From an uncultured Actinomycetes bacterium (lineage in GTDB: Bacteria; Actinomycetota; Thermoleophilia; UBA2241): DNA of 64,000 nt. Location of the stretch: positions 544,001 to 608,000 of the forward strand of contig CAVRZA010000011.1 in the NCBI GenBank assembly GCA_963725665.1, in the 5' to 3' direction. Under the pieces are notes generated by a model. That model saw only the letters and a list, made by a program, of their open reading frames with translations. It searched no databases and had not been told where the DNA came from. Both the position numbers and the translations under genes were made by a program. Position 1 is the first letter of the stretch. Every line of letters begins with the position of its first letter. Below, piece by piece: positions 1-64,000 of this stretch.

Positions 1-2
1 CC

Positions 3-1919
3 CTCCTCACGGGCAAGAACACCGACCGGCTCGCGGAGGAACGGGAGCGGGGCATCTCGATCGAGCTCGGCTACGCGGAGCTACGCCTGCCCAGCGGCCG
101 ACGGCTGAGCGTCGTCGACGTTCCCGGGCACGAGCGCTTCGTGCGCACGATGGTCGCCGGCGCGACCGGTGTCGACCTCTTCCTCCTCGTGGTGGCCGCC
201 GACGACGGCGTGATGCCGCAGACGGTCGAGCACGTGGCCATCCTCGAGCTGTTCGGCGTGCGCTGCGGCGTCGTCGCGCTGACCAAGGCCGATATCGTCG
301 ACGACGAGATGCTCGAGCTCGTGCGCGACGATGTGCGCGAGTTCCTCGCCGGCACGTCCTATCGCGACGCGCCCCTCGTCGCCGTGAGCTCGCGCGACGG
401 GCGCGGCATCCCGGACCTGCTGGGGGCGCTCGAGGAGACTGCCGCATCGGTCGCGGCCGCGCGTCACGAGGGGCCGGCGCGGCTGCCCATCGACCGCGTC
501 TTCCCCCTGAAGGGGATCGGGACGGTGGTGACCGGCACCCTGTGGCGGGGACGCATCCGCGCCGGAGACCAGCTCGTGCTGCGCCCGGGGGAACGTGGCG
601 CGGCCGTGCGCAGCGTCCAAGTACACGATCGCGCGGCCGAGGAAGCGCGCGCAGGTCAGCGCGTGGGCGTCAATCTGCGTGGCTTCGACCGCGGTGAGGT
701 CGTGCGCGGCGACTGGCTCGTCGCTCCGAGCGCTCCCGCCAGGGCGCTGCGGGCTTTCGACGTGTGGATCACCCTGCTGCCGTCGGCTCGTCGCTTGCGC
801 TCGGGGGCCGAGCTCCGCTTGCACCACGGCACCGGGCAGCACGTAGCCCGCCTGACCCCGCTCGGTGGGCGCGCGCTGGCGCCCGGCCAGAGCGGTCCGG
901 CGCGCGTGCGCCTCGACGACGAAGCCGTCGTCGAGGCGCACGACCGCGTGATCTTGCGCGCCCTCTCGCCAGTGGAGACGGTCGGCGGCGCGGTCGTGCT
1001 CGACGCCGCCCCGCGGCGCTGGCACGACCGCACCCTGCAGGTCGAGTTCCTCACGGCGCTGCACGAGGACGACGCGGCCCGTGCCGCCGCGACGCTGGCC
1101 CGCGTCGCCGGGCCCGCCGGCGTCGGTGACCGCGACCTGCTCAGCGCCGGCCTGTCGGCCGCCGAGGCGCGTGCGATCCTCGACGAGCTGGCGCGTCGTG
1201 GCGAGCTCGAGGCCCTGGACGTCGGCGCCGAGACGTCGACGGGCGAGGCCGGCGAGGAAGGAGGGGCAGCCGGGGGTGCTGCGGGCTCGCGTCAGACCGC
1301 ACGGCGCTGGTTCGCGCCCGGTGTGCTCGACGAGGCGGCGGGGGCGCTCCGCGGCGCGCTGAGACAGCGCGCCGCGGAGCGCCCCGAGCGGCCGTTCATG
1401 TCAGCGGCGGAGCTGGCGACCGCGGCCGGCGGCGGCATGCCGCCGCCGGCCGCGGTCGCCCTCGTCCGCCGCCTCGTCACCGACGGCGGCGTGATCGAGG
1501 GAGAAGGCGGGTTCGCGTCGGCGGACGCGGCCGGAGCGCTGACGACCGAGCAGGAGGTGCTCGCGGAGAGGCTGCGCGAGAAGCTGCGGCGAAGCGGATC
1601 GGCGCCGCCCACCCTGGCCTCGCTCGAAGAGGAGCTGCACGTGGGCCAGCGCGAGGTCGCCCGGCTTCTCGACGTGCTGGTGCGGCGCGGCGACCTCGTG
1701 CGCGCCAAGGAGGATCTCTGGTTCGCCGCACCCGCTGTGGAGGAGGCGCGGTCGACGCTGCGGCAGATCATCAGCGAGCGTGGCCAGGTGACGCTGGCCG
1801 AGTTCCGTGACGCGGTGGGCACCGGACGCCGCAATGCCCAGGCGCTGCTCGAGCTCTTCGACCGCGAGGGGCTCACACGTCGCCAGGGCGACGTGCGCGT
1901 GCTGCGCGCCCGCCGCTAG
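3..1919 (+). CDS. selB: Selenocysteine-specific translation elongation factor SelB (5'-truncated by window edge)
   Basis: Frame open from base 3 reads [18 protein letters not shown]...[19 protein letters not shown] (translational GTPase motifs), RLPIDRVF...GTVVTGT, and C-terminal winged-helix [24 protein letters not shown]. tRNA-Sec lies nearby. Confidence 0.96.
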
Positions 1920-1978
1920 CCGTTCTGAGTCACGACTTCGCGGGCGAGCGAACTGAGAGGCTCAGGTGCGCAGCCCGG

Positions 1979-3056
1979 CTAGAGCCGGGTGGCGCCGTAG
2001 TAGTCGGACGACAGCGAGTCGTAGCGGACGACGGCCCCGGTGTAGGGGGCGTCGATCATGCTGCCGCCGCCGGCGTAGATGCCCACGTGGTGGATGCTCG
2101 CCGCCGAGTACCCGAAGAAGACCAGGTCGCCGGGCGCCAGCTGGTCGCGCGACAGGTGCGTGCCGTAGCCGTACTGCATGGCGGCGCTGTGCGGCAGCGA
2201 GATGCCGAGCTGGGCGTAGACGTACATGACGAGGCCGGAGCAGTCGAAGCCGCTCGGCGAGGCACCGCCCCACACGTAGGGCACACCGAGGTAGCGCTGC
2301 GCGATGGCGACGGCCGAGGAGTGGCCGCTGCCCGGCGGGACGAACGTCGTGCCGGGGACGTCCGGCGGTCTCCCCGCCGACTGGGCGGCCTGGCGCTGTG
2401 CGGCCGCGGCCGCGGCGGCCCGCGCCGCCGCGCGGCGGGCCGCAGCCGCAGCCTCGGCCTCCATCCGCTTGAGTCTGAGACTTGAGCTTCTGCGCGAGCT
2501 CCTGGCGCGCCTGCAGGGCGCCGCCGACCGCCGCCTTCTCTCTCTCGCGCTGGACGACCAGGCGCGCGGCCTCCTTGCGTGCCGCGATCAGGGCCGCGCG
2601 CTGCTTGACGATCTGGGCCTTGAGCCGTTCGACGGCGTCGACGATCTGCGAATCCTGGCTGCTGAGCTTCTCCATGTAGGCGATCTGCGTCAGCAGGTCG
2701 TCGAAGCTCCTGCTGCCGAGGACGACGTCGACGACGTCGGTGGGGCGCTGCTTGTAGAGGGCGACGACGCGCTCGCGCAGGCGCTCGCGCGCCACGGACA
2801 GCTCGTAGCGAGCGATCGTCAGGCGGCGTCTGTTCTCGGTGACTTTGGCTTTGACGATGTCGAGCTTGGCCGTCGCCTCGTTGTAGCGCTCGACGGCCAG
2901 CTCGAGCTTCGCGTTCAGCGCCTCGATCTGCGCCACGGCCTGCTTGTACTCGGCGCGCTTCTGGGAGATGGGGGTCGCCTGGGCGACGCCCGAAGAGAGG
3001 GCTACGGTGAGAAGGATCGTGAGGAAGGCGAGGGAGCCGACCAGTCGTCTGTGCAT
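1979..3056 (-). CDS. Secreted NlpC/P60 peptidoglycan endopeptidase with N-terminal coiled coil (frameshift near 2470)
   Basis: Signal peptide and coiled coil in ORF 1962..3056; YLGVPYVWGG...GFDCSGLV...HHVGIY catalytic domain in ORF 1979..2464. One frameshift joins them. Confidence 0.9.
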
Positions 3057-3167
3057 GTCCGCCTCCTTTCGGAGCCGCTGCGGTCGCCCGCCGCTCGCTC
3101 CTTGAGGTGGGCGCGTCTCGTACGCCTCGTCGCTTGCATCGTCCGCTGCGTGCCGCTGGGCACGGAG

Positions 3168-3283
3168 CGCCGGCTACCCTACCAGACCCATCGGAGGCTG
3201 TCGACTTTGGGCCTGCAGGTACTAGCTGGCTGTTCTTCCTGCTCGGCACGGGTTTTCCTGCCTCTGAGCGGGAGGTCTTGGCG
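3168..3283 (-). promoter_or_regulatory. Candidate divergent cyclic-dinucleotide riboswitch-like leader (c-di-AMP/ydaO-like)
   Basis: Leader of the NlpC/P60 gene has ordered blocks CGCCAAGACC..GGCAGGAAAACC..CCCAAAGTCGACAGC..GGTAGGG, resembling degenerate ydaO-type blocks. Match judged by eye only. Confidence 0.35.
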
Positions 3284-3503
3284 TTGCCGGTGCGGACGAC
3301 CGGCCGGATTGTTAAGAAATGTGAAGAGAGCTCCGAAACGGTTTACCCCACGGTTGCAGCGCTCGCCGAGGGTTCGCCCTGCTCCCTGCACCATCGTGAT
3401 CGGCGAGATGAGGTTGCCGCCGGGCCGCCGTGCTGCTGCGCGCCCTCCTGCGTGCTGCCGCGCCCCTTCCTGCCGCGCCGCCACGGTCCGACGAGGAAGG
3501 ACT

Positions 3504-5874
3504 TCAGAAGACCTCGACCCGGTCCTTGCCGGATCGCTTGGCAGCGTAGAGCGCCGCATCGGCGCGGCCGACCAACTCGTCCATCTCCTCGGCCGTGGCC
3601 GGGAACGACGCGACGCCGATGCTCACGGTGAGGTGGACGGGCCCGTGGTCCGGCCCGATAGGGAAGTCGTACGTGGCTATGCGGTGGCGCAGTCGCTCCG
3701 CCAGCGCCGCCGCTCCCTCGCTGTGCCCGCCGTCTGTCGCGCCCGCGCGACGCGGCGCCGCGCTTTCGGCGCCCCCAGCACCTCGCGCCGCCGACGCACC
3801 GTCTGGCGAGGGTCTGGCCGCGGTGTGCGGGAGGATGACACCGAACTCCTCGCCGCCGTAGCGCGCGGCGAGGTCGCCGGCGCTGCGAAGCTCTTCGGTC
3901 ATGAGTCGCCCGATCGTGCGCAGCACCTCGTCGCCGGCTGGATGTCCGAAGGTGTCGTTCAGCTTCTTGAAGTCGTCGATGTCGAGCATGAGCAGCCCCA
4001 CCGGCGTGCCGTACCGCCGCCCACGCGCGATCTCCTCTGCGAGGCGGTCGTAGAACGAGCGGTGATTGGCGAGTCCCGTGAGGCCGTCTCTCATCGCCTG
4101 GTCCTCGATCTGCGCGTAGAGGCGGGCGTTGTTCAAAGCGATCGCCGCGTGCTCCCCCAAGGCGAGCGCGAACGACAGGTCGCCCTCGGCGAACCGGCGC
4201 TGGCCTGAGCTCTGCGAGAGACGCATGGCACCGAGCGTCTCGTCGTTCATCCTGAAGGGCACCCACACCACGGTCTGTTCCCCCGCCGCCGCCATGCGCG
4301 CTGCCGTGTGGGGTGAGAGCGCCGTGTCCGCAGCAGACTGCACGACGAACTCGCCGCTGCGCAGCTTCTCCCCGACGACGGCGTCGATGCCCTCTGCGTG
4401 GACTCCATCCTCGCCCACCGCGTCCTCGCCGGTCGCCGCGCGCAGGGCGAACGCCCCCTTGCGCTCGTCCCACTCGTACACGTGCGCGCGGTGCACGAGG
4501 AGCGCCTCAGTGGCGAGGCGCGCAACGTCCCTTGGCAGCTCGACCCGGTCGAGCCGGGAGGCGATCACGCGTGTCGCTCCGGCGAGGGCCGCGAGCCAGC
4601 GGTGCTGGTCCTCTTCGCGCCGATGAAGCCGGGCGTTGTGCAGCGCCGCCGCTGCCTGCTCGCCGATCACCTGCGCCATGCGTACCTCGTCGGCTGTGAA
4701 GCGGCGTTCGCGCTGCGTCTCGGTGAGGATCATCATGCCGAGGATCTCCTTGCCGAACACGAGGGGTACGCTCAGCCAGGTCTTCTCTCCCCACGTCGTC
4801 ATCCTCGCGCGGTCGACCTCCTTCAAATCCTTGTCTGAGAACGACTGCTGCACGACGACGCCCTCTCGCACCGCCTGCATGCCTCCGGGGTAGTCGCGGG
4901 CGAAGTACGTCGTGCCGATGAGACTCTCGGCGACGCCCGGTCTCGAGTCGCGCTGGTAGAGGACCCTGTAGGTCGCCACATCGCTGCGTCCCGAGTACTC
5001 CCAGATGCGGCTCTCGGGGCAGCCGAGAGCCTCGGCAGCCGCGCAGGCGATCTCGTGGAGCACCACGTCGTAATCGATGCTCGAGGTGATCGAACGGCTG
5101 GTCGCCAGGAGCGCGGCCAGCTCGTGCGAACGCTGGACGAGCTTCGCGACGATCTCCTGCCTCTCGATGGCCGCCGAGATGCAACCCGCCGCCGAGACGA
5201 GGACGCCGATCTCGCTCTCGCTCCAGAGCCGCGTGCGGTCGCAACGGTCCAGACGCAGGAAGCCACGAAAGACGCCGCCCACGAAGAGCGGCAGCAGCAG
5301 CACCGCCTCGACATTTTGAGCGGCAAGGCGGCGGAAGGCGTGTTGGGGCAGGAACTCGGTCCGGCTTGCGAAGGGTTCGTCTCTAGCCGAGCCGCTGAAA
5401 AAGGCCTGGAATGAAGTCTTCGTACGCCTCGGCGGCTGCTTCGTCGGCACCAAGCAGGCTGCGGCTTGGCGAGACGGCCGCTTCCGCGTCTAGCGCGTAC
5501 TCGTCCCGCCCATCCAGGCCGGTGCTGTTCTTGAACGCACAGACCCTGTCCGCGCTCGCCGCCGTCATCAGCCGTTCGAGGGCGAGGCTCAGAACGTCCG
5601 CCTGTGGGTCGAGCACGAGCAGCCTGTGCTGGAGGTCGTTGACGGCGGTGCGCATCACCTGCCCGTCGCTCACCTCGTCGACGTCCATAGCGGGGGTCAC
5701 CGGCACGCCGCGCTCGGCCCCCTCGTCGAGGCCGGCGATCGTGACCAGCTCGGGGCGCCCGTCGCTCCCGGCGCGCTGACGTGAGGCAAGCGCAGGCTCG
5801 TGTGCCGGTCGTGGGCTTTGTCCCGCCGATCCTGACCGAGTGTTCGTCATGGCCCTCTCCATCGCTCGAGACAT
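3504..5874 (-). CDS. Multi-GAF sensor diguanylate cyclase (GGDEF), frameshift near 5400-5450
   Basis: DGLTGLANHRSF, LDIDDFKKLNDTFGHPAGD, ARYGGEEF, ADAALYAAKRSGKD, preceded by three GAF-like segments. N-terminus lies in ORF 5383..5874; exact start uncertain. Confidence 0.9.
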
Positions 5875-6001
5875 GCATCGGCGGTGGCATTTGGGTCATG
5901 AGAGCCCCCCGACGTATGTACTACACCCGCCGCCAGAAGTGGTCGCAGAACCGCCGGCGGCGGTGCCTGGAGGATGGTGAGGAGCGCGGTCTTGGACGGC
6001 G

Positions 6002-6030
6002 TTGACGTCGTCGCGCGCCTCGCGTAGCGT
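6002..6030 (+). promoter_or_regulatory. Sigma70-type promoter of tRNA-Sec
   Basis: TTGACG-N17-TAGCGT, ending 10 nt upstream of the tRNA 5' end. Confidence 0.6.
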
Positions 6031-6040
6031 CATCGCCGGC

Positions 6041-6138
6041 GGAGCGGCTTCCGGTCTGGTGACCGGCGCGGTCTTCAAAACCGTCTGCAGGGCGGTGCTC
6101 CCGTCCTGGGTGGGTTCGATTCCCATGTCGCTCCGCCA
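6041..6138 (+). tRNA. selC: tRNA-Sec (UCA anticodon)
   Basis: 8-bp acceptor stem GGAGCGGC/GTCGCTCC, G discriminator plus encoded CCA, anticodon loop CTTCAAA, long variable arm, GGTTCGATTCC T-arm. Confidence 0.97.
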
Positions 6139-6163
6139 CGCCCTTTCGTACACTGGTCACCTG

Positions 6164-6664
6164 ATGACAGAGCCACGCTACGTGCTCACGACCCCGCGCC
6201 TGAGGCTGCGCGAGCTCACCCCGGCCGACCTTGACATCGTGGAGCGGGTGCGGGCGGACGCCCACCGCTTCTGGGGGCTGCCTCTCCAGTCCCCTGACGA
6301 GGTGAAGGCCTGGCTCGAGCGGCATGCGGCCGGCTACGCCCGCAACGGCTGCGACCTGTGGGGCGTCGAGTTGGCGTCGACCGGGGAGCTGATCGGTGAC
6401 TGCGGTCTCGTGCGCCGCGAGATCGCCGGCCGCGACGAGATCGAGCTCGGGTACCACCTCCTCGAGGAGCACTGGGGCCACGGCTACGCGACCGAGGCTG
6501 CCTTGGCCTGCGTCGCTCATGCCCGCAGCCTCGGTCACACGCGGATCGTGGCGCTCATCCTGCCCTCCAACGTGCCGTCGCAGGCCGTCGCTCGTCACGT
6601 CGGCATGCGCCCCGGCCCGCAGGTGGAGTGGTTCGGCCTGCCGCACATCCTCTGGGAGCTCTGA
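6164..6664 (+). CDS. GNAT N-acetyltransferase, RimJ/RimL family
   Basis: LTTPRLRLREL, IGDCGL, EIELGYHL..EHWGHGYATEAA, NVPSQAVARHVGM. Confidence 0.88.
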   Translation: MTEPRYVLTTPRLRLRELTPADLDIVERVRADAHRFWGLPLQSPDEVKAWLERHAAGYARNGCDLWGVELASTGELIGDCGLVRREIAGRDEIELGYHLLEEHWGHGYATEAALACVAHARSLGHTRIVALILPSNVPSQAVARHVGMRPGPQVEWFGLPHILWEL

Positions 6665-6749
6665 GACTCGCCGCGCCGTCGGCACAATGTTGACACCCGG
6701 TCGCCGACGCGTGCGGGCCGCTCCCGACGGGTACCTTCTCTAAGTAGGG

Positions 6750-7049
6750 GTGAGTGCCATGAGCATGCGAGCGGATGACAGGATCCCGGACGAGGTGCTG
6801 CTCCTCATGGAGACGTCGGTAGACGAGTGGGTCGACCCCGCCAGCGACGAGATAGCCATCTTCCGCGGGATCATGGAGCGCTACCGGAGCCACCTGGGTA
6901 CCGCGAGCGAACCGGCGTGTCGGGAGGAGCTCGCGGCGGCGTACGTGAGACTGGTGGTCGCGCCGCGGGAGAGACTCCTCGACCGTGCGCGGCGCGGGGC
7001 TCTGGAGCGCTGCGCACAGGGGATGCCATACACCGAAGCCGCCGCCTGA
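6750..7049 (+). CDS. Hypothetical protein (99 aa)
   Basis: ORF with GC-rich third positions; a GGGTAC -10-like element lies upstream. No recognisable motif. Confidence 0.55.
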   Translation: MSAMSMRADDRIPDEVLLLMETSVDEWVDPASDEIAIFRGIMERYRSHLGTASEPACREELAAAYVRLVVAPRERLLDRARRGALERCAQGMPYTEAAA

Positions 7050-7181
7050 GGGCCCTTCGGAGCCACTTCCTCGCGCCGCCGCCCGGTTACGCCGGTGCGA
7101 GAGTGGCCGTGGGGAAGGCCGGACGACGGCACGGTGCGAGGGGCCCCGGGAGCCGGGGCCCGGAGTCAGGGGGTGAGGACG

Positions 7182-7652
7182 ATGACGGAGCTCATGGCGG
7201 GCTTTGCCGCCGACACGCTACGCCGTTGCGAGCTGTTCCGCGGCTTCAGCAACGAGCTGATCGCGGAGCTGGCGGCGCGGGCCACCGAACGTTTCTGCGA
7301 TCCTGGGGAGACGATCTTCGCGATGGACGACCCGGCGGAGAGCGTCTACGTCGTCGAGAGCGGCCGCATCGGCCTCGCGTTGCCCGTGCCCGACGGCCGC
7401 GAGGTCAACGTGCGCGACGTCGGTCCCGGGGAGGTCTTCGGCTGGATGGCGCTGGTCGAGCCGCGGCGCTTCAGCGGCACGGCGAGGTGTGTGCACGAGA
7501 GCGCTCTCGTCGAGTTGCCGGCGCGCGAGCTCGAAGCGCTCTTCGTACGCGATCCCGGCAGGGGCTACGCGGTCATGCAGCGGGTCGCGACCCTGGTCGC
7601 CGCCTGGCTGCGCGACACACAGGCGCAGCTCATCGCGGCACTTACGGACTGA
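7182..7652 (+). CDS. Stand-alone cyclic-nucleotide-binding domain protein (Crp-like, no HTH)
   Basis: ELFRGFS...GETIFAMDDPAESVYVVESGRI...GPGEVFGWMALV..RRFSGTARC. Confidence 0.85.
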   Translation: MTELMAGFAADTLRRCELFRGFSNELIAELAARATERFCDPGETIFAMDDPAESVYVVESGRIGLALPVPDGREVNVRDVGPGEVFGWMALVEPRRFSGTARCVHESALVELPARELEALFVRDPGRGYAVMQRVATLVAAWLRDTQAQLIAALTD

Positions 7653-7697
7653 AGAGGAGCGCTGGGAGCCCCGGCGCGCCCTCGACCTCGGGGAGCG

Positions 7698-9167
7698 TCA
7701 GCGCAGCACCGCCGGCCCCAGCCGCAGCCAGTAGCCCTGCAGCGGGCCGCTGGCCACGCGCACCTGCTCGAAGCCGTTGACGATCGCGCGCTGGTCGACG
7801 GTGGCCGTCGTCGCCGCATCGGGGGTGAAGTTGAGCGTTGCCGTCACCGCGCCGCCGGCGTCGTAGGTGCGCGCCGCGTACGCATTCCCCCCCGGGAGGA
7901 CCAGTGTGCGTGGCGGATCGTAGCTCAGGAGGGGGAGCACGCCGGGCAGGTAGACGTTCCCCGCTTGTTCGCGAAGGTAGTACCCCGTCCAAGGTCCCGA
8001 GGCGATCAGGAACCAGTAGCCGGGTCGGTGGTAGATGCGCAGTCGACGACCTTCGCCGGTGAGGCGGTCGTCGTCGCCCCCTTGCCGCTCGCGGCGCGTC
8101 ACGGTCAGGCGCGCGCTGGCGAGAATGCGCCACGTCCGTCTGCCGACGACCCTCCCCGAGGGGTCGAAACGCAGTCCTGTGTAGACGCCGGGGATCACCC
8201 TGATGCTGCCGTTGATCGCCGGCTTGGGGTAGTCGCGCACGAAGTCGTCGGCGAGGCGCGCCAGCCCAGTCATGCCCGTGAGGGTGTACAGCGTGAGGAA
8301 CTCGTGGATGTGGATCTCGTGGTAGCGAGCAAAGGCGGCCGTTCGCGAGAAGCGGTAGAAGCTCATCCAGCCGGGCTGTCTGAACCGCGAGGCGTAGTGC
8401 AGCACGGTGGTCACCGCCCCGTCGAAGAGCTCCAGCGCGCGCTCGTCGTGTGTCGCCTGGTAGTAGTCGTAGAGGCCGTAGGCGGAGTAGATATGCCCGT
8501 TTAGGACGGGGTCAGGAGGCCTGCTCGGGTACTCCTGCAGCCACAGGTAACCGTTCGCGTCGACGCTGACGATCCACGGTGAGGACGAGGGCCCGGGGCG
8601 CAGGAAGCTGGCGAAGGTGCCCTGGGCGGCCTGCTGGTAGATCGGCTCTCCCGTCACTCTGTAGAGGGCTGTGAACAGTGTCAGGGCGAGCCCGTGCCCC
8701 AGGGCTGAGTACCAGGGCGGCTCCATCTCGTGGAAGGTGAAGTCGTTGGGGTGGAACCACGCGTCCCCGACCAGGATCCTGCGGTCCATGAGTCGCTGCG
8801 CCTGCGCCTCGGCGCGCGCCAGGTAGAAGGGGTCGCCCGTGAGAGTGTAGGAGGCAAGGTTGTCCAAGCCGTAGAAGCCCTGCGCGCTGACGCGGTTGTA
8901 TAGCTTTCCGTTGCGCCACACCATGCGCACGCCGTCTGCGTCGTGCAATCCGCTATCCACGATGGGGACCGGCTCGTCGATGTGCAGCAGCGGGTAGCCG
9001 GAGGGATCGATGTCACGCAGCGTCAGATCTGAGACGCGGAAGCGGAAGGGCAGCCTTGTGCTCCAGGCTGCATCTGCGCCGGAACCTGTGGCGGCGACCG
9101 CGGCCGTGCAAGGCGCGACCGCGAGCAGAATCACGACGAGCAGGGCTACTCCCGGGACACGGCGCAT
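7698..9167 (-). CDS. Secreted D-glucuronyl C5-epimerase-like protein (paralog 2)
   Basis: Signal peptide; WYSALGHG, WLQEYP...VLNGHIYSAYGLYDYY and YHEIH match the C5-epimerase C-terminal alpha-helical domain motifs. Confidence 0.75.
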   Translation of the reverse strand: MRRVPGVALLVVILLAVAPCTAAVAATGSGADAAWSTRLPFRFRVSDLTLRDIDPSGYPLLHIDEPVPIVDSGLHDADGVRMVWRNGKLYNRVSAQGFYGLDNLASYTLTGDPFYLARAEAQAQRLMDRRILVGDAWFHPNDFTFHEMEPPWYSALGHGLALTLFTALYRVTGEPIYQQAAQGTFASFLRPGPSSSPWIVSVDANGYLWLQEYPSRPPDPVLNGHIYSAYGLYDYYQATHDERALELFDGAVTTVLHYASRFRQPGWMSFYRFSRTAAFARYHEIHIHEFLTLYTLTGMTGLARLADDFVRDYPKPAINGSIRVIPGVYTGLRFDPSGRVVGRRTWRILASARLTVTRRERQGGDDDRLTGEGRRLRIYHRPGYWFLIASGPWTGYYLREQAGNVYLPGVLPLLSYDPPRTLVLPGGNAYAARTYDAGGAVTATLNFTPDAATTATVDQRAIVNGFEQVRVASGPLQGYWLRLGPAVLR

Positions 9168-9184
9168 GTCCCGATCCCTCGCCC

Positions 9185-11566
9185 CTACCTCAGGACCGCC
9201 GGCCCGAGGTGCAGCCAGTAGCCCGCCAGCGGACCACCCGCCACTTCCACCTGATCGGCACCGTTGACGATGGCGCGTTGACGCACGGTGGCGGTCGTCG
9301 AGCTGGCGGGCGAGAACTGCAGTGTGGCGGTGATGGCGCCGTCGTCATCGAAGGTCCGTCCGACGTAGACGTGTCCCGCGGGCAGGACCAGCTTGCGCGG
9401 CGGGTCGTAGCTGAGGAAGTGCAGCACGCCGGGCAGGTAGACTCTCCCGGCTCGCTCATGAAGGTGCAACCCCGTCCAGGGTCCCGAGGTGGTCAGGAAC
9501 CAGTAGCCGGGCTGGTGGTAGATGCGCTCGCGGCGCGTCACCGGCAGGCGCAGGGTCTCGGTGACGCGATACGTCCGTCTGCCGATCACCCTTCCCCAGG
9601 AGTCGAAACGCAGCCCCGTGTAGATGCCGGGCACCACCCTGATGCTGCCGCTGATCTCCGGCTTGGGGTAGTCGCTCCTGAAGGCGTCCGCGAGACGGGC
9701 GAAGGTCGTGATGCCGGTGAGGCGATACAGGGTCAGGAACTGGTTCACGTGGATCCCGTGGTAGCCCTGACTGGCAACCAGGTTGTGCGAGAAGCGGTAG
9801 TAGCTCCTCCAGCCCGGGTTGCGGAACCACGGGGCGTAATGCAGCACTGTGGTCAAGGCCCCGTTGAAGAGCTCCAGCGCGCGCTTGTCGTGCGTGAGCT
9901 GGTAGTAGTCGTAGAGGCCGAAGGCCGAGAACATGTGGCCGTTGAAGACGGGGTCGGCGTTGATCCTCGGATATTCCTGCAGCCACAGGTAGCCGTTCTT
10001 GTCGACGCTGACGATCCAGGGTGAGGACGAGGGCCCGGGGCGCAAGAAGCTGGCGAAGGTGCCCTGGGCGGCCTGCAGATAGATCGCCTTTCCCGTTGCT
10101 TCGTGCAGGCCGCCGAAGAGCGCCATGCTGAGCCCATGTCCCATGGCCGAGCACCACGGCGGCGTCATCAACGGCCAGTCGAAGTCGTTGGGGTGGTACC
10201 ACGCGCCTCCGACGAGGATCCTGCGTGCTATGAGGCGCTGCGCCTGCGCCTCGGCGCGTGCCAGGTAGAAGGGATCGTCCGTGAGAGTGTAGGAGGCGAG
10301 GTTCTGGAGACCGTAGCTGGCCTGGGCGCTGACGTGGTTGTAGAGCTTGCCGCCGAACAGTGACAGGCGCACACCATGCTCGTCGTGCAAGCCGGTGTCG
10401 ACTTTGGGAATGGGCCCACCCATGTTCAGCAACGGATAGTCCGCGGGGGGGATGTCGCGCAGCGCTATGCCTGAGACGCGAAAGCGGAAGGGCAGCCTGA
10501 TGCTCCAAGGTTCCGTGACCTTGAGCCGGTTGCCGGCCACCGCGGTCTGCTGGTTGCCGGCGCCGTCGACGGCGTAGACGAAGAAGCGGTAGCTGCCCCT
10601 GGAGAGCCGGCAGGCGAAGCTGGCTGTGAGGAGGGTGTTCACCGGCTTGGCGTGGTAGGTGAGGGTCTTCACCACCGTGCCGGCGCTGTTCCTGATCCTG
10701 ATCGTCACCTCGGCCGTGCCGCCGTTGGGCGCGGCATCGACCACCTTGTAGGCGAGGCTGGCGCTGCGGTAGCGCATGGCGCTGGCCGCCGAGGGCGCCC
10801 GGGTCGCCGGGCGCACCGTGTCGATGCCGAAGCTGAGGCTCTCTGCGCCCTCCACGTTGCCAGCGTTGTCGGCAGAGCGGTAGAGGACGGTGTGGAGACC
10901 GTCGCCGGAGTGGTCTCTGGGCGCCGCCACCGTGAGCAGCGCGCCGCGCACCCAATCGGCGGCGTCGAGCTTGTACTCCGTGTAAGCGACGCTGCTGCCG
11001 GCGTCGGCGGCGGCGCTGAAGGTCAGCGTCAGAGGCGCCCTGTACCAGGTCGCGCCCTGGGCTCCCGCGGCTGTGGTGGCGGGTGGGGTGGTGTCGATCC
11101 TCACGTTCACGCTGCCCGGCGGGTCCTCGAGGTTGCCGGCGTTGTCGGCCGAGCGGAAGAGGACGGTGTGGAGACCGTCGCCGGAGTGGTCCGACGGCGC
11201 TGGCACGGTGGCCTGGGTGTCGCGCACCCAGTAGGCGCCGTCGAGCGAGTACTCCGTGTAGGCGACGCCGGTGCCCGTGTCGGTCGCCGTGAAGGTCACG
11301 GTGACGGGGGCGTTGTGCCACAAGTCGTCGGCGCCGCTAGCCACGGTCACCGGTGGGAGGGTGTCGTCCGCTGCGGCCGTCGCGACGTCGGTCGCCGCCG
11401 GCACGGAGGGGACCGGTGACGTTATGGCGAGAGCAGGGGCGAGGTCGGCTCCGGGCGGTGGCCAGTCGGCTTGCGCCGTCTCGGCCGGAGAGACGGTCGC
11501 GAGCCCGGCCGTCACGAAGACGGCCGCGAACAGTAAGAATCCCAGGACACGCGAGAACCCGGGCAC
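9185..11566 (-). CDS. Secreted Ig-like-repeat + D-glucuronyl C5-epimerase-like protein (paralog 1)
   Basis: Signal peptide; two about 93-aa beta repeats (VAYTEY.LD...DHSGDGLHTVL.RSADNAGN.E); a third beta domain; then the same epimerase-like domain (WCSAMGHG, WLQEYP..VFNGHMFSAFGLYDYY, YHGIH). Confidence 0.78.
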   Translation of the reverse strand: MPGFSRVLGFLLFAAVFVTAGLATVSPAETAQADWPPPGADLAPALAITSPVPSVPAATDVATAAADDTLPPVTVASGADDLWHNAPVTVTFTATDTGTGVAYTEYSLDGAYWVRDTQATVPAPSDHSGDGLHTVLFRSADNAGNLEDPPGSVNVRIDTTPPATTAAGAQGATWYRAPLTLTFSAAADAGSSVAYTEYKLDAADWVRGALLTVAAPRDHSGDGLHTVLYRSADNAGNVEGAESLSFGIDTVRPATRAPSAASAMRYRSASLAYKVVDAAPNGGTAEVTIRIRNSAGTVVKTLTYHAKPVNTLLTASFACRLSRGSYRFFVYAVDGAGNQQTAVAGNRLKVTEPWSIRLPFRFRVSGIALRDIPPADYPLLNMGGPIPKVDTGLHDEHGVRLSLFGGKLYNHVSAQASYGLQNLASYTLTDDPFYLARAEAQAQRLIARRILVGGAWYHPNDFDWPLMTPPWCSAMGHGLSMALFGGLHEATGKAIYLQAAQGTFASFLRPGPSSSPWIVSVDKNGYLWLQEYPRINADPVFNGHMFSAFGLYDYYQLTHDKRALELFNGALTTVLHYAPWFRNPGWRSYYRFSHNLVASQGYHGIHVNQFLTLYRLTGITTFARLADAFRSDYPKPEISGSIRVVPGIYTGLRFDSWGRVIGRRTYRVTETLRLPVTRRERIYHQPGYWFLTTSGPWTGLHLHERAGRVYLPGVLHFLSYDPPRKLVLPAGHVYVGRTFDDDGAITATLQFSPASSTTATVRQRAIVNGADQVEVAGGPLAGYWLHLGPAVLR

Positions 11567-11684
11567 CCCCCACCTCCAGTCGCTGCCATCATGCTACCCA
11601 AGCGAGGATGATAGGACAAATCGGAGGGGACGCGGCGGGCGCCCACGCGTCGCGTTTTGGGCGCCGAGGCGGGCCCGAGGCTTC

Positions 11685-12557
11685 TCAGGAGATGCTCGTC
11701 CAGCTCCAGCCGGAGTCGTGTGCGCTCAACCGGCCAAGGCCGGGGAAGGGGAAGTGGAACGCGTGGATGAGGCAATCCCCGCCGGCGGCCTGCGCCAAGA
11801 ACGCCCGCCGCGTCTGTTCGACGAGGGCGGGGTCGGAGTCGACGACGGAGTACCACTCGGGGTGCGCCACGTGCAGCGGGTGAAGGACGAGGTCGCCGAC
11901 GACAAGGAGCCGCTGGGAGCGCGACGACAGCTCCACCGCGAGGTGGCCGGGCGTGTGACCGGGCGCCGACAGGTAGCGCACGCCGCTGGCCAGTTCGCCT
12001 TCATCGTGGATGAGCTCGAGGCACTGCTGGAGCTTAGGGAGCGTCTGACGCGCGAAACCGAGCAGGAACGCCCCGGTCTCGCCGGGCAACGCCCCTTCCG
12101 CCTCGCCTTCCATCCAGAAGTCCCACTCACTCCTCGACAGCAGGACGCGCGCCGCCGGGAAGACGGGCGAACCGGCACGATCGATCAGGCCGCCGATGTG
12201 GTCCGGGTGGCCGTGTGTGAGGATCACGACGTCGATGTCCGACGGAGCGACGCCGGCGCTGGCGAGGTTCTCGACCAGCCGCCCCGTGCCCGGGTCGAGA
12301 TCGCCGGCGCCGGCGTCGACCAGGATCCGCTGTGTGCCCATGTCGACCAGGAGGCAGGTGCACTCTTCGGTCCACTGCGTCCAGGGCAGAGTCTCCCCTG
12401 CCTTCTCGACGGCCGCGTCGACTTCGGCCTGGGGAGCGTTCGCGAACAGCACGGTGGCCGGGGACGGATCGTCCGGTGGTCCCCAGATCAATGCCCCGTC
12501 GCTGACGGCGATACAGTCGAGCTCCCCTACCGCGAAGCGATAGTGTCCTTGTGCCAC
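11685..12557 (-). CDS. MBL-fold metallo-hydrolase
   Basis: THGHPDHIGG, PGHTPGH, GDL, HFPFPG. GTG start preceded by AAGGAGG. Confidence 0.9.
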   Translation of the reverse strand: MAQGHYRFAVGELDCIAVSDGALIWGPPDDPSPATVLFANAPQAEVDAAVEKAGETLPWTQWTEECTCLLVDMGTQRILVDAGAGDLDPGTGRLVENLASAGVAPSDIDVVILTHGHPDHIGGLIDRAGSPVFPAARVLLSRSEWDFWMEGEAEGALPGETGAFLLGFARQTLPKLQQCLELIHDEGELASGVRYLSAPGHTPGHLAVELSSRSQRLLVVGDLVLHPLHVAHPEWYSVVDSDPALVEQTRRAFLAQAAGGDCLIHAFHFPFPGLGRLSAHDSGWSWTSIS

Positions 12558-12696
12558 TGACTGCCTCCTTTTCACGACGGCTCTCATGAGGTGATTGTAG
12601 CGCCGGCGCAGGGCGGGCCCTCTGCGTCCCGACTCCATCGGCGCGGGCTGGGCTCGGTGTGCCCGCGACGCTGGGACGAGAAGCTCAGCGCACCTT

Positions 12697-13305
12697 CTAG
12701 CCGGCTTGCGTCTGGTCCTCTAGCCGCCTTCGCCAAGCCGTGAGGGTCTCTGGGTCGTAGCGCGACAGGCGGTCGCCGATCACCTCACTGTGCGCCCGTC
12801 GCTGCGGCTGCAGGTGTACGGCATCGCGGCCGGCGTACACGAGGAAGTCGGCGATCATGGAGCGATGGCAGCGCCACCAGAGAGCTTCGGCGCACATGAT
12901 GGCGACGTCGCGCGCGGCCCCGGCCTCGATAAGCTCGAGGGCCACGCGCAGGAACTCCTCGCTCGCCATGTGTCGCTCGTAGGCGGCGAAGCCGCTCTCG
13001 CTCCAGGCGTTCGGGTCGCGCAGCGTGAACGGCTCCGCGGGCGAGTCGGGCGCCCGGTGGGGGTGCTGGGCGGATGGGTCGGGGCGCTGGGCGGGCGGCG
13101 CTCGGCGTCGCCCGCCCAGCGCCCCGACCCAGCGGTACTCGATCCCCGCCGCTGGCAGCCACTCCTCGAGCTGCTCCCTCCGGAACCACTCGAAGCGCGA
13201 GACCGGGAAGGAGCGCACGTCCCACACGAGGCCGACGGGCACGGTGCGCAGCATGTCGAGGAACGCGTCTCGGTCGAGGTTCGAATGACCTACGGTGAAG
13301 ATCAC
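12697..13305 (-). CDS. DUF488 family protein
   Basis: IFTVGHSN...DVRSFPVSR...LGGRR...MCAEALWWRCHRSMIAD. Confidence 0.85.
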   Translation of the reverse strand: MIFTVGHSNLDRDAFLDMLRTVPVGLVWDVRSFPVSRFEWFRREQLEEWLPAAGIEYRWVGALGGRRRAPPAQRPDPSAQHPHRAPDSPAEPFTLRDPNAWSESGFAAYERHMASEEFLRVALELIEAGAARDVAIMCAEALWWRCHRSMIADFLVYAGRDAVHLQPQRRAHSEVIGDRLSRYDPETLTAWRRRLEDQTQAG

Positions 13306-13419
13306 AATCGGCGCCTTCCGGGGAATAGCTGCACAACGAATCTCATGACAGGTTCTCGCATGCGGGCCCGCGGGGCAAACCCGGGCGCTGGCAGCGGGAC
13401 AACGGAGGACGGTGGCTCC

Positions 13420-14325
13420 ATGACAGAGAACGGGACGGTACTTGTAGCAGGCGCCGACACGCGCCACGGACGGGCGTACACGCTGGCTTTCTTCGCCGGC
13501 GGCTATCGGGTCGGGGCGCTTGTCGCCGAGGCCTCTGCGGCGCGCCCCGGTCAGGCCGGGCAAGCTGCGCTGGCGGCGGCGCTCGGCGCCGAGCCCGTGA
13601 CGGCCGACCTCAGCGACGCCGCGGCGCTGCGACGCTTGCTGAAAGGTGTGGACGCCGTAGTGATCGCCCTCGACGGGCGCGGCGTCGAAGGACGCACGGT
13701 CGAGGAGCGCACGACACGGGCCCTGGTCGACGCCGCCGCTGCCGAGCGGGTGGCCATCCTGTACTCGTCGTTGCTGCACGCAGAGTGGCAGACGGGTGTG
13801 CCGGCGCTCGACTTGAAGGGGCGCCTCGAGCTCGTGGCGCGCCGCTCGGGTGCGCCGGTGACGATCCTGCGCCCGGGCATGCTCATGGACGTCTTCGACG
13901 ACCCGGGCATGCGCGAGCGCGCGACGAGCGACGGCGTGCTGGCGAGCGCCATCGCCGTCGACACCGCCGTGTCGTACCTGGCCGCCGACGACCTGGGCCT
14001 GCTCGCGGTGCTTGCTCTCGAGATCTTCGGCCGCGCGGGCGCGACGCTCGATCTCGGCGGCCCGGAGGCCCTGACATTCCGCGAGCTGATCCCGCGGCTC
14101 TGGGGCATGACGGGTCACAGTGTCACCTACGAGCAGCTTCCCCTGGACGAGGTGCGGGCGCGCTCGGGCCAGGAGGAGGCGCTGCTCGTCCAGCATGTCA
14201 ACGGCGTTGGGTACGCGGTGGACATGCGCCAGCTGCTCGAGCGGGTCCCGCTGCGTCTCGCGACGCTGACCGACTACCTGGCTGCGAGGGGCTGGGCGAC
14301 GCGCGTCGAGCGCGTCGCGGCGTAG
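13420..14325 (+). CDS. NmrA-like NAD(P)-binding protein
   Basis: N-terminal Rossmann-like VLVAGA, TGVPALDLKGRLE, TILRPG..MD, LGGPEALT. RBS GGAGG upstream. Confidence 0.75.
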   Translation: MTENGTVLVAGADTRHGRAYTLAFFAGGYRVGALVAEASAARPGQAGQAALAAALGAEPVTADLSDAAALRRLLKGVDAVVIALDGRGVEGRTVEERTTRALVDAAAAERVAILYSSLLHAEWQTGVPALDLKGRLELVARRSGAPVTILRPGMLMDVFDDPGMRERATSDGVLASAIAVDTAVSYLAADDLGLLAVLALEIFGRAGATLDLGGPEALTFRELIPRLWGMTGHSVTYEQLPLDEVRARSGQEEALLVQHVNGVGYAVDMRQLLERVPLRLATLTDYLAARGWATRVERVAA

Positions 14326-14444
14326 CTGCGTGCGCCGTCCCGGGTCCGAGCGGCGGGTCCCCGAGGCGCCCTGATAGGATGTGGCGCGCCGGCCGGCGGC
14401 GCTAGGCCGCCGGCCGGCGCGCCGCGTCGTCACGGGGGTCGCCG

Positions 14445-15605
14445 ATGAAGATCACGCCGTTCGCCATCGAGCGCTACTTCGCGCGCTACGAGTTCAGCGC
14501 CCGCTACCTCCTCTCCAGCTCCGATTGCGAAGCCCTGACGCAGGCGGAGGTCCTCGAGCGAGCCGACGCGGAGACGAAGGAGCTGTGGGGCCGCCTTAGC
14601 CTCGGCTACACCGAGTCGCCCGGTCTTCCGCTTCTGCGTCGGGAGATCGCCGGACTCTACGAGGGCGTTCTACCCAACGAGGTCCTCGAGGTCGTCCCCG
14701 AGGAGGGCATCCTGCTGGCCATGAGGGTGCTGCTCGAGCCGGGTGACCATGTCGTGGCGACCTTCCCGGGGTATCAGTCGCTCTACCAGCTCGCCGCCGA
14801 CATGGGCTGTGAGGTGAGCTTCTGGCGACCGGAGGAACGAGACGACGGCTGGCATTTCGGCCTCGACGGACTGCGGGGTGTGCTGCGTCCAGCGACGAAG
14901 CTCGTCGTCGTCAACTTCCCCCACAACCCCACCGGGGCGCTGCCCTCAGCCGACGAGTTCGCCGCCCTCGTCGAGCTGGTAGCCGAGAGCGGCGCGCGCC
15001 TCTTCTGCGACGAGATGTACCGCTTTCTCGAGCTCGATGCGGGAGGCCGTTTGCCGTCGGCCGTCGAGCTCTCGGCGCGCGCCGTCGCGCTCTGCGGCCT
15101 CTCGAAATCCTTCGCCGCCCCCGGTCTGCGTCTCGGCTGGCTGGTCACGCACGACGCCGAGTTGCTCGCCCGTCTGGCCGTCGCCAAGGACTACTCGACC
15201 ATCTGCGCCGGCGCCCCGAGCGAGATCCTGGGCGTGATGGTTCTGCGCGACCGCGAACGCGTGCTGGCGCGCAACCTGGAGCTGGTGGGCGCGAACGCGG
15301 CGGCCTTCGAGGACTTCGCCCGTCGTCACGCCGACCTCGTGACCTGGGCACCGCCCCGCGCAGGCTCGATAGCCTTCCCGCGTCTGGCGACGCCCGAGGG
15401 CACGGCCGGCTTCTGCACCCGACTGGTCGAGGAGACCGGCGTCATGATCCTGCCGGCGACAGTCTTCGATTACGACGACGCCCACGTGCGCATCGGCCTC
15501 GGCCGCGCGCCGTTCAGAGAAGGGCTGGCCGTCCTCGAGGAGTGGCTTGCCGCCCGGGGCTCGCCCCAAGGCGCCGGCAGCGGGCCTCCCGAAAGCGTTG
15601 GCTGA
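14445..15605 (+). CDS. PLP-dependent aminotransferase class I/II
   Basis: NFPHNPTG, CDEMYR, GLSKSFAAPGLRLGW (PLP lysine). Confidence 0.92.
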   Translation: MKITPFAIERYFARYEFSARYLLSSSDCEALTQAEVLERADAETKELWGRLSLGYTESPGLPLLRREIAGLYEGVLPNEVLEVVPEEGILLAMRVLLEPGDHVVATFPGYQSLYQLAADMGCEVSFWRPEERDDGWHFGLDGLRGVLRPATKLVVVNFPHNPTGALPSADEFAALVELVAESGARLFCDEMYRFLELDAGGRLPSAVELSARAVALCGLSKSFAAPGLRLGWLVTHDAELLARLAVAKDYSTICAGAPSEILGVMVLRDRERVLARNLELVGANAAAFEDFARRHADLVTWAPPRAGSIAFPRLATPEGTAGFCTRLVEETGVMILPATVFDYDDAHVRIGLGRAPFREGLAVLEEWLAARGSPQGAGSGPPESVG

Positions 15606-15608
15606 GGC

Positions 15609-17051
15609 GTGGTGAGGGTGAGCGAGACAGGATCCAGCCCGGCGGCACGGCTGAGGGTCTGGGGCGAGGACGCTTGCCGCCGTGTGCACGAGACGACGCT
15701 GCGGCTTCTCGCCCAGACCGGCGTCGAGATGCACCACGCCGAGGCGCGCGAGCTGTGCCGCGCGGCCGGGGCGCGCGTCGAGGGCACCCGCGTGCGCCTG
15801 CCGCGCGATCTCGTCGAGCGCTCCTTGGATGCGGCGCCGAAGTCGTGCGTGCTGCCCGGGCGGGGGGCGGGCGCGCCGCCGCTGGTCCTCGAGCAGGGCC
15901 ATTCCTACTTCGGCACTGGGCCCGACTGCCTCTACGTCTGCGATCTCGACAGCGGAGAGCGGCGCCGCGCCCGCCTCTCCGACGTGACGGCCGCCGCCGC
16001 GCTGTGCGAGAAGCTGCCGCAGATCGACTTCGTCATGTCGATGGCCCTGCCCGAGGATATCGAGGGCGACGTCGTCGACCTGGCGCAGCTCGCCGCCATG
16101 CTGGCCGCCACGAGCAAGCCGATCGTCGTCTCGAGTCCCTTCGGCGGCGAGTCGCTGCCGGTGATGCGCGAGATGGCGGCGATCTGTGGCGAGGCAGGCA
16201 GCTTCGCCTGCCTCGCCATGACCTCGCCGCCGCTCAGCATCGACGAGGTCGCCGCCGACAAGACCATCGCCTGCGCGCGACTCGGCGTACCGCTGGTGAT
16301 GTCTACAGCGCCTTCGGCCGGCTCGACCGGGCCGGCTTCACTACCCGCTTTGGTCCTCATCAGCAACGCTGAGATCCTCGCAGCGTTGGTGCTCCACCAG
16401 CTCGCGTCGCCCGGGGCGCCCTTCGTCTACGGCGCCGGTGTCGGGGTGATGAACATGCGCACCGGCACCGATCCCTACGTGCCGCCCGGGTCCTGGCTCG
16501 GTGACCAGGCGGGCTGTGACCTGGCCGCCTTCTACAGCCTGCCGAGCTGGGCGTACGCGTTCTGCTCCGACAGCAAGGTCCTCGACGAGCAGTGGGCGCT
16601 CGAGGCTGGCATCGCCGCGATCCTCGGCGCCGCCTCGCGGGCGACGCTGCTGCACGACGTCGGCTACCTCGAGACCGGGTTGCAGGCCTCTCTCGAGGCG
16701 ATCGTCCTCGGCAACGAGGTGGCCGGCTACGCGCGCGCCTTCCTCCAGGAGCTACCGGTCGACGAGGAGGCGCTGCTGGTCGACGAGATCGCCGCCGTCG
16801 GGCCTGGAGGCGCGCATCTGAGCCGCCCCTTCACACGCGCACACTATCGCGACTTCTGGCAGGCGGAGCTGCTCGATCAGTCCGCGCACGAACGCTGGCT
16901 TGCGAGTGGAGGACAGACGCTCCGCGAGCGGCTCCGCGCCCGGACGCGCGAGCTCTGCTCCTCGCCGCCCGCCTTCTCGCTCGACGCTTCGGTCAGAGAG
17001 CGTGTCGACCGCCTCGTGAAGGAACGGGTCCGGCGAGCGCCGACCCGGTAG
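15609..17051 (+). CDS. Trimethylamine methyltransferase (MttB) family protein, non-pyrrolysine
   Basis: VHETTLRLLAQTGV, AGSTGPASLPAL...NAEILA...QLASPGAPFVYG, SDSKVLDEQ, IAAVGPGGAHL. No in-frame amber codon. Confidence 0.85.
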   Translation: MVRVSETGSSPAARLRVWGEDACRRVHETTLRLLAQTGVEMHHAEARELCRAAGARVEGTRVRLPRDLVERSLDAAPKSCVLPGRGAGAPPLVLEQGHSYFGTGPDCLYVCDLDSGERRRARLSDVTAAAALCEKLPQIDFVMSMALPEDIEGDVVDLAQLAAMLAATSKPIVVSSPFGGESLPVMREMAAICGEAGSFACLAMTSPPLSIDEVAADKTIACARLGVPLVMSTAPSAGSTGPASLPALVLISNAEILAALVLHQLASPGAPFVYGAGVGVMNMRTGTDPYVPPGSWLGDQAGCDLAAFYSLPSWAYAFCSDSKVLDEQWALEAGIAAILGAASRATLLHDVGYLETGLQASLEAIVLGNEVAGYARAFLQELPVDEEALLVDEIAAVGPGGAHLSRPFTRAHYRDFWQAELLDQSAHERWLASGGQTLRERLRARTRELCSSPPAFSLDASVRERVDRLVKERVRRAPTR

Positions 17052-17153
17052 GGGTCCGTCGCGCCGGGCGTCTGAGGCGCCGCACAAGGACCTGCGAACC
17101 TCGTTCATGGAGCGGGCGTCTCTCCGACAGGTACTCACGTTGGGAGGCAGGCC

Positions 17154-17565
17154 ATGAAGAGACTGATTGTGATCATCGCCGTAGCGGCCGTCGCGGGAGC
17201 GGGCGTCGCGCTGTGGTTCGTTCTCGCCGGCCATGAGAGCGACGCAGGGGGGATCCCGGTCACGCCCGGACCGGCCTTGCAGTTCGACGTGCGCGGAGTG
17301 GTGAGCAATGTCAGCGCCGACCCGTCGGGCCCGGGTGGCGCCTTCCTGGTGAGGGGGACGCCCCTCGGCCAGTCAGGAGTCGACTATGCGTCGGTGCGCG
17401 TCACGCCCGACACCCGCATCTACGTGGAGTCGGGCGGCTCGCTGGCTCCCGCCGGCTTCGCCGCCCTCAGGGACGGTCAGACGGTGAAGGTGGATCTCGT
17501 GGGGCCGGTGGCCGAGTCCTACCCGGTCCAGGCGCTCCGCTGGGACCATCGTGATCCTCGAGTGA
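17154..17565 (+). CDS. Membrane-anchored DUF3221/YobA-like protein (frameshift near 17533)
   Basis: N-terminal TM; ...L.DGQTVKV...GPVAESYPVQA motif. The corrected frame ends AGTIVILE-stop at 17565. Confidence 0.6.
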
Positions 17566-17583
17566 CCGGCCGACCGGGCCCGT

Positions 17584-18234
17584 CTACGAGAGGTCGTCGA
17601 GGCGGCACACGGCCCCGGGGCTCGTCACGACGAGAAGGACGTCGCCGACCTCGATGCGCACGTCGGGTCCCGGCATGACGACCTCAGCGCCGCGCAGGAT
17701 CGCTGCCGCATTGCAGCCTTGCGGGACGTGCAGCTCGGTCATCGACTTGCCGGCGAGAGTGCCGCCGTCGCTCGCCGTCACCGCGCTTACGGTGATCTCG
17801 CCCTCGCCGAGGCTCAGCAGCTCGACGATGTCGCTCAGCTTCGCCTCCTCTTCGATGAGGCTGGCGACGATCTGCGCCGAGTCGATGGCGACGTCGACCC
17901 CCCAGCTGCGGTTGTAGAGCCAGCGGTTGCGCGGGTTGCGCACCGCGGCGATGACCTTCTTGACCTTGTACTCGTTCTTGGCCAGCAGGGAAGCGACCAG
18001 GTTGTCCTCGTCGTGACCCGTCGCCGCGATCAGCACGTCGGCCCGATCGACGCCGGCCGCGAGCAGAATGTACGGCTCGTCGGCGTCGCCGTTGACGACC
18101 TCGCAGCCGAGCTCCTCCCTGAGGGCGTTGGCGCGCGCCTCGTCCTGCTCGATGACGACTACGGTGTGGATCGGGTTGAGGATCTGGCTGACCCTGCGGC
18201 CCAGCTTGCCGGCGCCGGCGATCACGACTCTCAT
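17584..18234 (-). CDS. trkA: TrkA/KtrA-family RCK potassium-uptake regulator (copy 2)
   Basis: MRVVIAGAGKLG, GDADEP..L..AGVDRAD.LIAATGHDEDNL, C-terminal TrkA-C domain. Confidence 0.9.
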   Translation of the reverse strand: MRVVIAGAGKLGRRVSQILNPIHTVVVIEQDEARANALREELGCEVVNGDADEPYILLAAGVDRADVLIAATGHDEDNLVASLLAKNEYKVKKVIAAVRNPRNRWLYNRSWGVDVAIDSAQIVASLIEEEAKLSDIVELLSLGEGEITVSAVTASDGGTLAGKSMTELHVPQGCNAAAILRGAEVVMPGPDVRIEVGDVLLVVTSPGAVCRLDDLS

Positions 18235-18885
18235 GACTTCCACCCCATCATCTTCTGGAACCTGTCGACGGCGCTCTGGTGCACGACCACGTGGACCTGG
18301 TCTTCCTCCTCGATGAGCGTGCCCGAGACGGGGATCATGCCCCTCCCCTTGCGCACGATGAGCGCGACGCGGATCTCGCCCGGCACGCGCAGGTCGTTGA
18401 TCGGCTTGCCGACCAGGTGAGGCCGGGGCCCACGCCGACATGAGCTGCACCTCGCCGTTGCCGAAGGCGATCTCGCGCTCGAGCTGCTCGCTGGTGAGGA
18501 ACTCGATGATCTTGCCAGCACTCCAGGCGGTGGGCGCGAAGGTGGTCACGCCGTAGCGGCGGTAGATCTCGGCCCGCTGCGGGTCGTAGATGCGCGCCAC
18601 GACGTCGGGCACACGGTAGACCTCCTTGGCCACGCGCGCGACGATGATGTTGGTGTTGTCGCCGCTCGTCACCGCGACAAGGCCGTCGGCGCGCTCGATG
18701 TCGGCCTCCTCGAGGATCGTCCTGTCGTAGCTCATGCCCTCAAGCTGCTTGCCGGCGAAGGTTCGCGGCAGTAGTCGGAAGGCGTTCGCGTTGCGGTCGA
18801 TGACCACGACGCTGTGGCCTTCGCGGTTCAAGCTGGCGGCGGCGGAGGCGCCGACGCGCCCACACCCGACGATGATCACGTGCAT
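18231..18885 (-). CDS. trkA: TrkA/KtrA-family RCK protein (copy 1, frameshift near 18425)
   Basis: MHVIIVGCGRVG, AVTSGDNTNII.ARVAKE, ARIYDPQRAEIY. The C-terminus continues in ORF 18231..18521. Confidence 0.88.
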
Positions 18886-21796
18886 CGGCTCAGCCTCCTT
18901 GTCGCGCCGTGCTTCCGGCGCAACAGCCATTTTCTCGCTTCCTCGGCGAAGAACAAAGTGACCGCCGCGATGACGAGGAATCCCCAGTCGTTCAGCGAGA
19001 GTGGGCCGGTCTTGAGGATGTTCTGCAGGAACGGCACGTAGGAGATGGCGGCCATCAACAGCACGGCGAACATCTCGCTGAAGACGATCCATTTGTTGCT
19101 GAAGATGCCGATCTTGAACAGCGACTCACGCTCGGTGCGGCAAGCGAAGCCGTTTGCCACCTGACCGGCGACGATGGCCGCCTGGGTCATCGTCACGGCC
19201 TCGAGGTAGGCGCCGTAGTGGGGGCTGGCCGGGTTCATCCAGGTCGTGTCGCCCCAGGCCCAGCCGTGGGACAGCAGAACGTAGAGGAACCCCGAGACCG
19301 CGAATACCGACTGGATCGCGCCGATGAAGACGACGCGCCGGAGCGTCGGCCTGCTGAGGATGCGCTCGCTGCGGGGGCGCGGCGGCTGCGCCATGACTCC
19401 CGGCTCAGGGGGCTCGGTGCCCAGCGCCAAGCCGGGCAACACGTCGGATCCGAGGTCGATCGAGAGGATCTGGATGGCGCCCAGTGGAACTAGGCCGACC
19501 CCGCCGATGACCGCGAACATGTACGGAAACAGCTCGGCGAAGTTGTGCGAGAAGATGTACGTGACCATCTTCTTGACGTTGGCGTACACTCCGCGGCCCT
19601 GCTCGACCGCCTTGACGATGCTGGCGAAGCTGTCGTCGAGCAGGATCATGATCGCCGCCTCACGCGCGACGTCGGTGCCGCTGATGCCCATGGCCACGCC
19701 GATGTCGGCCTTCTTGAGCGCCGGCGCGTCGTTCACGCCGTCGCCGGTCACGGCGACGATCTCGCCCATCTCCTTGAGGACCGAGACGACCTCCATCTTG
19801 TGCTCCGGGGCCACCCTGGCGAAGATCACGTCCTGCGGTTTCGTCGAGCTCGGCCTTGAGGTCGTCTTCGCTCATGCCCTCGAGGTCGACATCCCGGTGA
19901 TCACGCGCACGTTCTTGTCGCCGCGCACGATGCCGATGCGGCGGGCGATGGCCTCGGCGGTGAGGCCGTAGTCGCCCGTGACCATGATGATGCGGATGCC
20001 GGCGGCGAGAGCGCGTTCTCGACCGCCTCGGCGACCTCGGGGCGGGGCGGATCGATCATGCCCGACGAAGCCGAGGAACGTGAGGTCGGTCTCGACGGTG
20101 TCGGGTGTGTAGTCGGTGAGGTCCGGGGGCAGGTCGCGCTCGGCGACGGCGAGCACGCGCAGCGCCTGGCGCGACATGTCGTCGTTCTGCGTCGAGAATG
20201 CTGCCGACGCAGCTCGTCGGTCAGCGGCACGACCTGCCCGTCGAGCCTGATGTGCGTGCAGCGAGGGATGGTCTCCGAGGGAGCGCCCTTCACGTAGGCG
20301 CTTCTGCCCGTCGCCCTCGACGTGGATCGACCGACATGCGCTTGCGCACCGACTCGAACGGGAGCTCGTAGATCTTGGGCCGTGCCGCGAGCTCCTCGCG
20401 CAGGTCGAAGCCAGCCTTGCCTGCAGCCACGAGCAGCGAGCCCTCGGTCGGGTCGCCGATCACCTGCCAGCCCTCGTTGTCGCGCGGGGTCAGCAGCTTG
20501 GCGTCGTTGGCGAAGCGTCATGGCGCGCAGCAGCGGCTCGAGCCTCTGGCGCGCCTCGTCCCTTCGGCAGGGCGTTGTCGTCGACCACGAAATCGCCGAC
20601 CGGTTCGTAGCCGGCGCCGGTGACCTCGATCGGCTGTCGCCGCCCACGTAGAGCTCCTTGACGGTCATCTCCGCCTTGGTCAGCGTGCCGGTCTTGTCTG
20701 TGCAGACGACGTTGGTGCAGCCGAGCGTCTCAACGCCGGAGAGCTGCTTGATGAGGGCGTTCAGCTTCGCCATGCGCTGCACGCCCACGGCGAGCGCCAC
20801 CGACAGCGTGGCCGGCAGTCCCTCGGGCACGAAGCACACCATGACGCCCATGGCGAACAGCAACGCCTGGATCCAGGTGAGGTTGAGGCCCAGTGGGCCC
20901 ATGAAGAACAGCAGGACACCGACGGCGATCGCCATGATGGAGACCGTGCGCGCCATGCGGTCGATCTCGCGCTGCAGGGGCGACTTCTCGTCGGAGACGC
21001 CGGCGGTGAGCTCGAAGATGCGCCCGAACTCGGTGTTCGAAGGCCGGTGGCGAACACGACCGCCTGCCCGGTACCGAGGCCACGCTCGTCCCCATGAACA
21101 CCAGGTTCGGCATGTTGATGGTGGCCAGGTCCTCTTCGACTAAGGGGTCGGCCGTCTTGCGCACTGCGTCGGATTCGCCGGTGAGGGCGATGTTGATGGT
21201 CGACATCTCGTACTGGCGAATGAGGCGGGCGTCGGCGCTGATCGCGTCGCCCTCTTCGAGGACGATCACGTCGCCGGGCACCAGGTCGGCTGCCGCGACG
21301 ATCGTGACCTCGCCTTCGCGAACGACCTTGGCGTTCGCGGGGCACCAGCTTCTGCAGCGCTTCTGTCGCCTTCTCGGCGCGGTACTCCTGGATGAAGCCG
21401 ATGACGGCGTTCAGCACGACGACGCCCATGATGGCGATGGCGACGTTGAGGTTGTCCTGGCGGCTCGATCCCGAGGACAGCAGCGCCGCGATGAACACGA
21501 GCAGGGCGCCGACCTCGAGCATGATGGCGAAGAGCGTGGTGAACTGGTCGAAGAAGCGATAGATGAGCGGCGGCCCGACCCGGTCGGCAGGATGTTGCGC
21601 CCGTGGTGCTCGAGTCGCCGAAAGGCCTCGTCCTCGGTCAGGCCGCGCGCTGAGGTGTGCAGCGCCTCGTAGACTTGTTCTTGAGGTACCTGCCAGATGC
21701 CGAGTGCCTCCGCGGCGCCGGACGCGGGTTCAGCGAGACGCCCGTGGCGGGTGTCACTTGCTCAGGCGTCGACAGCGTGGTGGTCTTCTGGGACAC
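18876..21796 (-). CDS. Cation-transporting P-type ATPase, Na/K-ATPase-like (P2C-like), many frameshifts
   Basis: LTGES, VPEGLP, CTDKTGTLT, KGAP, DPPRPEV, VTGDY, TGDGVNDAPALKKADIGVAMG and QILSIDLGSD occur in order across shifted frames. Start approximate. Confidence 0.88.
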
Positions 21797-21926
21797 GGGA
21801 CCTCACAAAGCCTGGCGACAGGCAACGTGCGTTTCGTACACCTTGGCGAGCCTCGACGCAAGCTGTCGGGCGCTTGGGGGCCGGTGACGCTCGAAGAGGA
21901 GAGCCGCTCCTGCGGTCAGCGACCCG

Positions 21927-23091
21927 TCACGAGGCCTCGACCACGTCAGCCGTGGCCTTGCTGGGGTCGGCCACCACCAGGACGTCGATGTAGTCGGCCG
22001 TCGCGCATGATCTTGGCGATGAGCGACGAACCCCGGAGCGACCTCGTCGAAGCGGGATCGCTTCGACTGGCCCATGAGGACGTACGTGGCCCGGTTCTCC
22101 CGGGCGAACTTCAGGATCTCGTCGGCCTCCGAATCACCGTTGAGCTCTACGACCTGGCCGCCGAGATTGCGGGCCAGGTCGTACGCTCGTTGAGCTCGCG
22201 CTGATGGCCGCCGAGCGTCTCGCCCGCCGTGTGCACGTGGACGACCCAGAAGTGCCCCTGCAGACGCTTGGCAAGCCTGTAGCCACGGCGCACCAGCTTC
22301 TTCGCGACCGAACCGCCTTTGATGCAGACGACCACTCGGTCTTCCGTCGCCCAGGGCGCTGTGGTCTCGTGGTCCTCCAAGTAACTCTCGAGGGTCTCGT
22401 CGACCTCCTCGGCGGTCTTGCGCAGCGCCAGCTCGCGCAGCGCCACGAGGTTTCCGCGGCGGAAGAAGTTGCGCAGCGCGCCGGGGATCTTCTCGAGGTC
22501 GTAGACCACGCCGCGGTTGAGGCGGTTGATGAGGGCGTCGGCTGTGAGGTCGACGAGCACCACCTCGTCGGCGCGATCGAGCATGGAGTCGGGTATCGTC
22601 TCGCGCACGCGCACGCCGGTGATCTCGAAGACGGTGTCGTTCAGGCTCTCGAAGTGCTGCACGTTGACAGTGGAGATGACGTCTGATGCCGGCGTCGAGG
22701 ATGTCGTCCACGCTCTGCCAGCGCTTCTCGTGGTCGGTCCCGGGGATGTTGGTGTGCGCCAGTTCGTCGACGAGGACGACACCGGGACGACGGGCGATGA
22801 CCGCGGCGGTGTCGATCTCCTCGAAGACTTACGGCCGCGATAGTCGATTGCCTTGCGGGAAGGATCGGCAGTCCTTCGGCGAGTTCCTCTATCGCCTGCC
22901 GACCGTGCGTCTCGACGAAGCCGACGACGATGTCCTCGCCGCGCGACAGGCGGCGGTGGGCCTCGAGCAGCATGGTGAACGTCTTGCCGACACCGGGGGC
23001 GTAGCCGAGGAAGATCTTGTGGCGCCCGGCTTGCGGAGCGTCTTCAGGGTGAAGAGGTCGCCGGTCTCTGGGCTGAGTCGTCCTCTTCCAT
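21927..23091 (-). CDS. kdpD: KdpD N-terminal sensor (KdpD domain + USP), no kinase, frameshifted
   Basis: KIFLGYAPGVGKTF.ML.EAH, VVGFVETHGR, DELAHTN, TVNVQHFESLND, VRETIPD, FFRRGNL.ALRELALR, then a USP-like domain ending at a stop at 21927. Confidence 0.88.
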
Positions 23092-23094
23092 CAC

Positions 23095-23679
23095 ACTCAC
23101 TGTAGGGCGTCTGTGCGGCGTCGAGGGCGAGATTCAAAGCGGAGCACGTTCACACGAGGTTCGCCAAGAAAGCCGAGCTGGCGTCCGGTGGTGTGTCGTC
23201 GATAAGCGCGAGCACGGCGGAGACGGTCGTGCCGCGGGCTGCGGCGACGCGCGCCGCCTGCGCGCGCGCGTTGGCGATGGTGATGTCGGGATCGAGACCA
23301 CTCGCCGAGGTCGTCACCATGTCGATCGGCACGGCGCCGAATCGCAGCCCGGGGTTGGCGGCGATCTCCTGCTTGACGGAGGTCTGACCCGGTCGGCGAG
23401 CGTCTTGTTGGTCGGCCCCAGGTTCGAGAACGACGAGGCCATCGCGTCGTAGCCCTCCCCGGCGGCGGATAGGCGAGGCTGGAAGTACTTGGCCGCCGTG
23501 AAGTTCTGTCCGATCAGGCTTCGACCCGATCGACTGCTGCCGTTCTTCTTGACGAGGCTGCCGTTGGCCTTGCCGGGAAAGATGACCTGTGCCAGGCCGG
23601 TCATGACCAGCGGGTAGATGATGCCCGCTATCACTGCTGTGACGATCGTCATGCGAATCGAGATCCAGACGTATTTCAC
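23095..23679 (-). CDS. kdpC: Potassium-transporting ATPase subunit KdpC (operon 1, frameshifted; 3' end approximate)
   Basis: GIIYPLVMTGLAQVIFPGKANGSL, LIGQNF..YFQPRLSA, SNLGPTN, PIDMVTTSASGLDPDIT, LNLALD. Confidence 0.9.
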
Positions 23680-23697
23680 GATGCCTCTCCTCGGTCC

Positions 23698-25752
23698 CTA
23701 GGTCGTCAAGTGAGTCGCCACGAGGATCAGGTCGATGATCTTGATGCCGATGAAGGGAGCTACCACTCCCCCGAGGCCGTAGACGAGCAGGTTGTAGCGC
23801 AGCAGCCGGGCGGCCGGCCAGGGCCGGTATTTCACGCCACGCAAGGCGAGTGGGATCAGCATGACGATGATGATCGCGTTGAAGATCACCGCCGAGAGCA
23901 CGGCGCTGTGCGGCGAGTGCAGGCCCATGACGTTGAGGCTCGAGAGCTCGGGGAACGAGACCATGAACATCGCCGGGATGATGGCGAAGTACTTGGCCAC
24001 GTCGTTGGCGATGCTGAACGTTGTCAATGCGCCGCGGGTGATGAGGAGCTGCTTGCCGATGGCCACGATCTCGATGAGCTTTGTCGGGTTGGAGTCGAGG
24101 TCGACCATGTTGCCGGCCTCCTTGGCGGCCGACGTGCCGGTGTTCATGGCGACGCCGACGTCGGCCTGCGCCAGCGCCGGCGCGTCGTTCGTGCCGTCCC
24201 CTGTCATAGCGACCAGCTTCCCCTGCCGCTGCTCGCTACGGATGAGCTCCATCTTGGTCTCGGGCGTCGCCTCGGCAAGGAAGTCGTCAACACCGGCCTC
24301 CTTGGCGATGACCGCCGCCGTGAGCGGGTTGTCCCCCGTGATCATGACGGTGCGGATGCCCATGGCGCGCAGCTCATCGAAGCGCTCGCGCATACCGCCC
24401 TTCACGATGTCCTTCAGGTGGATGACGCCAAGGACCTTCTGGTCGCTCGCGACCGCCAGGGGCGTCCCGCCCTGCAGCGATACCTTCTCGATCGTCTCTT
24501 CGAGCAGGGGTGGGACCTCGCTGCCACGCTGGCGCACCCAGCTGATGATGGCGTCGCCGGCGCCCTTGCGCACAGCGTGCCCGTTCAGGTCGATGCCGCT
24601 CATGCGCGTCTGCGCGCTGAACTCGATGAAGGTGGCCTTCTCTGGGTCGATGTGACGCCCGCGAATGCCGTAGTTCTTGGCCAACACAACGATCGAGCGG
24701 CCCTCGGGCGTCTCGTCGGCGAGGGAGGCGAGCTGCGCGGCGTCGGCGAGCTCCTCCTCTGACACGCCGGACATGGGGATGAACTCGGAGGCCTGCCGGT
24801 TGCCCAGCGTTATCGTCCCCGTCTTGTCGAGCAGCAACGTGTCGACGTCGCCCGCGGCCTCCACCGCGCGCCCCGACATGGCGAGTACGTTGTGGCGCAC
24901 GAGCCGGTCCATGCCTGCGATGCCGATCGCCGAGAGTAGCCCGCCGATGGTCGTCGGGATGAGGCACACAAGCAAGGCGATCAGGACCGTGGCTGACTGG
25001 GCCGCATTGCTGTAGATCGCGAACGGCTGCAACGTCATGATCACGATCACGAAGATGATCGTCAGGCCGGCGAGGAGGATCGTCAGGGCGATCTCGTTGG
25101 GGGTCTTCTGGCGCTGGGCGCCCTCGACGAGGGCGATCATGCGATCGAGGAACGTCTCGCCGGGGTCGGAGGTGATCCTGACCCGAATCTGGTCGGACAG
25201 GACTTTCGTGCCGCCGGTGACGGCGCTGCGGTCGCCGCCGCTCTCGCGGATGACCGGCGCAGATTCGCCCGTGATGGCGGACTCGTCGACCGAGGCGATG
25301 CCCTCGATGATGTCGCCATCGCTGGGGATGATCTCGCCCGCCGAAACGATGACCACGTCGCCGCGGCGCAGCTGCGTCGCCGGCACCTGCTCGAGGCCGG
25401 TCTCGGTGACGAGGTTGGCGAGCGTCTCGGTCTTCATCTTGCGCAGCGCATCGGCTTGGGCCTTGCCGCGACCCTCGGCCATGGCCGTGGCGAAGTTGGC
25501 GAAGAGCACCGTGAACCAGAGCCAGCCGGCGACGGCGCCGACGAACGCCGTATCGCTGCTCGAGCGGATGAGTCCGGCTATGAAATAGTAGGTGGTGATC
25601 GCGCTGCCGACCTCGACCACGAACATGACTGGGTTGCGGGCTACGTCGCGCGGGTCAAGCTTGACGAATGAGCTGCCGATCGCCGGCCAGATGAGGTCGC
25701 GCATGGAGGCGGTCTCCCGCCGCAGGGGCTTGTCGTGGGTGTCGTCAGCCAT
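23698..25752 (-). CDS. kdpB: Potassium-transporting ATPase subunit KdpB (operon 1)
   Basis: [55 protein letters not shown]. Confidence 0.98.
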
Positions 25753-25764
25753 CGCAGTCGCCCG

Positions 25765-27492
25765 TCATCCGAAGAGCTTGCCGGCGTTCATGAGGAACTG
25801 TTCGACGATCGGGCCGAGCGCCAGCGCCGGGAAGAACGTCAGCGCCCCCACGATGAGGATCACGCCCACGAGCAGCACGACGAAGATCACGCCGGTTGTG
25901 GGGAACGTACCGGGCGAGGGCGGCACCGACTTCTTGCCGGCCAGCGAGCTGGCCAGGGCCAAGCACGGGATGATGAAGAAGAAGCGCCCCCACATCATGC
26001 AGAGGCCGCCGATCGTGCTCCAGAACCGCCCGCTGGCCGTGAGACCGGCAAAGGCGCTGCCGTTGTTGCCGGTCTGTGAGAACGTCCCGTAGAGGATCTC
26101 CGAGAGGCCGTGGGGGCCGGGGTTCAGCGCAGCCTCCTTGCCGGCCGGCAGGACGGCCGCCAGCGCGGCGAAGCCCAGGGCGGTCACGCAGTAGTACAGG
26201 ACCGCAAGGACGGCGAGCTTCATCTCGCGGCCCTCGATCTTCTTGCCCAGGTACTCAGGCGTGCGGCCGACCATGAGGCCGGCGATGAACACCGCGAGAA
26301 TGGCGTTGATCAGCAGTCCCATGAGGCCGACGCCGACACCGCCAAACACCACTTCCCCGAGGGCCATGTTCAGCATGGCGAAGCCACCCGCGATCGGCGT
26401 CAGGCTGTCGTGCGCGGTGTTGACCGCACCGCACGACGTGTCTGTGGTCGTGGTGGCCCAGAGGATCGACGCGGAGATCCCGAAACGGACCTCCTTGCCC
26501 TCCATGTTGCCGCCGGACTGGGTCGAGCTGAGCGTCTGATCCGCCCCAAGCTTCGTCAGGATCGGGTTGCCTCGCTGCTCGCTGGCGTACATCACCGCCA
26601 CGCTCATGAGCAGGATGGCCATGGCCGCCGCGAAGAGCGCCCACCCCTGTCGCTGATTGCCCGCGAAGCGCCCGAACGTGTAGGTGAGCGAGACGGGGAT
26701 GGCGAGCAGCATCAGGTCCTCGAACAGGTTGCTGAACGGCGTCGGGTTCTCGTAGGGGTGCGCCGAGTTGGCGTTGTAGGAGCCGCCGCCGTTGGTGCCC
26801 AGCTCCTTGATGATCTCCTGCGAGGCGAACGGTCCCTGCGCTATGGTCTGCGTGATCCCCTCGACCGTGACGGCGCGCGTCGGGGCGTTGAGGTTCTGCA
26901 CGACGCCCTGCGATACGAGCACGAGCGTCCCGACGATCGAGATTGGCAGCAGCACGTAGAGGAAGCTGCGCGTGAGGTCGACCCAGAAGTTGCCCAGCTC
27001 GCGTCTTGAGTGTCGCGTGAGCCCGCGGATGAACGCTACGGCGACCGCGATGCCGACGGCGGCCGACACGAAGTTCTCGCGCGCCAGCGCGAGCATCTGC
27101 GTCAGGTAGCTCACCTGCGTCTCGGGGACGTAGACCTGCCAGTTGGTGTTGGTCGCGAAGCTGACGGCGGTGTTGAAGGCCACCGTGGGGCTCATGTCGG
27201 GGACGTGTGCCGGGTTCAGCGGCAAGTGACCCTGGAGCCGGAGTATCAGGTAGATGAAAAGCAGGACCACGAAGTTGAAGACGAGGAGTGACACCGCGTA
27301 CGCCACCACCCCCATCTCGCGGGTCTCGTCGACGCCACACAGGCGGTAGGTCAGCCTCTCCACGGGACGAACGATGGGGTGGAGGAAGGTGCGTTCGCCG
27401 CGGAAGACGTGCGCCATGAAGAGCCCCAGGGGTTTGGCGATCAGTCCGAGCAGGACGACGTAGACGACGATCTGCAGGATCCCCCAACCCAT
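25765..27492 (-). CDS. kdpA: Potassium-transporting ATPase subunit KdpA (operon 1)
   Basis: Filter motifs TNTNWQ, LGTNGGG, SCGAVN, NNGSAF; GLMVGRTPEYLGKKIE. Confidence 0.98.
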   Translation of the reverse strand: MGWGILQIVVYVVLLGLIAKPLGLFMAHVFRGERTFLHPIVRPVERLTYRLCGVDETREMGVVAYAVSLLVFNFVVLLFIYLILRLQGHLPLNPAHVPDMSPTVAFNTAVSFATNTNWQVYVPETQVSYLTQMLALARENFVSAAVGIAVAVAFIRGLTRHSRRELGNFWVDLTRSFLYVLLPISIVGTLVLVSQGVVQNLNAPTRAVTVEGITQTIAQGPFASQEIIKELGTNGGGSYNANSAHPYENPTPFSNLFEDLMLLAIPVSLTYTFGRFAGNQRQGWALFAAAMAILLMSVAVMYASEQRGNPILTKLGADQTLSSTQSGGNMEGKEVRFGISASILWATTTTDTSCGAVNTAHDSLTPIAGGFAMLNMALGEVVFGGVGVGLMGLLINAILAVFIAGLMVGRTPEYLGKKIEGREMKLAVLAVLYYCVTALGFAALAAVLPAGKEAALNPGPHGLSEILYGTFSQTGNNGSAFAGLTASGRFWSTIGGLCMMWGRFFFIIPCLALASSLAGKKSVPPSPGTFPTTGVIFVVLLVGVILIVGALTFFPALALGPIVEQFLMNAGKLFG

Positions 27493-27507
27493 GGCGCTTC
27501 CGGCTGC

Positions 27508-27597
27508 CTAGAACTTCTCTGGTCTCAGAAGGGAGTAGAAGAGGTAGATGATCAGGGCGACTGCAATGATGCCGAGGATGAGGTAGGCGACGTTCAC
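27508..27597 (-). CDS. kdpF: KdpF (29 aa, MNVAYLILGIIAVALIIYLFYSLLRPEKF)
   Basis: Hydrophobic peptide ending in the YL.Y.LLRPEKF signature, immediately upstream of kdpA. Confidence 0.93.
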   Translation of the reverse strand: MNVAYLILGIIAVALIIYLFYSLLRPEKF

Positions 27598-27603
27598 CTT
27601 CGT

Positions 27604-27693
27604 CTACAGGCGAGGAGCCAGCCGAGCGTAGGCGAGAGAGAGGAAGAAGAACGCCATCACCACGGCGACGCAGGCAACATCACCCATCCCCAT
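27604..27693 (-). CDS. Small membrane peptide upstream of kdpF (29 aa, MGMGDVACVAVVMAFFFLSLAYARLAPRL)
   Basis: AAGGAG RBS, single TM, stop 6 nt before the kdpF start. Confidence 0.75.
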   Translation of the reverse strand: MGMGDVACVAVVMAFFFLSLAYARLAPRL

Positions 27694-27859
27694 GCTCCTT
27701 CCGCTGTCGGCCTTGTTCTTCCCGAGCATACAACCAGATAACGACTACACAAACCGTAGCCTGTTCGGCCCGGGCCACCGGGCGTCGGCCCGCGTGCGAC
27801 GCAATTCGGCGGCGCTCCTTTGGGTGCACCGTGATCCGAGCGTAACTGTCCTTGGGCAC

Positions 27860-27903
27860 AGTGATGCCCGCCGTCCTCGGGCGGGAGGACGGCGGGCATC
27901 ACT
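27860..27903. terminator. Perfect 19-bp hairpin
   Basis: AGTGATGCCCGCCGTCCTC-GGGCGG-GAGGACGGCGGGCATCACT, just downstream of the 86-aa ORF. No U-tract. Confidence 0.65.
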
Positions 27904-27917
27904 CTGACTAAGGCGCG

Positions 27918-28178
27918 TCAGTGACGGTAGGAGTGCGCAAACCTCGGAGTGCGCACGTACCTGGCGGGCGCAGGCTTCTCGGCCGGACGCTCGTCGGCCA
28001 AACGCTCCTGGGCCGGGCGCTTCGCCAGGATGAGACGGGCGACCTCACTCTGCTCCCGCCGATAGCGCTTGATGGCGCGCTCCTCGAAGATGAGCCAGAG
28101 AAGGTAGACCAGCGCACCCGCTGCCGCGACGGTCGCTGCGACCGCCACGAACGCAATCAAATCTGCTGCAACTGCCAC
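27918..28178 (-). CDS. Small single-TM protein with basic tail (86 aa)
   Basis: GGGAGGT RBS and GTG start; MAVAADLIAFVAVAATVAAAGALVYLLWLIFEERAIKRYRR...; four-box promoter upstream. Confidence 0.7.
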   Translation of the reverse strand: MAVAADLIAFVAVAATVAAAGALVYLLWLIFEERAIKRYRREQSEVARLILAKRPAQERLADERPAEKPAPARYVRTPRFAHSYRH

Positions 28179-28217
28179 TTCTGCACCTCCCAACTCCCGC
28201 AGCGTACCCCGGCGTAT

Positions 28218-28266
28218 GTTAAGAAGCCGTAAAGACCACGCCGGTCCATGTGAATGTTTCCTAAAG
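28218..28266 (-). promoter_or_regulatory. Four-box direct-repeat operator (putative KdpE site) for the 86-aa gene
   Basis: CTTTAG-5-ATTCAC-15-CTTTAC-5-CTTAAC, then 11 nt ending GGG, then TACGCT. Confidence 0.75.
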
Positions 28267-28385
28267 GCCAAGCGAGCGCCCCCGAGGCCGAGAGGTTGGC
28301 GGCAGCGGTCGCCGCGGTCTGCCCGCCGGCTCGCGAGTGCCGATTGGGACCTGCAGTCGTCTGCCACTCCGACGCCGCAGGCTTC

Positions 28386-28466
28386 CTACTCGTGCGTGGT
28401 CAGCTTGTATCCGGCAAGCAGGAAAATGGCCATCAGAGCCAGCCACACAAGTGCTTCCAGAGCCAC
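28386..28466 (-). CDS. Small membrane peptide (26 aa, MALEALVWLALMAIFLLAGYKLTTHE)
   Basis: Strong RBS TAAGGAGGT, GTG start, one TM; four-box promoter upstream. Confidence 0.7.
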   Translation of the reverse strand: MALEALVWLALMAIFLLAGYKLTTHE

Positions 28467-28508
28467 CGTCCACCTCCTTACATGCACAAGCAGGGTACCC
28501 AGGGTCCT

Positions 28509-28557
28509 CTTAAGGCCTCGTGAAGCGAGGGCGTAGAGGCGTGAAGTTTGCGTGAAC
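28509..28557 (-). promoter_or_regulatory. Four-box operator (putative KdpE site) for the 26-aa peptide
   Basis: GTTCAC-5-CTTCAC-15-CTTCAC-5-CTTAAG, then 11 nt ending GGG, then TACCCT. Confidence 0.72.
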
Positions 28558-28760
28558 ACCCTGAGCGTCGTTCGCGACCACAGGCGATCGAAGATCAGGG
28601 GGTCGAGTCACACACGGTCCGCCCAACCGGAGAGGCACGAGCGCGATCGAGGAAGAGCGCCACGCTCGGTTCCGTCTGCCCCGCGCTGGGCTTGCCGACG
28701 GCCTTTAGATCTGCCGACCCTCGTTCCTCTCTGCGCCTCTGTCGGCGCTGCGGGGACCGG

Positions 28761-28809
28761 CTTTATCTAATCTTTATGCACTTGTGACTACGTTTTACTA
28801 ATGGTTAAC
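28761..28809 (+). promoter_or_regulatory. Four-box operator (putative KdpE site) for kdp operon 2
   Basis: CTTTAT-5-CTTTAT-15-TTTTAC-5-GTTAAC, then 11 nt ending GGG. Resembles the E. coli KdpE TTTATA-N5-TTTACA repeat. Confidence 0.8.
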
Positions 28810-28909
28810 GTCGTTTCGGGAACATGTCGCGCAGTCGGTTCAGTTGATGTCCAGTGCCGGGGGCTGCCGTCGCCGGCCTTGAACGAGTCAGCCATGGAGG
28901 TCGGAGCTG

Positions 28910-28993
28910 ATGCCCGATTTCGTTGCAGTACTTATCGCCTTGGCGTGCTTCGCGGTGCTGTTCGTGCTCCTCTACGCCCTGGAGCGCGTGTGA
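28910..28993 (+). CDS. Small membrane peptide upstream of kdpF2 (27 aa, MPDFVAVLIALACFAVLFVLLYALERV)
   Basis: RBS GGAGG; TGATG overlap with the kdpF2 start; one TM. Confidence 0.75.
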   Translation: MPDFVAVLIALACFAVLFVLLYALERV

Positions 28994-29082
28994 TGGCCGC
29001 CGCAGACGTCTTCGGATTGGCGATCGCGGTGGCGATCGCCGTGTATCTCCTCTACGCACTCTTCAGAGGGGAGCGATTCTGA
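28993..29082 (+). CDS. kdpF: KdpF (29 aa, operon 2)
   Basis: MAAADVFGLAIAVAIAVYLLYALFRGERF; TGATG overlap with kdpA2. Confidence 0.9.
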   Translation: MAAADVFGLAIAVAIAVYLLYALFRGERF

Positions 29083-30773
29083 TGACCCCCGAAGGTATCG
29101 GCCAGATCGCCCTCTACGTCGCCCTCCTGATCGCGTTCGCCTATCCACTAGGCCGTTACTACATGGCCTGGGTCTACACGCACGGGCGCGACGATCCTGT
29201 GGAGCGGGGCATGTTCCGGCTGTTCGGGCGTGGCAGCGGCAGCGAGCAGGACTGGAAGAGCTATGCCAAGACTGTGCTGATCTTCAGTCTCGTCTTCTCC
29301 GGCGTGCTCTATGCGATCATGCGTCTCCAGGCCCGCCTGTTCCTCAACCCGGACCACCTGGCCGCGGTTCCCTGGCACATCTCGCTCAACACAACCGCTA
29401 GCTTCATCACGAACACCAATTGGCAGTACTACGCCGGCGAATCGACGATGTCGTACCTGAGCCAGATGGCCGGCCTGGCGGTGCAGAACTTCGTCTCCGC
29501 CGCCGTGGGCATGGCGGTGCTGGCGGCCGTCGTGCGCGGCTTCTCGCGCCGCTCGCGGCACGAATTGGGCAACTTCTGGCGCGATCTCTATCGCTCCCTG
29601 GTGTACATCCTGCTGCCACTTTCGATCGTCGTCGCGGTGATCCTGATCTCGCAGGGCGTGCCCCAGACGTTCCACGCGCACGCCACGGCGACCACGCTGC
29701 AGGGCGCCCATCAGACGATCGCCCGTGGCCCCGTCGCCTCGCAGATCGCCATCAAGCAACTGGGCACCAACGGCGGCGGCTACTACAACTCGAACTCCGC
29801 TGTTCCTCTCGAGAATCCGACAGGGCTCTCGAACTTCGCCGAGATGCTCGCGATCCTGCTGATCCCCGCCGCCCAGGTGTTCATGTTCGGGCGCATGGTG
29901 CGAGCCCGCCGCCACGCCTGGATGGTTTTCGCGGCGATGTTCGTCATGTTCGTGATCGGTATCGGCGTCAACCTGGCGGCCGAGCAGCACGGTTCGCAGG
30001 TGCTGCGCGGCGCAGGCGTGAACATCGCCGCGGGCCAGGGGCAGAGCGGCGGCAACATGGCCGACAAGGAGGTCCGCTTTGGCATCGCCGCCACAACGAA
30101 CTGGACGGTCGCTACGAGCGACGCCTCGAATGGCTCGGTAAACGGCGGTTTCGATGCCAACACCGCCATTGGCGGCGCCGTGCCCCTCGTCAACCTCTTC
30201 GTGGGTGAGGTCATCTTCGGCGGCGTCGGCTCCGGACTGTACGGCATGTTCTTCTACATCGTGATCGCCGTGTTCATCGCCGGCCTGATGGTAGGTCGCA
30301 CGCCGGAGTGGCTGGGCAAGAAGATCGAGGCGCGTGAGATCAAATACGCCGCTATCGGCGCGCTCTTCGTGCCTACCATGGTGCTCGTCATGACTGCGAT
30401 CGCCGTGGCCGCGCCGGCGGGGCTCGCCTCGATCTTCAACCCGGGCGCCCACGGCTTCACGGAGGCGCTCTACGCGTACGACTCGCAGGCGAACAACAAC
30501 GGCAGCGCCTTCGCTGGCTACGGGGCGACCACCTTCTCCGCCACCTTTGGCACGATCGCGCTCTACCTCGGCCGCTTCGCGCCGCTGCTGGCGGCGCTGG
30601 CCCTCGGGGGCTCGCTCGCGGGGAAGAAGGTAGCACCCGAGTCCGCGGGGACCTTCCGCACCGACGGCCCTACCTTCGTCGTCCTGCTCGTCGGCGTCAT
30701 TGCGCTCACCGCCGGTCTGATGATCCTGCCCGCACTGAGCCTCGGGCCAATCGTGGAGTCACTGATGCACTGA
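29082..30773 (+). CDS. kdpA: KdpA (operon 2)
   Basis: TNTNWQ, LGTNGGG, SNGSVN, NNNGSAF, GLMVGRTPEWLGKKIE. Confidence 0.98.
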   Translation: MTPEGIGQIALYVALLIAFAYPLGRYYMAWVYTHGRDDPVERGMFRLFGRGSGSEQDWKSYAKTVLIFSLVFSGVLYAIMRLQARLFLNPDHLAAVPWHISLNTTASFITNTNWQYYAGESTMSYLSQMAGLAVQNFVSAAVGMAVLAAVVRGFSRRSRHELGNFWRDLYRSLVYILLPLSIVVAVILISQGVPQTFHAHATATTLQGAHQTIARGPVASQIAIKQLGTNGGGYYNSNSAVPLENPTGLSNFAEMLAILLIPAAQVFMFGRMVRARRHAWMVFAAMFVMFVIGIGVNLAAEQHGSQVLRGAGVNIAAGQGQSGGNMADKEVRFGIAATTNWTVATSDASNGSVNGGFDANTAIGGAVPLVNLFVGEVIFGGVGSGLYGMFFYIVIAVFIAGLMVGRTPEWLGKKIEAREIKYAAIGALFVPTMVLVMTAIAVAAPAGLASIFNPGAHGFTEALYAYDSQANNNGSAFAGYGATTFSATFGTIALYLGRFAPLLAALALGGSLAGKKVAPESAGTFRTDGPTFVVLLVGVIALTAGLMILPALSLGPIVESLMH

Positions 30774-31360
30774 TGCGTACGCTCCTTCGCACACTCATCG
30801 CCGTCGTCGCGCTCACCGCGGTCTTCGGCCTCGCCTACCCTGCGATCATGGTCGGTTTCGCATCGCTCTCGTTCTCGGGCAAGTCACAAGGCAGCCTGAT
30901 CTACCACAACGGCAGCGTGGTGGGTTCGCGCCTGGCGGCGCAGGAATTCACCGACCCCCGCTACTTTCATGAGCGGCCCTCGGCTACGTCGCCCGCGTAC
31001 AACGCCGGTGGGACGACCTTCGCCAACCTGGGGCCCACAAACCCCGATCTCACAAAAGCGGTGCGCGAGCAGGCGCAGGCGATCCTCAAGCTCGAGGGTC
31101 CCTACAACCCGGGTCTGACGATCGGCGATATCCCCGTCGACGCCGTCACGACCTCCGGCTCCGGCATCGACCCTCATGTCTCACCTGCTTACGCGGAGCT
31201 GCAGGCTCCTCGCATCGCCGCTGTGCGGCAACTGCCTCTCGCCACGGTCGAGAGGCTGGTCAAAGACAACACTGACGGTCGCAGCCTAGGCTTCCTCGGT
31301 GAGCCTGGTGTGAACGTCCTCGAGCTCAACCTTGCGCTCGACAGGCTAGGAGGCAAGTAG
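30773..31360 (+). CDS. kdpC: KdpC (operon 2)
   Basis: [51 protein letters not shown]. Confidence 0.97.
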
Positions 31361-31362
31361 GC

Positions 31363-33423
31363 ATGGCAAGGCGCTCAAGCGTCTTCTCGCGCGAGCTCGC
31401 GCTCGCAGCGGTGCGCGATTCCTTCCCCAAGCTCAACCCACGCAACCAGATCAGAAACCCGGTCATGTTCGTGGTCGAGATCGGCAGCGTCATCACAACC
31501 GCGATCTTCTTCATCGACCTCGTCCGCGGTCAGACCGGCCAGCTCTGGTTCGTCGGAACTATCTCGGTCTGGCTCTGGCTCACGGTGCTGTTCGCGAACT
31601 TCGCGGAGGCGATCGCCGAGGGCCGCGGAAAGGCACAGGCAAATGCCCTGAGGGCGACCAGGACGACCACGATCGCCACCCGGCGGCGCGAGAGCGGTGC
31701 CCTCGAGCAGGTCCCCGCGCCGGAGCTCTCGCGTGGGGACGTCGTCATCGTTACGGCGGGCGAGATCATTCCCGCCGACGGCGAAGTGATCGAAGGCATC
31801 GGCTCGGTCGACGAGTCGGCGATCACTGGCGAGTCGGCCCCCGTGATCCGCGAAGCCGGCGGCGATCGCTCTGCCGTCACTGGCGGCACCAGGCTCCTCT
31901 CAGACCGACTCGTCGTCGAAGTCACCCAGGAGGCGGGCAAGTCGTTCCTCGAGAGGATGATCGCACTGGTCGAGGGCGCGGAGCGGCGAAAGACGCCGAA
32001 CGAGATCGCGCTGAACATCCTGCTCGCTGGCCTGACGATCACCTTTCTCGTCGCGGTCGTCACCTTGCGGCCCTACGGACTCTATGCGCACACCAGCCTT
32101 TCGCAGACGGTGCTGATCGCACTGCTCGTCGCCCTGATCCCGACCACGATCGGTGCCCTGCTCTCAGCGATCGGCATCGCCGGTATGGACCGGCTCGTGC
32201 AGCGCAACGTGCTAGCCATGTCAGGGCGCGCAGTCGAGGCGTCGGGCGACGTTGACGTGTTGCTCCTCGACAAGACCGGCACGATCACGCTGGGCAATCG
32301 ACAGGCGGTCAACTTCATCCCCGCTCCCGGTGTGGACGAGCGGGAGTTCGCCGAGGTCGCGCAGCTGGCGTCGTTGGCCGATGAAACCCCCGAGGGTCGT
32401 TCCATCGTCGTTCTCGCAAAGGAACGCTTCAACCTGCGTGAGCGCACCCTGGGGGAAGAGGAAGTCGAGTTCGTGCCGTTCACTGCCGTCACACGTATGA
32501 GCGGCGTCAACCTCGAGGGCAGCATGATCCGCAAAGGCGCCGCCGACGCAGTAAGAGGCTTCATCGAGGAACGCGGCGGCACCGCCATCCCCGCCGAAAT
32601 CCACGCGACCGTACAGAGGGTCGCCGAGGAGGGCGGGACGCCCCTCGTCGTCGCCAAGGACGGCTCCGCACTCGGTGTCATCCAGCTGAAGGACGTCGTC
32701 AAGGGTGAGCTGCGTGAGCGCTTCGACGGCATGCGGAAGATGGGCATCCGCACCGTGATGATAACGGGCGACAATCGAGTCACCGCAGCTGTGATCGCCA
32801 AGGAGGCCGGTGTCGACGACTTCCTTGCGGAGGCAACGCCGGAGGCAAAACTCGCACTCATCCGCGAGGAGCAGGCGCGCGGCCGTATGGTCGCCATGAC
32901 CGGTGACGGCACTAACGATGCCCCGGCGCTGGCCCAGGCCGACGTGGGCGTGGCCATGAACGCCGGGACCTCCGCCGCCAAGGAAGCCGGCAACATGGTC
33001 GACCTCGACAACAACCCGACGAAGCTGATCGAGATAGTAGAGGTCGGCAAGCAGCTCCTGATCACCCGCGGCGCCTTGACCACGTTCTCGATAGCCAACG
33101 ACGTGGCCAAGTACTTCGCCATCCTGCCGGCGATGTTCGCCTTCACGTATGCGACGCATCCCGGCGAGCGCGGGCCGCTCAACTCGCTCAATATCATGCA
33201 CCTGGGAGATCCGAAGAGCGCGATCATCTCCGCGATCATCTTCAACGCCCTGATCATCGTGGCGCTCATCCCCCTCGCCCTCAAAGGCGTCCGCTACCGC
33301 GCCATCGGCGCCACTGCGCTGCTGCGGCGCAACCTCCTGATCTACGGGCTCGGCGGCATCGTCTTGCCGTTCGTGGGGATCAAGCTGATCGACCTCGTCG
33401 TCCACAACGTGCTTGGAGCTTAG
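31363..33423 (+). CDS. kdpB: KdpB (operon 2)
   Basis: [43 protein letters not shown]. Confidence 0.98.
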
Positions 33424-33530
33424 TGCAGCGGTAGCGCGGCCCGTCGAGTGTGTGGCAGGGCAATGGCCGGTCCTCCGTGCGGCAGAGCGAGCAGAGTCCC
33501 AGCATCTCTTTTGATGCTGTCGTGGAGCGC

Positions 33531-33579
33531 ATTAAGCGCATCTTTATGCCGGCAGAACTGCCCTTTACGGGTGATTAAC
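33531..33579 (+). promoter_or_regulatory. Four-box operator (putative KdpE site) for the DUF294 gene
   Basis: ATTAAG-5-CTTTAT-15-CTTTAC-5-ATTAAC, then 11 nt ending GGG, then TAGCTT. Confidence 0.78.
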
Positions 33580-33689
33580 GCGGTGCCGGGTAGCTTCTGC
33601 GGGCGGGCTGCGTCCTTGGCGGCGCAACCCGCTGTCTCGTGCGCCGTTTTCGCGGGGCGCTGCACCGGACGTCAAGCAGGAGGCGGGCT

Positions 33690-35525
33690 GTGGCGGTCAC
33701 AGCTCTCAAGAAGAGCCCAACGAATGAGCGGGTCGGATTCCTCTCGCGCCTCGAACTGTTCAAGGGACTCGACCAGGACGAGCTCGAGCGGATAGCAGCG
33801 GCGATCTCGGTGCAGATCGCCGCTGCCGGAGAGGCGGTCCAAGTGGAGAGCGGCATCCCCGGCGACCACCTGTTCGTTGTGCTTGACGGCACCCTCGAGC
33901 TCATCCACAAGGGCGCCGTCGTGGCCATCCTCTCCAAAGGGGAGGTGTTCGGACACTCTACCCTGCTCACCGGACTGCCACCCGAGTTCACGACACGTGC
34001 GGGAACCCCTTCCACGCTCTGGCGCATCCCGAAAGACATCGCCGTCGACCTCCTGAGTCGGCCTGCAGGGGTGAGGTTCGTCGCCGACACGCTGCGCGAG
34101 CAGCTGATCCAAGCGGCGCGATCCACGAACGGGGCTGCCGATCTCGCTGCGCGGCCGGTGGTGTCGCTGGTGCGCGGAGCACCCGTGTTCTGCGAGGCGG
34201 ACGCGACGATCCGTGAGGCGGCGACGCTCATGAGCGCCAGCAGAGCGAGTGCGCTCTTGGTGCGGACGGTCGGGGGTCTTGGCATCGTCACTGACTCCGA
34301 CCTGCGCGAGAAGGTCGTGGCCGGCGACGTTCCCCGAGACGCCGCGGTCACTGCCGTCATGACGACCCCGGTGGAGAGCGTCGCTGCCGACCGGCTGGGT
34401 CCCGAGGCCGCGGTCCAGATGATGGCCGCCGGCGTCAACCATCTCGTTGTCGAGGACAAGGCCGGCAGGCTCGTCGGCGTCCTGTCGGCCGCGGACCTCG
34501 TTTCCCTCGACGCGCGCAGCCCCTTCGCCCTGCGGCGCCGGATTCAGGAGGCACGGAACGAAGACGATCTTGTGGCGGCATCCAGGGATCTACCTGCCCT
34601 GTTCGCCGAGCTGCTCGACGCCCGGGTCGATGCCCCTGCTGTGGCTCGGATCCTGACCGTGCTCTGCGATGCCATGACAGTGCGTCTGCTGGAGCTCTTC
34701 TTCGACCGGCATGGCCAGCCACCAGTCGGCTACGCCTGGCTTTTGTTCGGCAGCAGCGCCCGGAACGAGCTCACTCTGGCCTCCGACCAGGACAACGGCA
34801 TCGCCTACGAGGACGGCGACGACCCCCGCGTCGAGGACTACTTCCGCGAGCTGGCCGAGGACGTCAACGACGGGCTGGTCCGCAGCGGCTTCGCCGCCGA
34901 CCCCCACGGCACGGTGGCGCAGAACTGGCAGTGGCGCCTGCCCCTCTCGCTGTGGCGCTCCGTCTTCGCCCGCTCGCTCGAGGACAGGGACGTCAATCGC
35001 CTCGCCCGTGCCAGCGTCGCCTTCGACTTCCGGCAGCTGGCCGGGGACTTGGCGGTGGCCGGGCCACTGACCGAGATCATGCGCGAGGCGCCCGGCCACC
35101 GCCGCTTCATGAGCGGTCTCGCCCAGCTCGCGACGCGCAACCCCCTGCCGTTGTCTGGCCTGCGCCAGCGGGTGGCGGGTCGGCTCGACGTGAAACGGGA
35201 GTGCCTGCGGCCGATTCAGAACTTCGCCCGCTACCAGGCCCTGCTGGCGGGCATCAGCGCGCACTCCACCCTAGATCGACTCGCGGGGGTGCGCGAGGCG
35301 GGCCTGCTGGACCGTGAGAGCGAGCAGTCGCTGAGCGACGCCTTCACGATCCTGCTGGGCCTGCAGCTGCGACATCACGGCGACGCCCTGGGCGAGGGGC
35401 GCCCCCTCGACAACGAGCTCTACGTGGAGAGCCTTCGCCCGCTCACACGGGCCAGCCTCCAGGAGGCGCTGCGCGTGGTGGCGGCCACACAGCGGCGCTT
35501 CCCGCGGCTGCCGGCCCTGGGCTGA
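33690..35525 (+). CDS. cNMP-binding + CBS pair + DUF294 nucleotidyltransferase-like protein
   Basis: cNMP domain (ELFKGLD..GEVFG), CBS pair (GIVTDSDLR, VMTTPV), NTase motif FGSSARNELTLASDQDNGI, DUF294_C-like LDVK..LRPI...STLDRL. RBS AGGAGG. Confidence 0.88.
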   Translation: MAVTALKKSPTNERVGFLSRLELFKGLDQDELERIAAAISVQIAAAGEAVQVESGIPGDHLFVVLDGTLELIHKGAVVAILSKGEVFGHSTLLTGLPPEFTTRAGTPSTLWRIPKDIAVDLLSRPAGVRFVADTLREQLIQAARSTNGAADLAARPVVSLVRGAPVFCEADATIREAATLMSASRASALLVRTVGGLGIVTDSDLREKVVAGDVPRDAAVTAVMTTPVESVAADRLGPEAAVQMMAAGVNHLVVEDKAGRLVGVLSAADLVSLDARSPFALRRRIQEARNEDDLVAASRDLPALFAELLDARVDAPAVARILTVLCDAMTVRLLELFFDRHGQPPVGYAWLLFGSSARNELTLASDQDNGIAYEDGDDPRVEDYFRELAEDVNDGLVRSGFAADPHGTVAQNWQWRLPLSLWRSVFARSLEDRDVNRLARASVAFDFRQLAGDLAVAGPLTEIMREAPGHRRFMSGLAQLATRNPLPLSGLRQRVAGRLDVKRECLRPIQNFARYQALLAGISAHSTLDRLAGVREAGLLDRESEQSLSDAFTILLGLQLRHHGDALGEGRPLDNELYVESLRPLTRASLQEALRVVAATQRRFPRLPALG

Positions 35526-35719
35526 GTCGTGCCGCAACAGATGGTCATGGCAGAGGCGCTGTTGTCCCACCTCTGGGGCGACTCTCAGCGCTCGCGGGTC
35601 CTATTCCACACTCCCTTTGCGGCGCTCTGGGCGCTCAGACCGCGTCATGATCGCGCCGACCGGGCTCACAAGACGATACTGTGAGGATGCGTCAGAGCGA
35701 CTTCGTCGATGGGGTGTGG

Positions 35720-35763
35720 GCGGACGGGCCCGCCGAGCCGTGAGGTTCGGCGGGCCCGTCCGC
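35720..35763. terminator. 20-bp GC-rich hairpin with GTGA tetraloop
   Basis: GCGGACGGGCCCGCCGAGCC-GTGA-GGTTCGGCGGGCCCGTCCGC, between the DUF294 gene and kdpE. Confidence 0.55.
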
Positions 35764-35948
35764 GAACAGCTGGCGGCACGTGTTGTGTGAGGAACATCGC
35801 CAGCGGGGTGCTACCATATACAGGGGGGAATAGAGGACGGTCTCTGTCAGCACGGGTCCGTTGTGCCGGGAGGCGCGGCCAACCGATGCACGCACCACCC
35901 TACGGCTGCGCGTGCGGGATGCCGGTTTAGGCCGGCGCGGAGGGGGCA

Positions 35949-36662
35949 GTGAGCGGAATCCCCGAACGTCCGACTCGCATCCTTGTCGTCGACGACGAGG
36001 AGCAGATACGGCGCGCCGTTGGCTCGATTCTCCGTGCCAGAGGCTATGCACTTGACCTTGCGGCGACTGCCCACGAGGCGCTGCTCACCGCCATCGACCA
36101 TCCGCCCGATCTCGTCGTGCTCGACCTCGCGCTGCCCGATCGCAGCGGCATCGAGGTCTGTCGTGAGTTGCGCTCGTGGACGAGTGTCCCAATCCTCGTT
36201 CTGTCGGTGCGCTCTGCTGAGCACGACAAGATCCAGGCCCTGGACGAGGGGGCCGACGACTACCTGACGAAGCCCTTCTCGGCGGGAGAACTGTTGGCGC
36301 GCGTGCGCGCCCTCCTGCGACGGGCGGCGTCACGGACGATACCGCCGCCCGTGGTGGAGGTGGGCGATCTCGTGGTCGACATCGCGCGGCGGCGCGTGAC
36401 TCTCGCGGGCGACGATGTATCCCTCACGCCGACCGAGTTCGACATCCTCGCCTATCTGGCCCGCAACGCCGATCTCGTCGTGACGCAGCGTCAGATTCTC
36501 GAGGAGGTATGGGGACCTGAGTGGGCCGAAGACGCGCAGACGTTGCGCGTGCACGTCAGCCACCTACGCAGGAAGATCGAGCCGACGCCAAGCGGCCGTC
36601 GCTACATCATCACGGAGCCGCGCATAGGCTTTAGGTTCTCGACCGCTGAGGACTCTACTTGA
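35949..36662 (+). CDS. kdpE: KdpE OmpR-family response regulator
   Basis: ILVVDDEEQIRR, DLVVLDLALPDRSG, DKIQALDEGADDYLTKPF, LTPTEF, LRVHVSHLRRKIE..P. Confidence 0.9.
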   Translation: MSGIPERPTRILVVDDEEQIRRAVGSILRARGYALDLAATAHEALLTAIDHPPDLVVLDLALPDRSGIEVCRELRSWTSVPILVLSVRSAEHDKIQALDEGADDYLTKPFSAGELLARVRALLRRAASRTIPPPVVEVGDLVVDIARRRVTLAGDDVSLTPTEFDILAYLARNADLVVTQRQILEEVWGPEWAEDAQTLRVHVSHLRRKIEPTPSGRRYIITEPRIGFRFSTAEDST

Positions 36663-38241
36663 CCCGTGACCGTATCGGCAGCGAGACGGTGAAGCGGGCC
36701 CCTGTGGCCTGTGCCGGCTCCACCCAGACCTCGCCGCCGTGCGCTTTGACGATCTCACGAGTGATAGCGAGGCCGAGGCCGGTACCGGAGGGGGCTTTCG
36801 TCCCGGCGCGCTGCCCCCGGTAGAATTTCTCGAAGATCCGCTCCCGCTCCTCCTCGCCGACGCCGGGCCCCTCGTCCTCGACCCACATCTCCACTGAGCC
36901 CACACCAGCTCTCGCGCCCACTCGCACGGGCGACGACTCGCCCCCGTAGATGATGGCATTCTCGATGAGGTTCTGGAGGACGCGCGCCCATTGCACGAAG
37001 TCGACCTCGATGAGAGGCAGGTCATCGGGCAGCGAGACCTCCACGCGAGCGCGCTGGTGGGCCGGAAGGGCGTCCGTGCTGGCGGAGACGATGTCGGAGA
37101 GCTCGTAGAGGTCCAGTGACGGTTCCCACGAGCGGGCCTCGAGCCGTGAGAGATCGAGCAGTGAGTTGATGCTGTTGTTCAGACGGGCGATGTCGTCGAC
37201 GATGCCGCGCAGTTCGTCGTGGACGAGGCGCTCGTCCCAGGCGACATCGCTCTCGAGGAGGTTGCTGACAGTTGCAGTGAGGGCCGCCAGCGGCGTCTTG
37301 AGCTCGTGCGACACAGAAGAGAGCAGACTCGATTTGAGTCGATCCGCCTCCCGCAGCGCCTCGGCGCGGGTCGCCTTGGCCTGAAGGTTCTGGCGCTCGA
37401 GAAAGACGCCGATCAGGTTGGCAAGCGATGCCATGAGCCGCGCCTCGGCAGCGTCATACGGGTGCCCGTTGGGCCGGCCGCGCACGGCGAGCACACCCGT
37501 GACGCCCGCGCCCGAGTGGAGCGGGATGAAGGTGCCATTGATGCCTACGAAGGCCTCAGCTGCCGGTTCCCGTAAGAAGGAGGCTCCTTGGAGTTGCTCC
37601 TGTCGATGGCTCGCTGGAAAGCCGAGCGTGCAGTCGTGGCTGTAGGCCCACTGAGCTCCGTCCACAGTGTCTCGGTCGGGCGGCCCGGAAGGTAGCGAGG
37701 CGCAGAAGGACAGCAACCCGCTATCGCTGCCTATGAAGAGCGCCGCCGAGGATGCGCCCACGACATCGATGATCTCTTCGAGGACGGTGTAGGCCATCGT
37801 CTCGGTGGACGTTTCCGAGACCAAGCGGGCGCTCAACCTGTTGAGCACTGCAGTCTCATGCTCTCGTGCGTGGGCTCGCTCCTCGCGGTTCCGCATGCGA
37901 CCTGTTTGCACCCCCATGGCCAGACCCACGGCGAGGAAGGCCAGCAGCGACAGGTAATCCTGGGGATCCCTCACCACGAGGGTGTGGTAAGGAGGGAGAA
38001 AGAAGAAGTCCCAGGCGAGGAAGGCGAGGATTGCGGCGACCACCGCCGGCCCCGTGCCGCTCGCCCCCGCGACCAGGACGACTATGAGAAGGTAGAGGAG
38101 CGCCCACTGCCCCTTGGCGAAGTGGTCGCGGCCAGGGAGAAAGATGGCCGTCGACACTGCGATTGCCAGGACGGCGAGCACGTAGCCGTGACGGGCGAGT
38201 CGCCTCTGCAGGTCTTTGACCGTGACCCTCATGCCAAACAC
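36655..38241 (-). CDS. kdpD: KdpD C-terminal half: 4-TM (DUF4118) + GAF + histidine kinase
   Basis: AFLAWDFFFLPPYHTL, LLSSVSHELKTPLA, NLIENA, DEGPG, FEKFYRG, GTGLGLAI. Confidence 0.9.
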   Translation of the reverse strand: MFGMRVTVKDLQRRLARHGYVLAVLAIAVSTAIFLPGRDHFAKGQWALLYLLIVVLVAGASGTGPAVVAAILAFLAWDFFFLPPYHTLVVRDPQDYLSLLAFLAVGLAMGVQTGRMRNREERAHAREHETAVLNRLSARLVSETSTETMAYTVLEEIIDVVGASSAALFIGSDSGLLSFCASLPSGPPDRDTVDGAQWAYSHDCTLGFPASHRQEQLQGASFLREPAAEAFVGINGTFIPLHSGAGVTGVLAVRGRPNGHPYDAAEARLMASLANLIGVFLERQNLQAKATRAEALREADRLKSSLLSSVSHELKTPLAALTATVSNLLESDVAWDERLVHDELRGIVDDIARLNNSINSLLDLSRLEARSWEPSLDLYELSDIVSASTDALPAHQRARVEVSLPDDLPLIEVDFVQWARVLQNLIENAIIYGGESSPVRVGARAGVGSVEMWVEDEGPGVGEEERERIFEKFYRGQRAGTKAPSGTGLGLAITREIVKAHGGEVWVEPAQATGARFTVSLPIRSRVK

Positions 38242-38382
38242 ACTCTATCGCTGACGGAGGCCCCGGTGGACCTGGCAGACAGTGCCGACGGGGAGCCAGC
38301 ACACGCGGCTGCAGCGCGTGTGTGCTTGGATTTCAGGAGCGAAGCTCAGAAAGGAAGCCCTTGAAGGGCGAGCTTCCCGGGC

Positions 38383-38610
38383 TCAGCGCGCGCGATAGGC
38401 CGTCACGGCGGTGCGCCGCTCGGGCGAGCGGCTGAGCTTGCCGCGGACGACTTCGGCTGGCTTGCGTCCGAGCCGGTGAACGCTGACCCTCGCGCGCTGA
38501 CGAAGAGGTCGGACAGTGGACTTCTCGAGGAGGACCATGGCCGCATACGTGAGTCCCAGCACCCACGCTGTCGCGGCCGCAAACAGAAGCACGTCGATGA
38601 TAAGCTTCAC
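38383..38610 (-). CDS. Small single-TM protein with basic tail (75 aa)
   Basis: MKLIIDVLLFAAATAWVLGLTYAAMVLLEKSTVRPLRQR...; four-box promoter upstream; resembles the 86-aa protein. Confidence 0.65.
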   Translation of the reverse strand: MKLIIDVLLFAAATAWVLGLTYAAMVLLEKSTVRPLRQRARVSVHRLGRKPAEVVRGKLSRSPERRTAVTAYRAR

Positions 38611-38669
38611 GTCCAACCTTCAGTCCCCAAGCCAAGTAGGCGATTCGTAATTAGGCTACCCGTGGGTGT

Positions 38670-38718
38670 GTTAAGGACGTGTGAAGCGAACGCACCAGAA
38701 CATAAAGGTTCTGTTAAG
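38670..38718 (-). promoter_or_regulatory. Four-box operator (putative KdpE site) for the 75-aa gene / kinase
   Basis: CTTAAC-5-CTTTAT-15-CTTCAC-5-CTTAAC, then 11 nt ending GGG, then TAGCCT. Confidence 0.78.
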
Positions 38719-38822
38719 ACGCAGCGCCCGTCCGGGCCCCACGATGTCCGGCAAGTAGTAGCGCGTTAGGCGTCGCTGGCCCCGCGCGACGATCGGCCGG
38801 GCCTCCGCGCCTCGCGCATCAT

Positions 38823-39344
38823 TCAGGCGGCGCGCCGGCGGCCTTGTTGATCCGGTCCGGTGTCCGGTCGCGGGACGATGCCGCCCACGCGCTGCCTGTA
38901 GTCGCGATAGTCGTCGCCGAAGACGGCTTCAAGGTGCGCCTCTTCCCTCGGTATCAGGAGTCGGTACAGGCCGTACGCGACGAACGGGATACTCAGGCCG
39001 GGCCACGAAGCGACGACGATGACGACCGCCGGGCAGACCAAGAAGATGTAGGCCGCGTAGATGGGGTGGCGTATGTGCCGGAAGGGGCCGTCGGTGACGA
39101 GTCGTCCAGTGGCCCCCGCCTCGCGCACCGCCGTGATGGCGCGCACGTAGAGGAGGCCGGCTGCGACGAGCAGGATGACGCTCACGAGGCGCAGCGCGCC
39201 GTTGTGCAGCGCCGCGATGCGGAGCCCCGGAGCGGCGCGGTCGACGGCCACCACCAGCACGATGTAGGCCAGTGCAAGCGTGACCAAGAGCGGGCCCACG
39301 CCCATGGTCGAGCGCGAAGGGTTGAAGTAGACGCGTCGAGCCAT
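38823..39344 (-). CDS. Isoprenylcysteine carboxylmethyltransferase / PEMT-family membrane protein
   Basis: LVTDGPFRHIRHPIY...EEAHL...FGDDYRDYRQRV. Confidence 0.85.
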   Translation of the reverse strand: MARRVYFNPSRSTMGVGPLLVTLALAYIVLVVAVDRAAPGLRIAALHNGALRLVSVILLVAAGLLYVRAITAVREAGATGRLVTDGPFRHIRHPIYAAYIFLVCPAVVIVVASWPGLSIPFVAYGLYRLLIPREEAHLEAVFGDDYRDYRQRVGGIVPRPDTGPDQQGRRRAA

Positions 39345-39494
39345 GACGAGCGCTTGATTCCCGCAGCGCGGTCTAGGCAACGCGCCGGGCGTTTGCGCGG
39401 CGGTCGTCGTGATCGACGACCGCCGCATCCCTCGGTGTCAGTTCGGAGCTCGTCGCGCCGACTGACCGGTCGGCGCGACCGAGCCGGAGACTCC

Positions 39495-41048
<1,554 letters not shown>

Positions 41049-41049
41049 G

Positions 41050-41080
41050 AAAAAACGGCCTTCCTTTCGCGAGAAGGCCG
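41050..41080 (-). promoter_or_regulatory. Leader hairpin with U-tract overlapping the helicase RBS
   Basis: CGGCCTTC-TCGCGAAAG-GAAGGCCG-TTTTTT-C-ATG. Confidence 0.6.
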
Positions 41081-41194
41081 CCGGTTACAATCGAGCTTCT
41101 CTGTCAGTTTGGGTTCTTCTGTGGGGAGGAGCCCCGTCGCGCCCTATGGGCGACGGAAGGACACTGAACCGGCTCCCCGATACTTACGATGGCA

Positions 41195-41223
41195 ACAATA
41201 GCAAGTCTTGCCGGCGCTTACAA
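41195..41223 (-). promoter_or_regulatory. Sigma70-type promoter of the helicase
   Basis: TTGTAA-N17-TATTGT with a TG extended -10. Confidence 0.55.
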
Positions 41224-41349
41224 GGACGAAACCCCAGCACAGCAGGAATGAGAAGGTCGAACGTGCCGGCCACGGTCGTGCCGGAGACCGTCGCGGGTGG
41301 CGGATGTCGTCCCCGTCAAGCCCCGCCGACCGGCGGGTCAAGAGCTGTT

Positions 41350-41643
41350 TCAGGTACCTCCGCCGGGAATCACGCCGGAGCGCGATGCCATGATCCACAG
41401 CGTCAGGCTGATGGCCGCCAGCGTGACCCCAAAGACGATCGTGTCCCAGCGCGTGCGGCCGCGGTAGGCGGCGTACGCCGCGTAGAGGCCCAGCGCGAGC
41501 GCACCGAGGTCGGCGCACAGCACCAGGTAGCGGCCGGTCGTGCCGGCCATGAGCAACGGGCCGGCCAGGAAGCCCAGGACGCCGAGGACGGCACAGGCTG
41601 GGCCACCGACGGTCTCGAGCAGAGTGTCGTCCACGCGTTCCAC
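41350..41643 (-). CDS. Hypothetical membrane protein (3 TM)
   Basis: Hydrophobic 97-aa ORF preceded by a GGAG RBS-like sequence. Confidence 0.6.
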   Translation of the reverse strand: MERVDDTLLETVGGPACAVLGVLGFLAGPLLMAGTTGRYLVLCADLGALALGLYAAYAAYRGRTRWDTIVFGVTLAAISLTLWIMASRSGVIPGGGT

Positions 41644-41829
41644 ACTGCGAGTAGTCGACCGACATGTGTCTCCGCTTGAACTAACGGGATGAACCGAGGC
41701 CGGGCGCCGGCCAAGAGCCCGCCGGCTGGTCGCCTGTTGGTCGTGCCGCTATCCCGCGCTCGCGGGAGCGGTCGTCGCTGTGGCCAGGCGCTACTGCTCG
41801 GGATACGCTGAAAGAGTCCCCGACGGGAG

Positions 41830-42568
41830 GTGTCGGTGTCGCAGGAGTTCTGGTCGCACTGGGCGTGGCCGGCGGCGACGGCCGTGCTCGGGTTCGTCTT
41901 CTTCGCACTGGTGTTCCGCCAGTACCTCCAGCGTCGCCGTCCTCACCAGCTGGCCTGGTCGGTCGGCCTCCTCTTCTATGCCATCGCCGCAGTGATGGAG
42001 GCGTGGTCGGAGTACACCGGTTCCTGGAACCCGACGGTGTATCGCATCTACATCGTCCTCGCCGCCTCGCTCGTCGGCTTCCTCGGCCTGGGCTCGCTCT
42101 ACCTTCTCGCGCGGCGACGCCTGTGGGGCGACCTCTACCTGGTCTTCCTTCTCGTGTGCCTGGCGGTCTTCTTCTACGGGACGTTCACGACGCCGCTGGA
42201 GACCGACAAGCTCGTGCCGGGCATCACGGTCGGCGGCCAGGCGCTCGGTCCGAGCCTCTCGTTCCCGCGCGTGATGTCGCTGCCGTTCAACATCACCGGC
42301 TCGATCCTGCTCATCGGCGGCGCCGTCATCTCGGTCTGGCGCTTCGCCAAGAAGCGCGAGTTCGCCTACCGCATGTGGGCCAACGTGCTCATCGCCGCTC
42401 GGGGCGGTGCTCATCGCGGCCGTCGGCTCTCGCGCGCGCCTCGGCGACACGACCGGGCTGTATCCCGGCGGAGATGGTCGCCTCGGCGATGATGATGGCC
42501 GGCTTCCTCATGGCGGGGACGCTGAAGAAGGGGGCGCGGGCGCGCCGCGCCGCCGGCGCGACCGAAGG

Positions 42569-42572
<4 letters not shown>
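41830..42572 (+). CDS. Multi-TM hypothetical membrane protein (frameshift near 42400)
   Basis: About 7 hydrophobic segments; RRRPHQLAWSVGL..YAIA..MEA; RBS GGGAGG. Confidence 0.75.
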
Positions 42573-46265
<3,693 letters not shown>

Positions 46266-46269
<4 letters not shown>

Positions 46270-47213
46270 GCCGGCTCGAGCGTGCGTTCGTAGAAGATCC
46301 AGCGCTGGTCGACGTGCATGCCGGCGCGCTCGTAGAGGCGGCCGGCGCCCGACTCGTTCTCGGAGTCGACGCCCAGGCCGACGGTCGGCCGACCGCGAGC
46401 GTAGAGGGCGGCGAAAGCGTGCGTGAGGAGGGCGAGGCCGAGGCCGCGGCCCCGCCAGGGGGCGCGCACGCCGAGGCCCTGGACCCAGCCGATGTCGCCG
46501 AAGTCGTAAGCCGCGACGACCCCGGCCACATCCCCGCCGTCCCAGGCGACCAGCCAAAGCGCGGGGTCGAAATCGGGGCGCTTCAGGAGACGCTGCTCCC
46601 AGTCCTCGTGTGCCTGCCGCCGCGCGCGGAACTCGTCGGCGAAGGCCTCATCGAGGGCGGTGTGCACGGCGCGCGCATCGGTCGACGGCTCGAAGACGCG
46701 CAGCTCGAGATGAGCGGGGAGGGGCGCGGGATCCACCGGGCCGGCGAGATCGATGCTCATGCGGAAGAAGGCGCGCGCCGGCGCGAATCCCGCGTCCGTG
46801 AGCAGCACGCGCTTCCACTCGTTGACGGCGGCGCAGAAGACGCCCAAGTGCATGCGCGCGTCGGGCGTCGCGCCGACGACATGCTCGGCGGCGCGCCGCC
46901 CGACGCGCCCGACAAGCTCACGCCCCAGGTCCCCGCGGCGGTGCGCGGGATGCACGAGTACGTCGGCCTCGATGTCGACGTTGGGCGTGCGCTCCTCGAC
47001 CCAGGCGTAGGCCACGATCTGCTCATCGCGATCGACGGCGAGCCAGGCGTCGCGCTGCAGATCGAAGCTGCGTTGTCCCCACTGCGTGGCCAGGTCCTCG
47101 ATCGTCGAGTCGGGCTCGCCGTGCTCGTCGACGTCGCAGGCCACCTGCAGCTCCAGGACGGCGTTGATGTCGTCGTCGGTCGGTGGGCGGATCTGGTAGC
47201 CCTGGCCGGTCAC
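46266..47213 (-). CDS. Tandem-GNAT acetyltransferase (MshD-like)
   Basis: [11 protein letters not shown]; [15 protein letters not shown]; [19 protein letters not shown]. Confidence 0.85.
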
Positions 47214-48793
47214 GCTGTTTCGGTGGCGCCGGGGATCGCGGGACGCGTCTCGGGCGGCGCGCCGGCGAGCACGTCGCGGGCCGCCCGATGTCCGGCCTCG
47301 AGGGCGGTCGGCACGCCGCCGCGGAAGAGCGCCGAGAGCGCCTGGTGGCCGGCCATGTAGAGGCCGGCTACGGGGGTGAGCACCAGCTCGCGCGGCCGCC
47401 AGTCGCCCTCCGTTGCCGCCCACGACCAGCCGGCCACGGCGCCCTCGGCGCGGCCGCCCCGTTCTTCGAAGGTGAGCGGGGTGGCGACGTCGACGACTCG
47501 GACGGCGTCCGTCAGGCCGGGGACGAGACGCTCGACCTCGTCGGCGAGTGCCTCGCCGAGTCGCCGCTTGTAGGCGGCGTACTCGGGGACGCGCTTGCGC
47601 ACAGCCGGACGGTACCTAGCGAAGTGGGCGTGGTCGGCCTTTGTGCGGATGACCAAGACTGCGCCGTCGCGTGGGGCGAGATGTGCGTCGTCGCGGCTCC
47701 AGAGCGCGACCTCGAGCTCCTGGCGGGCGAGGAGGGCCGGGTCGACTGGACCGGGCGCGGCCCAGTCGACCCGGCCCTCCTCGCCGAGCTCTACCCGAGG
47801 GCTGCGGTAGATGATCCTGGCACCGTCGTCGAAAGCCGACAGGTCGCAGCGCGAGGCGTCGAGGCCCAACGCGACCTGCAGGTTCGAGGCCGTCTGGCGC
47901 GCCGCCGCCACGGCGGCGCGCCACTCGTCGGGGATCTCACGCGCGTCGAGCAGGCGCAGGACGGTCGTCTTGTAGTCGGCGTCCGAGACGACGGCCTTGG
48001 CGTCGACTACGGTGCCGTCGTCGAGCTCGACTCCCCGTGCGCGGCCGCGCGTGACGCGGATGGCGGCGACGCGACTGCGTAGCCGCACCTCGGCTCCCGC
48101 GCCGCGCGCGGCCGTCCCCAGCCGCTCGCAGAACGCTCCCATACCGCCGGCCGGGTACCAGATGCCGACCTTGCCCATGAGGCGCCACATTGCGGCCAAG
48201 AGCGGCAGGCCGAACGAGGGAGGTTCCGTTCCCATGGAACCGAGGATGCGTTGCAGCCGCCGGTCGCCGACTGTCCCCGCGAGATACTCGGCGACGAACA
48301 CGCGCTGCGCCTGTTCGAGGAGCGCTGCGCCGTGCGGCTGGTCGGGCGACCGGAGTGCCTGAGCAAGTTCGTCCAGGCGGGCAAAGAACGCCCCGATTCC
48401 GCGCGCGTCCGCGGGAAAGCACCGGGTGAGCTCGTCGACCGGCCTTGAGTGCGGCAGCGATAGCGGCGCCTCAACGCCGTAGGCTCGCACGCTGTATGCG
48501 ACGCGTCTGAAACGGAGTCCTTCGCCGAATCCCCCTTCCCCCCCAAGTCGCTCGATACGCCGGCGCACGTAACGTGGCGAGCTGAAACCGAGCGGTCCTG
48601 TCGGAAAAGTGAATCCCCCTCGCCGGTAGCAGGATGCCGTGCCGCCGACGTGCGGCTCGCCGTCGAGCACGAGCACCGACAGCCCGGCGAGGCCGAGTTC
48701 GGCGGCGGCGCACAAGCCGCCGACGCCGGCGCCCACGATGACCACATCCCGGCGCTCTGAAGCCTTGGGGCCTGCCGGTCGGGGAGCGCTCAC
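47210..48793 (-). CDS. Phytoene-desaturase-like FAD-dependent oxidoreductase
   Basis: DVVIVGAGVGGL, HVGG, YPAGGMG, ATPLTFE, TPVAGLYMAG, GGVP.A..AG. Confidence 0.82.
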   Translation of the reverse strand: MSAPRPAGPKASERRDVVIVGAGVGGLCAAAELGLAGLSVLVLDGEPHVGGTASCYRRGGFTFPTGPLGFSSPRYVRRRIERLGGEGGFGEGLRFRRVAYSVRAYGVEAPLSLPHSRPVDELTRCFPADARGIGAFFARLDELAQALRSPDQPHGAALLEQAQRVFVAEYLAGTVGDRRLQRILGSMGTEPPSFGLPLLAAMWRLMGKVGIWYPAGGMGAFCERLGTAARGAGAEVRLRSRVAAIRVTRGRARGVELDDGTVVDAKAVVSDADYKTTVLRLLDAREIPDEWRAAVAAARQTASNLQVALGLDASRCDLSAFDDGARIIYRSPRVELGEEGRVDWAAPGPVDPALLARQELEVALWSRDDAHLAPRDGAVLVIRTKADHAHFARYRPAVRKRVPEYAAYKRRLGEALADEVERLVPGLTDAVRVVDVATPLTFEERGGRAEGAVAGWSWAATEGDWRPRELVLTPVAGLYMAGHQALSALFRGGVPTALEAGHRAARDVLAGAPPETRPAIPGATETA

Positions 48794-49785
48794 GGCGACT
48801 CGCGGATCTCCGTCTCCATGAACAGCGTGGACTGCGCGACACGCATGCCCGCGCGCTGGTATAGGGCGAGCGCCCCGGTCTCGTTCTCGCTGTCGACGCC
48901 CAGAACGACCTTCGTCTGACCGCGCGCCTCGAACCGCGCGAAAGACTCCAGCAACAGCGCCAGGCCGAGCCCACGTCCGCGCCACGGCTTGCGCACAGCG
49001 AGATCGTCCACGTAGCCGCGGTCGGGATTGTCGAGCGCGACGCAGGTCCCCGCCACCTCGGCACCATCCCAGGCTACGAGCCAAAGCCTGGTGTCGAGGC
49101 CCGTGTAAGCGAACTGATGGCGCTCCCACTCGTCGAGCCTCATGGGAGCGAAGCGGAAGTGCTCGGCGAACGCCTCCTCAAGCGCCTGGTGCACGGCCGA
49201 TTCGTCGCGCCCGCGTCGGAACTCGCGCACCTCGATGCCGCCGGGCCAGACGGGTCGGGCAAACCCCTCGCGCAGGTCGATGCGCATTCGGTAGAAGCGT
49301 CGCGTCTCGGCCAAGCCGTGTCTCGCGAGAAGGTCGAGCTTCTCACCGTGCCCCTCCGCGGCGGGGATGCCCAGAAGGACGCGCGCGCCGCCGGCTGCGG
49401 CCCGATGCTCCCGCGACCTCGCCACGATGTGGGCCAGCAGGTGAGCGCTCAGGGCCTCCCGGTGGGGATCCTCGGGGTCGACGTTGAAGTCGCCGTAGAG
49501 CTCGACGTGCGGTCTCTCGTACCAGACCCAGGCATAGCCGGCCGCTCGATCCCCCGGGGACTCGATGAGCCAGGCGTCGCGCTCGAGGTAGAAGCGCGGC
49601 AATTGATAGTCGGCGAGAAGTTCATCCTCGGTGACGTCGGACTCGCCGATGAGCGCTATCTCCTCGGCGCGGATCATCTTCACGATGGCGGCGATGTCGC
49701 CGCGCTGCGGCCTCCGGCAGCGGTAGCCGTCGGGGAGCGGCGCGGCGGAGAGCTGGGGGTGTGTGGGCTCTGAGGGGGCGTCCAT
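48790..49785 (-). CDS. Tandem-GNAT acetyltransferase (paralog of 46266..47213)
   Basis: [39 protein letters not shown]. Confidence 0.85.
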   Translation of the reverse strand: MDAPSEPTHPQLSAAPLPDGYRCRRPQRGDIAAIVKMIRAEEIALIGESDVTEDELLADYQLPRFYLERDAWLIESPGDRAAGYAWVWYERPHVELYGDFNVDPEDPHREALSAHLLAHIVARSREHRAAAGGARVLLGIPAAEGHGEKLDLLARHGLAETRRFYRMRIDLREGFARPVWPGGIEVREFRRGRDESAVHQALEEAFAEHFRFAPMRLDEWERHQFAYTGLDTRLWLVAWDGAEVAGTCVALDNPDRGYVDDLAVRKPWRGRGLGLALLLESFARFEARGQTKVVLGVDSENETGALALYQRAGMRVAQSTLFMETEIRESP

Positions 49786-49788
49786 CGG

Positions 49789-50862
49789 TCAGGCCGTGTG
49801 CTTGAAGTTGATGACGTCGCCGTCCTGCACGACGTAGTCCTTGCCCTCGACGCGCAGCACTCCCCGATCGCGGGCGGCGTGGAACGAGCCGGCCTCGAGC
49901 AAAGCTTCGAGGGGCACCACCTCGGCGCGCACGAAGCGGTTCATGATGTCGGTGTGGATGCGTCCCGCCGCCTGGCGCGCGTTCCAGCCCCGTGGGAGCT
50001 GCCAGGCGCGCGACTCTGACGACTTGTGGTCGCCGGTGAAGAAGGTGATGTAGCCGAGCACGCGGTAGGCGGCGGCGATGACGTGGTCGAGCCCCGGCGC
50101 GACGTCGCCCAGGTCGGCGCGGAACTCCGCCGCCTCGTCGGGTTCGAGCTCGGCCAGCTCGGCCTCGAGCTTGGCCGAGACGGCGACGACCTCGTCGCCC
50201 CGCGCGTGCGCCCAGGCGACGAGGTCGTCGCCAGGCACGCCGCCCCCGTCGCCGGTGTTGAGCACGAAGAGCACCGGCCGCTCGGTGAGCAGCGCCAGCT
50301 CACGGATGAGGGACTCTTCGTCGGGAGTGATCTCGACCGAGCGCGCCCGGTGTCCGTCTCGCAGCGCTGCGGCCAGCTTCTCGAGCGTGGTGAGTTCCTT
50401 CTGCGCCGCCTTGTCGCCGGCCTTCGCCGCTTTGCCGGTCTTCTGCATGCGCCGCTCCACGAGCTCGAGGTCGGAGAGGATGAGCTCGGTCTCGACGTCG
50501 TCGGCGTCGGCGATGGGGTCGAGCGCCGGGCGCACGTGCGGCACGTCGGGATCCTCGAAGGCGCGCAGCACGTGGGCCACCGCGTCGACGCCGCGGATGT
50601 CGGCGAGAAAGCGCAGGCCGAGGCCCTCGCCGGGCGAGCCGCCGCCCATCCCGGGGATGTCGACGACCTCGATCGTGGCGTTGACCTTCTTCGGCGTCTC
50701 CAGACGCTCGTGCAGCCGGTCGAGGCGCTCGTCGGGCACCGACACGACGCCGCGGTTCGCCTGCGCGGCGGTGTACGAGGAGGTCGCCGCGTGGCCGAGC
50801 GTGAGTGCGTTGAACAGCGTGGTCTTGCCGCTGTTGGGCAGGCCGACGATGCCGAGCTTCAT
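49789..50862 (-). CDS. ychF: Ribosome-binding ATPase YchF
   Basis: GIVGLPNSGKTTLFNALT, VPDERL, DIPG, GEGLG.RFL.DIR, AAGRIHTD, EGKDYVVQDGDVI.F. Confidence 0.93.
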   Translation of the reverse strand: MKLGIVGLPNSGKTTLFNALTLGHAATSSYTAAQANRGVVSVPDERLDRLHERLETPKKVNATIEVVDIPGMGGGSPGEGLGLRFLADIRGVDAVAHVLRAFEDPDVPHVRPALDPIADADDVETELILSDLELVERRMQKTGKAAKAGDKAAQKELTTLEKLAAALRDGHRARSVEITPDEESLIRELALLTERPVLFVLNTGDGGGVPGDDLVAWAHARGDEVVAVSAKLEAELAELEPDEAAEFRADLGDVAPGLDHVIAAAYRVLGYITFFTGDHKSSESRAWQLPRGWNARQAAGRIHTDIMNRFVRAEVVPLEALLEAGSFHAARDRGVLRVEGKDYVVQDGDVINFKHTA

Positions 50863-51024
50863 GGCGTCCCCAGGGTCGAGGAGAAGGCGGGCGAGGGCGA
50901 CGGCGAGCCCGCCGGGCTCGCCGTCGCCCCGCGCACGGCGCGCCACTCGTTCGTGCCACTCACGAGTTGCTCCAGAGCCTCGGTGTAACTGGCGTTCATC
51001 ATTCTACGGGCCGCCCACGGCGGG

Positions 51025-51600
51025 CTACGTCAGCGCCCGGAAGAGGAGCACGAAGACGACCCCGAGGACGCTCCCCAAGGCGACGCCGGCGAGCACGTCG
51101 AGCAGGTAGTGCACGCCGAGATAGACGCGGCTGAAGCACAGCAGCGCGGTCAGCAGGGCGAGGGCCGGGAGCCACACGGGGTAGAGGCTGCTCATGGTGA
51201 GCAGGCCCGCCATCCCCATGCTCGCATGCGAGGAGGGGAACGAGTGGCTGCGCGGCAGGGGGATGTGGCCGCCGAGCGTCGGGTCGACGAGCGCCGGCCT
51301 CCGGCGACCGACGATCAGCTTGAGGCCGTAGGTGATCCACTCGGTGACCAGCACCGACCCGGTGACGAAGACGAAGGTGCGGGCTCCATGACTCGCGCCG
51401 GAGATCCAGGGTACGGCCGCGATGACGAACCAGAGCAGACCGTAGTTGGCGCTCAGCGAGAGCGCGCCGTAGGGCGCTGTCAGCCAGCGGGGGTGGGGCA
51501 GGCGCGCGACCGCCTGGGTGGCGGCGCGGTCGCGCCGCAGCAGGCGGTCGCGCCGGGTCTCGGCCGGCGAGGCAGCTTCAGGTTGGGCGGGAGAAGGCAT
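51025..51600 (-). CDS. PAP2-family phosphatase
   Basis: LK...RRRP, SFPSSHA, SRVYLGVHY..DVLAG. Confidence 0.9.
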   Translation of the reverse strand: MPSPAQPEAASPAETRRDRLLRRDRAATQAVARLPHPRWLTAPYGALSLSANYGLLWFVIAAVPWISGASHGARTFVFVTGSVLVTEWITYGLKLIVGRRRPALVDPTLGGHIPLPRSHSFPSSHASMGMAGLLTMSSLYPVWLPALALLTALLCFSRVYLGVHYLLDVLAGVALGSVLGVVFVLLFRALT

Positions 51601-51757
51601 CCCGGCGAGTATACGGAAAACGCGCTCTCGGGCGGTGACTCGTGTTCGGCGGACTACCGCGCCGGCTGTGAGAACAGCAGGTGTGGGGACGGCTACCGCG
51701 GGGGTGGGGAACGGCTATACTATCCGGCAGTCCGCGCCACCTATCGACAGGTCCTTT

Positions 51758-52033
51758 ATGCGCACCACCGTCATCGTCACCGCTCTCGGTCCCGATCGCC
51801 ACGGCCTGCTGGCGGCGATCGCGAGCACGATCGCCGCCCAGAACGCCAACGTCGACGACGTCAGCCAGACCGTCTCCAACGGCATGTTCACGATGATCAT
51901 GTTCGTGTCATTCGACGAGACCGAGACGACGATGGCCGAGCTGCAGGAGGCGCTCGCTAAGAGCGGCGAGGAGATCGGCCTGCAGATCCACGTGCAGCAC
52001 GAGAACATCTTCAAGTACATGCACCGCATCTAG
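51758..52033 (+). CDS. ACT domain protein (UPF0237)
   Basis: IVTALGPDRHG...NVDDVSQT...FTMIM...VQHENIFKYMHRI. Confidence 0.9.
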   Translation: MRTTVIVTALGPDRHGLLAAIASTIAAQNANVDDVSQTVSNGMFTMIMFVSFDETETTMAELQEALAKSGEEIGLQIHVQHENIFKYMHRI

Positions 52034-52067
52034 GGCTCGCCGCCGCCCGCGACCTCCCGAGCAGCCC

Positions 52068-53432
52068 GTGGTCTTCATCACAGCAGAAGAGATCCTCGAG
52101 ACCGTACGCATGATCCAGGCGGAGAACCTGGACGTGCGTGCGGTCACCATGGGCATCTCGCTGCACGACTGCGCCTCACGCAACGTCGACGACGCCTGCC
52201 GCCGCGTCTACAAGAAGATCGTGGCGCGCGGGCGGAGGCTGGTGCCGGTGGCGCGCGAGATCCAGGACAAGTACGGCGTGCCGATCGTCAACCAGCGCAT
52301 CTCGGTGACGCCGATCGCCCAGGTGGTCGCCGGCGACGACGTCGAGGGCTACGTCAAGGTCGCCCACGCGCTTGACGCCGCGGCGCAAGAGATCGGCGTC
52401 GACTTCATCGGCGGCTTCTCCGCCTTGGTGCAGAAAGGCTTCACCAAGGGCGACGCGGCGCTCATCGAAGCCGTGCCGGAGGCCATTGCCGGAACCGAGC
52501 GTGTGTGCTCGTCGGTGAACGTCGCCTCGACGCGCGCCGGCATCAACATGGACGCCGTGCTGAAGATGAGCGAGGTGCTCCTGGCGGTGGCCAGGGCTAC
52601 CGCCAAGCGTGATTCGATCGGCTGCGCCAAGATAGTCACCTTCTGCAACGTGCCCGAGGACAACCCCTTCATGGCCGGAGCCGTCCACGGCGCCGGGGAG
52701 CCCGAGGTCAGCGTCAACGTGGCGATCTCGGGGCCTGGGGTGATCCGCAACGTCGTTGCCAACAATCCCGACATCTCCTTCACCGATCTCGCCGACCTCA
52801 TCAAGCGCACGACGTTCAAGATCACGCGCATCGGGGAGCTCGTGGCGCGCGAGGCGTCCGAGATGCTCGGGGCGCAGATGGGCATCATCGACCTTTCGTT
52901 GGCTCCCTCTCCCAAGGTCGGCGACTCGGTGGCGGAGATCCTTGAGAGCATGGGATTGGAACGTGTGGGCGCCCCCGGCTCGACCGCCGCGCTGGCGCTC
53001 CTCAACGATGCCGTCAAGAAGGGCGGCACGATGGCGACCTCGTCGACCGGAGGTCTCTCGGGAGCGTTCATCCCCGTGAGCGAAGACGCGGGCATGGCGC
53101 GGGCGGCCGAGGAGGGTGTGCTGACCGTCGAGAAGCTCGAGGCGATGACCGCCGTCTGCTCCCTAGGGCTCGACATGATCGTCGTGCCGGGGGACATCTC
53201 GCGTGACTCGCTTGCTGGACTCATCGCCGATGTGATGGCGATCGGCATGATCAACAGCAAGACCACCGGCGCCCGCCTGATCCCCGCTTTCGGCAAGAAG
53301 GTCGGCGACCAGGTCACATTGGGTGGGCTCTTCGGCGCCGCGCCGGTGATGCCGGTCAGCAGCGCCGGCAACGGGGCGTTCATGGCCCGGCGAGGACGGA
53401 TACCGGCCCCGCTGCAGAGCCTCACGAACTAG
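52068..53432 (+). CDS. PFL-like DUF711/UPF0210 protein
   Basis: EILETVRMI..ENLDVRAVTMGISL, RISVTP, EDNPFMAGA, GGLSGAFIPVSED, RRGRIPAPLQSL.N. Canonical partner of UPF0237. Confidence 0.93.
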   Translation: MVFITAEEILETVRMIQAENLDVRAVTMGISLHDCASRNVDDACRRVYKKIVARGRRLVPVAREIQDKYGVPIVNQRISVTPIAQVVAGDDVEGYVKVAHALDAAAQEIGVDFIGGFSALVQKGFTKGDAALIEAVPEAIAGTERVCSSVNVASTRAGINMDAVLKMSEVLLAVARATAKRDSIGCAKIVTFCNVPEDNPFMAGAVHGAGEPEVSVNVAISGPGVIRNVVANNPDISFTDLADLIKRTTFKITRIGELVAREASEMLGAQMGIIDLSLAPSPKVGDSVAEILESMGLERVGAPGSTAALALLNDAVKKGGTMATSSTGGLSGAFIPVSEDAGMARAAEEGVLTVEKLEAMTAVCSLGLDMIVVPGDISRDSLAGLIADVMAIGMINSKTTGARLIPAFGKKVGDQVTLGGLFGAAPVMPVSSAGNGAFMARRGRIPAPLQSLTN

Positions 53433-53625
53433 CGGGGCCGCTCACTCCCACTACGTCGAGTAGTTCCGCGCCGCTGCAAGGTTCTACGAACTGGCGGCGC
53501 GGGTCGCTCCAGCTACGTCGATGAAGCCCGGCACCTCAACAGAGACTGCCGAGCTCGCGCCGCCGCCCTTGCCGTTGTCGCGCGCCCAACGCGCGTCGAA
53601 AGTGCGGGATGTGGTGACGGAAATG

Positions 53626-53656
53626 GGAAGGCGGCCGCTATCGGCGGCCGCCTTCC
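53626..53656 (-). terminator. Intrinsic terminator-like hairpin
   Basis: GGAAGGCGGCCGC-TATCG-GCGGCCGCCTTCC, between convergent genes. Confidence 0.6.
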
Positions 53657-53710
53657 TGTCCCGAGCGTAGGGGGGGTACGCGCCTCGGGGGTCTTGGTGT
53701 TGCTCAAAAC

Positions 53711-54593
53711 CTAGTCTTTGAGTTCCTTGATCATGGCGCGGATGAGTCGCGCCTTCGAGGTCAGCCCCAGCGCGTTGCAGGCCTTCTCGGCCTCGGTGAG
53801 CTGGAGCACGGCGTCGACGGTCTGCCCCTGCACCTTGTACTGCTGAGCCAGCTCGATCTCGTCCTCGATCAAGTCCTTGATGAGGCGCCGGACCTCGGGA
53901 TCGTCGAGATCTATCTGCTGTTGGTTGGTCGTCACGATGATGTCCGAGAGAGCTACGCTGGCGGCCGCGCTTGCCGCCTCCTCGGCCGGGGTCGGCGGCT
54001 CCTCAGCCACGATTGACTCCGCCTTCGCTGGGCTCGGTTCCTCCTCCGCTGGGCTCGGCTGCTCGAGCGCTGGGCTCGGTTCCTCGACCGCGCTCGCCGC
54101 CTCCTCCATGCCCGGCGCCTCCTCCTCCAGGCTCGGGGCCTCCGCAGTCGGCTCCGGCTCCCTCGGCTGGGCCTCTCCGAGCCCGGCCACACCTGCCCCT
54201 GCGGCGGTCCCGACGGCTTCCGCCGTGGGTGAGACGGCGGCTTCGAGCTCGGTGACCTCGGGAACGCCGCCTTCGGCCGGCGTCTCGTCGGCCACGGCGG
54301 CCGCTCCCCGCCGCCGCGGCCCCGGCCATGGCGACGTCGGCCGCGGCCGGAGCTGCCGCACCCGATACCGTTGGCGGCGTCTCGACGGCCTTGCCGAGCT
54401 CGGCCAGCTCGTCGCGTGGTGCCTCGTCGAAGATGGATCCCGGCGCCGTGGCAGGCGAGGTCATGCTGCCTGCGGACGTCGGCGTCTCGGCGGCCTTGGC
54501 GCCGCCTCGGCCGCGCGTCACGACGAGCGTGACGATCAGCACGATCAGCACGATGATCGCGACCGCAAGACCGATCAACTGGATGGTGCTCAT
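53711..54593 (-). CDS. Membrane-anchored protein with acidic Pro/Ala/Glu linker and C-terminal helical domain (frameshift near 54310)
   Basis: N-terminal TM MSTIQLIGLAVAIIVLIVLIV; 7-aa/21-bp repeats (EEPSPA..) near 54027-54130; helical C-terminus. Confidence 0.7.
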
Positions 54594-54693
54594 GGATTCC
54601 CACCGCCTTACGCTTGGCGCCTGCGCGCAGTGTCTTCTGCCTGGGCGCGTGAAACCCTCTTCGGCAGTCCCGTCTGCCGCTACAATCGTACTC

Positions 54694-55704
54694 GTGATCG
54701 ATCCCCAGCAGCTACGCGACACGCTTGCCGCACTCGGCGAGCCGGCCTATCGCACACGGCAGGTCTACCACGCGCTTACGAGGGGTCTTGCGACCTCCTT
54801 CGCCGAGATGTCGACGCTGCCCCTGCGTCTGCGAGGGGAGCTCGAGGAGCGTCTGACGCCGGTGACGCTCGCGGAGGTGGAGGCGCGCGTCGCCGCGAGC
54901 GGCGACGCGCGCAAGGTCCTCTTTCGCACCCGCGACGGCCTGCCGGCTGAGGCCGTCCTCATGGTCTACCGGCGGCGGGCCAGCGTGTGCGTCTCGACCC
55001 AGGTCGGCTGCGCGGTGCGCTGCGCCTTCTGCGCATCGGGCTCCCGAGGTCTGCGCCGCAATCTAACGGCGGTGGAGATGGTCGACCAGGTGCTGCATTT
55101 CGCGCGGTTGTTGCGCGACAGCCAGCGGCAGGTCACGAACGTCGTCTTCATGGGCATGGGGGAGCCCTTTCTGGCCTACGACGAGACGCTCGGTGCCTGC
55201 CGTCTGCTGAACGACCCTGATGGGTTCGCCCTCGGCGCGCGCGCCATCTCGGTGTCGACGGCCGGGGTCGTGCCGGGGATCCTGCGCTTCGCACGCGAGC
55301 CGTTGCAGCTCAACCTGGCCGTGAGTCTTCACGCCGGCACGGACGAGCTGCGTGACAGGCTCGTGCCGCTCAACAGGACTTACCCGCTCACGGAGGTGTT
55401 CAAGGCTTGCGATCGCTACGTCGAGGCGACGAGACGCAAGCTCTTCTTCGAGTACGTCGTCTTGGCCGGATTGAACGACACGGAGGAGCAGGTGCGCGCC
55501 GTGGCGGGGCGCCTTCGGCGGCCGCTCTACCACCTCAACTTGATCGCCTACAACGACACGGGCGGCGAGTTCGCGCGACCGTCGTCGCGCCAACTCGCCG
55601 CCCTGCGTCAGGCGTTCGAACGGGCCGGCGTCGCGGTGACCGTCAGACGCTCACCCGGCGGCGACATCGACGCCGCGTGCGGCCAGCTCGCCCTCAGGCT
55701 ATGA
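54694..55704 (+). CDS. rlmN: 23S rRNA/tRNA C2-methyltransferase RlmN (probably leaderless)
   Basis: CVSTQVGCAVRCAFCASG, VFMGMGEP, SLHA, DIDAACGQL. TACAAT lies 7 nt before the GTG. Confidence 0.95.
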   Translation: MIDPQQLRDTLAALGEPAYRTRQVYHALTRGLATSFAEMSTLPLRLRGELEERLTPVTLAEVEARVAASGDARKVLFRTRDGLPAEAVLMVYRRRASVCVSTQVGCAVRCAFCASGSRGLRRNLTAVEMVDQVLHFARLLRDSQRQVTNVVFMGMGEPFLAYDETLGACRLLNDPDGFALGARAISVSTAGVVPGILRFAREPLQLNLAVSLHAGTDELRDRLVPLNRTYPLTEVFKACDRYVEATRRKLFFEYVVLAGLNDTEEQVRAVAGRLRRPLYHLNLIAYNDTGGEFARPSSRQLAALRQAFERAGVAVTVRRSPGGDIDAACGQLALRL

Positions 55705-56100
55705 GGTGGCCTGCACGAACTCGGCCTCGATGCTGAGCTTCACGTCGTCGCCGACGAGCAACCCTCCCGCTTCGGTGACCACGTTCCAGGTCAGGGCGTA
55801 GTCCTTGCGGTTCAGCTTGCCCGTGGCGCTCAGGCCCAGGCGCGTGCCGCCCCAGGGATCCACTACGGGCCCGGTGACGTCCTCCTGGAGCGTGACCTCG
55901 CGGGTTATGTCTTTGATCGTCAGGTCGCCGGTGATCGCGTAGTCGGCGCCCGATCCCTCGACCCGGGTGATGGTGTACTTCATGTCGGGATAGGTCTCGG
56001 CGTCGAAGAAGTCAGGCGAGCGCAGGTGGGCGTCGCGTTGGTCTTCGCGGGTGTTGACGCTGGCCGTCTTGACGGCGACGGTGCCCCTCGTCCCGGTGCG
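55699..56100 (-). pseudogene. YceI-family protein lacking its N-terminal part
   Basis: ASVNTR..QRDAHLRSPDFFDAETYP..., GDLTIKDITREV, DPWG, LNRKDY.LTWN. No room for the N-terminal strands before galT. Confidence 0.6.
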
Positions 56101-56104
56101 GCCA

Positions 56105-57058
56105 CTACAGGGCCGCGCGCAGGAGCGCTGCCGCCTCAAGGGGGTCGACGATGTTCACGGTGATGTCGGTGCCCAGCTCGAAGCCGGCGAGGACGGCCGT
56201 CTTGGGGGCGATCTCGATGTGCCAGTGGTAGGGGCCGTGGCCGACGAAGGGCGCCGTGTGCAGCCAGTAGTTCAGGGCACTGTTGCCGGTCACGGCGTTC
56301 AGGGCGCGCAGGGCTCGCTGCAGCGCCCGGGCGACGACGGGCGCTGTTGCGAGCGCGAACGACTCCTCGTGCTCGCGTGGCGCCAGCCAGAGCTCGTAGC
56401 CGAAGCGCGAGGCGTCCGGCGTCCAGGCGACGAGCTCGTCTGCGAAGACCAGCCGCTCGCCAGCCGCTCGCCAGAGCGAGCACAGGAGGCAGCCGCCCCG
56501 CTCTCTTTCGTAGGTGGCGAAGCGCTCCAGCTCGGTCTGGAGCAGCGGCGGGACGATCGGCATGCCGAAGAGCTGCGAGTGGGGGTGGGCGAGCGAGGCG
56601 CCCGCCTCGCGGCCGCGATTGAGGATGATCGTCGCGGCCGCGTCCCCGGCCGCCTCGCTCGCCGCCAGCCGACGCTGGTACATGTGTACCACGTCGGTGA
56701 CCTGCTCGGGCGAAAGCCGTTCCAGGTCGTCGTGGTGCTGGGGGGAGTGCGCGATCACCTCGTTGCGCCCCTGCGGCGGCGCCAGGGCGGGGTACTTGTT
56801 GGGTACGACGCGCACCCGCCAACCGGGCTGGTCGGGGGCGCTCGGGTCGTCGCGGAACGCGTCGAGCTCCGGCGGCGTCAGCGCCTCGTTGCCCTCGCAG
56901 AAGGGGCAGACGGCTGAGGAACCTCCGAGGTCCGAGGGACGCACGCCACGCGCAGCTGTGATGGCCGTCCACTTGCCCGAGAGGGTGTTGCGACGCAGGA
57001 TCGGCCCCGGCACGGAGGGGGAGAGACGCGACTGAGCGCGTGGTGGCTCGTCGGTCAC
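56105..57058 (-). CDS. galT: Galactose-1-phosphate uridylyltransferase-like protein
   Basis: CPFCEGNE..TPPE, RVVPNKYPAL, AGASLAHPHSQ, YHWHIEI, AGFELGT. Confidence 0.9.
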   Translation of the reverse strand: MTDEPPRAQSRLSPSVPGPILRRNTLSGKWTAITAARGVRPSDLGGSSAVCPFCEGNEALTPPELDAFRDDPSAPDQPGWRVRVVPNKYPALAPPQGRNEVIAHSPQHHDDLERLSPEQVTDVVHMYQRRLAASEAAGDAAATIILNRGREAGASLAHPHSQLFGMPIVPPLLQTELERFATYERERGGCLLCSLWRAAGERLVFADELVAWTPDASRFGYELWLAPREHEESFALATAPVVARALQRALRALNAVTGNSALNYWLHTAPFVGHGPYHWHIEIAPKTAVLAGFELGTDITVNIVDPLEAAALLRAAL

Positions 57059-57082
57059 CAGCGCGTGTCCTTGCGGCGGGGA

Positions 57083-57850
57083 CTAGGTCTCGGCGTCGAG
57101 CGTCGAGCCGAAGTCGGTCTTCTGCTCGCGGTGGGTCGTCTCGAGGTCCGTCTTCTCGACGGTGTCGCGTGACTTGTACAGCTTGCGCGAGTCCTGGACC
57201 TGCTCGTAGGCGTCATCGATGACCGCTCCCATCTTGCGCCACAGACAGACGTCCCTCTTGAGGTACTTGGTCTTGATCACATCGTCGCAACGCGGTTCCA
57301 GCGGGCAGGCGAAGCATACCTCGTTGTCGACCACCGTCTTCTGCACGCGGGCTACCTCGCCCTCGTCGATGCGGCGGTAGGCATCGAGCAGGAGCTGCTG
57401 GACGTTGGCCTGGATCGACACGCGAAAATCGGGCATCCTCTCGGGCTCGTCGTAGAGGAAGACGCCGTTCTGCCACTGCGCGAGGGCGAAGACCTGGTCC
57501 GTCAACTGGCGCGCCATGACCTCCTGCACCGTCTGCGCGTTGGTCCACCCCTTGTCGATGAGGCGCTGGCCGAGTGGCTTGGCCTTCTTCTCCTCGTGCG
57601 TCATCGTGGCCTCTTCCATGAGCGCCTCGGCGAGCTGCTGATCCGTGAGGGCGCCGGCACGCACGAGGCGGTTGCCGAGCTTCTCGTCGGTGACGGGGAG
57701 GGAGATCGCCTCGACGTGCCCGCCTACAAGGTAGACGAAGCCGAACTCGTCGAAGTCGCGCACCTCGACCACGCCGCTGGCCTCAGCCTGGGCCAGGAAC
57801 TGCAGCACGCTCGCCAGGTTGAAGCGCCGTATCGAGCCCTCGAGCAACAT
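57083..57850 (-). CDS. DUF4388 domain protein with C-terminal Cys cluster
   Basis: LEGSI..F.LASVLQFL...SG, KLGNRLV..G.LT..QL.EAL, W.NG.F, LLLDAYRRIDE, CFAC..C..C. Confidence 0.75.
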   Translation of the reverse strand: MLLEGSIRRFNLASVLQFLAQAEASGVVEVRDFDEFGFVYLVGGHVEAISLPVTDEKLGNRLVRAGALTDQQLAEALMEEATMTHEEKKAKPLGQRLIDKGWTNAQTVQEVMARQLTDQVFALAQWQNGVFLYDEPERMPDFRVSIQANVQQLLLDAYRRIDEGEVARVQKTVVDNEVCFACPLEPRCDDVIKTKYLKRDVCLWRKMGAVIDDAYEQVQDSRKLYKSRDTVEKTDLETTHREQKTDFGSTLDAET

Positions 57851-57976
57851 ACCCCCCTTAGTCGGCAAGATGCCGGTGGATACTTAGTTCGCTGCGCGGT
57901 CCTCGGGGCGTCCGACAGGCGAGCGCCGGCGGTCTGGCGTCGAGCGGGGGACGGGCGCGAGGGGCGGTCGGCTTCG

Positions 57977-58006
57977 TTGACCGCCCCTCGCGCCCACGTC
58001 TATACT
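57977..58006 (+). promoter_or_regulatory. Sigma70-type promoter of the rpmH operon
   Basis: TTGACC-N18-TATACT. Confidence 0.65.
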
Positions 58007-58068
58007 CCACTCTTTGGATACGCGCGAGACCGTCGGCGCCCGCCGCCTGCTACACAAGTGAGGACCAC

Positions 58069-58203
58069 GTGAAGAGGACGTACCAGCCGAACACCCGCAA
58101 GCGCAAGAAGACCCACGGCTTCCGCAAGCGCATGAGCACCAAGGCTGGTCGTTTGGTCATCAAGCGCCGTCGGCAGAAGGGTCGCAAGCGGCTGTCGGCG
58201 TAG
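58069..58203 (+). CDS. rpmH: 50S ribosomal protein L34
   Basis: [44 protein letters not shown]. Confidence 0.98.
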
Positions 58204-58212
58204 CGGCGCGAG

Positions 58213-58605
58213 GTGAAGGCTCGCTCGCGCCTGTCGCGCTCCAGCGACTTCCAGAGGGTCTACCGCCAGGGCAGCTCGACCGCGTCGCGCTTCCTGGTCT
58301 TGTACTACTTCAAGCGTTCGTCCGAGGCGGCCGGCGAGGGGTCGCGGATTGGCCTCTCGGTCTCGAAGAAGCTCGGTGGAGCCGTTGTTCGCAACCGGAT
58401 CAAGCGTCTGCTGCGCGAGGCCTTCAGAGGCTGTGAAGCGCGGCTGGCGCAGGAGTTCGATTACGTTGTCATCGCACGTCCCCAGCTTCTCGAGCTCGTG
58501 GGGGACGACAAGAAAGGCGCCGTGACGCAAGCCCTCGTCGAGCTGCTGGAGAAGGCCTCCCTCCTCGGGCCGACCGATGCCTCCGCGTCGGAGAGGGCAG
58601 GCTAG
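58213..58605 (+). CDS. rnpA: Ribonuclease P protein component
   Basis: RL..S.DFQRVY, RIGLSVSKKLGGAVVRNRIKRLLRE. Confidence 0.96.
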   Translation: MKARSRLSRSSDFQRVYRQGSSTASRFLVLYYFKRSSEAAGEGSRIGLSVSKKLGGAVVRNRIKRLLREAFRGCEARLAQEFDYVVIARPQLLELVGDDKKGAVTQALVELLEKASLLGPTDASASERAG

Positions 58606-58614
58606 GAAGCTAGC

Positions 58615-58836
58615 ATGAGCAGGATCCTCATCGCCCTGATCAGGGCCTACCAGTACGCCATCTCGCCGCTGTTGGGCGCGCGCTGCAAGTACTACCCGAG
58701 CTGTTCCGCCTACACGCTCGAGGCCATCAAGGTCCATGGGCCGCTGAAGGGCGTGGCTATGGGCGCCTGGCGCATCCTGCGCTGCAACCCGTTCAGCAAC
58801 GGCGGCTTCGATCCTGTGCCGCCGAGGCGAGCCTGA
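58615..58836 (+). CDS. yidD: Membrane protein insertion efficiency factor
   Basis: YQYAISP...CKYYPSCS.Y...[16 protein letters not shown]. Confidence 0.96.
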
Positions 58837-58837
58837 C

Positions 58838-59911
58838 GTGTCACACCTCGCCTTCTTCTTCCCGCTGACGGCCGACCTCGCCCACGCGCTGTGGGGTCTC
58901 CATCATCTGCCGACCGTCGCCGCGTCGAGTCCTTTCAGCGGCCTGAAGGAGCTCTTCAACTTCCTCTTCGGATGGCTCTACGACCTCCTCAAGTGGCTGC
59001 TCACCGAGCTGCACACGTGGCTCGAGCCCACGTTCGGTTCGCAGGCGTGGGGCGTGGCCATCATCGTGCTGACGATCATCGTCCGCCTCGTCCTCTTCCC
59101 GCTCACCTTCAAGCAGTACCAGGGCGCCCTGCGCATGCAGGCGCTGCAGCCGAAGATCAAAGAGCTGCAGCGCAAGTACAAGAACGACCGCGCCCTGCTG
59201 CAGCAGGAGACCATGAAGCTCTACCAGCAGTACCGGGTGAACCCCTTCGCCTCGTGCCTGCCGGTGCTGCTGCAGCTACCCGTCTTCATCTGCCTTTACT
59301 ACGCCATCCGCAACACCGAAGCTCTCAAGACGGCGCCCTTCCTGTGGATCCCCGAGCTCGGCCAGCCTGACCCCTACTACATCCTCTTCGTCCTCTACAT
59401 CGTCACGCAGATGATCTCGACCGAGCTGACGATGACGCCGTCCACCGACCCGCAGCAGAAGTGGATCATGCGCGCCATGCCGATCTTCTTCGTCTTCATC
59501 CTCTACCGCTTCCCCTCGGGCCTCTTCCTCTACTGGGTCACGACCAACCTGTGGACGATCGGGCAGCAGCTCATCATCCGCCGCACGATGCACGTCGAGC
59601 TCACTCCCGTAGCTGAAGGTCAGCAGCGAAGACACGGACGTTTCATGTCTGCTTTGATGCAGGCTCAGGAACAGCGAGAGACCCAGGCGGGGAAGAAGGG
59701 TCCGTCCGGTCAGCCTGCTGGCGGCAAGACCCCCGGCGCGAAGCGCACCGGCGCGAGCTCGGGCGGCAAGGGGACGAAGCCGCGCCAGGGCAAGCCGACC
59801 GGCAGACCCGCCCGCGGCACCAACCCTCCGTCGGGCGGCGGGCAGCGACCGCCGGGCAAAGCCGCCGGGCCCGGCAAGAAGACAACCCCCGGCGAGAGGC
59901 CGAAGAGCTAG
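58838..59911 (+). CDS. yidC: Membrane protein insertase YidC
   Basis: WGVAIIVLTIIVR..LFPL, LQPKIKELQ, NPFASCLPVLLQLP, PSGLFLYW..N; long basic C-terminal tail. Confidence 0.95.
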   Translation: MSHLAFFFPLTADLAHALWGLHHLPTVAASSPFSGLKELFNFLFGWLYDLLKWLLTELHTWLEPTFGSQAWGVAIIVLTIIVRLVLFPLTFKQYQGALRMQALQPKIKELQRKYKNDRALLQQETMKLYQQYRVNPFASCLPVLLQLPVFICLYYAIRNTEALKTAPFLWIPELGQPDPYYILFVLYIVTQMISTELTMTPSTDPQQKWIMRAMPIFFVFILYRFPSGLFLYWVTTNLWTIGQQLIIRRTMHVELTPVAEGQQRRHGRFMSALMQAQEQRETQAGKKGPSGQPAGGKTPGAKRTGASSGGKGTKPRQGKPTGRPARGTNPPSGGGQRPPGKAAGPGKKTTPGERPKS

Positions 59912-59931
59912 AGAAGCGGGAGCGTGCAGCG

Positions 59932-60693
59932 ATGGACGATCTCAACGGGACACCTCCCGACCAGACCGCCGACGACCAGGCGGCCGAAGACCAAACGGCG
60001 GATATCGCTGAAGAGACCGAGTTCGCCACTGTGGCCAGCGGGCCGACGGTCGAGGCGGCCAAGGCCAAGGCGCTCGAGCAGTTGCGCAAGGTCGTGCCGT
60101 ACGTCAGCGAGGTCGACGTCGAGTTCATCGTGCTCGACGAGGGTGGCCAGGGCGGCTTCCTCGGCATGGGCAAGAGTCACCCGCGTGTCGAGGCGCACCT
60201 GCGGCCGAGCGGCGAGCGGGTCGACGAGGGGATGCCGGCGGCGCGCGAGCAGTTGCGCGAGTTCATCGAGCACGTAACCGAGGCCATGGGGCTCGACGTG
60301 CACATAGACGTCTCAGAGACGCCGGAGTCGATCGTAGCCGATGTCGCCGGCGACGACCTGGGCATCCTCATCGGGCGTCACGGCCAGACGATCGACGCCT
60401 TGCAGTACCTGGCGGCCATCGCGGTCAACAGCCACCGCCAGAGCCGACGGCAGATCGTCATCGACGCCGAGGGATACCGCGAGCGGCGGGAGTCGTCACT
60501 CAAGGCGCTGGCCGACCGCACGGCGCAGAAGGTGACCCGCAACGCGGCGCCCATCGAGCTGCTGCCCATGACGGCCACCGAGCGCAAGATCATCCACCTG
60601 CACCTCAAGGACCACCCCCGCGTCGAGACGGTCTCCGAGGGCGTCGAGCCCTACCGCAAGGTCATCGTCTCACTCAAGCGCCGCGGCCAGTAG
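59932..60693 (+). CDS. jag: Jag/KhpB RNA-binding protein (Jag_N, KH, R3H)
   Basis: GGFLGMG, LIGRHGQTIDALQYL, YRERRE..L, ERKIIH, SEGVEPYR.V. Confidence 0.94.
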   Translation: MDDLNGTPPDQTADDQAAEDQTADIAEETEFATVASGPTVEAAKAKALEQLRKVVPYVSEVDVEFIVLDEGGQGGFLGMGKSHPRVEAHLRPSGERVDEGMPAAREQLREFIEHVTEAMGLDVHIDVSETPESIVADVAGDDLGILIGRHGQTIDALQYLAAIAVNSHRQSRRQIVIDAEGYRERRESSLKALADRTAQKVTRNAAPIELLPMTATERKIIHLHLKDHPRVETVSEGVEPYRKVIVSLKRRGQ

Positions 60694-60809
60694 GTCCGTC
60701 CGGCGACGCGCACGTCAAGTGCGGCGTCGCCTCAGCCGATACACGCTAGCGGGCCGCACATCGCGGCACTGCTGCGCCTCGTGGCAACAGACCATCCCGG
60801 GAGGGTGTG

Positions 60810-61826
60810 ATGCGCCGAACAGTGCGGATCGCCGGACTCGCCGCTGCGCTGCTCGTGGCTGCGCTCGCGCTGGCCGCCTGCGGCGTCCAGAAGATCGACG
60901 GCATGACTGCCACCGACATCGTGGCCAAGAGCAACGCCGCCATGCGGGACGTCAAGAGCGTCGCCATCGACGGCAGCCTCGAGATCACCATCACGGGCGA
61001 CAAGGACAAGGCCGGCGACCCCACGAGCGCGCTCCTGTTGGGTGCTCCCCTGAGTCTCACCATGAACGGGGTCGTCTCGGAGGAGCCGGTCGCCATGGAC
61101 ATGACGATCAAGGTGCCGCTCCTCGCCATGGTGTCCCCGGGGACTGAGACCATCCAGGAGCGTGTGATCGGCGACCGGATCTACCTCCGCTTCGGCGAGC
61201 AGTGGTACGGGATGAAGCAGCCCACGGCCAAGCCAGCCACACCGAGTCCCTCACCGTCGGTCTCCACCGAGCAGGTCCTCGGGGCCCTGAAGGGGCTGGG
61301 CGTCGACATCAACGCTTGGGTCAAGGACAAGCAGGACTTGACAGCGGAACAGCTCGACGGCCACGCGGTCTACCGCGTGAGCGAGGAGGTCGACGTCGAC
61401 GCCCTCGCTGACGGTGTCGCCAAGCTGCTGGCGCACGCCGGCTCGCTGCAGGAGCTGGTTCCGAGTGAGCAGAGTGAAGTCACGCAGCAGCAGCTCGACA
61501 TACTCAAGGCGCAGAGCGGCCGCGTCGCCGAGTCCTTGAAGGAGTACCTGAGAGGCGCGACGGTCGATCTCTGGATAGAGAAGGGGAGCTTCTACCTCGA
61601 CAAGATGGCGTTCAGCGCCGATATCGACCTGCCCGATGAGGCTGTCGAGAAGGGCATGAGCAATGTGAAGCTCGCCCTAAGCTTCGCTCTCTCCCGCTTC
61701 AACGAGCCGGTACAGGTCGAGAAACCGACCGACGTCAAACCACTCGCCAAGGCGCTGCCGGGGATGTGGCAGACGGGCGGCGCCGCGGGCGGCGCACTGC
61801 TGCCCGGAGCTTCACAGAGCTTCTAG
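60810..61826 (+). CDS. Lipoprotein, probable LolA/LppX-like fold
   Basis: Lipobox LAAC; beta-rich body ending SRFNEPVQVEKP. Confidence 0.7.
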   Translation: MRRTVRIAGLAAALLVAALALAACGVQKIDGMTATDIVAKSNAAMRDVKSVAIDGSLEITITGDKDKAGDPTSALLLGAPLSLTMNGVVSEEPVAMDMTIKVPLLAMVSPGTETIQERVIGDRIYLRFGEQWYGMKQPTAKPATPSPSPSVSTEQVLGALKGLGVDINAWVKDKQDLTAEQLDGHAVYRVSEEVDVDALADGVAKLLAHAGSLQELVPSEQSEVTQQQLDILKAQSGRVAESLKEYLRGATVDLWIEKGSFYLDKMAFSADIDLPDEAVEKGMSNVKLALSFALSRFNEPVQVEKPTDVKPLAKALPGMWQTGGAAGGALLPGASQSF

Positions 61827-61897
61827 AGGCGGCTCTGGATCCCCTCGGGGGGACGTGCCTTTCGGTAGGCGCGAACGCGCGCGACTTCGACGGCAGG

Positions 61898-63322
61898 CTA
61901 GCGGCCCCAGTCGAAGTCGCGCGCGTTCTGGTTCTCCCAGGGTACGACGGCTTCGTCGTCGGTGCGCTGTCCCATCATCGACTTCGAGATGATCACCCCG
62001 CTGGTGACGCTCGCAGTCGAAACACTAGGCTCCACGTCCGCGGCCGTCTCTTCTTTCGGAGTCGGACGCTTGCCAAACGTCGGCGAGAGCTGCACCGTGC
62101 CGTCGCTCCTGACCGTGCCGTTGGGCTGGAGCTCGGCGAGCTCCTCATAGCCCCGCTCGGCCAGGCTCACGCCGCCGGAGCCCTCAGTGAGTACCGAGAA
62201 GCGGTACCAGCCGAGCGGCCAGACGTAGGTCACGCTGATGCTGGCATCGGGCTCGACGGCGACGTGCACGAAGGGCACACCGAGGCTCGCGCTCGTTTCG
62301 GCGATCTTCTTCGGCACTGCGCTCACGTTGAGGATGTCGACACCACGCTGCACAAGGTGCAGCTCCTCGTCGGTCAGGTAGTCGTCCGCGGCGCCAGTGT
62401 CCACCGGCCAGGCGTGCTCGCCTTCGTCCGCGGCAGCGGCGCTCTCGGCTGCGATACCGTCAGCCGCGCCCTCGGCAGCGACACCGGCAGCGGCGCTCTC
62501 GGCGGCGAGGATCTGATCGCTGGTGAGGGTCCCCGGCAGCGTGTCCTCGAGGTCTCCCTCACGCTCCTCGTCGACAGGCGGCCCCGGCGATTCCTCTGCG
62601 GCCACGCCGGCCGCCGCGACGTCGGCCACGGCCGGCGTCATCTCATGCTGAGCCGGTGCTGCGACGCTCTCGGCCTCCGCCGTCTCGTGCTGAGCCGGCG
62701 CGGCCATGCTCTCGGCGGCTGCCGCCTCGGAATCGGGAGCTGCGGCGGCGTCGGGCTCCGACATCGTTTCGAGAGCTGCGGCGGCGTCGGGCTCCGACAC
62801 CGTTTCCAGAGCCGCAGCGGCGTCAATCTCCGGCGCTGCATCCGGAGCCGCGGCGGCAGTGGGCTCAGATACGGCCTCTGGAGCAGCAGCGTCGCGCTCT
62901 GGCGCCGAATCGAGCGCCGCACCACCACCACCCGGCTCCGCCGCCTCGAGAGCGGCGTCGCTTGCGCCACGAAGGACGGCGAGCTCGGCGAGCAGCTCTT
63001 CCTTCTCGGCCTCGGTCTGCTCGAGGCGCGCGCGCAGATCCTCGATCTCCGCGTCCTTCTCCTTGAGCGCGAGCCAGAAGGCGTCGCTCCTTCGCTTCGT
63101 CTCGCGTCCGTTCGCGGAAGCCGGCTGGTCGCCGTCGGCCATCGGCATCTCCACGGCGGGCGACCGGCTCGAGCGTGACTGGCTGCAGAGGGAGCACAGG
63201 AGCACCTCGTCGCCGTCGTCTGCGATCATCCTCTGAGTCCACTCGCCGGCGAGGAGCGTGCGTCCGCACGAGGCACAACGGGTCTCGTCGGCAGGTTCTC
63301 TCTTGCGACCGAAGGGCCACAT
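61898..63322 (-). CDS. Hypothetical protein: Zn-ribbon + coiled coil + acidic repeats + conserved-looking C-terminal domain
   Basis: CASCGRTLLAGE...LCSLC, LKEKDAEIEDLRARLEQ, Ala/Glu repeats, WPLGWYRF. Confidence 0.75.
   Translation of the reverse strand: MWPFGRKREPADETRCASCGRTLLAGEWTQRMIADDGDEVLLCSLCSQSRSSRSPAVEMPMADGDQPASANGRETKRRSDAFWLALKEKDAEIEDLRARLEQTEAEKEELLAELAVLRGASDAALEAAEPGGGGAALDSAPERDAAAPEAVSEPTAAAAPDAAPEIDAAAALETVSEPDAAAALETMSEPDAAAAPDSEAAAAESMAAPAQHETAEAESVAAPAQHEMTPAVADVAAAGVAAEESPGPPVDEEREGDLEDTLPGTLTSDQILAAESAAAGVAAEGAADGIAAESAAAADEGEHAWPVDTGAADDYLTDEELHLVQRGVDILNVSAVPKKIAETSASLGVPFVHVAVEPDASISVTYVWPLGWYRFSVLTEGSGGVSLAERGYEELAELQPNGTVRSDGTVQLSPTFGKRPTPKEETAADVEPSVSTASVTSGVIISKSMMGQRTDDEAVVPWENQNARDFDWGR
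62640..62860 (-). repeat. In-frame tandem repeats (36-bp and 42-bp units)
   Basis: AAALET(V/M)SEPD repeats (gagctgcggcggcgtcgggctccgaca..) and ES(M/V)AAPAQHE repeats. Confidence 0.75.
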
Positions 63323-63442
63323 GGTGTACCCCCGTGGTGTCGGATGGGATGGCAGCCCGGGGGCTGCAAGGTTGCCGATTATAGCACGGAGGATCGTCGC
63401 CGAGACGCGCCGCTGAGCCCCTGGCCACCGGCTCGCTCTGCG

Positions 63443-64000
63443 TCAGGGGACAAGCTCGTAGACGCTGCCTGAGAGCGAGACCAGGTAGAGCTCGCCCGAG
63501 GCGTCGCGGCCGAAAGACGAGATCTGCGTCACCTGCCGCGAGACGGGAGCCTCCGCGACGCGGCCGCCGGGCCCCTTCATCATCCAGACTCGCCCGGAGC
63601 AGAAATCGGCGAAGAGGTAGTAGCCCGCCAGGGAGGGGATGGCGTTGCCGCGATAGACGTAGCCTCCGGTCACAGCGCAACCCTGGGTGTGCGCGTACTC
63701 GAACACCGGGAACTTGAGTCGCGCACGGTCTATCGGCTGCTGCTTGTAGACGTGATCGCCCTCGTAGTAGCTCCAGCCGAAGTTGGCGCCCGGCGGTGTG
63801 CCGGCCTTGAGGAAGTCGACCTCCTCCCATCTGTCCTGGCCCACGTCGCCGATCCACAGGTCGCCGTTCGCCGGGTCGAACGAGAAGCGCCAGGGGTTGC
63901 GCAGGCCGTAGGCGTACGTGTCGACGCGGGTCGGGGAGCCCCCGACGTCGAGGCGCAGGATCTTGGCCAGACGCACGCGCAGGTTCTGCCCGTAGTCGTG
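63443..64000 (-). CDS. PQQ-dependent sugar dehydrogenase (GSDH family), 5' part outside window
   Basis: YAYGLRNPWRFSFD, LWIGDVGQ..WEE, NFGW, AVTGGYVYRG, ISSFG.D..GELY. Confidence 0.9.
   Translation of the reverse strand, partial: HDYGQNLRVRLAKILRLDVGGSPTRVDTYAYGLRNPWRFSFDPANGDLWIGDVGQDRWEEVDFLKAGTPPGANFGWSYYEGDHVYKQQPIDRARLKFPVFEYAHTQGCAVTGGYVYRGNAIPSLAGYYLFADFCSGRVWMMKGPGGRVAEAPVSRQVTQISSFGRDASGELYLVSLSGSVYELVP

Follow-up and report, generated by a model that had tools for sequence, protein, structure and literature searches.

Five copies of a four-box element, S1 to S5, lie within the 64,000-nucleotide stretch of an uncultured actinomycete genome analyzed here (the window), and we conclude that they are probably KdpE-dependent promoters, each taking two head-to-tail KdpE dimers and activated without a -35 element in the geometry of PhoB-controlled promoters. 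The motif occurs nowhere else in the genome, is conserved in relatives, and is linked to kdpE; from these patterns we infer binding by KdpE, activation, start sites, and an inducing signal, as set out below. An initial annotation had already proposed that these elements are KdpE operators. All of the computational tests, on the regulator, the half-sites, and the linkage to kdpE, agree with that idea, and what had to be revised was its placement of box 4 at -35 and the extent of its regulon.

Written in the direction of the downstream gene, all five sites have the layout hexamer-5-hexamer-15-hexamer-5-hexamer followed by 11 nt ending in GGG, and in S2 to S5 a TAnnnT follows the GGG directly. 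S1 (28761..28826, + strand; CTTTAT-5-CTTTAT-15-TTTTAC-5-GTTAAC-gtcgtttcGGG-AACATG) is the four-box promoter of kdp operon 2 and carries AACATG instead of TAnnnT. S2 (33531..33596, + strand; ATTAAG-5-CTTTAT-15-CTTTAC-5-ATTAAC-..GGG-TAGCTT) lies upstream of a gene with cNMP-binding, CBS, and DUF294 domains, with TAGCTT as its -10, and S3 (38653..38718, - strand; CTTAAC-5-CTTTAT-15-CTTCAC-5-CTTAAC-..GGG-TAGCCT) lies upstream of the genes for a 75-aa membrane protein and a KdpD-type kinase, with TAGCCT as its -10. S4 (28492..28557, - strand; GTTCAC-5-CTTCAC-15-CTTCAC-5-CTTAAG-..GGG-TACCCT) precedes a 26-aa peptide gene, with -10 TACCCT, and S5 (28201..28266, - strand; CTTTAG-5-ATTCAC-15-CTTTAC-5-CTTAAC-..GGG-TACGCT) precedes an 86-aa membrane-protein gene and kdp operon 1, with -10 TACGCT. 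The coordinates, strands, and four-box architecture first described for the five sites are thus borne out by the sequence, as is the earlier assignment of a TAnnnT -10 to four of them and of AACATG to the kdp operon 2 site. Both direct-repeat pairs of 6-bp half-sites, with an 11-bp period, are present in every site. TT is found in 20 of 20 boxes, and TTTAC or TTTAT in 8 of the 20, the others having TTCAC, TTAAC, or TTAAG. Since the spacers between boxes are unrelated across S1 to S5, the sites are not recent duplicates. The GGGAACAYG tail of S1 also occurs in the orthologous promoter of a relative (G019); its odd AACATG is therefore conserved, and at least one promoter departs from the simple model, which counts against our interpretation.

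S1 and S5 each precede one of two kdp operons. Behind S5 on the - strand come the gene for the 86-aa single-pass membrane protein (27918..28178), to which no Pfam or NCBIfam family matched, two small peptide genes before kdpA1 (27508..27729; a KdpF-like peptide within the ORF at 27604-27729, and KdpF at 27508-27597), kdpA1 and kdpB1 (23698..27492; kdpA1 at 25765-27492, PF03814 at 6.1e-236, and kdpB1 at 23698-25752, an E1-E2 ATPase), and kdpC1 with a KdpD-like non-kinase sensor (22000..23679; profile matches including NF038185). The last two genes each read in two frames, with frameshifts near 23386 and 22857. Operon 2 (28910..33423, + strand) encodes a 27-aa peptide, KdpF2 (28993-29082), kdpA2 (29082-30773 by our own reading), kdpC2 (30773-31360), and kdpB2 (31363-33423). 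The gene behind S4 encodes a 26-aa hydrophobic peptide (28386..28466, - strand) and has a GTG start with AAGGAGG 7 nt upstream. The DUF294 nucleotidyltransferase-like gene behind S2 (33639..35525, + strand) likely starts at the GTG at 33691, which follows an AGGAGG. Behind S3 lie the genes for the 75-aa single-pass membrane protein (38383..38610, - strand) and for the kinase half of a split KdpD (36655..38241, - strand), with DUF4118-GAF-HisKA-HATPase domains corresponding to KdpD model positions 395-883.

The gap from the boxes to the -10 is 11 nt in all five sites, and box 4 lies at about -29 to -24. A -35 hexamer separated from the -10 by 17 nt would be made up of the final base of box 3 and the 5 nt between boxes 3 and 4. 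The suggestion that the last box occupies the -35 position therefore did not hold: that position falls between boxes 3 and 4, which implies that the whole proximal dimer site, and not box 4 alone, covers the -35 region. No -35 element was found at any of the five sites, and no sigma-70-like -35/-10 promoter in window positions 27400-39000.

At the -10, four of five sites have GGGTA and S1 has GGGAA, so that GGG is present in all five, and S1 retains it without TAnnnT in two genera. This pattern could mean that the proximal part is mainly a SigB/SigF-type promoter (-10 GGGTA), with repeats that are partly sigma elements and with KdpE as an accessory at most. GGG is indeed unusual before the -10 of TTGAC-type promoters in this genome (3 of 86, vs 9 of 86 for TGC), a SigB/F/G-type sigma factor encoded in it scores over its curated cut-off (296 vs 234 bits), and a SigF-type promoter, GTTC-N13-GGGCA, has been proposed for the Mycobacterium smegmatis kdpF gene (PMC5401905). 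However, a GTTT-like -35 is missing at 15-17 nt upstream of GGGTA: the distance to GGGTA is 8 nt from box 4 and 19 nt from box 3, and the intervening sequence is not conserved. Moreover, many variant sites, like those of a second family, do not keep the GGG but have GCG, GAG, or GCC before TAGCGT or TAGCCT, and four phased direct repeats are no sigma signature. TAG..T also fits the usual actinobacterial primary -10. We therefore regard a mainly sigma-specified promoter as very unlikely; either sigma factor reading the -10 is compatible with KdpE-dependent activation.

We attach a similarly low probability to the idea that KdpE or another protein acts on the boxes as a repressor, occluding the promoter until a signal removes it. 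Boxes 3 and 4 do overlap the core promoter at about -40 to -24, a region in which a bound protein is often a repressor, but none of the five sites has a -35 element to be occluded. In addition, the boxes stand as far from the -10 as those of PhoB, an activator, and KdpE is described as an activator in both E. coli (PMC3264566) and M. smegmatis (PMC5401905).

The proposed binder of the boxes is the product of kdpE (35949..36662, + strand), an OmpR-family response regulator with receiver and winged-helix domains (PF00072 and PF00486). Among proteins of solved structure it comes closest to E. coli KdpE (2.6e-65, vs 3.6e-50 for the next family; structures 4KNY/4KFC). It is also the best match in the genome to the KdpE model (235 bits vs 169 for the next of 22 matches), and KdpE is its top NCBIfam model. 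Alignment to E. coli KdpE showed that the phospho-acceptor Asp motif is kept and that R193, R200, and T215 are identical, residues with roles in DNA contact of which R193 is KdpE-specific (PMC3264566). Three features count against it as the binder. The protein falls under the NCBIfam KdpE equivalog cut-off NF007820 (235.6 vs 325 bits), a model that is narrow, since only 1 of the 14 model genomes in a control set passes it. The recognition helix differs from that of E. coli at three positions (Q-T-L-R-V-H-V-S vs H-Y-L-R-I-Y-M-G). Finally, kdpE lies at least 2 kb from every four-box site in this genome; a whole-genome pattern scan found no four-box upstream of kdpE itself, which probably has its own extended -10 promoter.

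In relatives, probably Thermoleophilia, and with at most one mismatch allowed, the pattern gave 61 matches in 32 genomes among 89 genomes of the order, vs 1 control match. These sites usually lie just past the kdpE orthologue; some 50 nt further on comes a gene for a 70-95 aa membrane protein, followed by kdpFABC, so that the site stands between kdpE and kdpA. S5 is of this conserved type, and at 26 of 31 loci in relatives a script detected a gene of the same kind as the 86-aa one downstream of the site. By hand comparison, 25 of 31 motif-bearing relatives have a site no more than 1 kb from their kdpE orthologue. A further 20 kdpE flanks came from genomes or loci that lack such a match, and 19 of them contain a variant four-box that keeps the layout and scores 16.5-53 bits. 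The motif was found in 1 of 25 relatives without a KdpE match vs 30 of 63 with one, kin that are not independent, and some of the relatives' loci had been selected by the motif itself. Positions that the search left unfixed are conserved too: TAnnnT is at its exact place in 31 of 38 relatives' sites, and a C precedes TT in box 1 (37/38), box 2 (35/38), and box 4 (37/38). Likewise, a -10 at the observed distance from the boxes gave 18 distinct matches in relatives, compared to 0-1 at other distances. The layout is also shared by a second family of the class, where it stands between kdpE and kdpA at 5 loci and beside a KdpD-N gene at one more; the four-box arrangement appears to be conserved across this little-studied bacterial class. 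Peptides of 41-42 aa are encoded behind four-box sites in two relatives (G043 and G081). The DUF294 gene, by contrast, is a predicted lineage-specific target: S2 precedes it here, as the initial annotation held, and among 29 relatives' DUF294 loci scanned only one other has a four-box before the gene.

These data bear on whether another OmpR-family response regulator, and not the KdpE-like protein, binds the boxes, the link to kdp then reflecting a different signal. The genome holds about nine full-length OmpR-type regulators, and isolated similar half-site pairs adjoin two of their genes (C1:329283 and C2:396260), which implies that a single half-site pair is not KdpE-specific and counts against our interpretation, as does the score under the equivalog cut-off. 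Nevertheless, the four-box adjoins the orthologue of this very regulator in most relatives and in the second family, the experimentally defined actinobacterial KdpE site shares its half-sites, and the whole-genome scan found no four-box near any other regulator gene. We therefore consider binding by another regulator to be very unlikely.

When both strands of the complete 3,732,813-base genome were searched, the core TTHA-N7-TTHA-N17-TTHA-N7-TTHA matched 5 times, each time at one of S1 to S5. Even with 2 mismatches allowed, the window contains 5 matches vs 0.00 expected from 100 shuffles. A weight matrix, as had been suggested for scanning the genome and relatives, was built from 10 sites that include S1 to S5, whose own scores are therefore circular; besides these, it gave no hit of at least 15 bits in 7,464,066 genome positions, the 99.9999th percentile of which is -1.8 bits. 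The layout recurs in relatives. When the middle gap was scanned from 6 to 30, matches appeared at the observed gap alone (5 genomic ones, and 32 distinct ones across 259 kb from the loci of relatives), apart from 1 at one base less, and TTNA cores within a pair matched at spacing 7 only. This result implies that the rigidity of the spacing is genuine and does not come merely from the choice of pattern. The idea that the sites lack function, having arisen by chance or by duplication of a single segment, has only their clustering within 10.5 kb in its favor and is refuted by the shuffles, by the unrelated spacers around conserved boxes, and by retention of the layout in 32 genomes of the order and a second family; a chance origin is excluded. 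As for an extended regulon, non-kdp genes do lie behind these sites, but in this genome the set is confined to five promoters within 10.5 kb.

In the preferred KdpE-dependent model, boxes 1 and 2 and boxes 3 and 4 would each take one head-to-tail dimer of phosphorylated KdpE, the two pairs being centered 32 bp apart on the same helix face. The proximal pair would end 11 bp before the TAnnnT -10 and lie over the place of a -35 element, and because that element is absent, RNA polymerase would start only with KdpE bound. A start about 7 nt after the -10 would put the boxes at about -72, -61, -40, and -29, with the distal pair where E. coli KdpE binds (-72 to -50). Upon K+ limitation, KdpE would receive its phosphate from the split KdpD, which consists of the operon 1 sensor protein and the kinase encoded behind S3. 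KdpE would in turn induce both Kdp pumps, the DUF294 gene, three genes for small membrane proteins or peptides, and, as a positive feedback, the kinase operon.

Known operators provide partial precedents. The E. coli KdpE operator consists of two 6-bp AT-rich direct repeats N5 apart, TTTA(T/C)A with invariant TT, and its footprint at the kdpFABC promoter extends from -72 to -50 (PMC3264566). The half-site form and 5-bp spacing match the boxes here, and the distal pair would lie at a similar place, -72 to -56. In E. coli, as described there, one dimer site lies well upstream of the promoter, whereas here a second pair lies 21 bp further down and overlaps the -35 region; the fixed spacing, the non-kdp targets, and the split KdpD also set this system apart. 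The 22-bp M. smegmatis KdpE site was defined by EMSA and DNase I, and its authors proposed a SigF promoter and considered the site unlike other KdpE sites (PMC5401905). Its reverse complement, CTTGAT-ggttt-CTTTAC, reaches 19.4 bits against the matrix for boxes 1 and 2 and has the same half-site pair and period on the other strand. The proposed M. smegmatis -10 also follows GGG (GGGCA), although a single pair is reported in the passages cited (PMC5401905). In Propionibacterium acnes, a KdpE site overlapping the -35 of the kdp promoter is a precedent in Actinobacteria, with a single repeat pair at one promoter in the account cited (PMC3848588).

In promoter geometry, the sites resemble the PhoB pho and PhoP PHO boxes, where tandem direct repeats with an 11-bp period replace the -35 about 10 bp before the -10 and multi-repeat-unit operators exist (PMC1906773; PMC4415409); for PhoB, the distance to the -10 is 10 bp (PMC1906773). 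The Pho systems have another regulator, signal, and half-sites (CTGTCAT, GTTCACC), and their operators, as described in these sources, are contiguous units and not two pairs with a constant 15-nt gap between them (PMC1906773; PMC4415409). By contrast, that gap is shared by a paralogous KdpE clade B in relatives of the same bacterial family, whose operator type has 0 matches in this genome. In 8 of 8 loci, clade B has a four-box of its own, again spaced 6-5-6-15-6-5-6; it adjoins kdp genes and its own KdpE and has GGG before the -10 (GGGTACnnT). Its boxes, CGTCAA/CGTAGA/CGTACA/CGTAAG when read toward kdp, are yyTACG on the other strand, which implies related half-sites in inverted orientation. 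They end 28 nt before the -10, vs 11 nt here, and an ATG lies 6 nt after that -10, so the mRNA is probably leaderless. The identical layout in the two clades argues that it belongs to how these KdpE proteins assemble.

The five sites in the window agreed exactly on re-reading with the boxes, spacing, coordinates and strands described in the initial annotation. Each is a four-box (hexamer-5-hexamer-15-hexamer-5-hexamer), read toward its downstream gene: S1 at 28761-28826 (+), S2 at 33531-33596 (+), S3 at 38653-38718 (-), S4 at 28492-28557 (-) and S5 at 28201-28266 (-). The core pattern has five matches in the entire 3.73-Mb genome, all of which are S1 to S5. Matches of this kind are not as common in random DNA, where shuffles gave 0.00 expected compared to 5 in the window at up to two mismatches. 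When the middle gap (6-30), the half-site spacing (4-11) and the distance to the -10 element (8-17) were varied, matches occurred essentially at the observed values alone. The spacers between boxes are unlike each other across S1 to S5, which implies that the boxes and their geometry are what is conserved, rather than a duplicated segment. No degenerate fifth box is conserved in the 15-nt gap, either in S1 to S5 or in the sites of relatives.

The proposal of an extended regulon stood only for these sites in a weight-matrix scan of the genome: S1 to S5 were recovered, which is circular because the matrix includes them, and nothing else reached 15 bits. Likewise, proximal-half and single-pair scans of the genome gave no further promoter-like site and only a few isolated pairs. 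Isolated half-site pairs (e.g., CTTTAC-5-CTTAAC) occur upstream of two other OmpR-family regulator genes, on contigs C1 and C2 of this genome (G000:C1:329283-329310, at 1784-1800 of extracted locus L207, and G000:C2:396260), and are probably sites of those adjoining regulators themselves.

Conservation was assessed in 89 genomes of the same order, all belonging to one family. At no more than one mismatch, the pattern gave 61 matches in 32 of these genomes, compared to 1 for a reversed control pattern. We aligned 38 sites from 31 relatives, some of whose loci were picked by the motif itself. At positions left free in the search, TAnnnT stands at the exact place in 31 of the 38 relatives' sites, mostly as TAGCCT, and the base ahead of TT in boxes 1, 2 and 4 is C in 37, 35 and 37 of the 38 sites, respectively; these counts overstate independence, because the relatives are kin. 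Across the whole class, the proximal-half pattern gave 95 matches versus 21 for its control, and no kdp gene lies within 1.5 kb of the matches in family f4. The full layout recurs in a second family (f2) as CTTGAC-5-CTTGAG-15-CTTGAG-5-CTTGAG-11-TAGCGT, between kdpD-kdpE and kdpA. The four-box is real, conserved and almost certainly regulatory. Public sequencing runs listed with this stretch comprise four DNA runs (shares ≤0.30) and no RNA run.

The sites lie in a potassium-transport supercluster that occupies 18-39 kb of the window (G+C content 68.6%). On the minus strand, S4 is followed by a 26-aa peptide gene, S5, the gene of an 86-aa single-pass membrane protein, a hairpin with 29-nt arms, two small peptide genes including kdpF, and kdpA1, kdpB1 and kdpC1 (operon 1); genes of a KdpD-like non-kinase sensor (NF038185), a P-type ATPase and TrkA-like proteins end the run. 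On the plus strand, S1 precedes two small peptide genes including kdpF and then kdpA2, kdpC2 and kdpB2 (operon 2), after which come S2, a cNMP-binding/CBS/DUF294 gene and kdpE (35949-36662). Convergent to kdpE are S3, the gene of a 75-aa single-pass membrane protein, and a kinase gene. This kinase covers only the C-terminal half of the KdpD model (positions 395-883); KdpD is thus split, with sensor and kinase on separate proteins. In a database search with KdpA1, the nearest locus was from Thermoleophilia (87% identical), and the remaining 79 KdpA loci were distant and from other phyla.

Several other features of the region were observed. Operon 2 (28923-33423 (+)) has the order kdpA-kdpC-kdpB instead of the usual A-B-C, as does that of the relative G019. 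The two small hydrophobic peptide genes ahead of each kdpA (27508-27729 (-) and 28910-29082 (+)) encode KdpF and a KdpF-like peptide of 27-28 aa, and relatives are alike in this respect. Between 18200 and 23700 (-), kdpC1 and the genes of the KdpD-like sensor, the P-type ATPase and a TrkA-like protein span two to three frames compared to intact G019 orthologues; frame breaks are also present in an MMPL gene on contig C2 and a P-type ATPase gene on contig C6 of this genome, which points to assembly indel errors or gene decay. Long G+C-rich hairpins lacking a clear T tract lie 3' of the 86-aa and DUF294 genes (27850-27913 and 35715-35768), and a terminator-like hairpin lies between the 75-aa and kinase genes (38343-38383); all three could reduce read-through to the genes beyond. 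An Rfam scan of the whole window gave a single match, a selenocysteine tRNA gene at 6041-6134 (+) (RF01852; 74.2 bits), with neither a riboswitch nor a leader RNA among the kdp genes.

In 26 of the 31 relatives' loci, the gene behind the main site encodes a protein of 70-140 aa with one N-terminal membrane helix by scripted criteria, and two more such loci (L097 and L005) were recognized by eye. Behind this gene come either KdpF-like peptides and kdpA or a KdpD-type kinase (genomes G074 and G079). Other sites of relatives stand ahead of a P-type ATPase gene (genus g2, G060), a 41-42-aa peptide gene (G043 and G081) or a DUF294 gene (G081), and G019 has at least six four-box sites within its own kdp supercluster. 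The ESM Atlas returned only hypothetical proteins for the 86-aa protein (top score 0.86). Complex prediction for the 75-aa protein with the membrane domain of the kinase gave 0.00, which is no answer and counts as evidence in neither direction.

The DUF294 gene was rejected as a conserved target. Of about 100 matches to the DUF294 protein of the window, 30 were scanned, and among the 29 of these that are relatives' loci only that of G081 has a sense-oriented four-box. This genome carries three DUF294-family paralogues (in the window on C11, at C4:346331 and at C3:255228), and relatives have up to five matches each to the DUF294 protein of the window at the cut-off used.

We next consider the regulator. 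By hand comparison, 25 of the 31 motif-bearing relatives have an orthologue of this kdpE (72-84% identical) no further than 1 kb from a site, which usually starts 8-100 bp past the end of the gene. Among the six exceptions, the distance is 1.4-2.3 kb in three, site and gene are split over different contigs in one, one genome has no KdpE match, and one has a kdpE-adjoining site with more mismatches. A variant four-box of the same layout, with boxes such as CTTGAT, CTTGAC and CTTGCG, was found in 19 of 20 kdpE flanks taken from genomes or loci without a match at one mismatch or fewer. The structures nearest to the window regulator are E. coli KdpE entries, and the phospho-acceptor motif is kept, as are R193, R200 and T215; in the available text of PMC3264566, R193 is described as conserved among KdpE orthologues only. 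Among the 22 KdpE-model matches of this genome the regulator ranks first, yet it falls under the narrow equivalog cut-off. Linkage and likeness to experimentally defined KdpE sites make KdpE a well-supported predicted binder of the boxes.

At least 12 relatives additionally have a kdp operon of canonical form with a paralogous KdpE (clade B; 52-57% identical), the KdpE type of this genome being clade A. The recognition helix reads H-Y-L-R-V-Y-V-G in clade B, nearer that of E. coli, versus Q-T-L-R-V-H-V-S in clade A. These canonical operons have a four-box of their own, CGTCAA-5-CGTAGA-15-CGTACA-5-CGTAAG, upstream of kdpA in 8 of 8 loci (e.g., L208-L215; G075:C3:218985-219033), again as 6-5-6-15-6-5-6. 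A search with this pattern was noisy (27 matches versus 19 for the control); of the matches, 13 sites from 12 genomes follow a common consensus and stand some 180-310 bp ahead of a KdpA match. Both the clade B KdpE and its module are absent from this genome. An earlier reading that the clades have clearly different half-sites was softened: on the other strand the clade B boxes read yyTACG, near the window-type TTnACG after a one-base frame shift. Relative to the window type, the module is thus inverted. Its end is 28 nt away from a GGGTACnnT -10, with the ATG 6 nt further, and the clade B kdpF mRNA is probably leaderless. That one internal layout serves in another orientation and at another distance suggests that it stems from the mutual arrangement of two KdpE dimers.

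The last box had been placed on the -35 position, but box 4 lies 11 nt from the -10 hexamer, and a -35 hexamer at the usual 17-nt spacing would cover the final base of box 3 and the spacer. Nothing TTGACA-like is found at the expected -35 place of the sites, and no sigma-70-like promoter between 27400 and 39000 of the window. A SigB/F/G-type sigma is encoded in the genome, and a -35 fitting it is likewise absent at the sites. Among TTGAC-type promoter matches of the genome, GGG is not the usual context before the -10, the commonest before TAnnnT being TGC (9 of 86); GGG is also not kept in the variant four-boxes or in family f2. S1 (28810-28826) and its G019 orthologue (L012, ~6800), both operon 2 promoters and from two genera, have GGGAACAYG in place of GGGTAnnnT. 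No four-box stands directly ahead of kdpF-kdpA1 in this genome, whereas G019 has one; transcription of operon 1 would need to pass the hairpin behind the 86-aa gene or to begin at an unseen promoter. kdpE itself also lacks a four-box. A TGcTACCAT at ~35808-35818 (+), ~130 nt ahead of kdpE, may be its own extended -10 promoter.

These results give a sharply defined operator model, with two phased dimers, one in place of a -35, for a class rich in uncultured members. The predicted K+ regulon is wider than the pump, taking in the kinase operon, conserved small membrane proteins and, here, the cNMP/CBS/DUF294 protein, and in relatives a P-type ATPase. A paralogous KdpE pair with the same operator layout is a natural case for cross-talk avoidance. 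It is conceivable, albeit unlikely, that the KdpE of Thermoleophilia is an obligate dimer pair on a fixed 49-bp four-box, used in both orientations at 11 or 28 nt from the -10 (clade A and co-resident clade B, respectively) so as to form two parallel K+ circuits per cell, and that the first product belongs to a new family of ~80-aa single-pass membrane proteins, accessory to the split KdpD sensor/kinase or to the pump. The basic picture of OmpR-family regulation is unchanged.

Few two-component systems are as widespread as KdpD/KdpE. As of 2017, KdpE sites were known experimentally from four species, according to the available part of PMC5401905. A four-box KdpE operator is undescribed in the literature searched, whose scope excluded subscription journals, figures and bioRxiv supplements, and no paper on Thermoleophilia, potassium and kdp was found there (again without subscription journals). 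The promoter arrangement is of the same kind as in two published cases in the portions of the sources available, one being PhoB, with boxes 10 bp ahead of the -10 hexamer (PMC1906773). If transcription starts ~7 nt past the -10, the distal pair would lie at -72 to -56, inside the region from -72 to -50 that KdpE footprints in E. coli as given in the accessible text. The E. coli site is TTTATA-N5-TTTACA, whose leading two T are invariant across genera in the accessible part of PMC3264566. In M. smegmatis, where EMSA and DNase I served to define the KdpE site, it is called unlike other KdpE sites by its authors in the part of PMC5401905 available; its other strand reads CTTGAT-ggttt-CTTTAC, the same pair of half-sites as in the four-box of the window.
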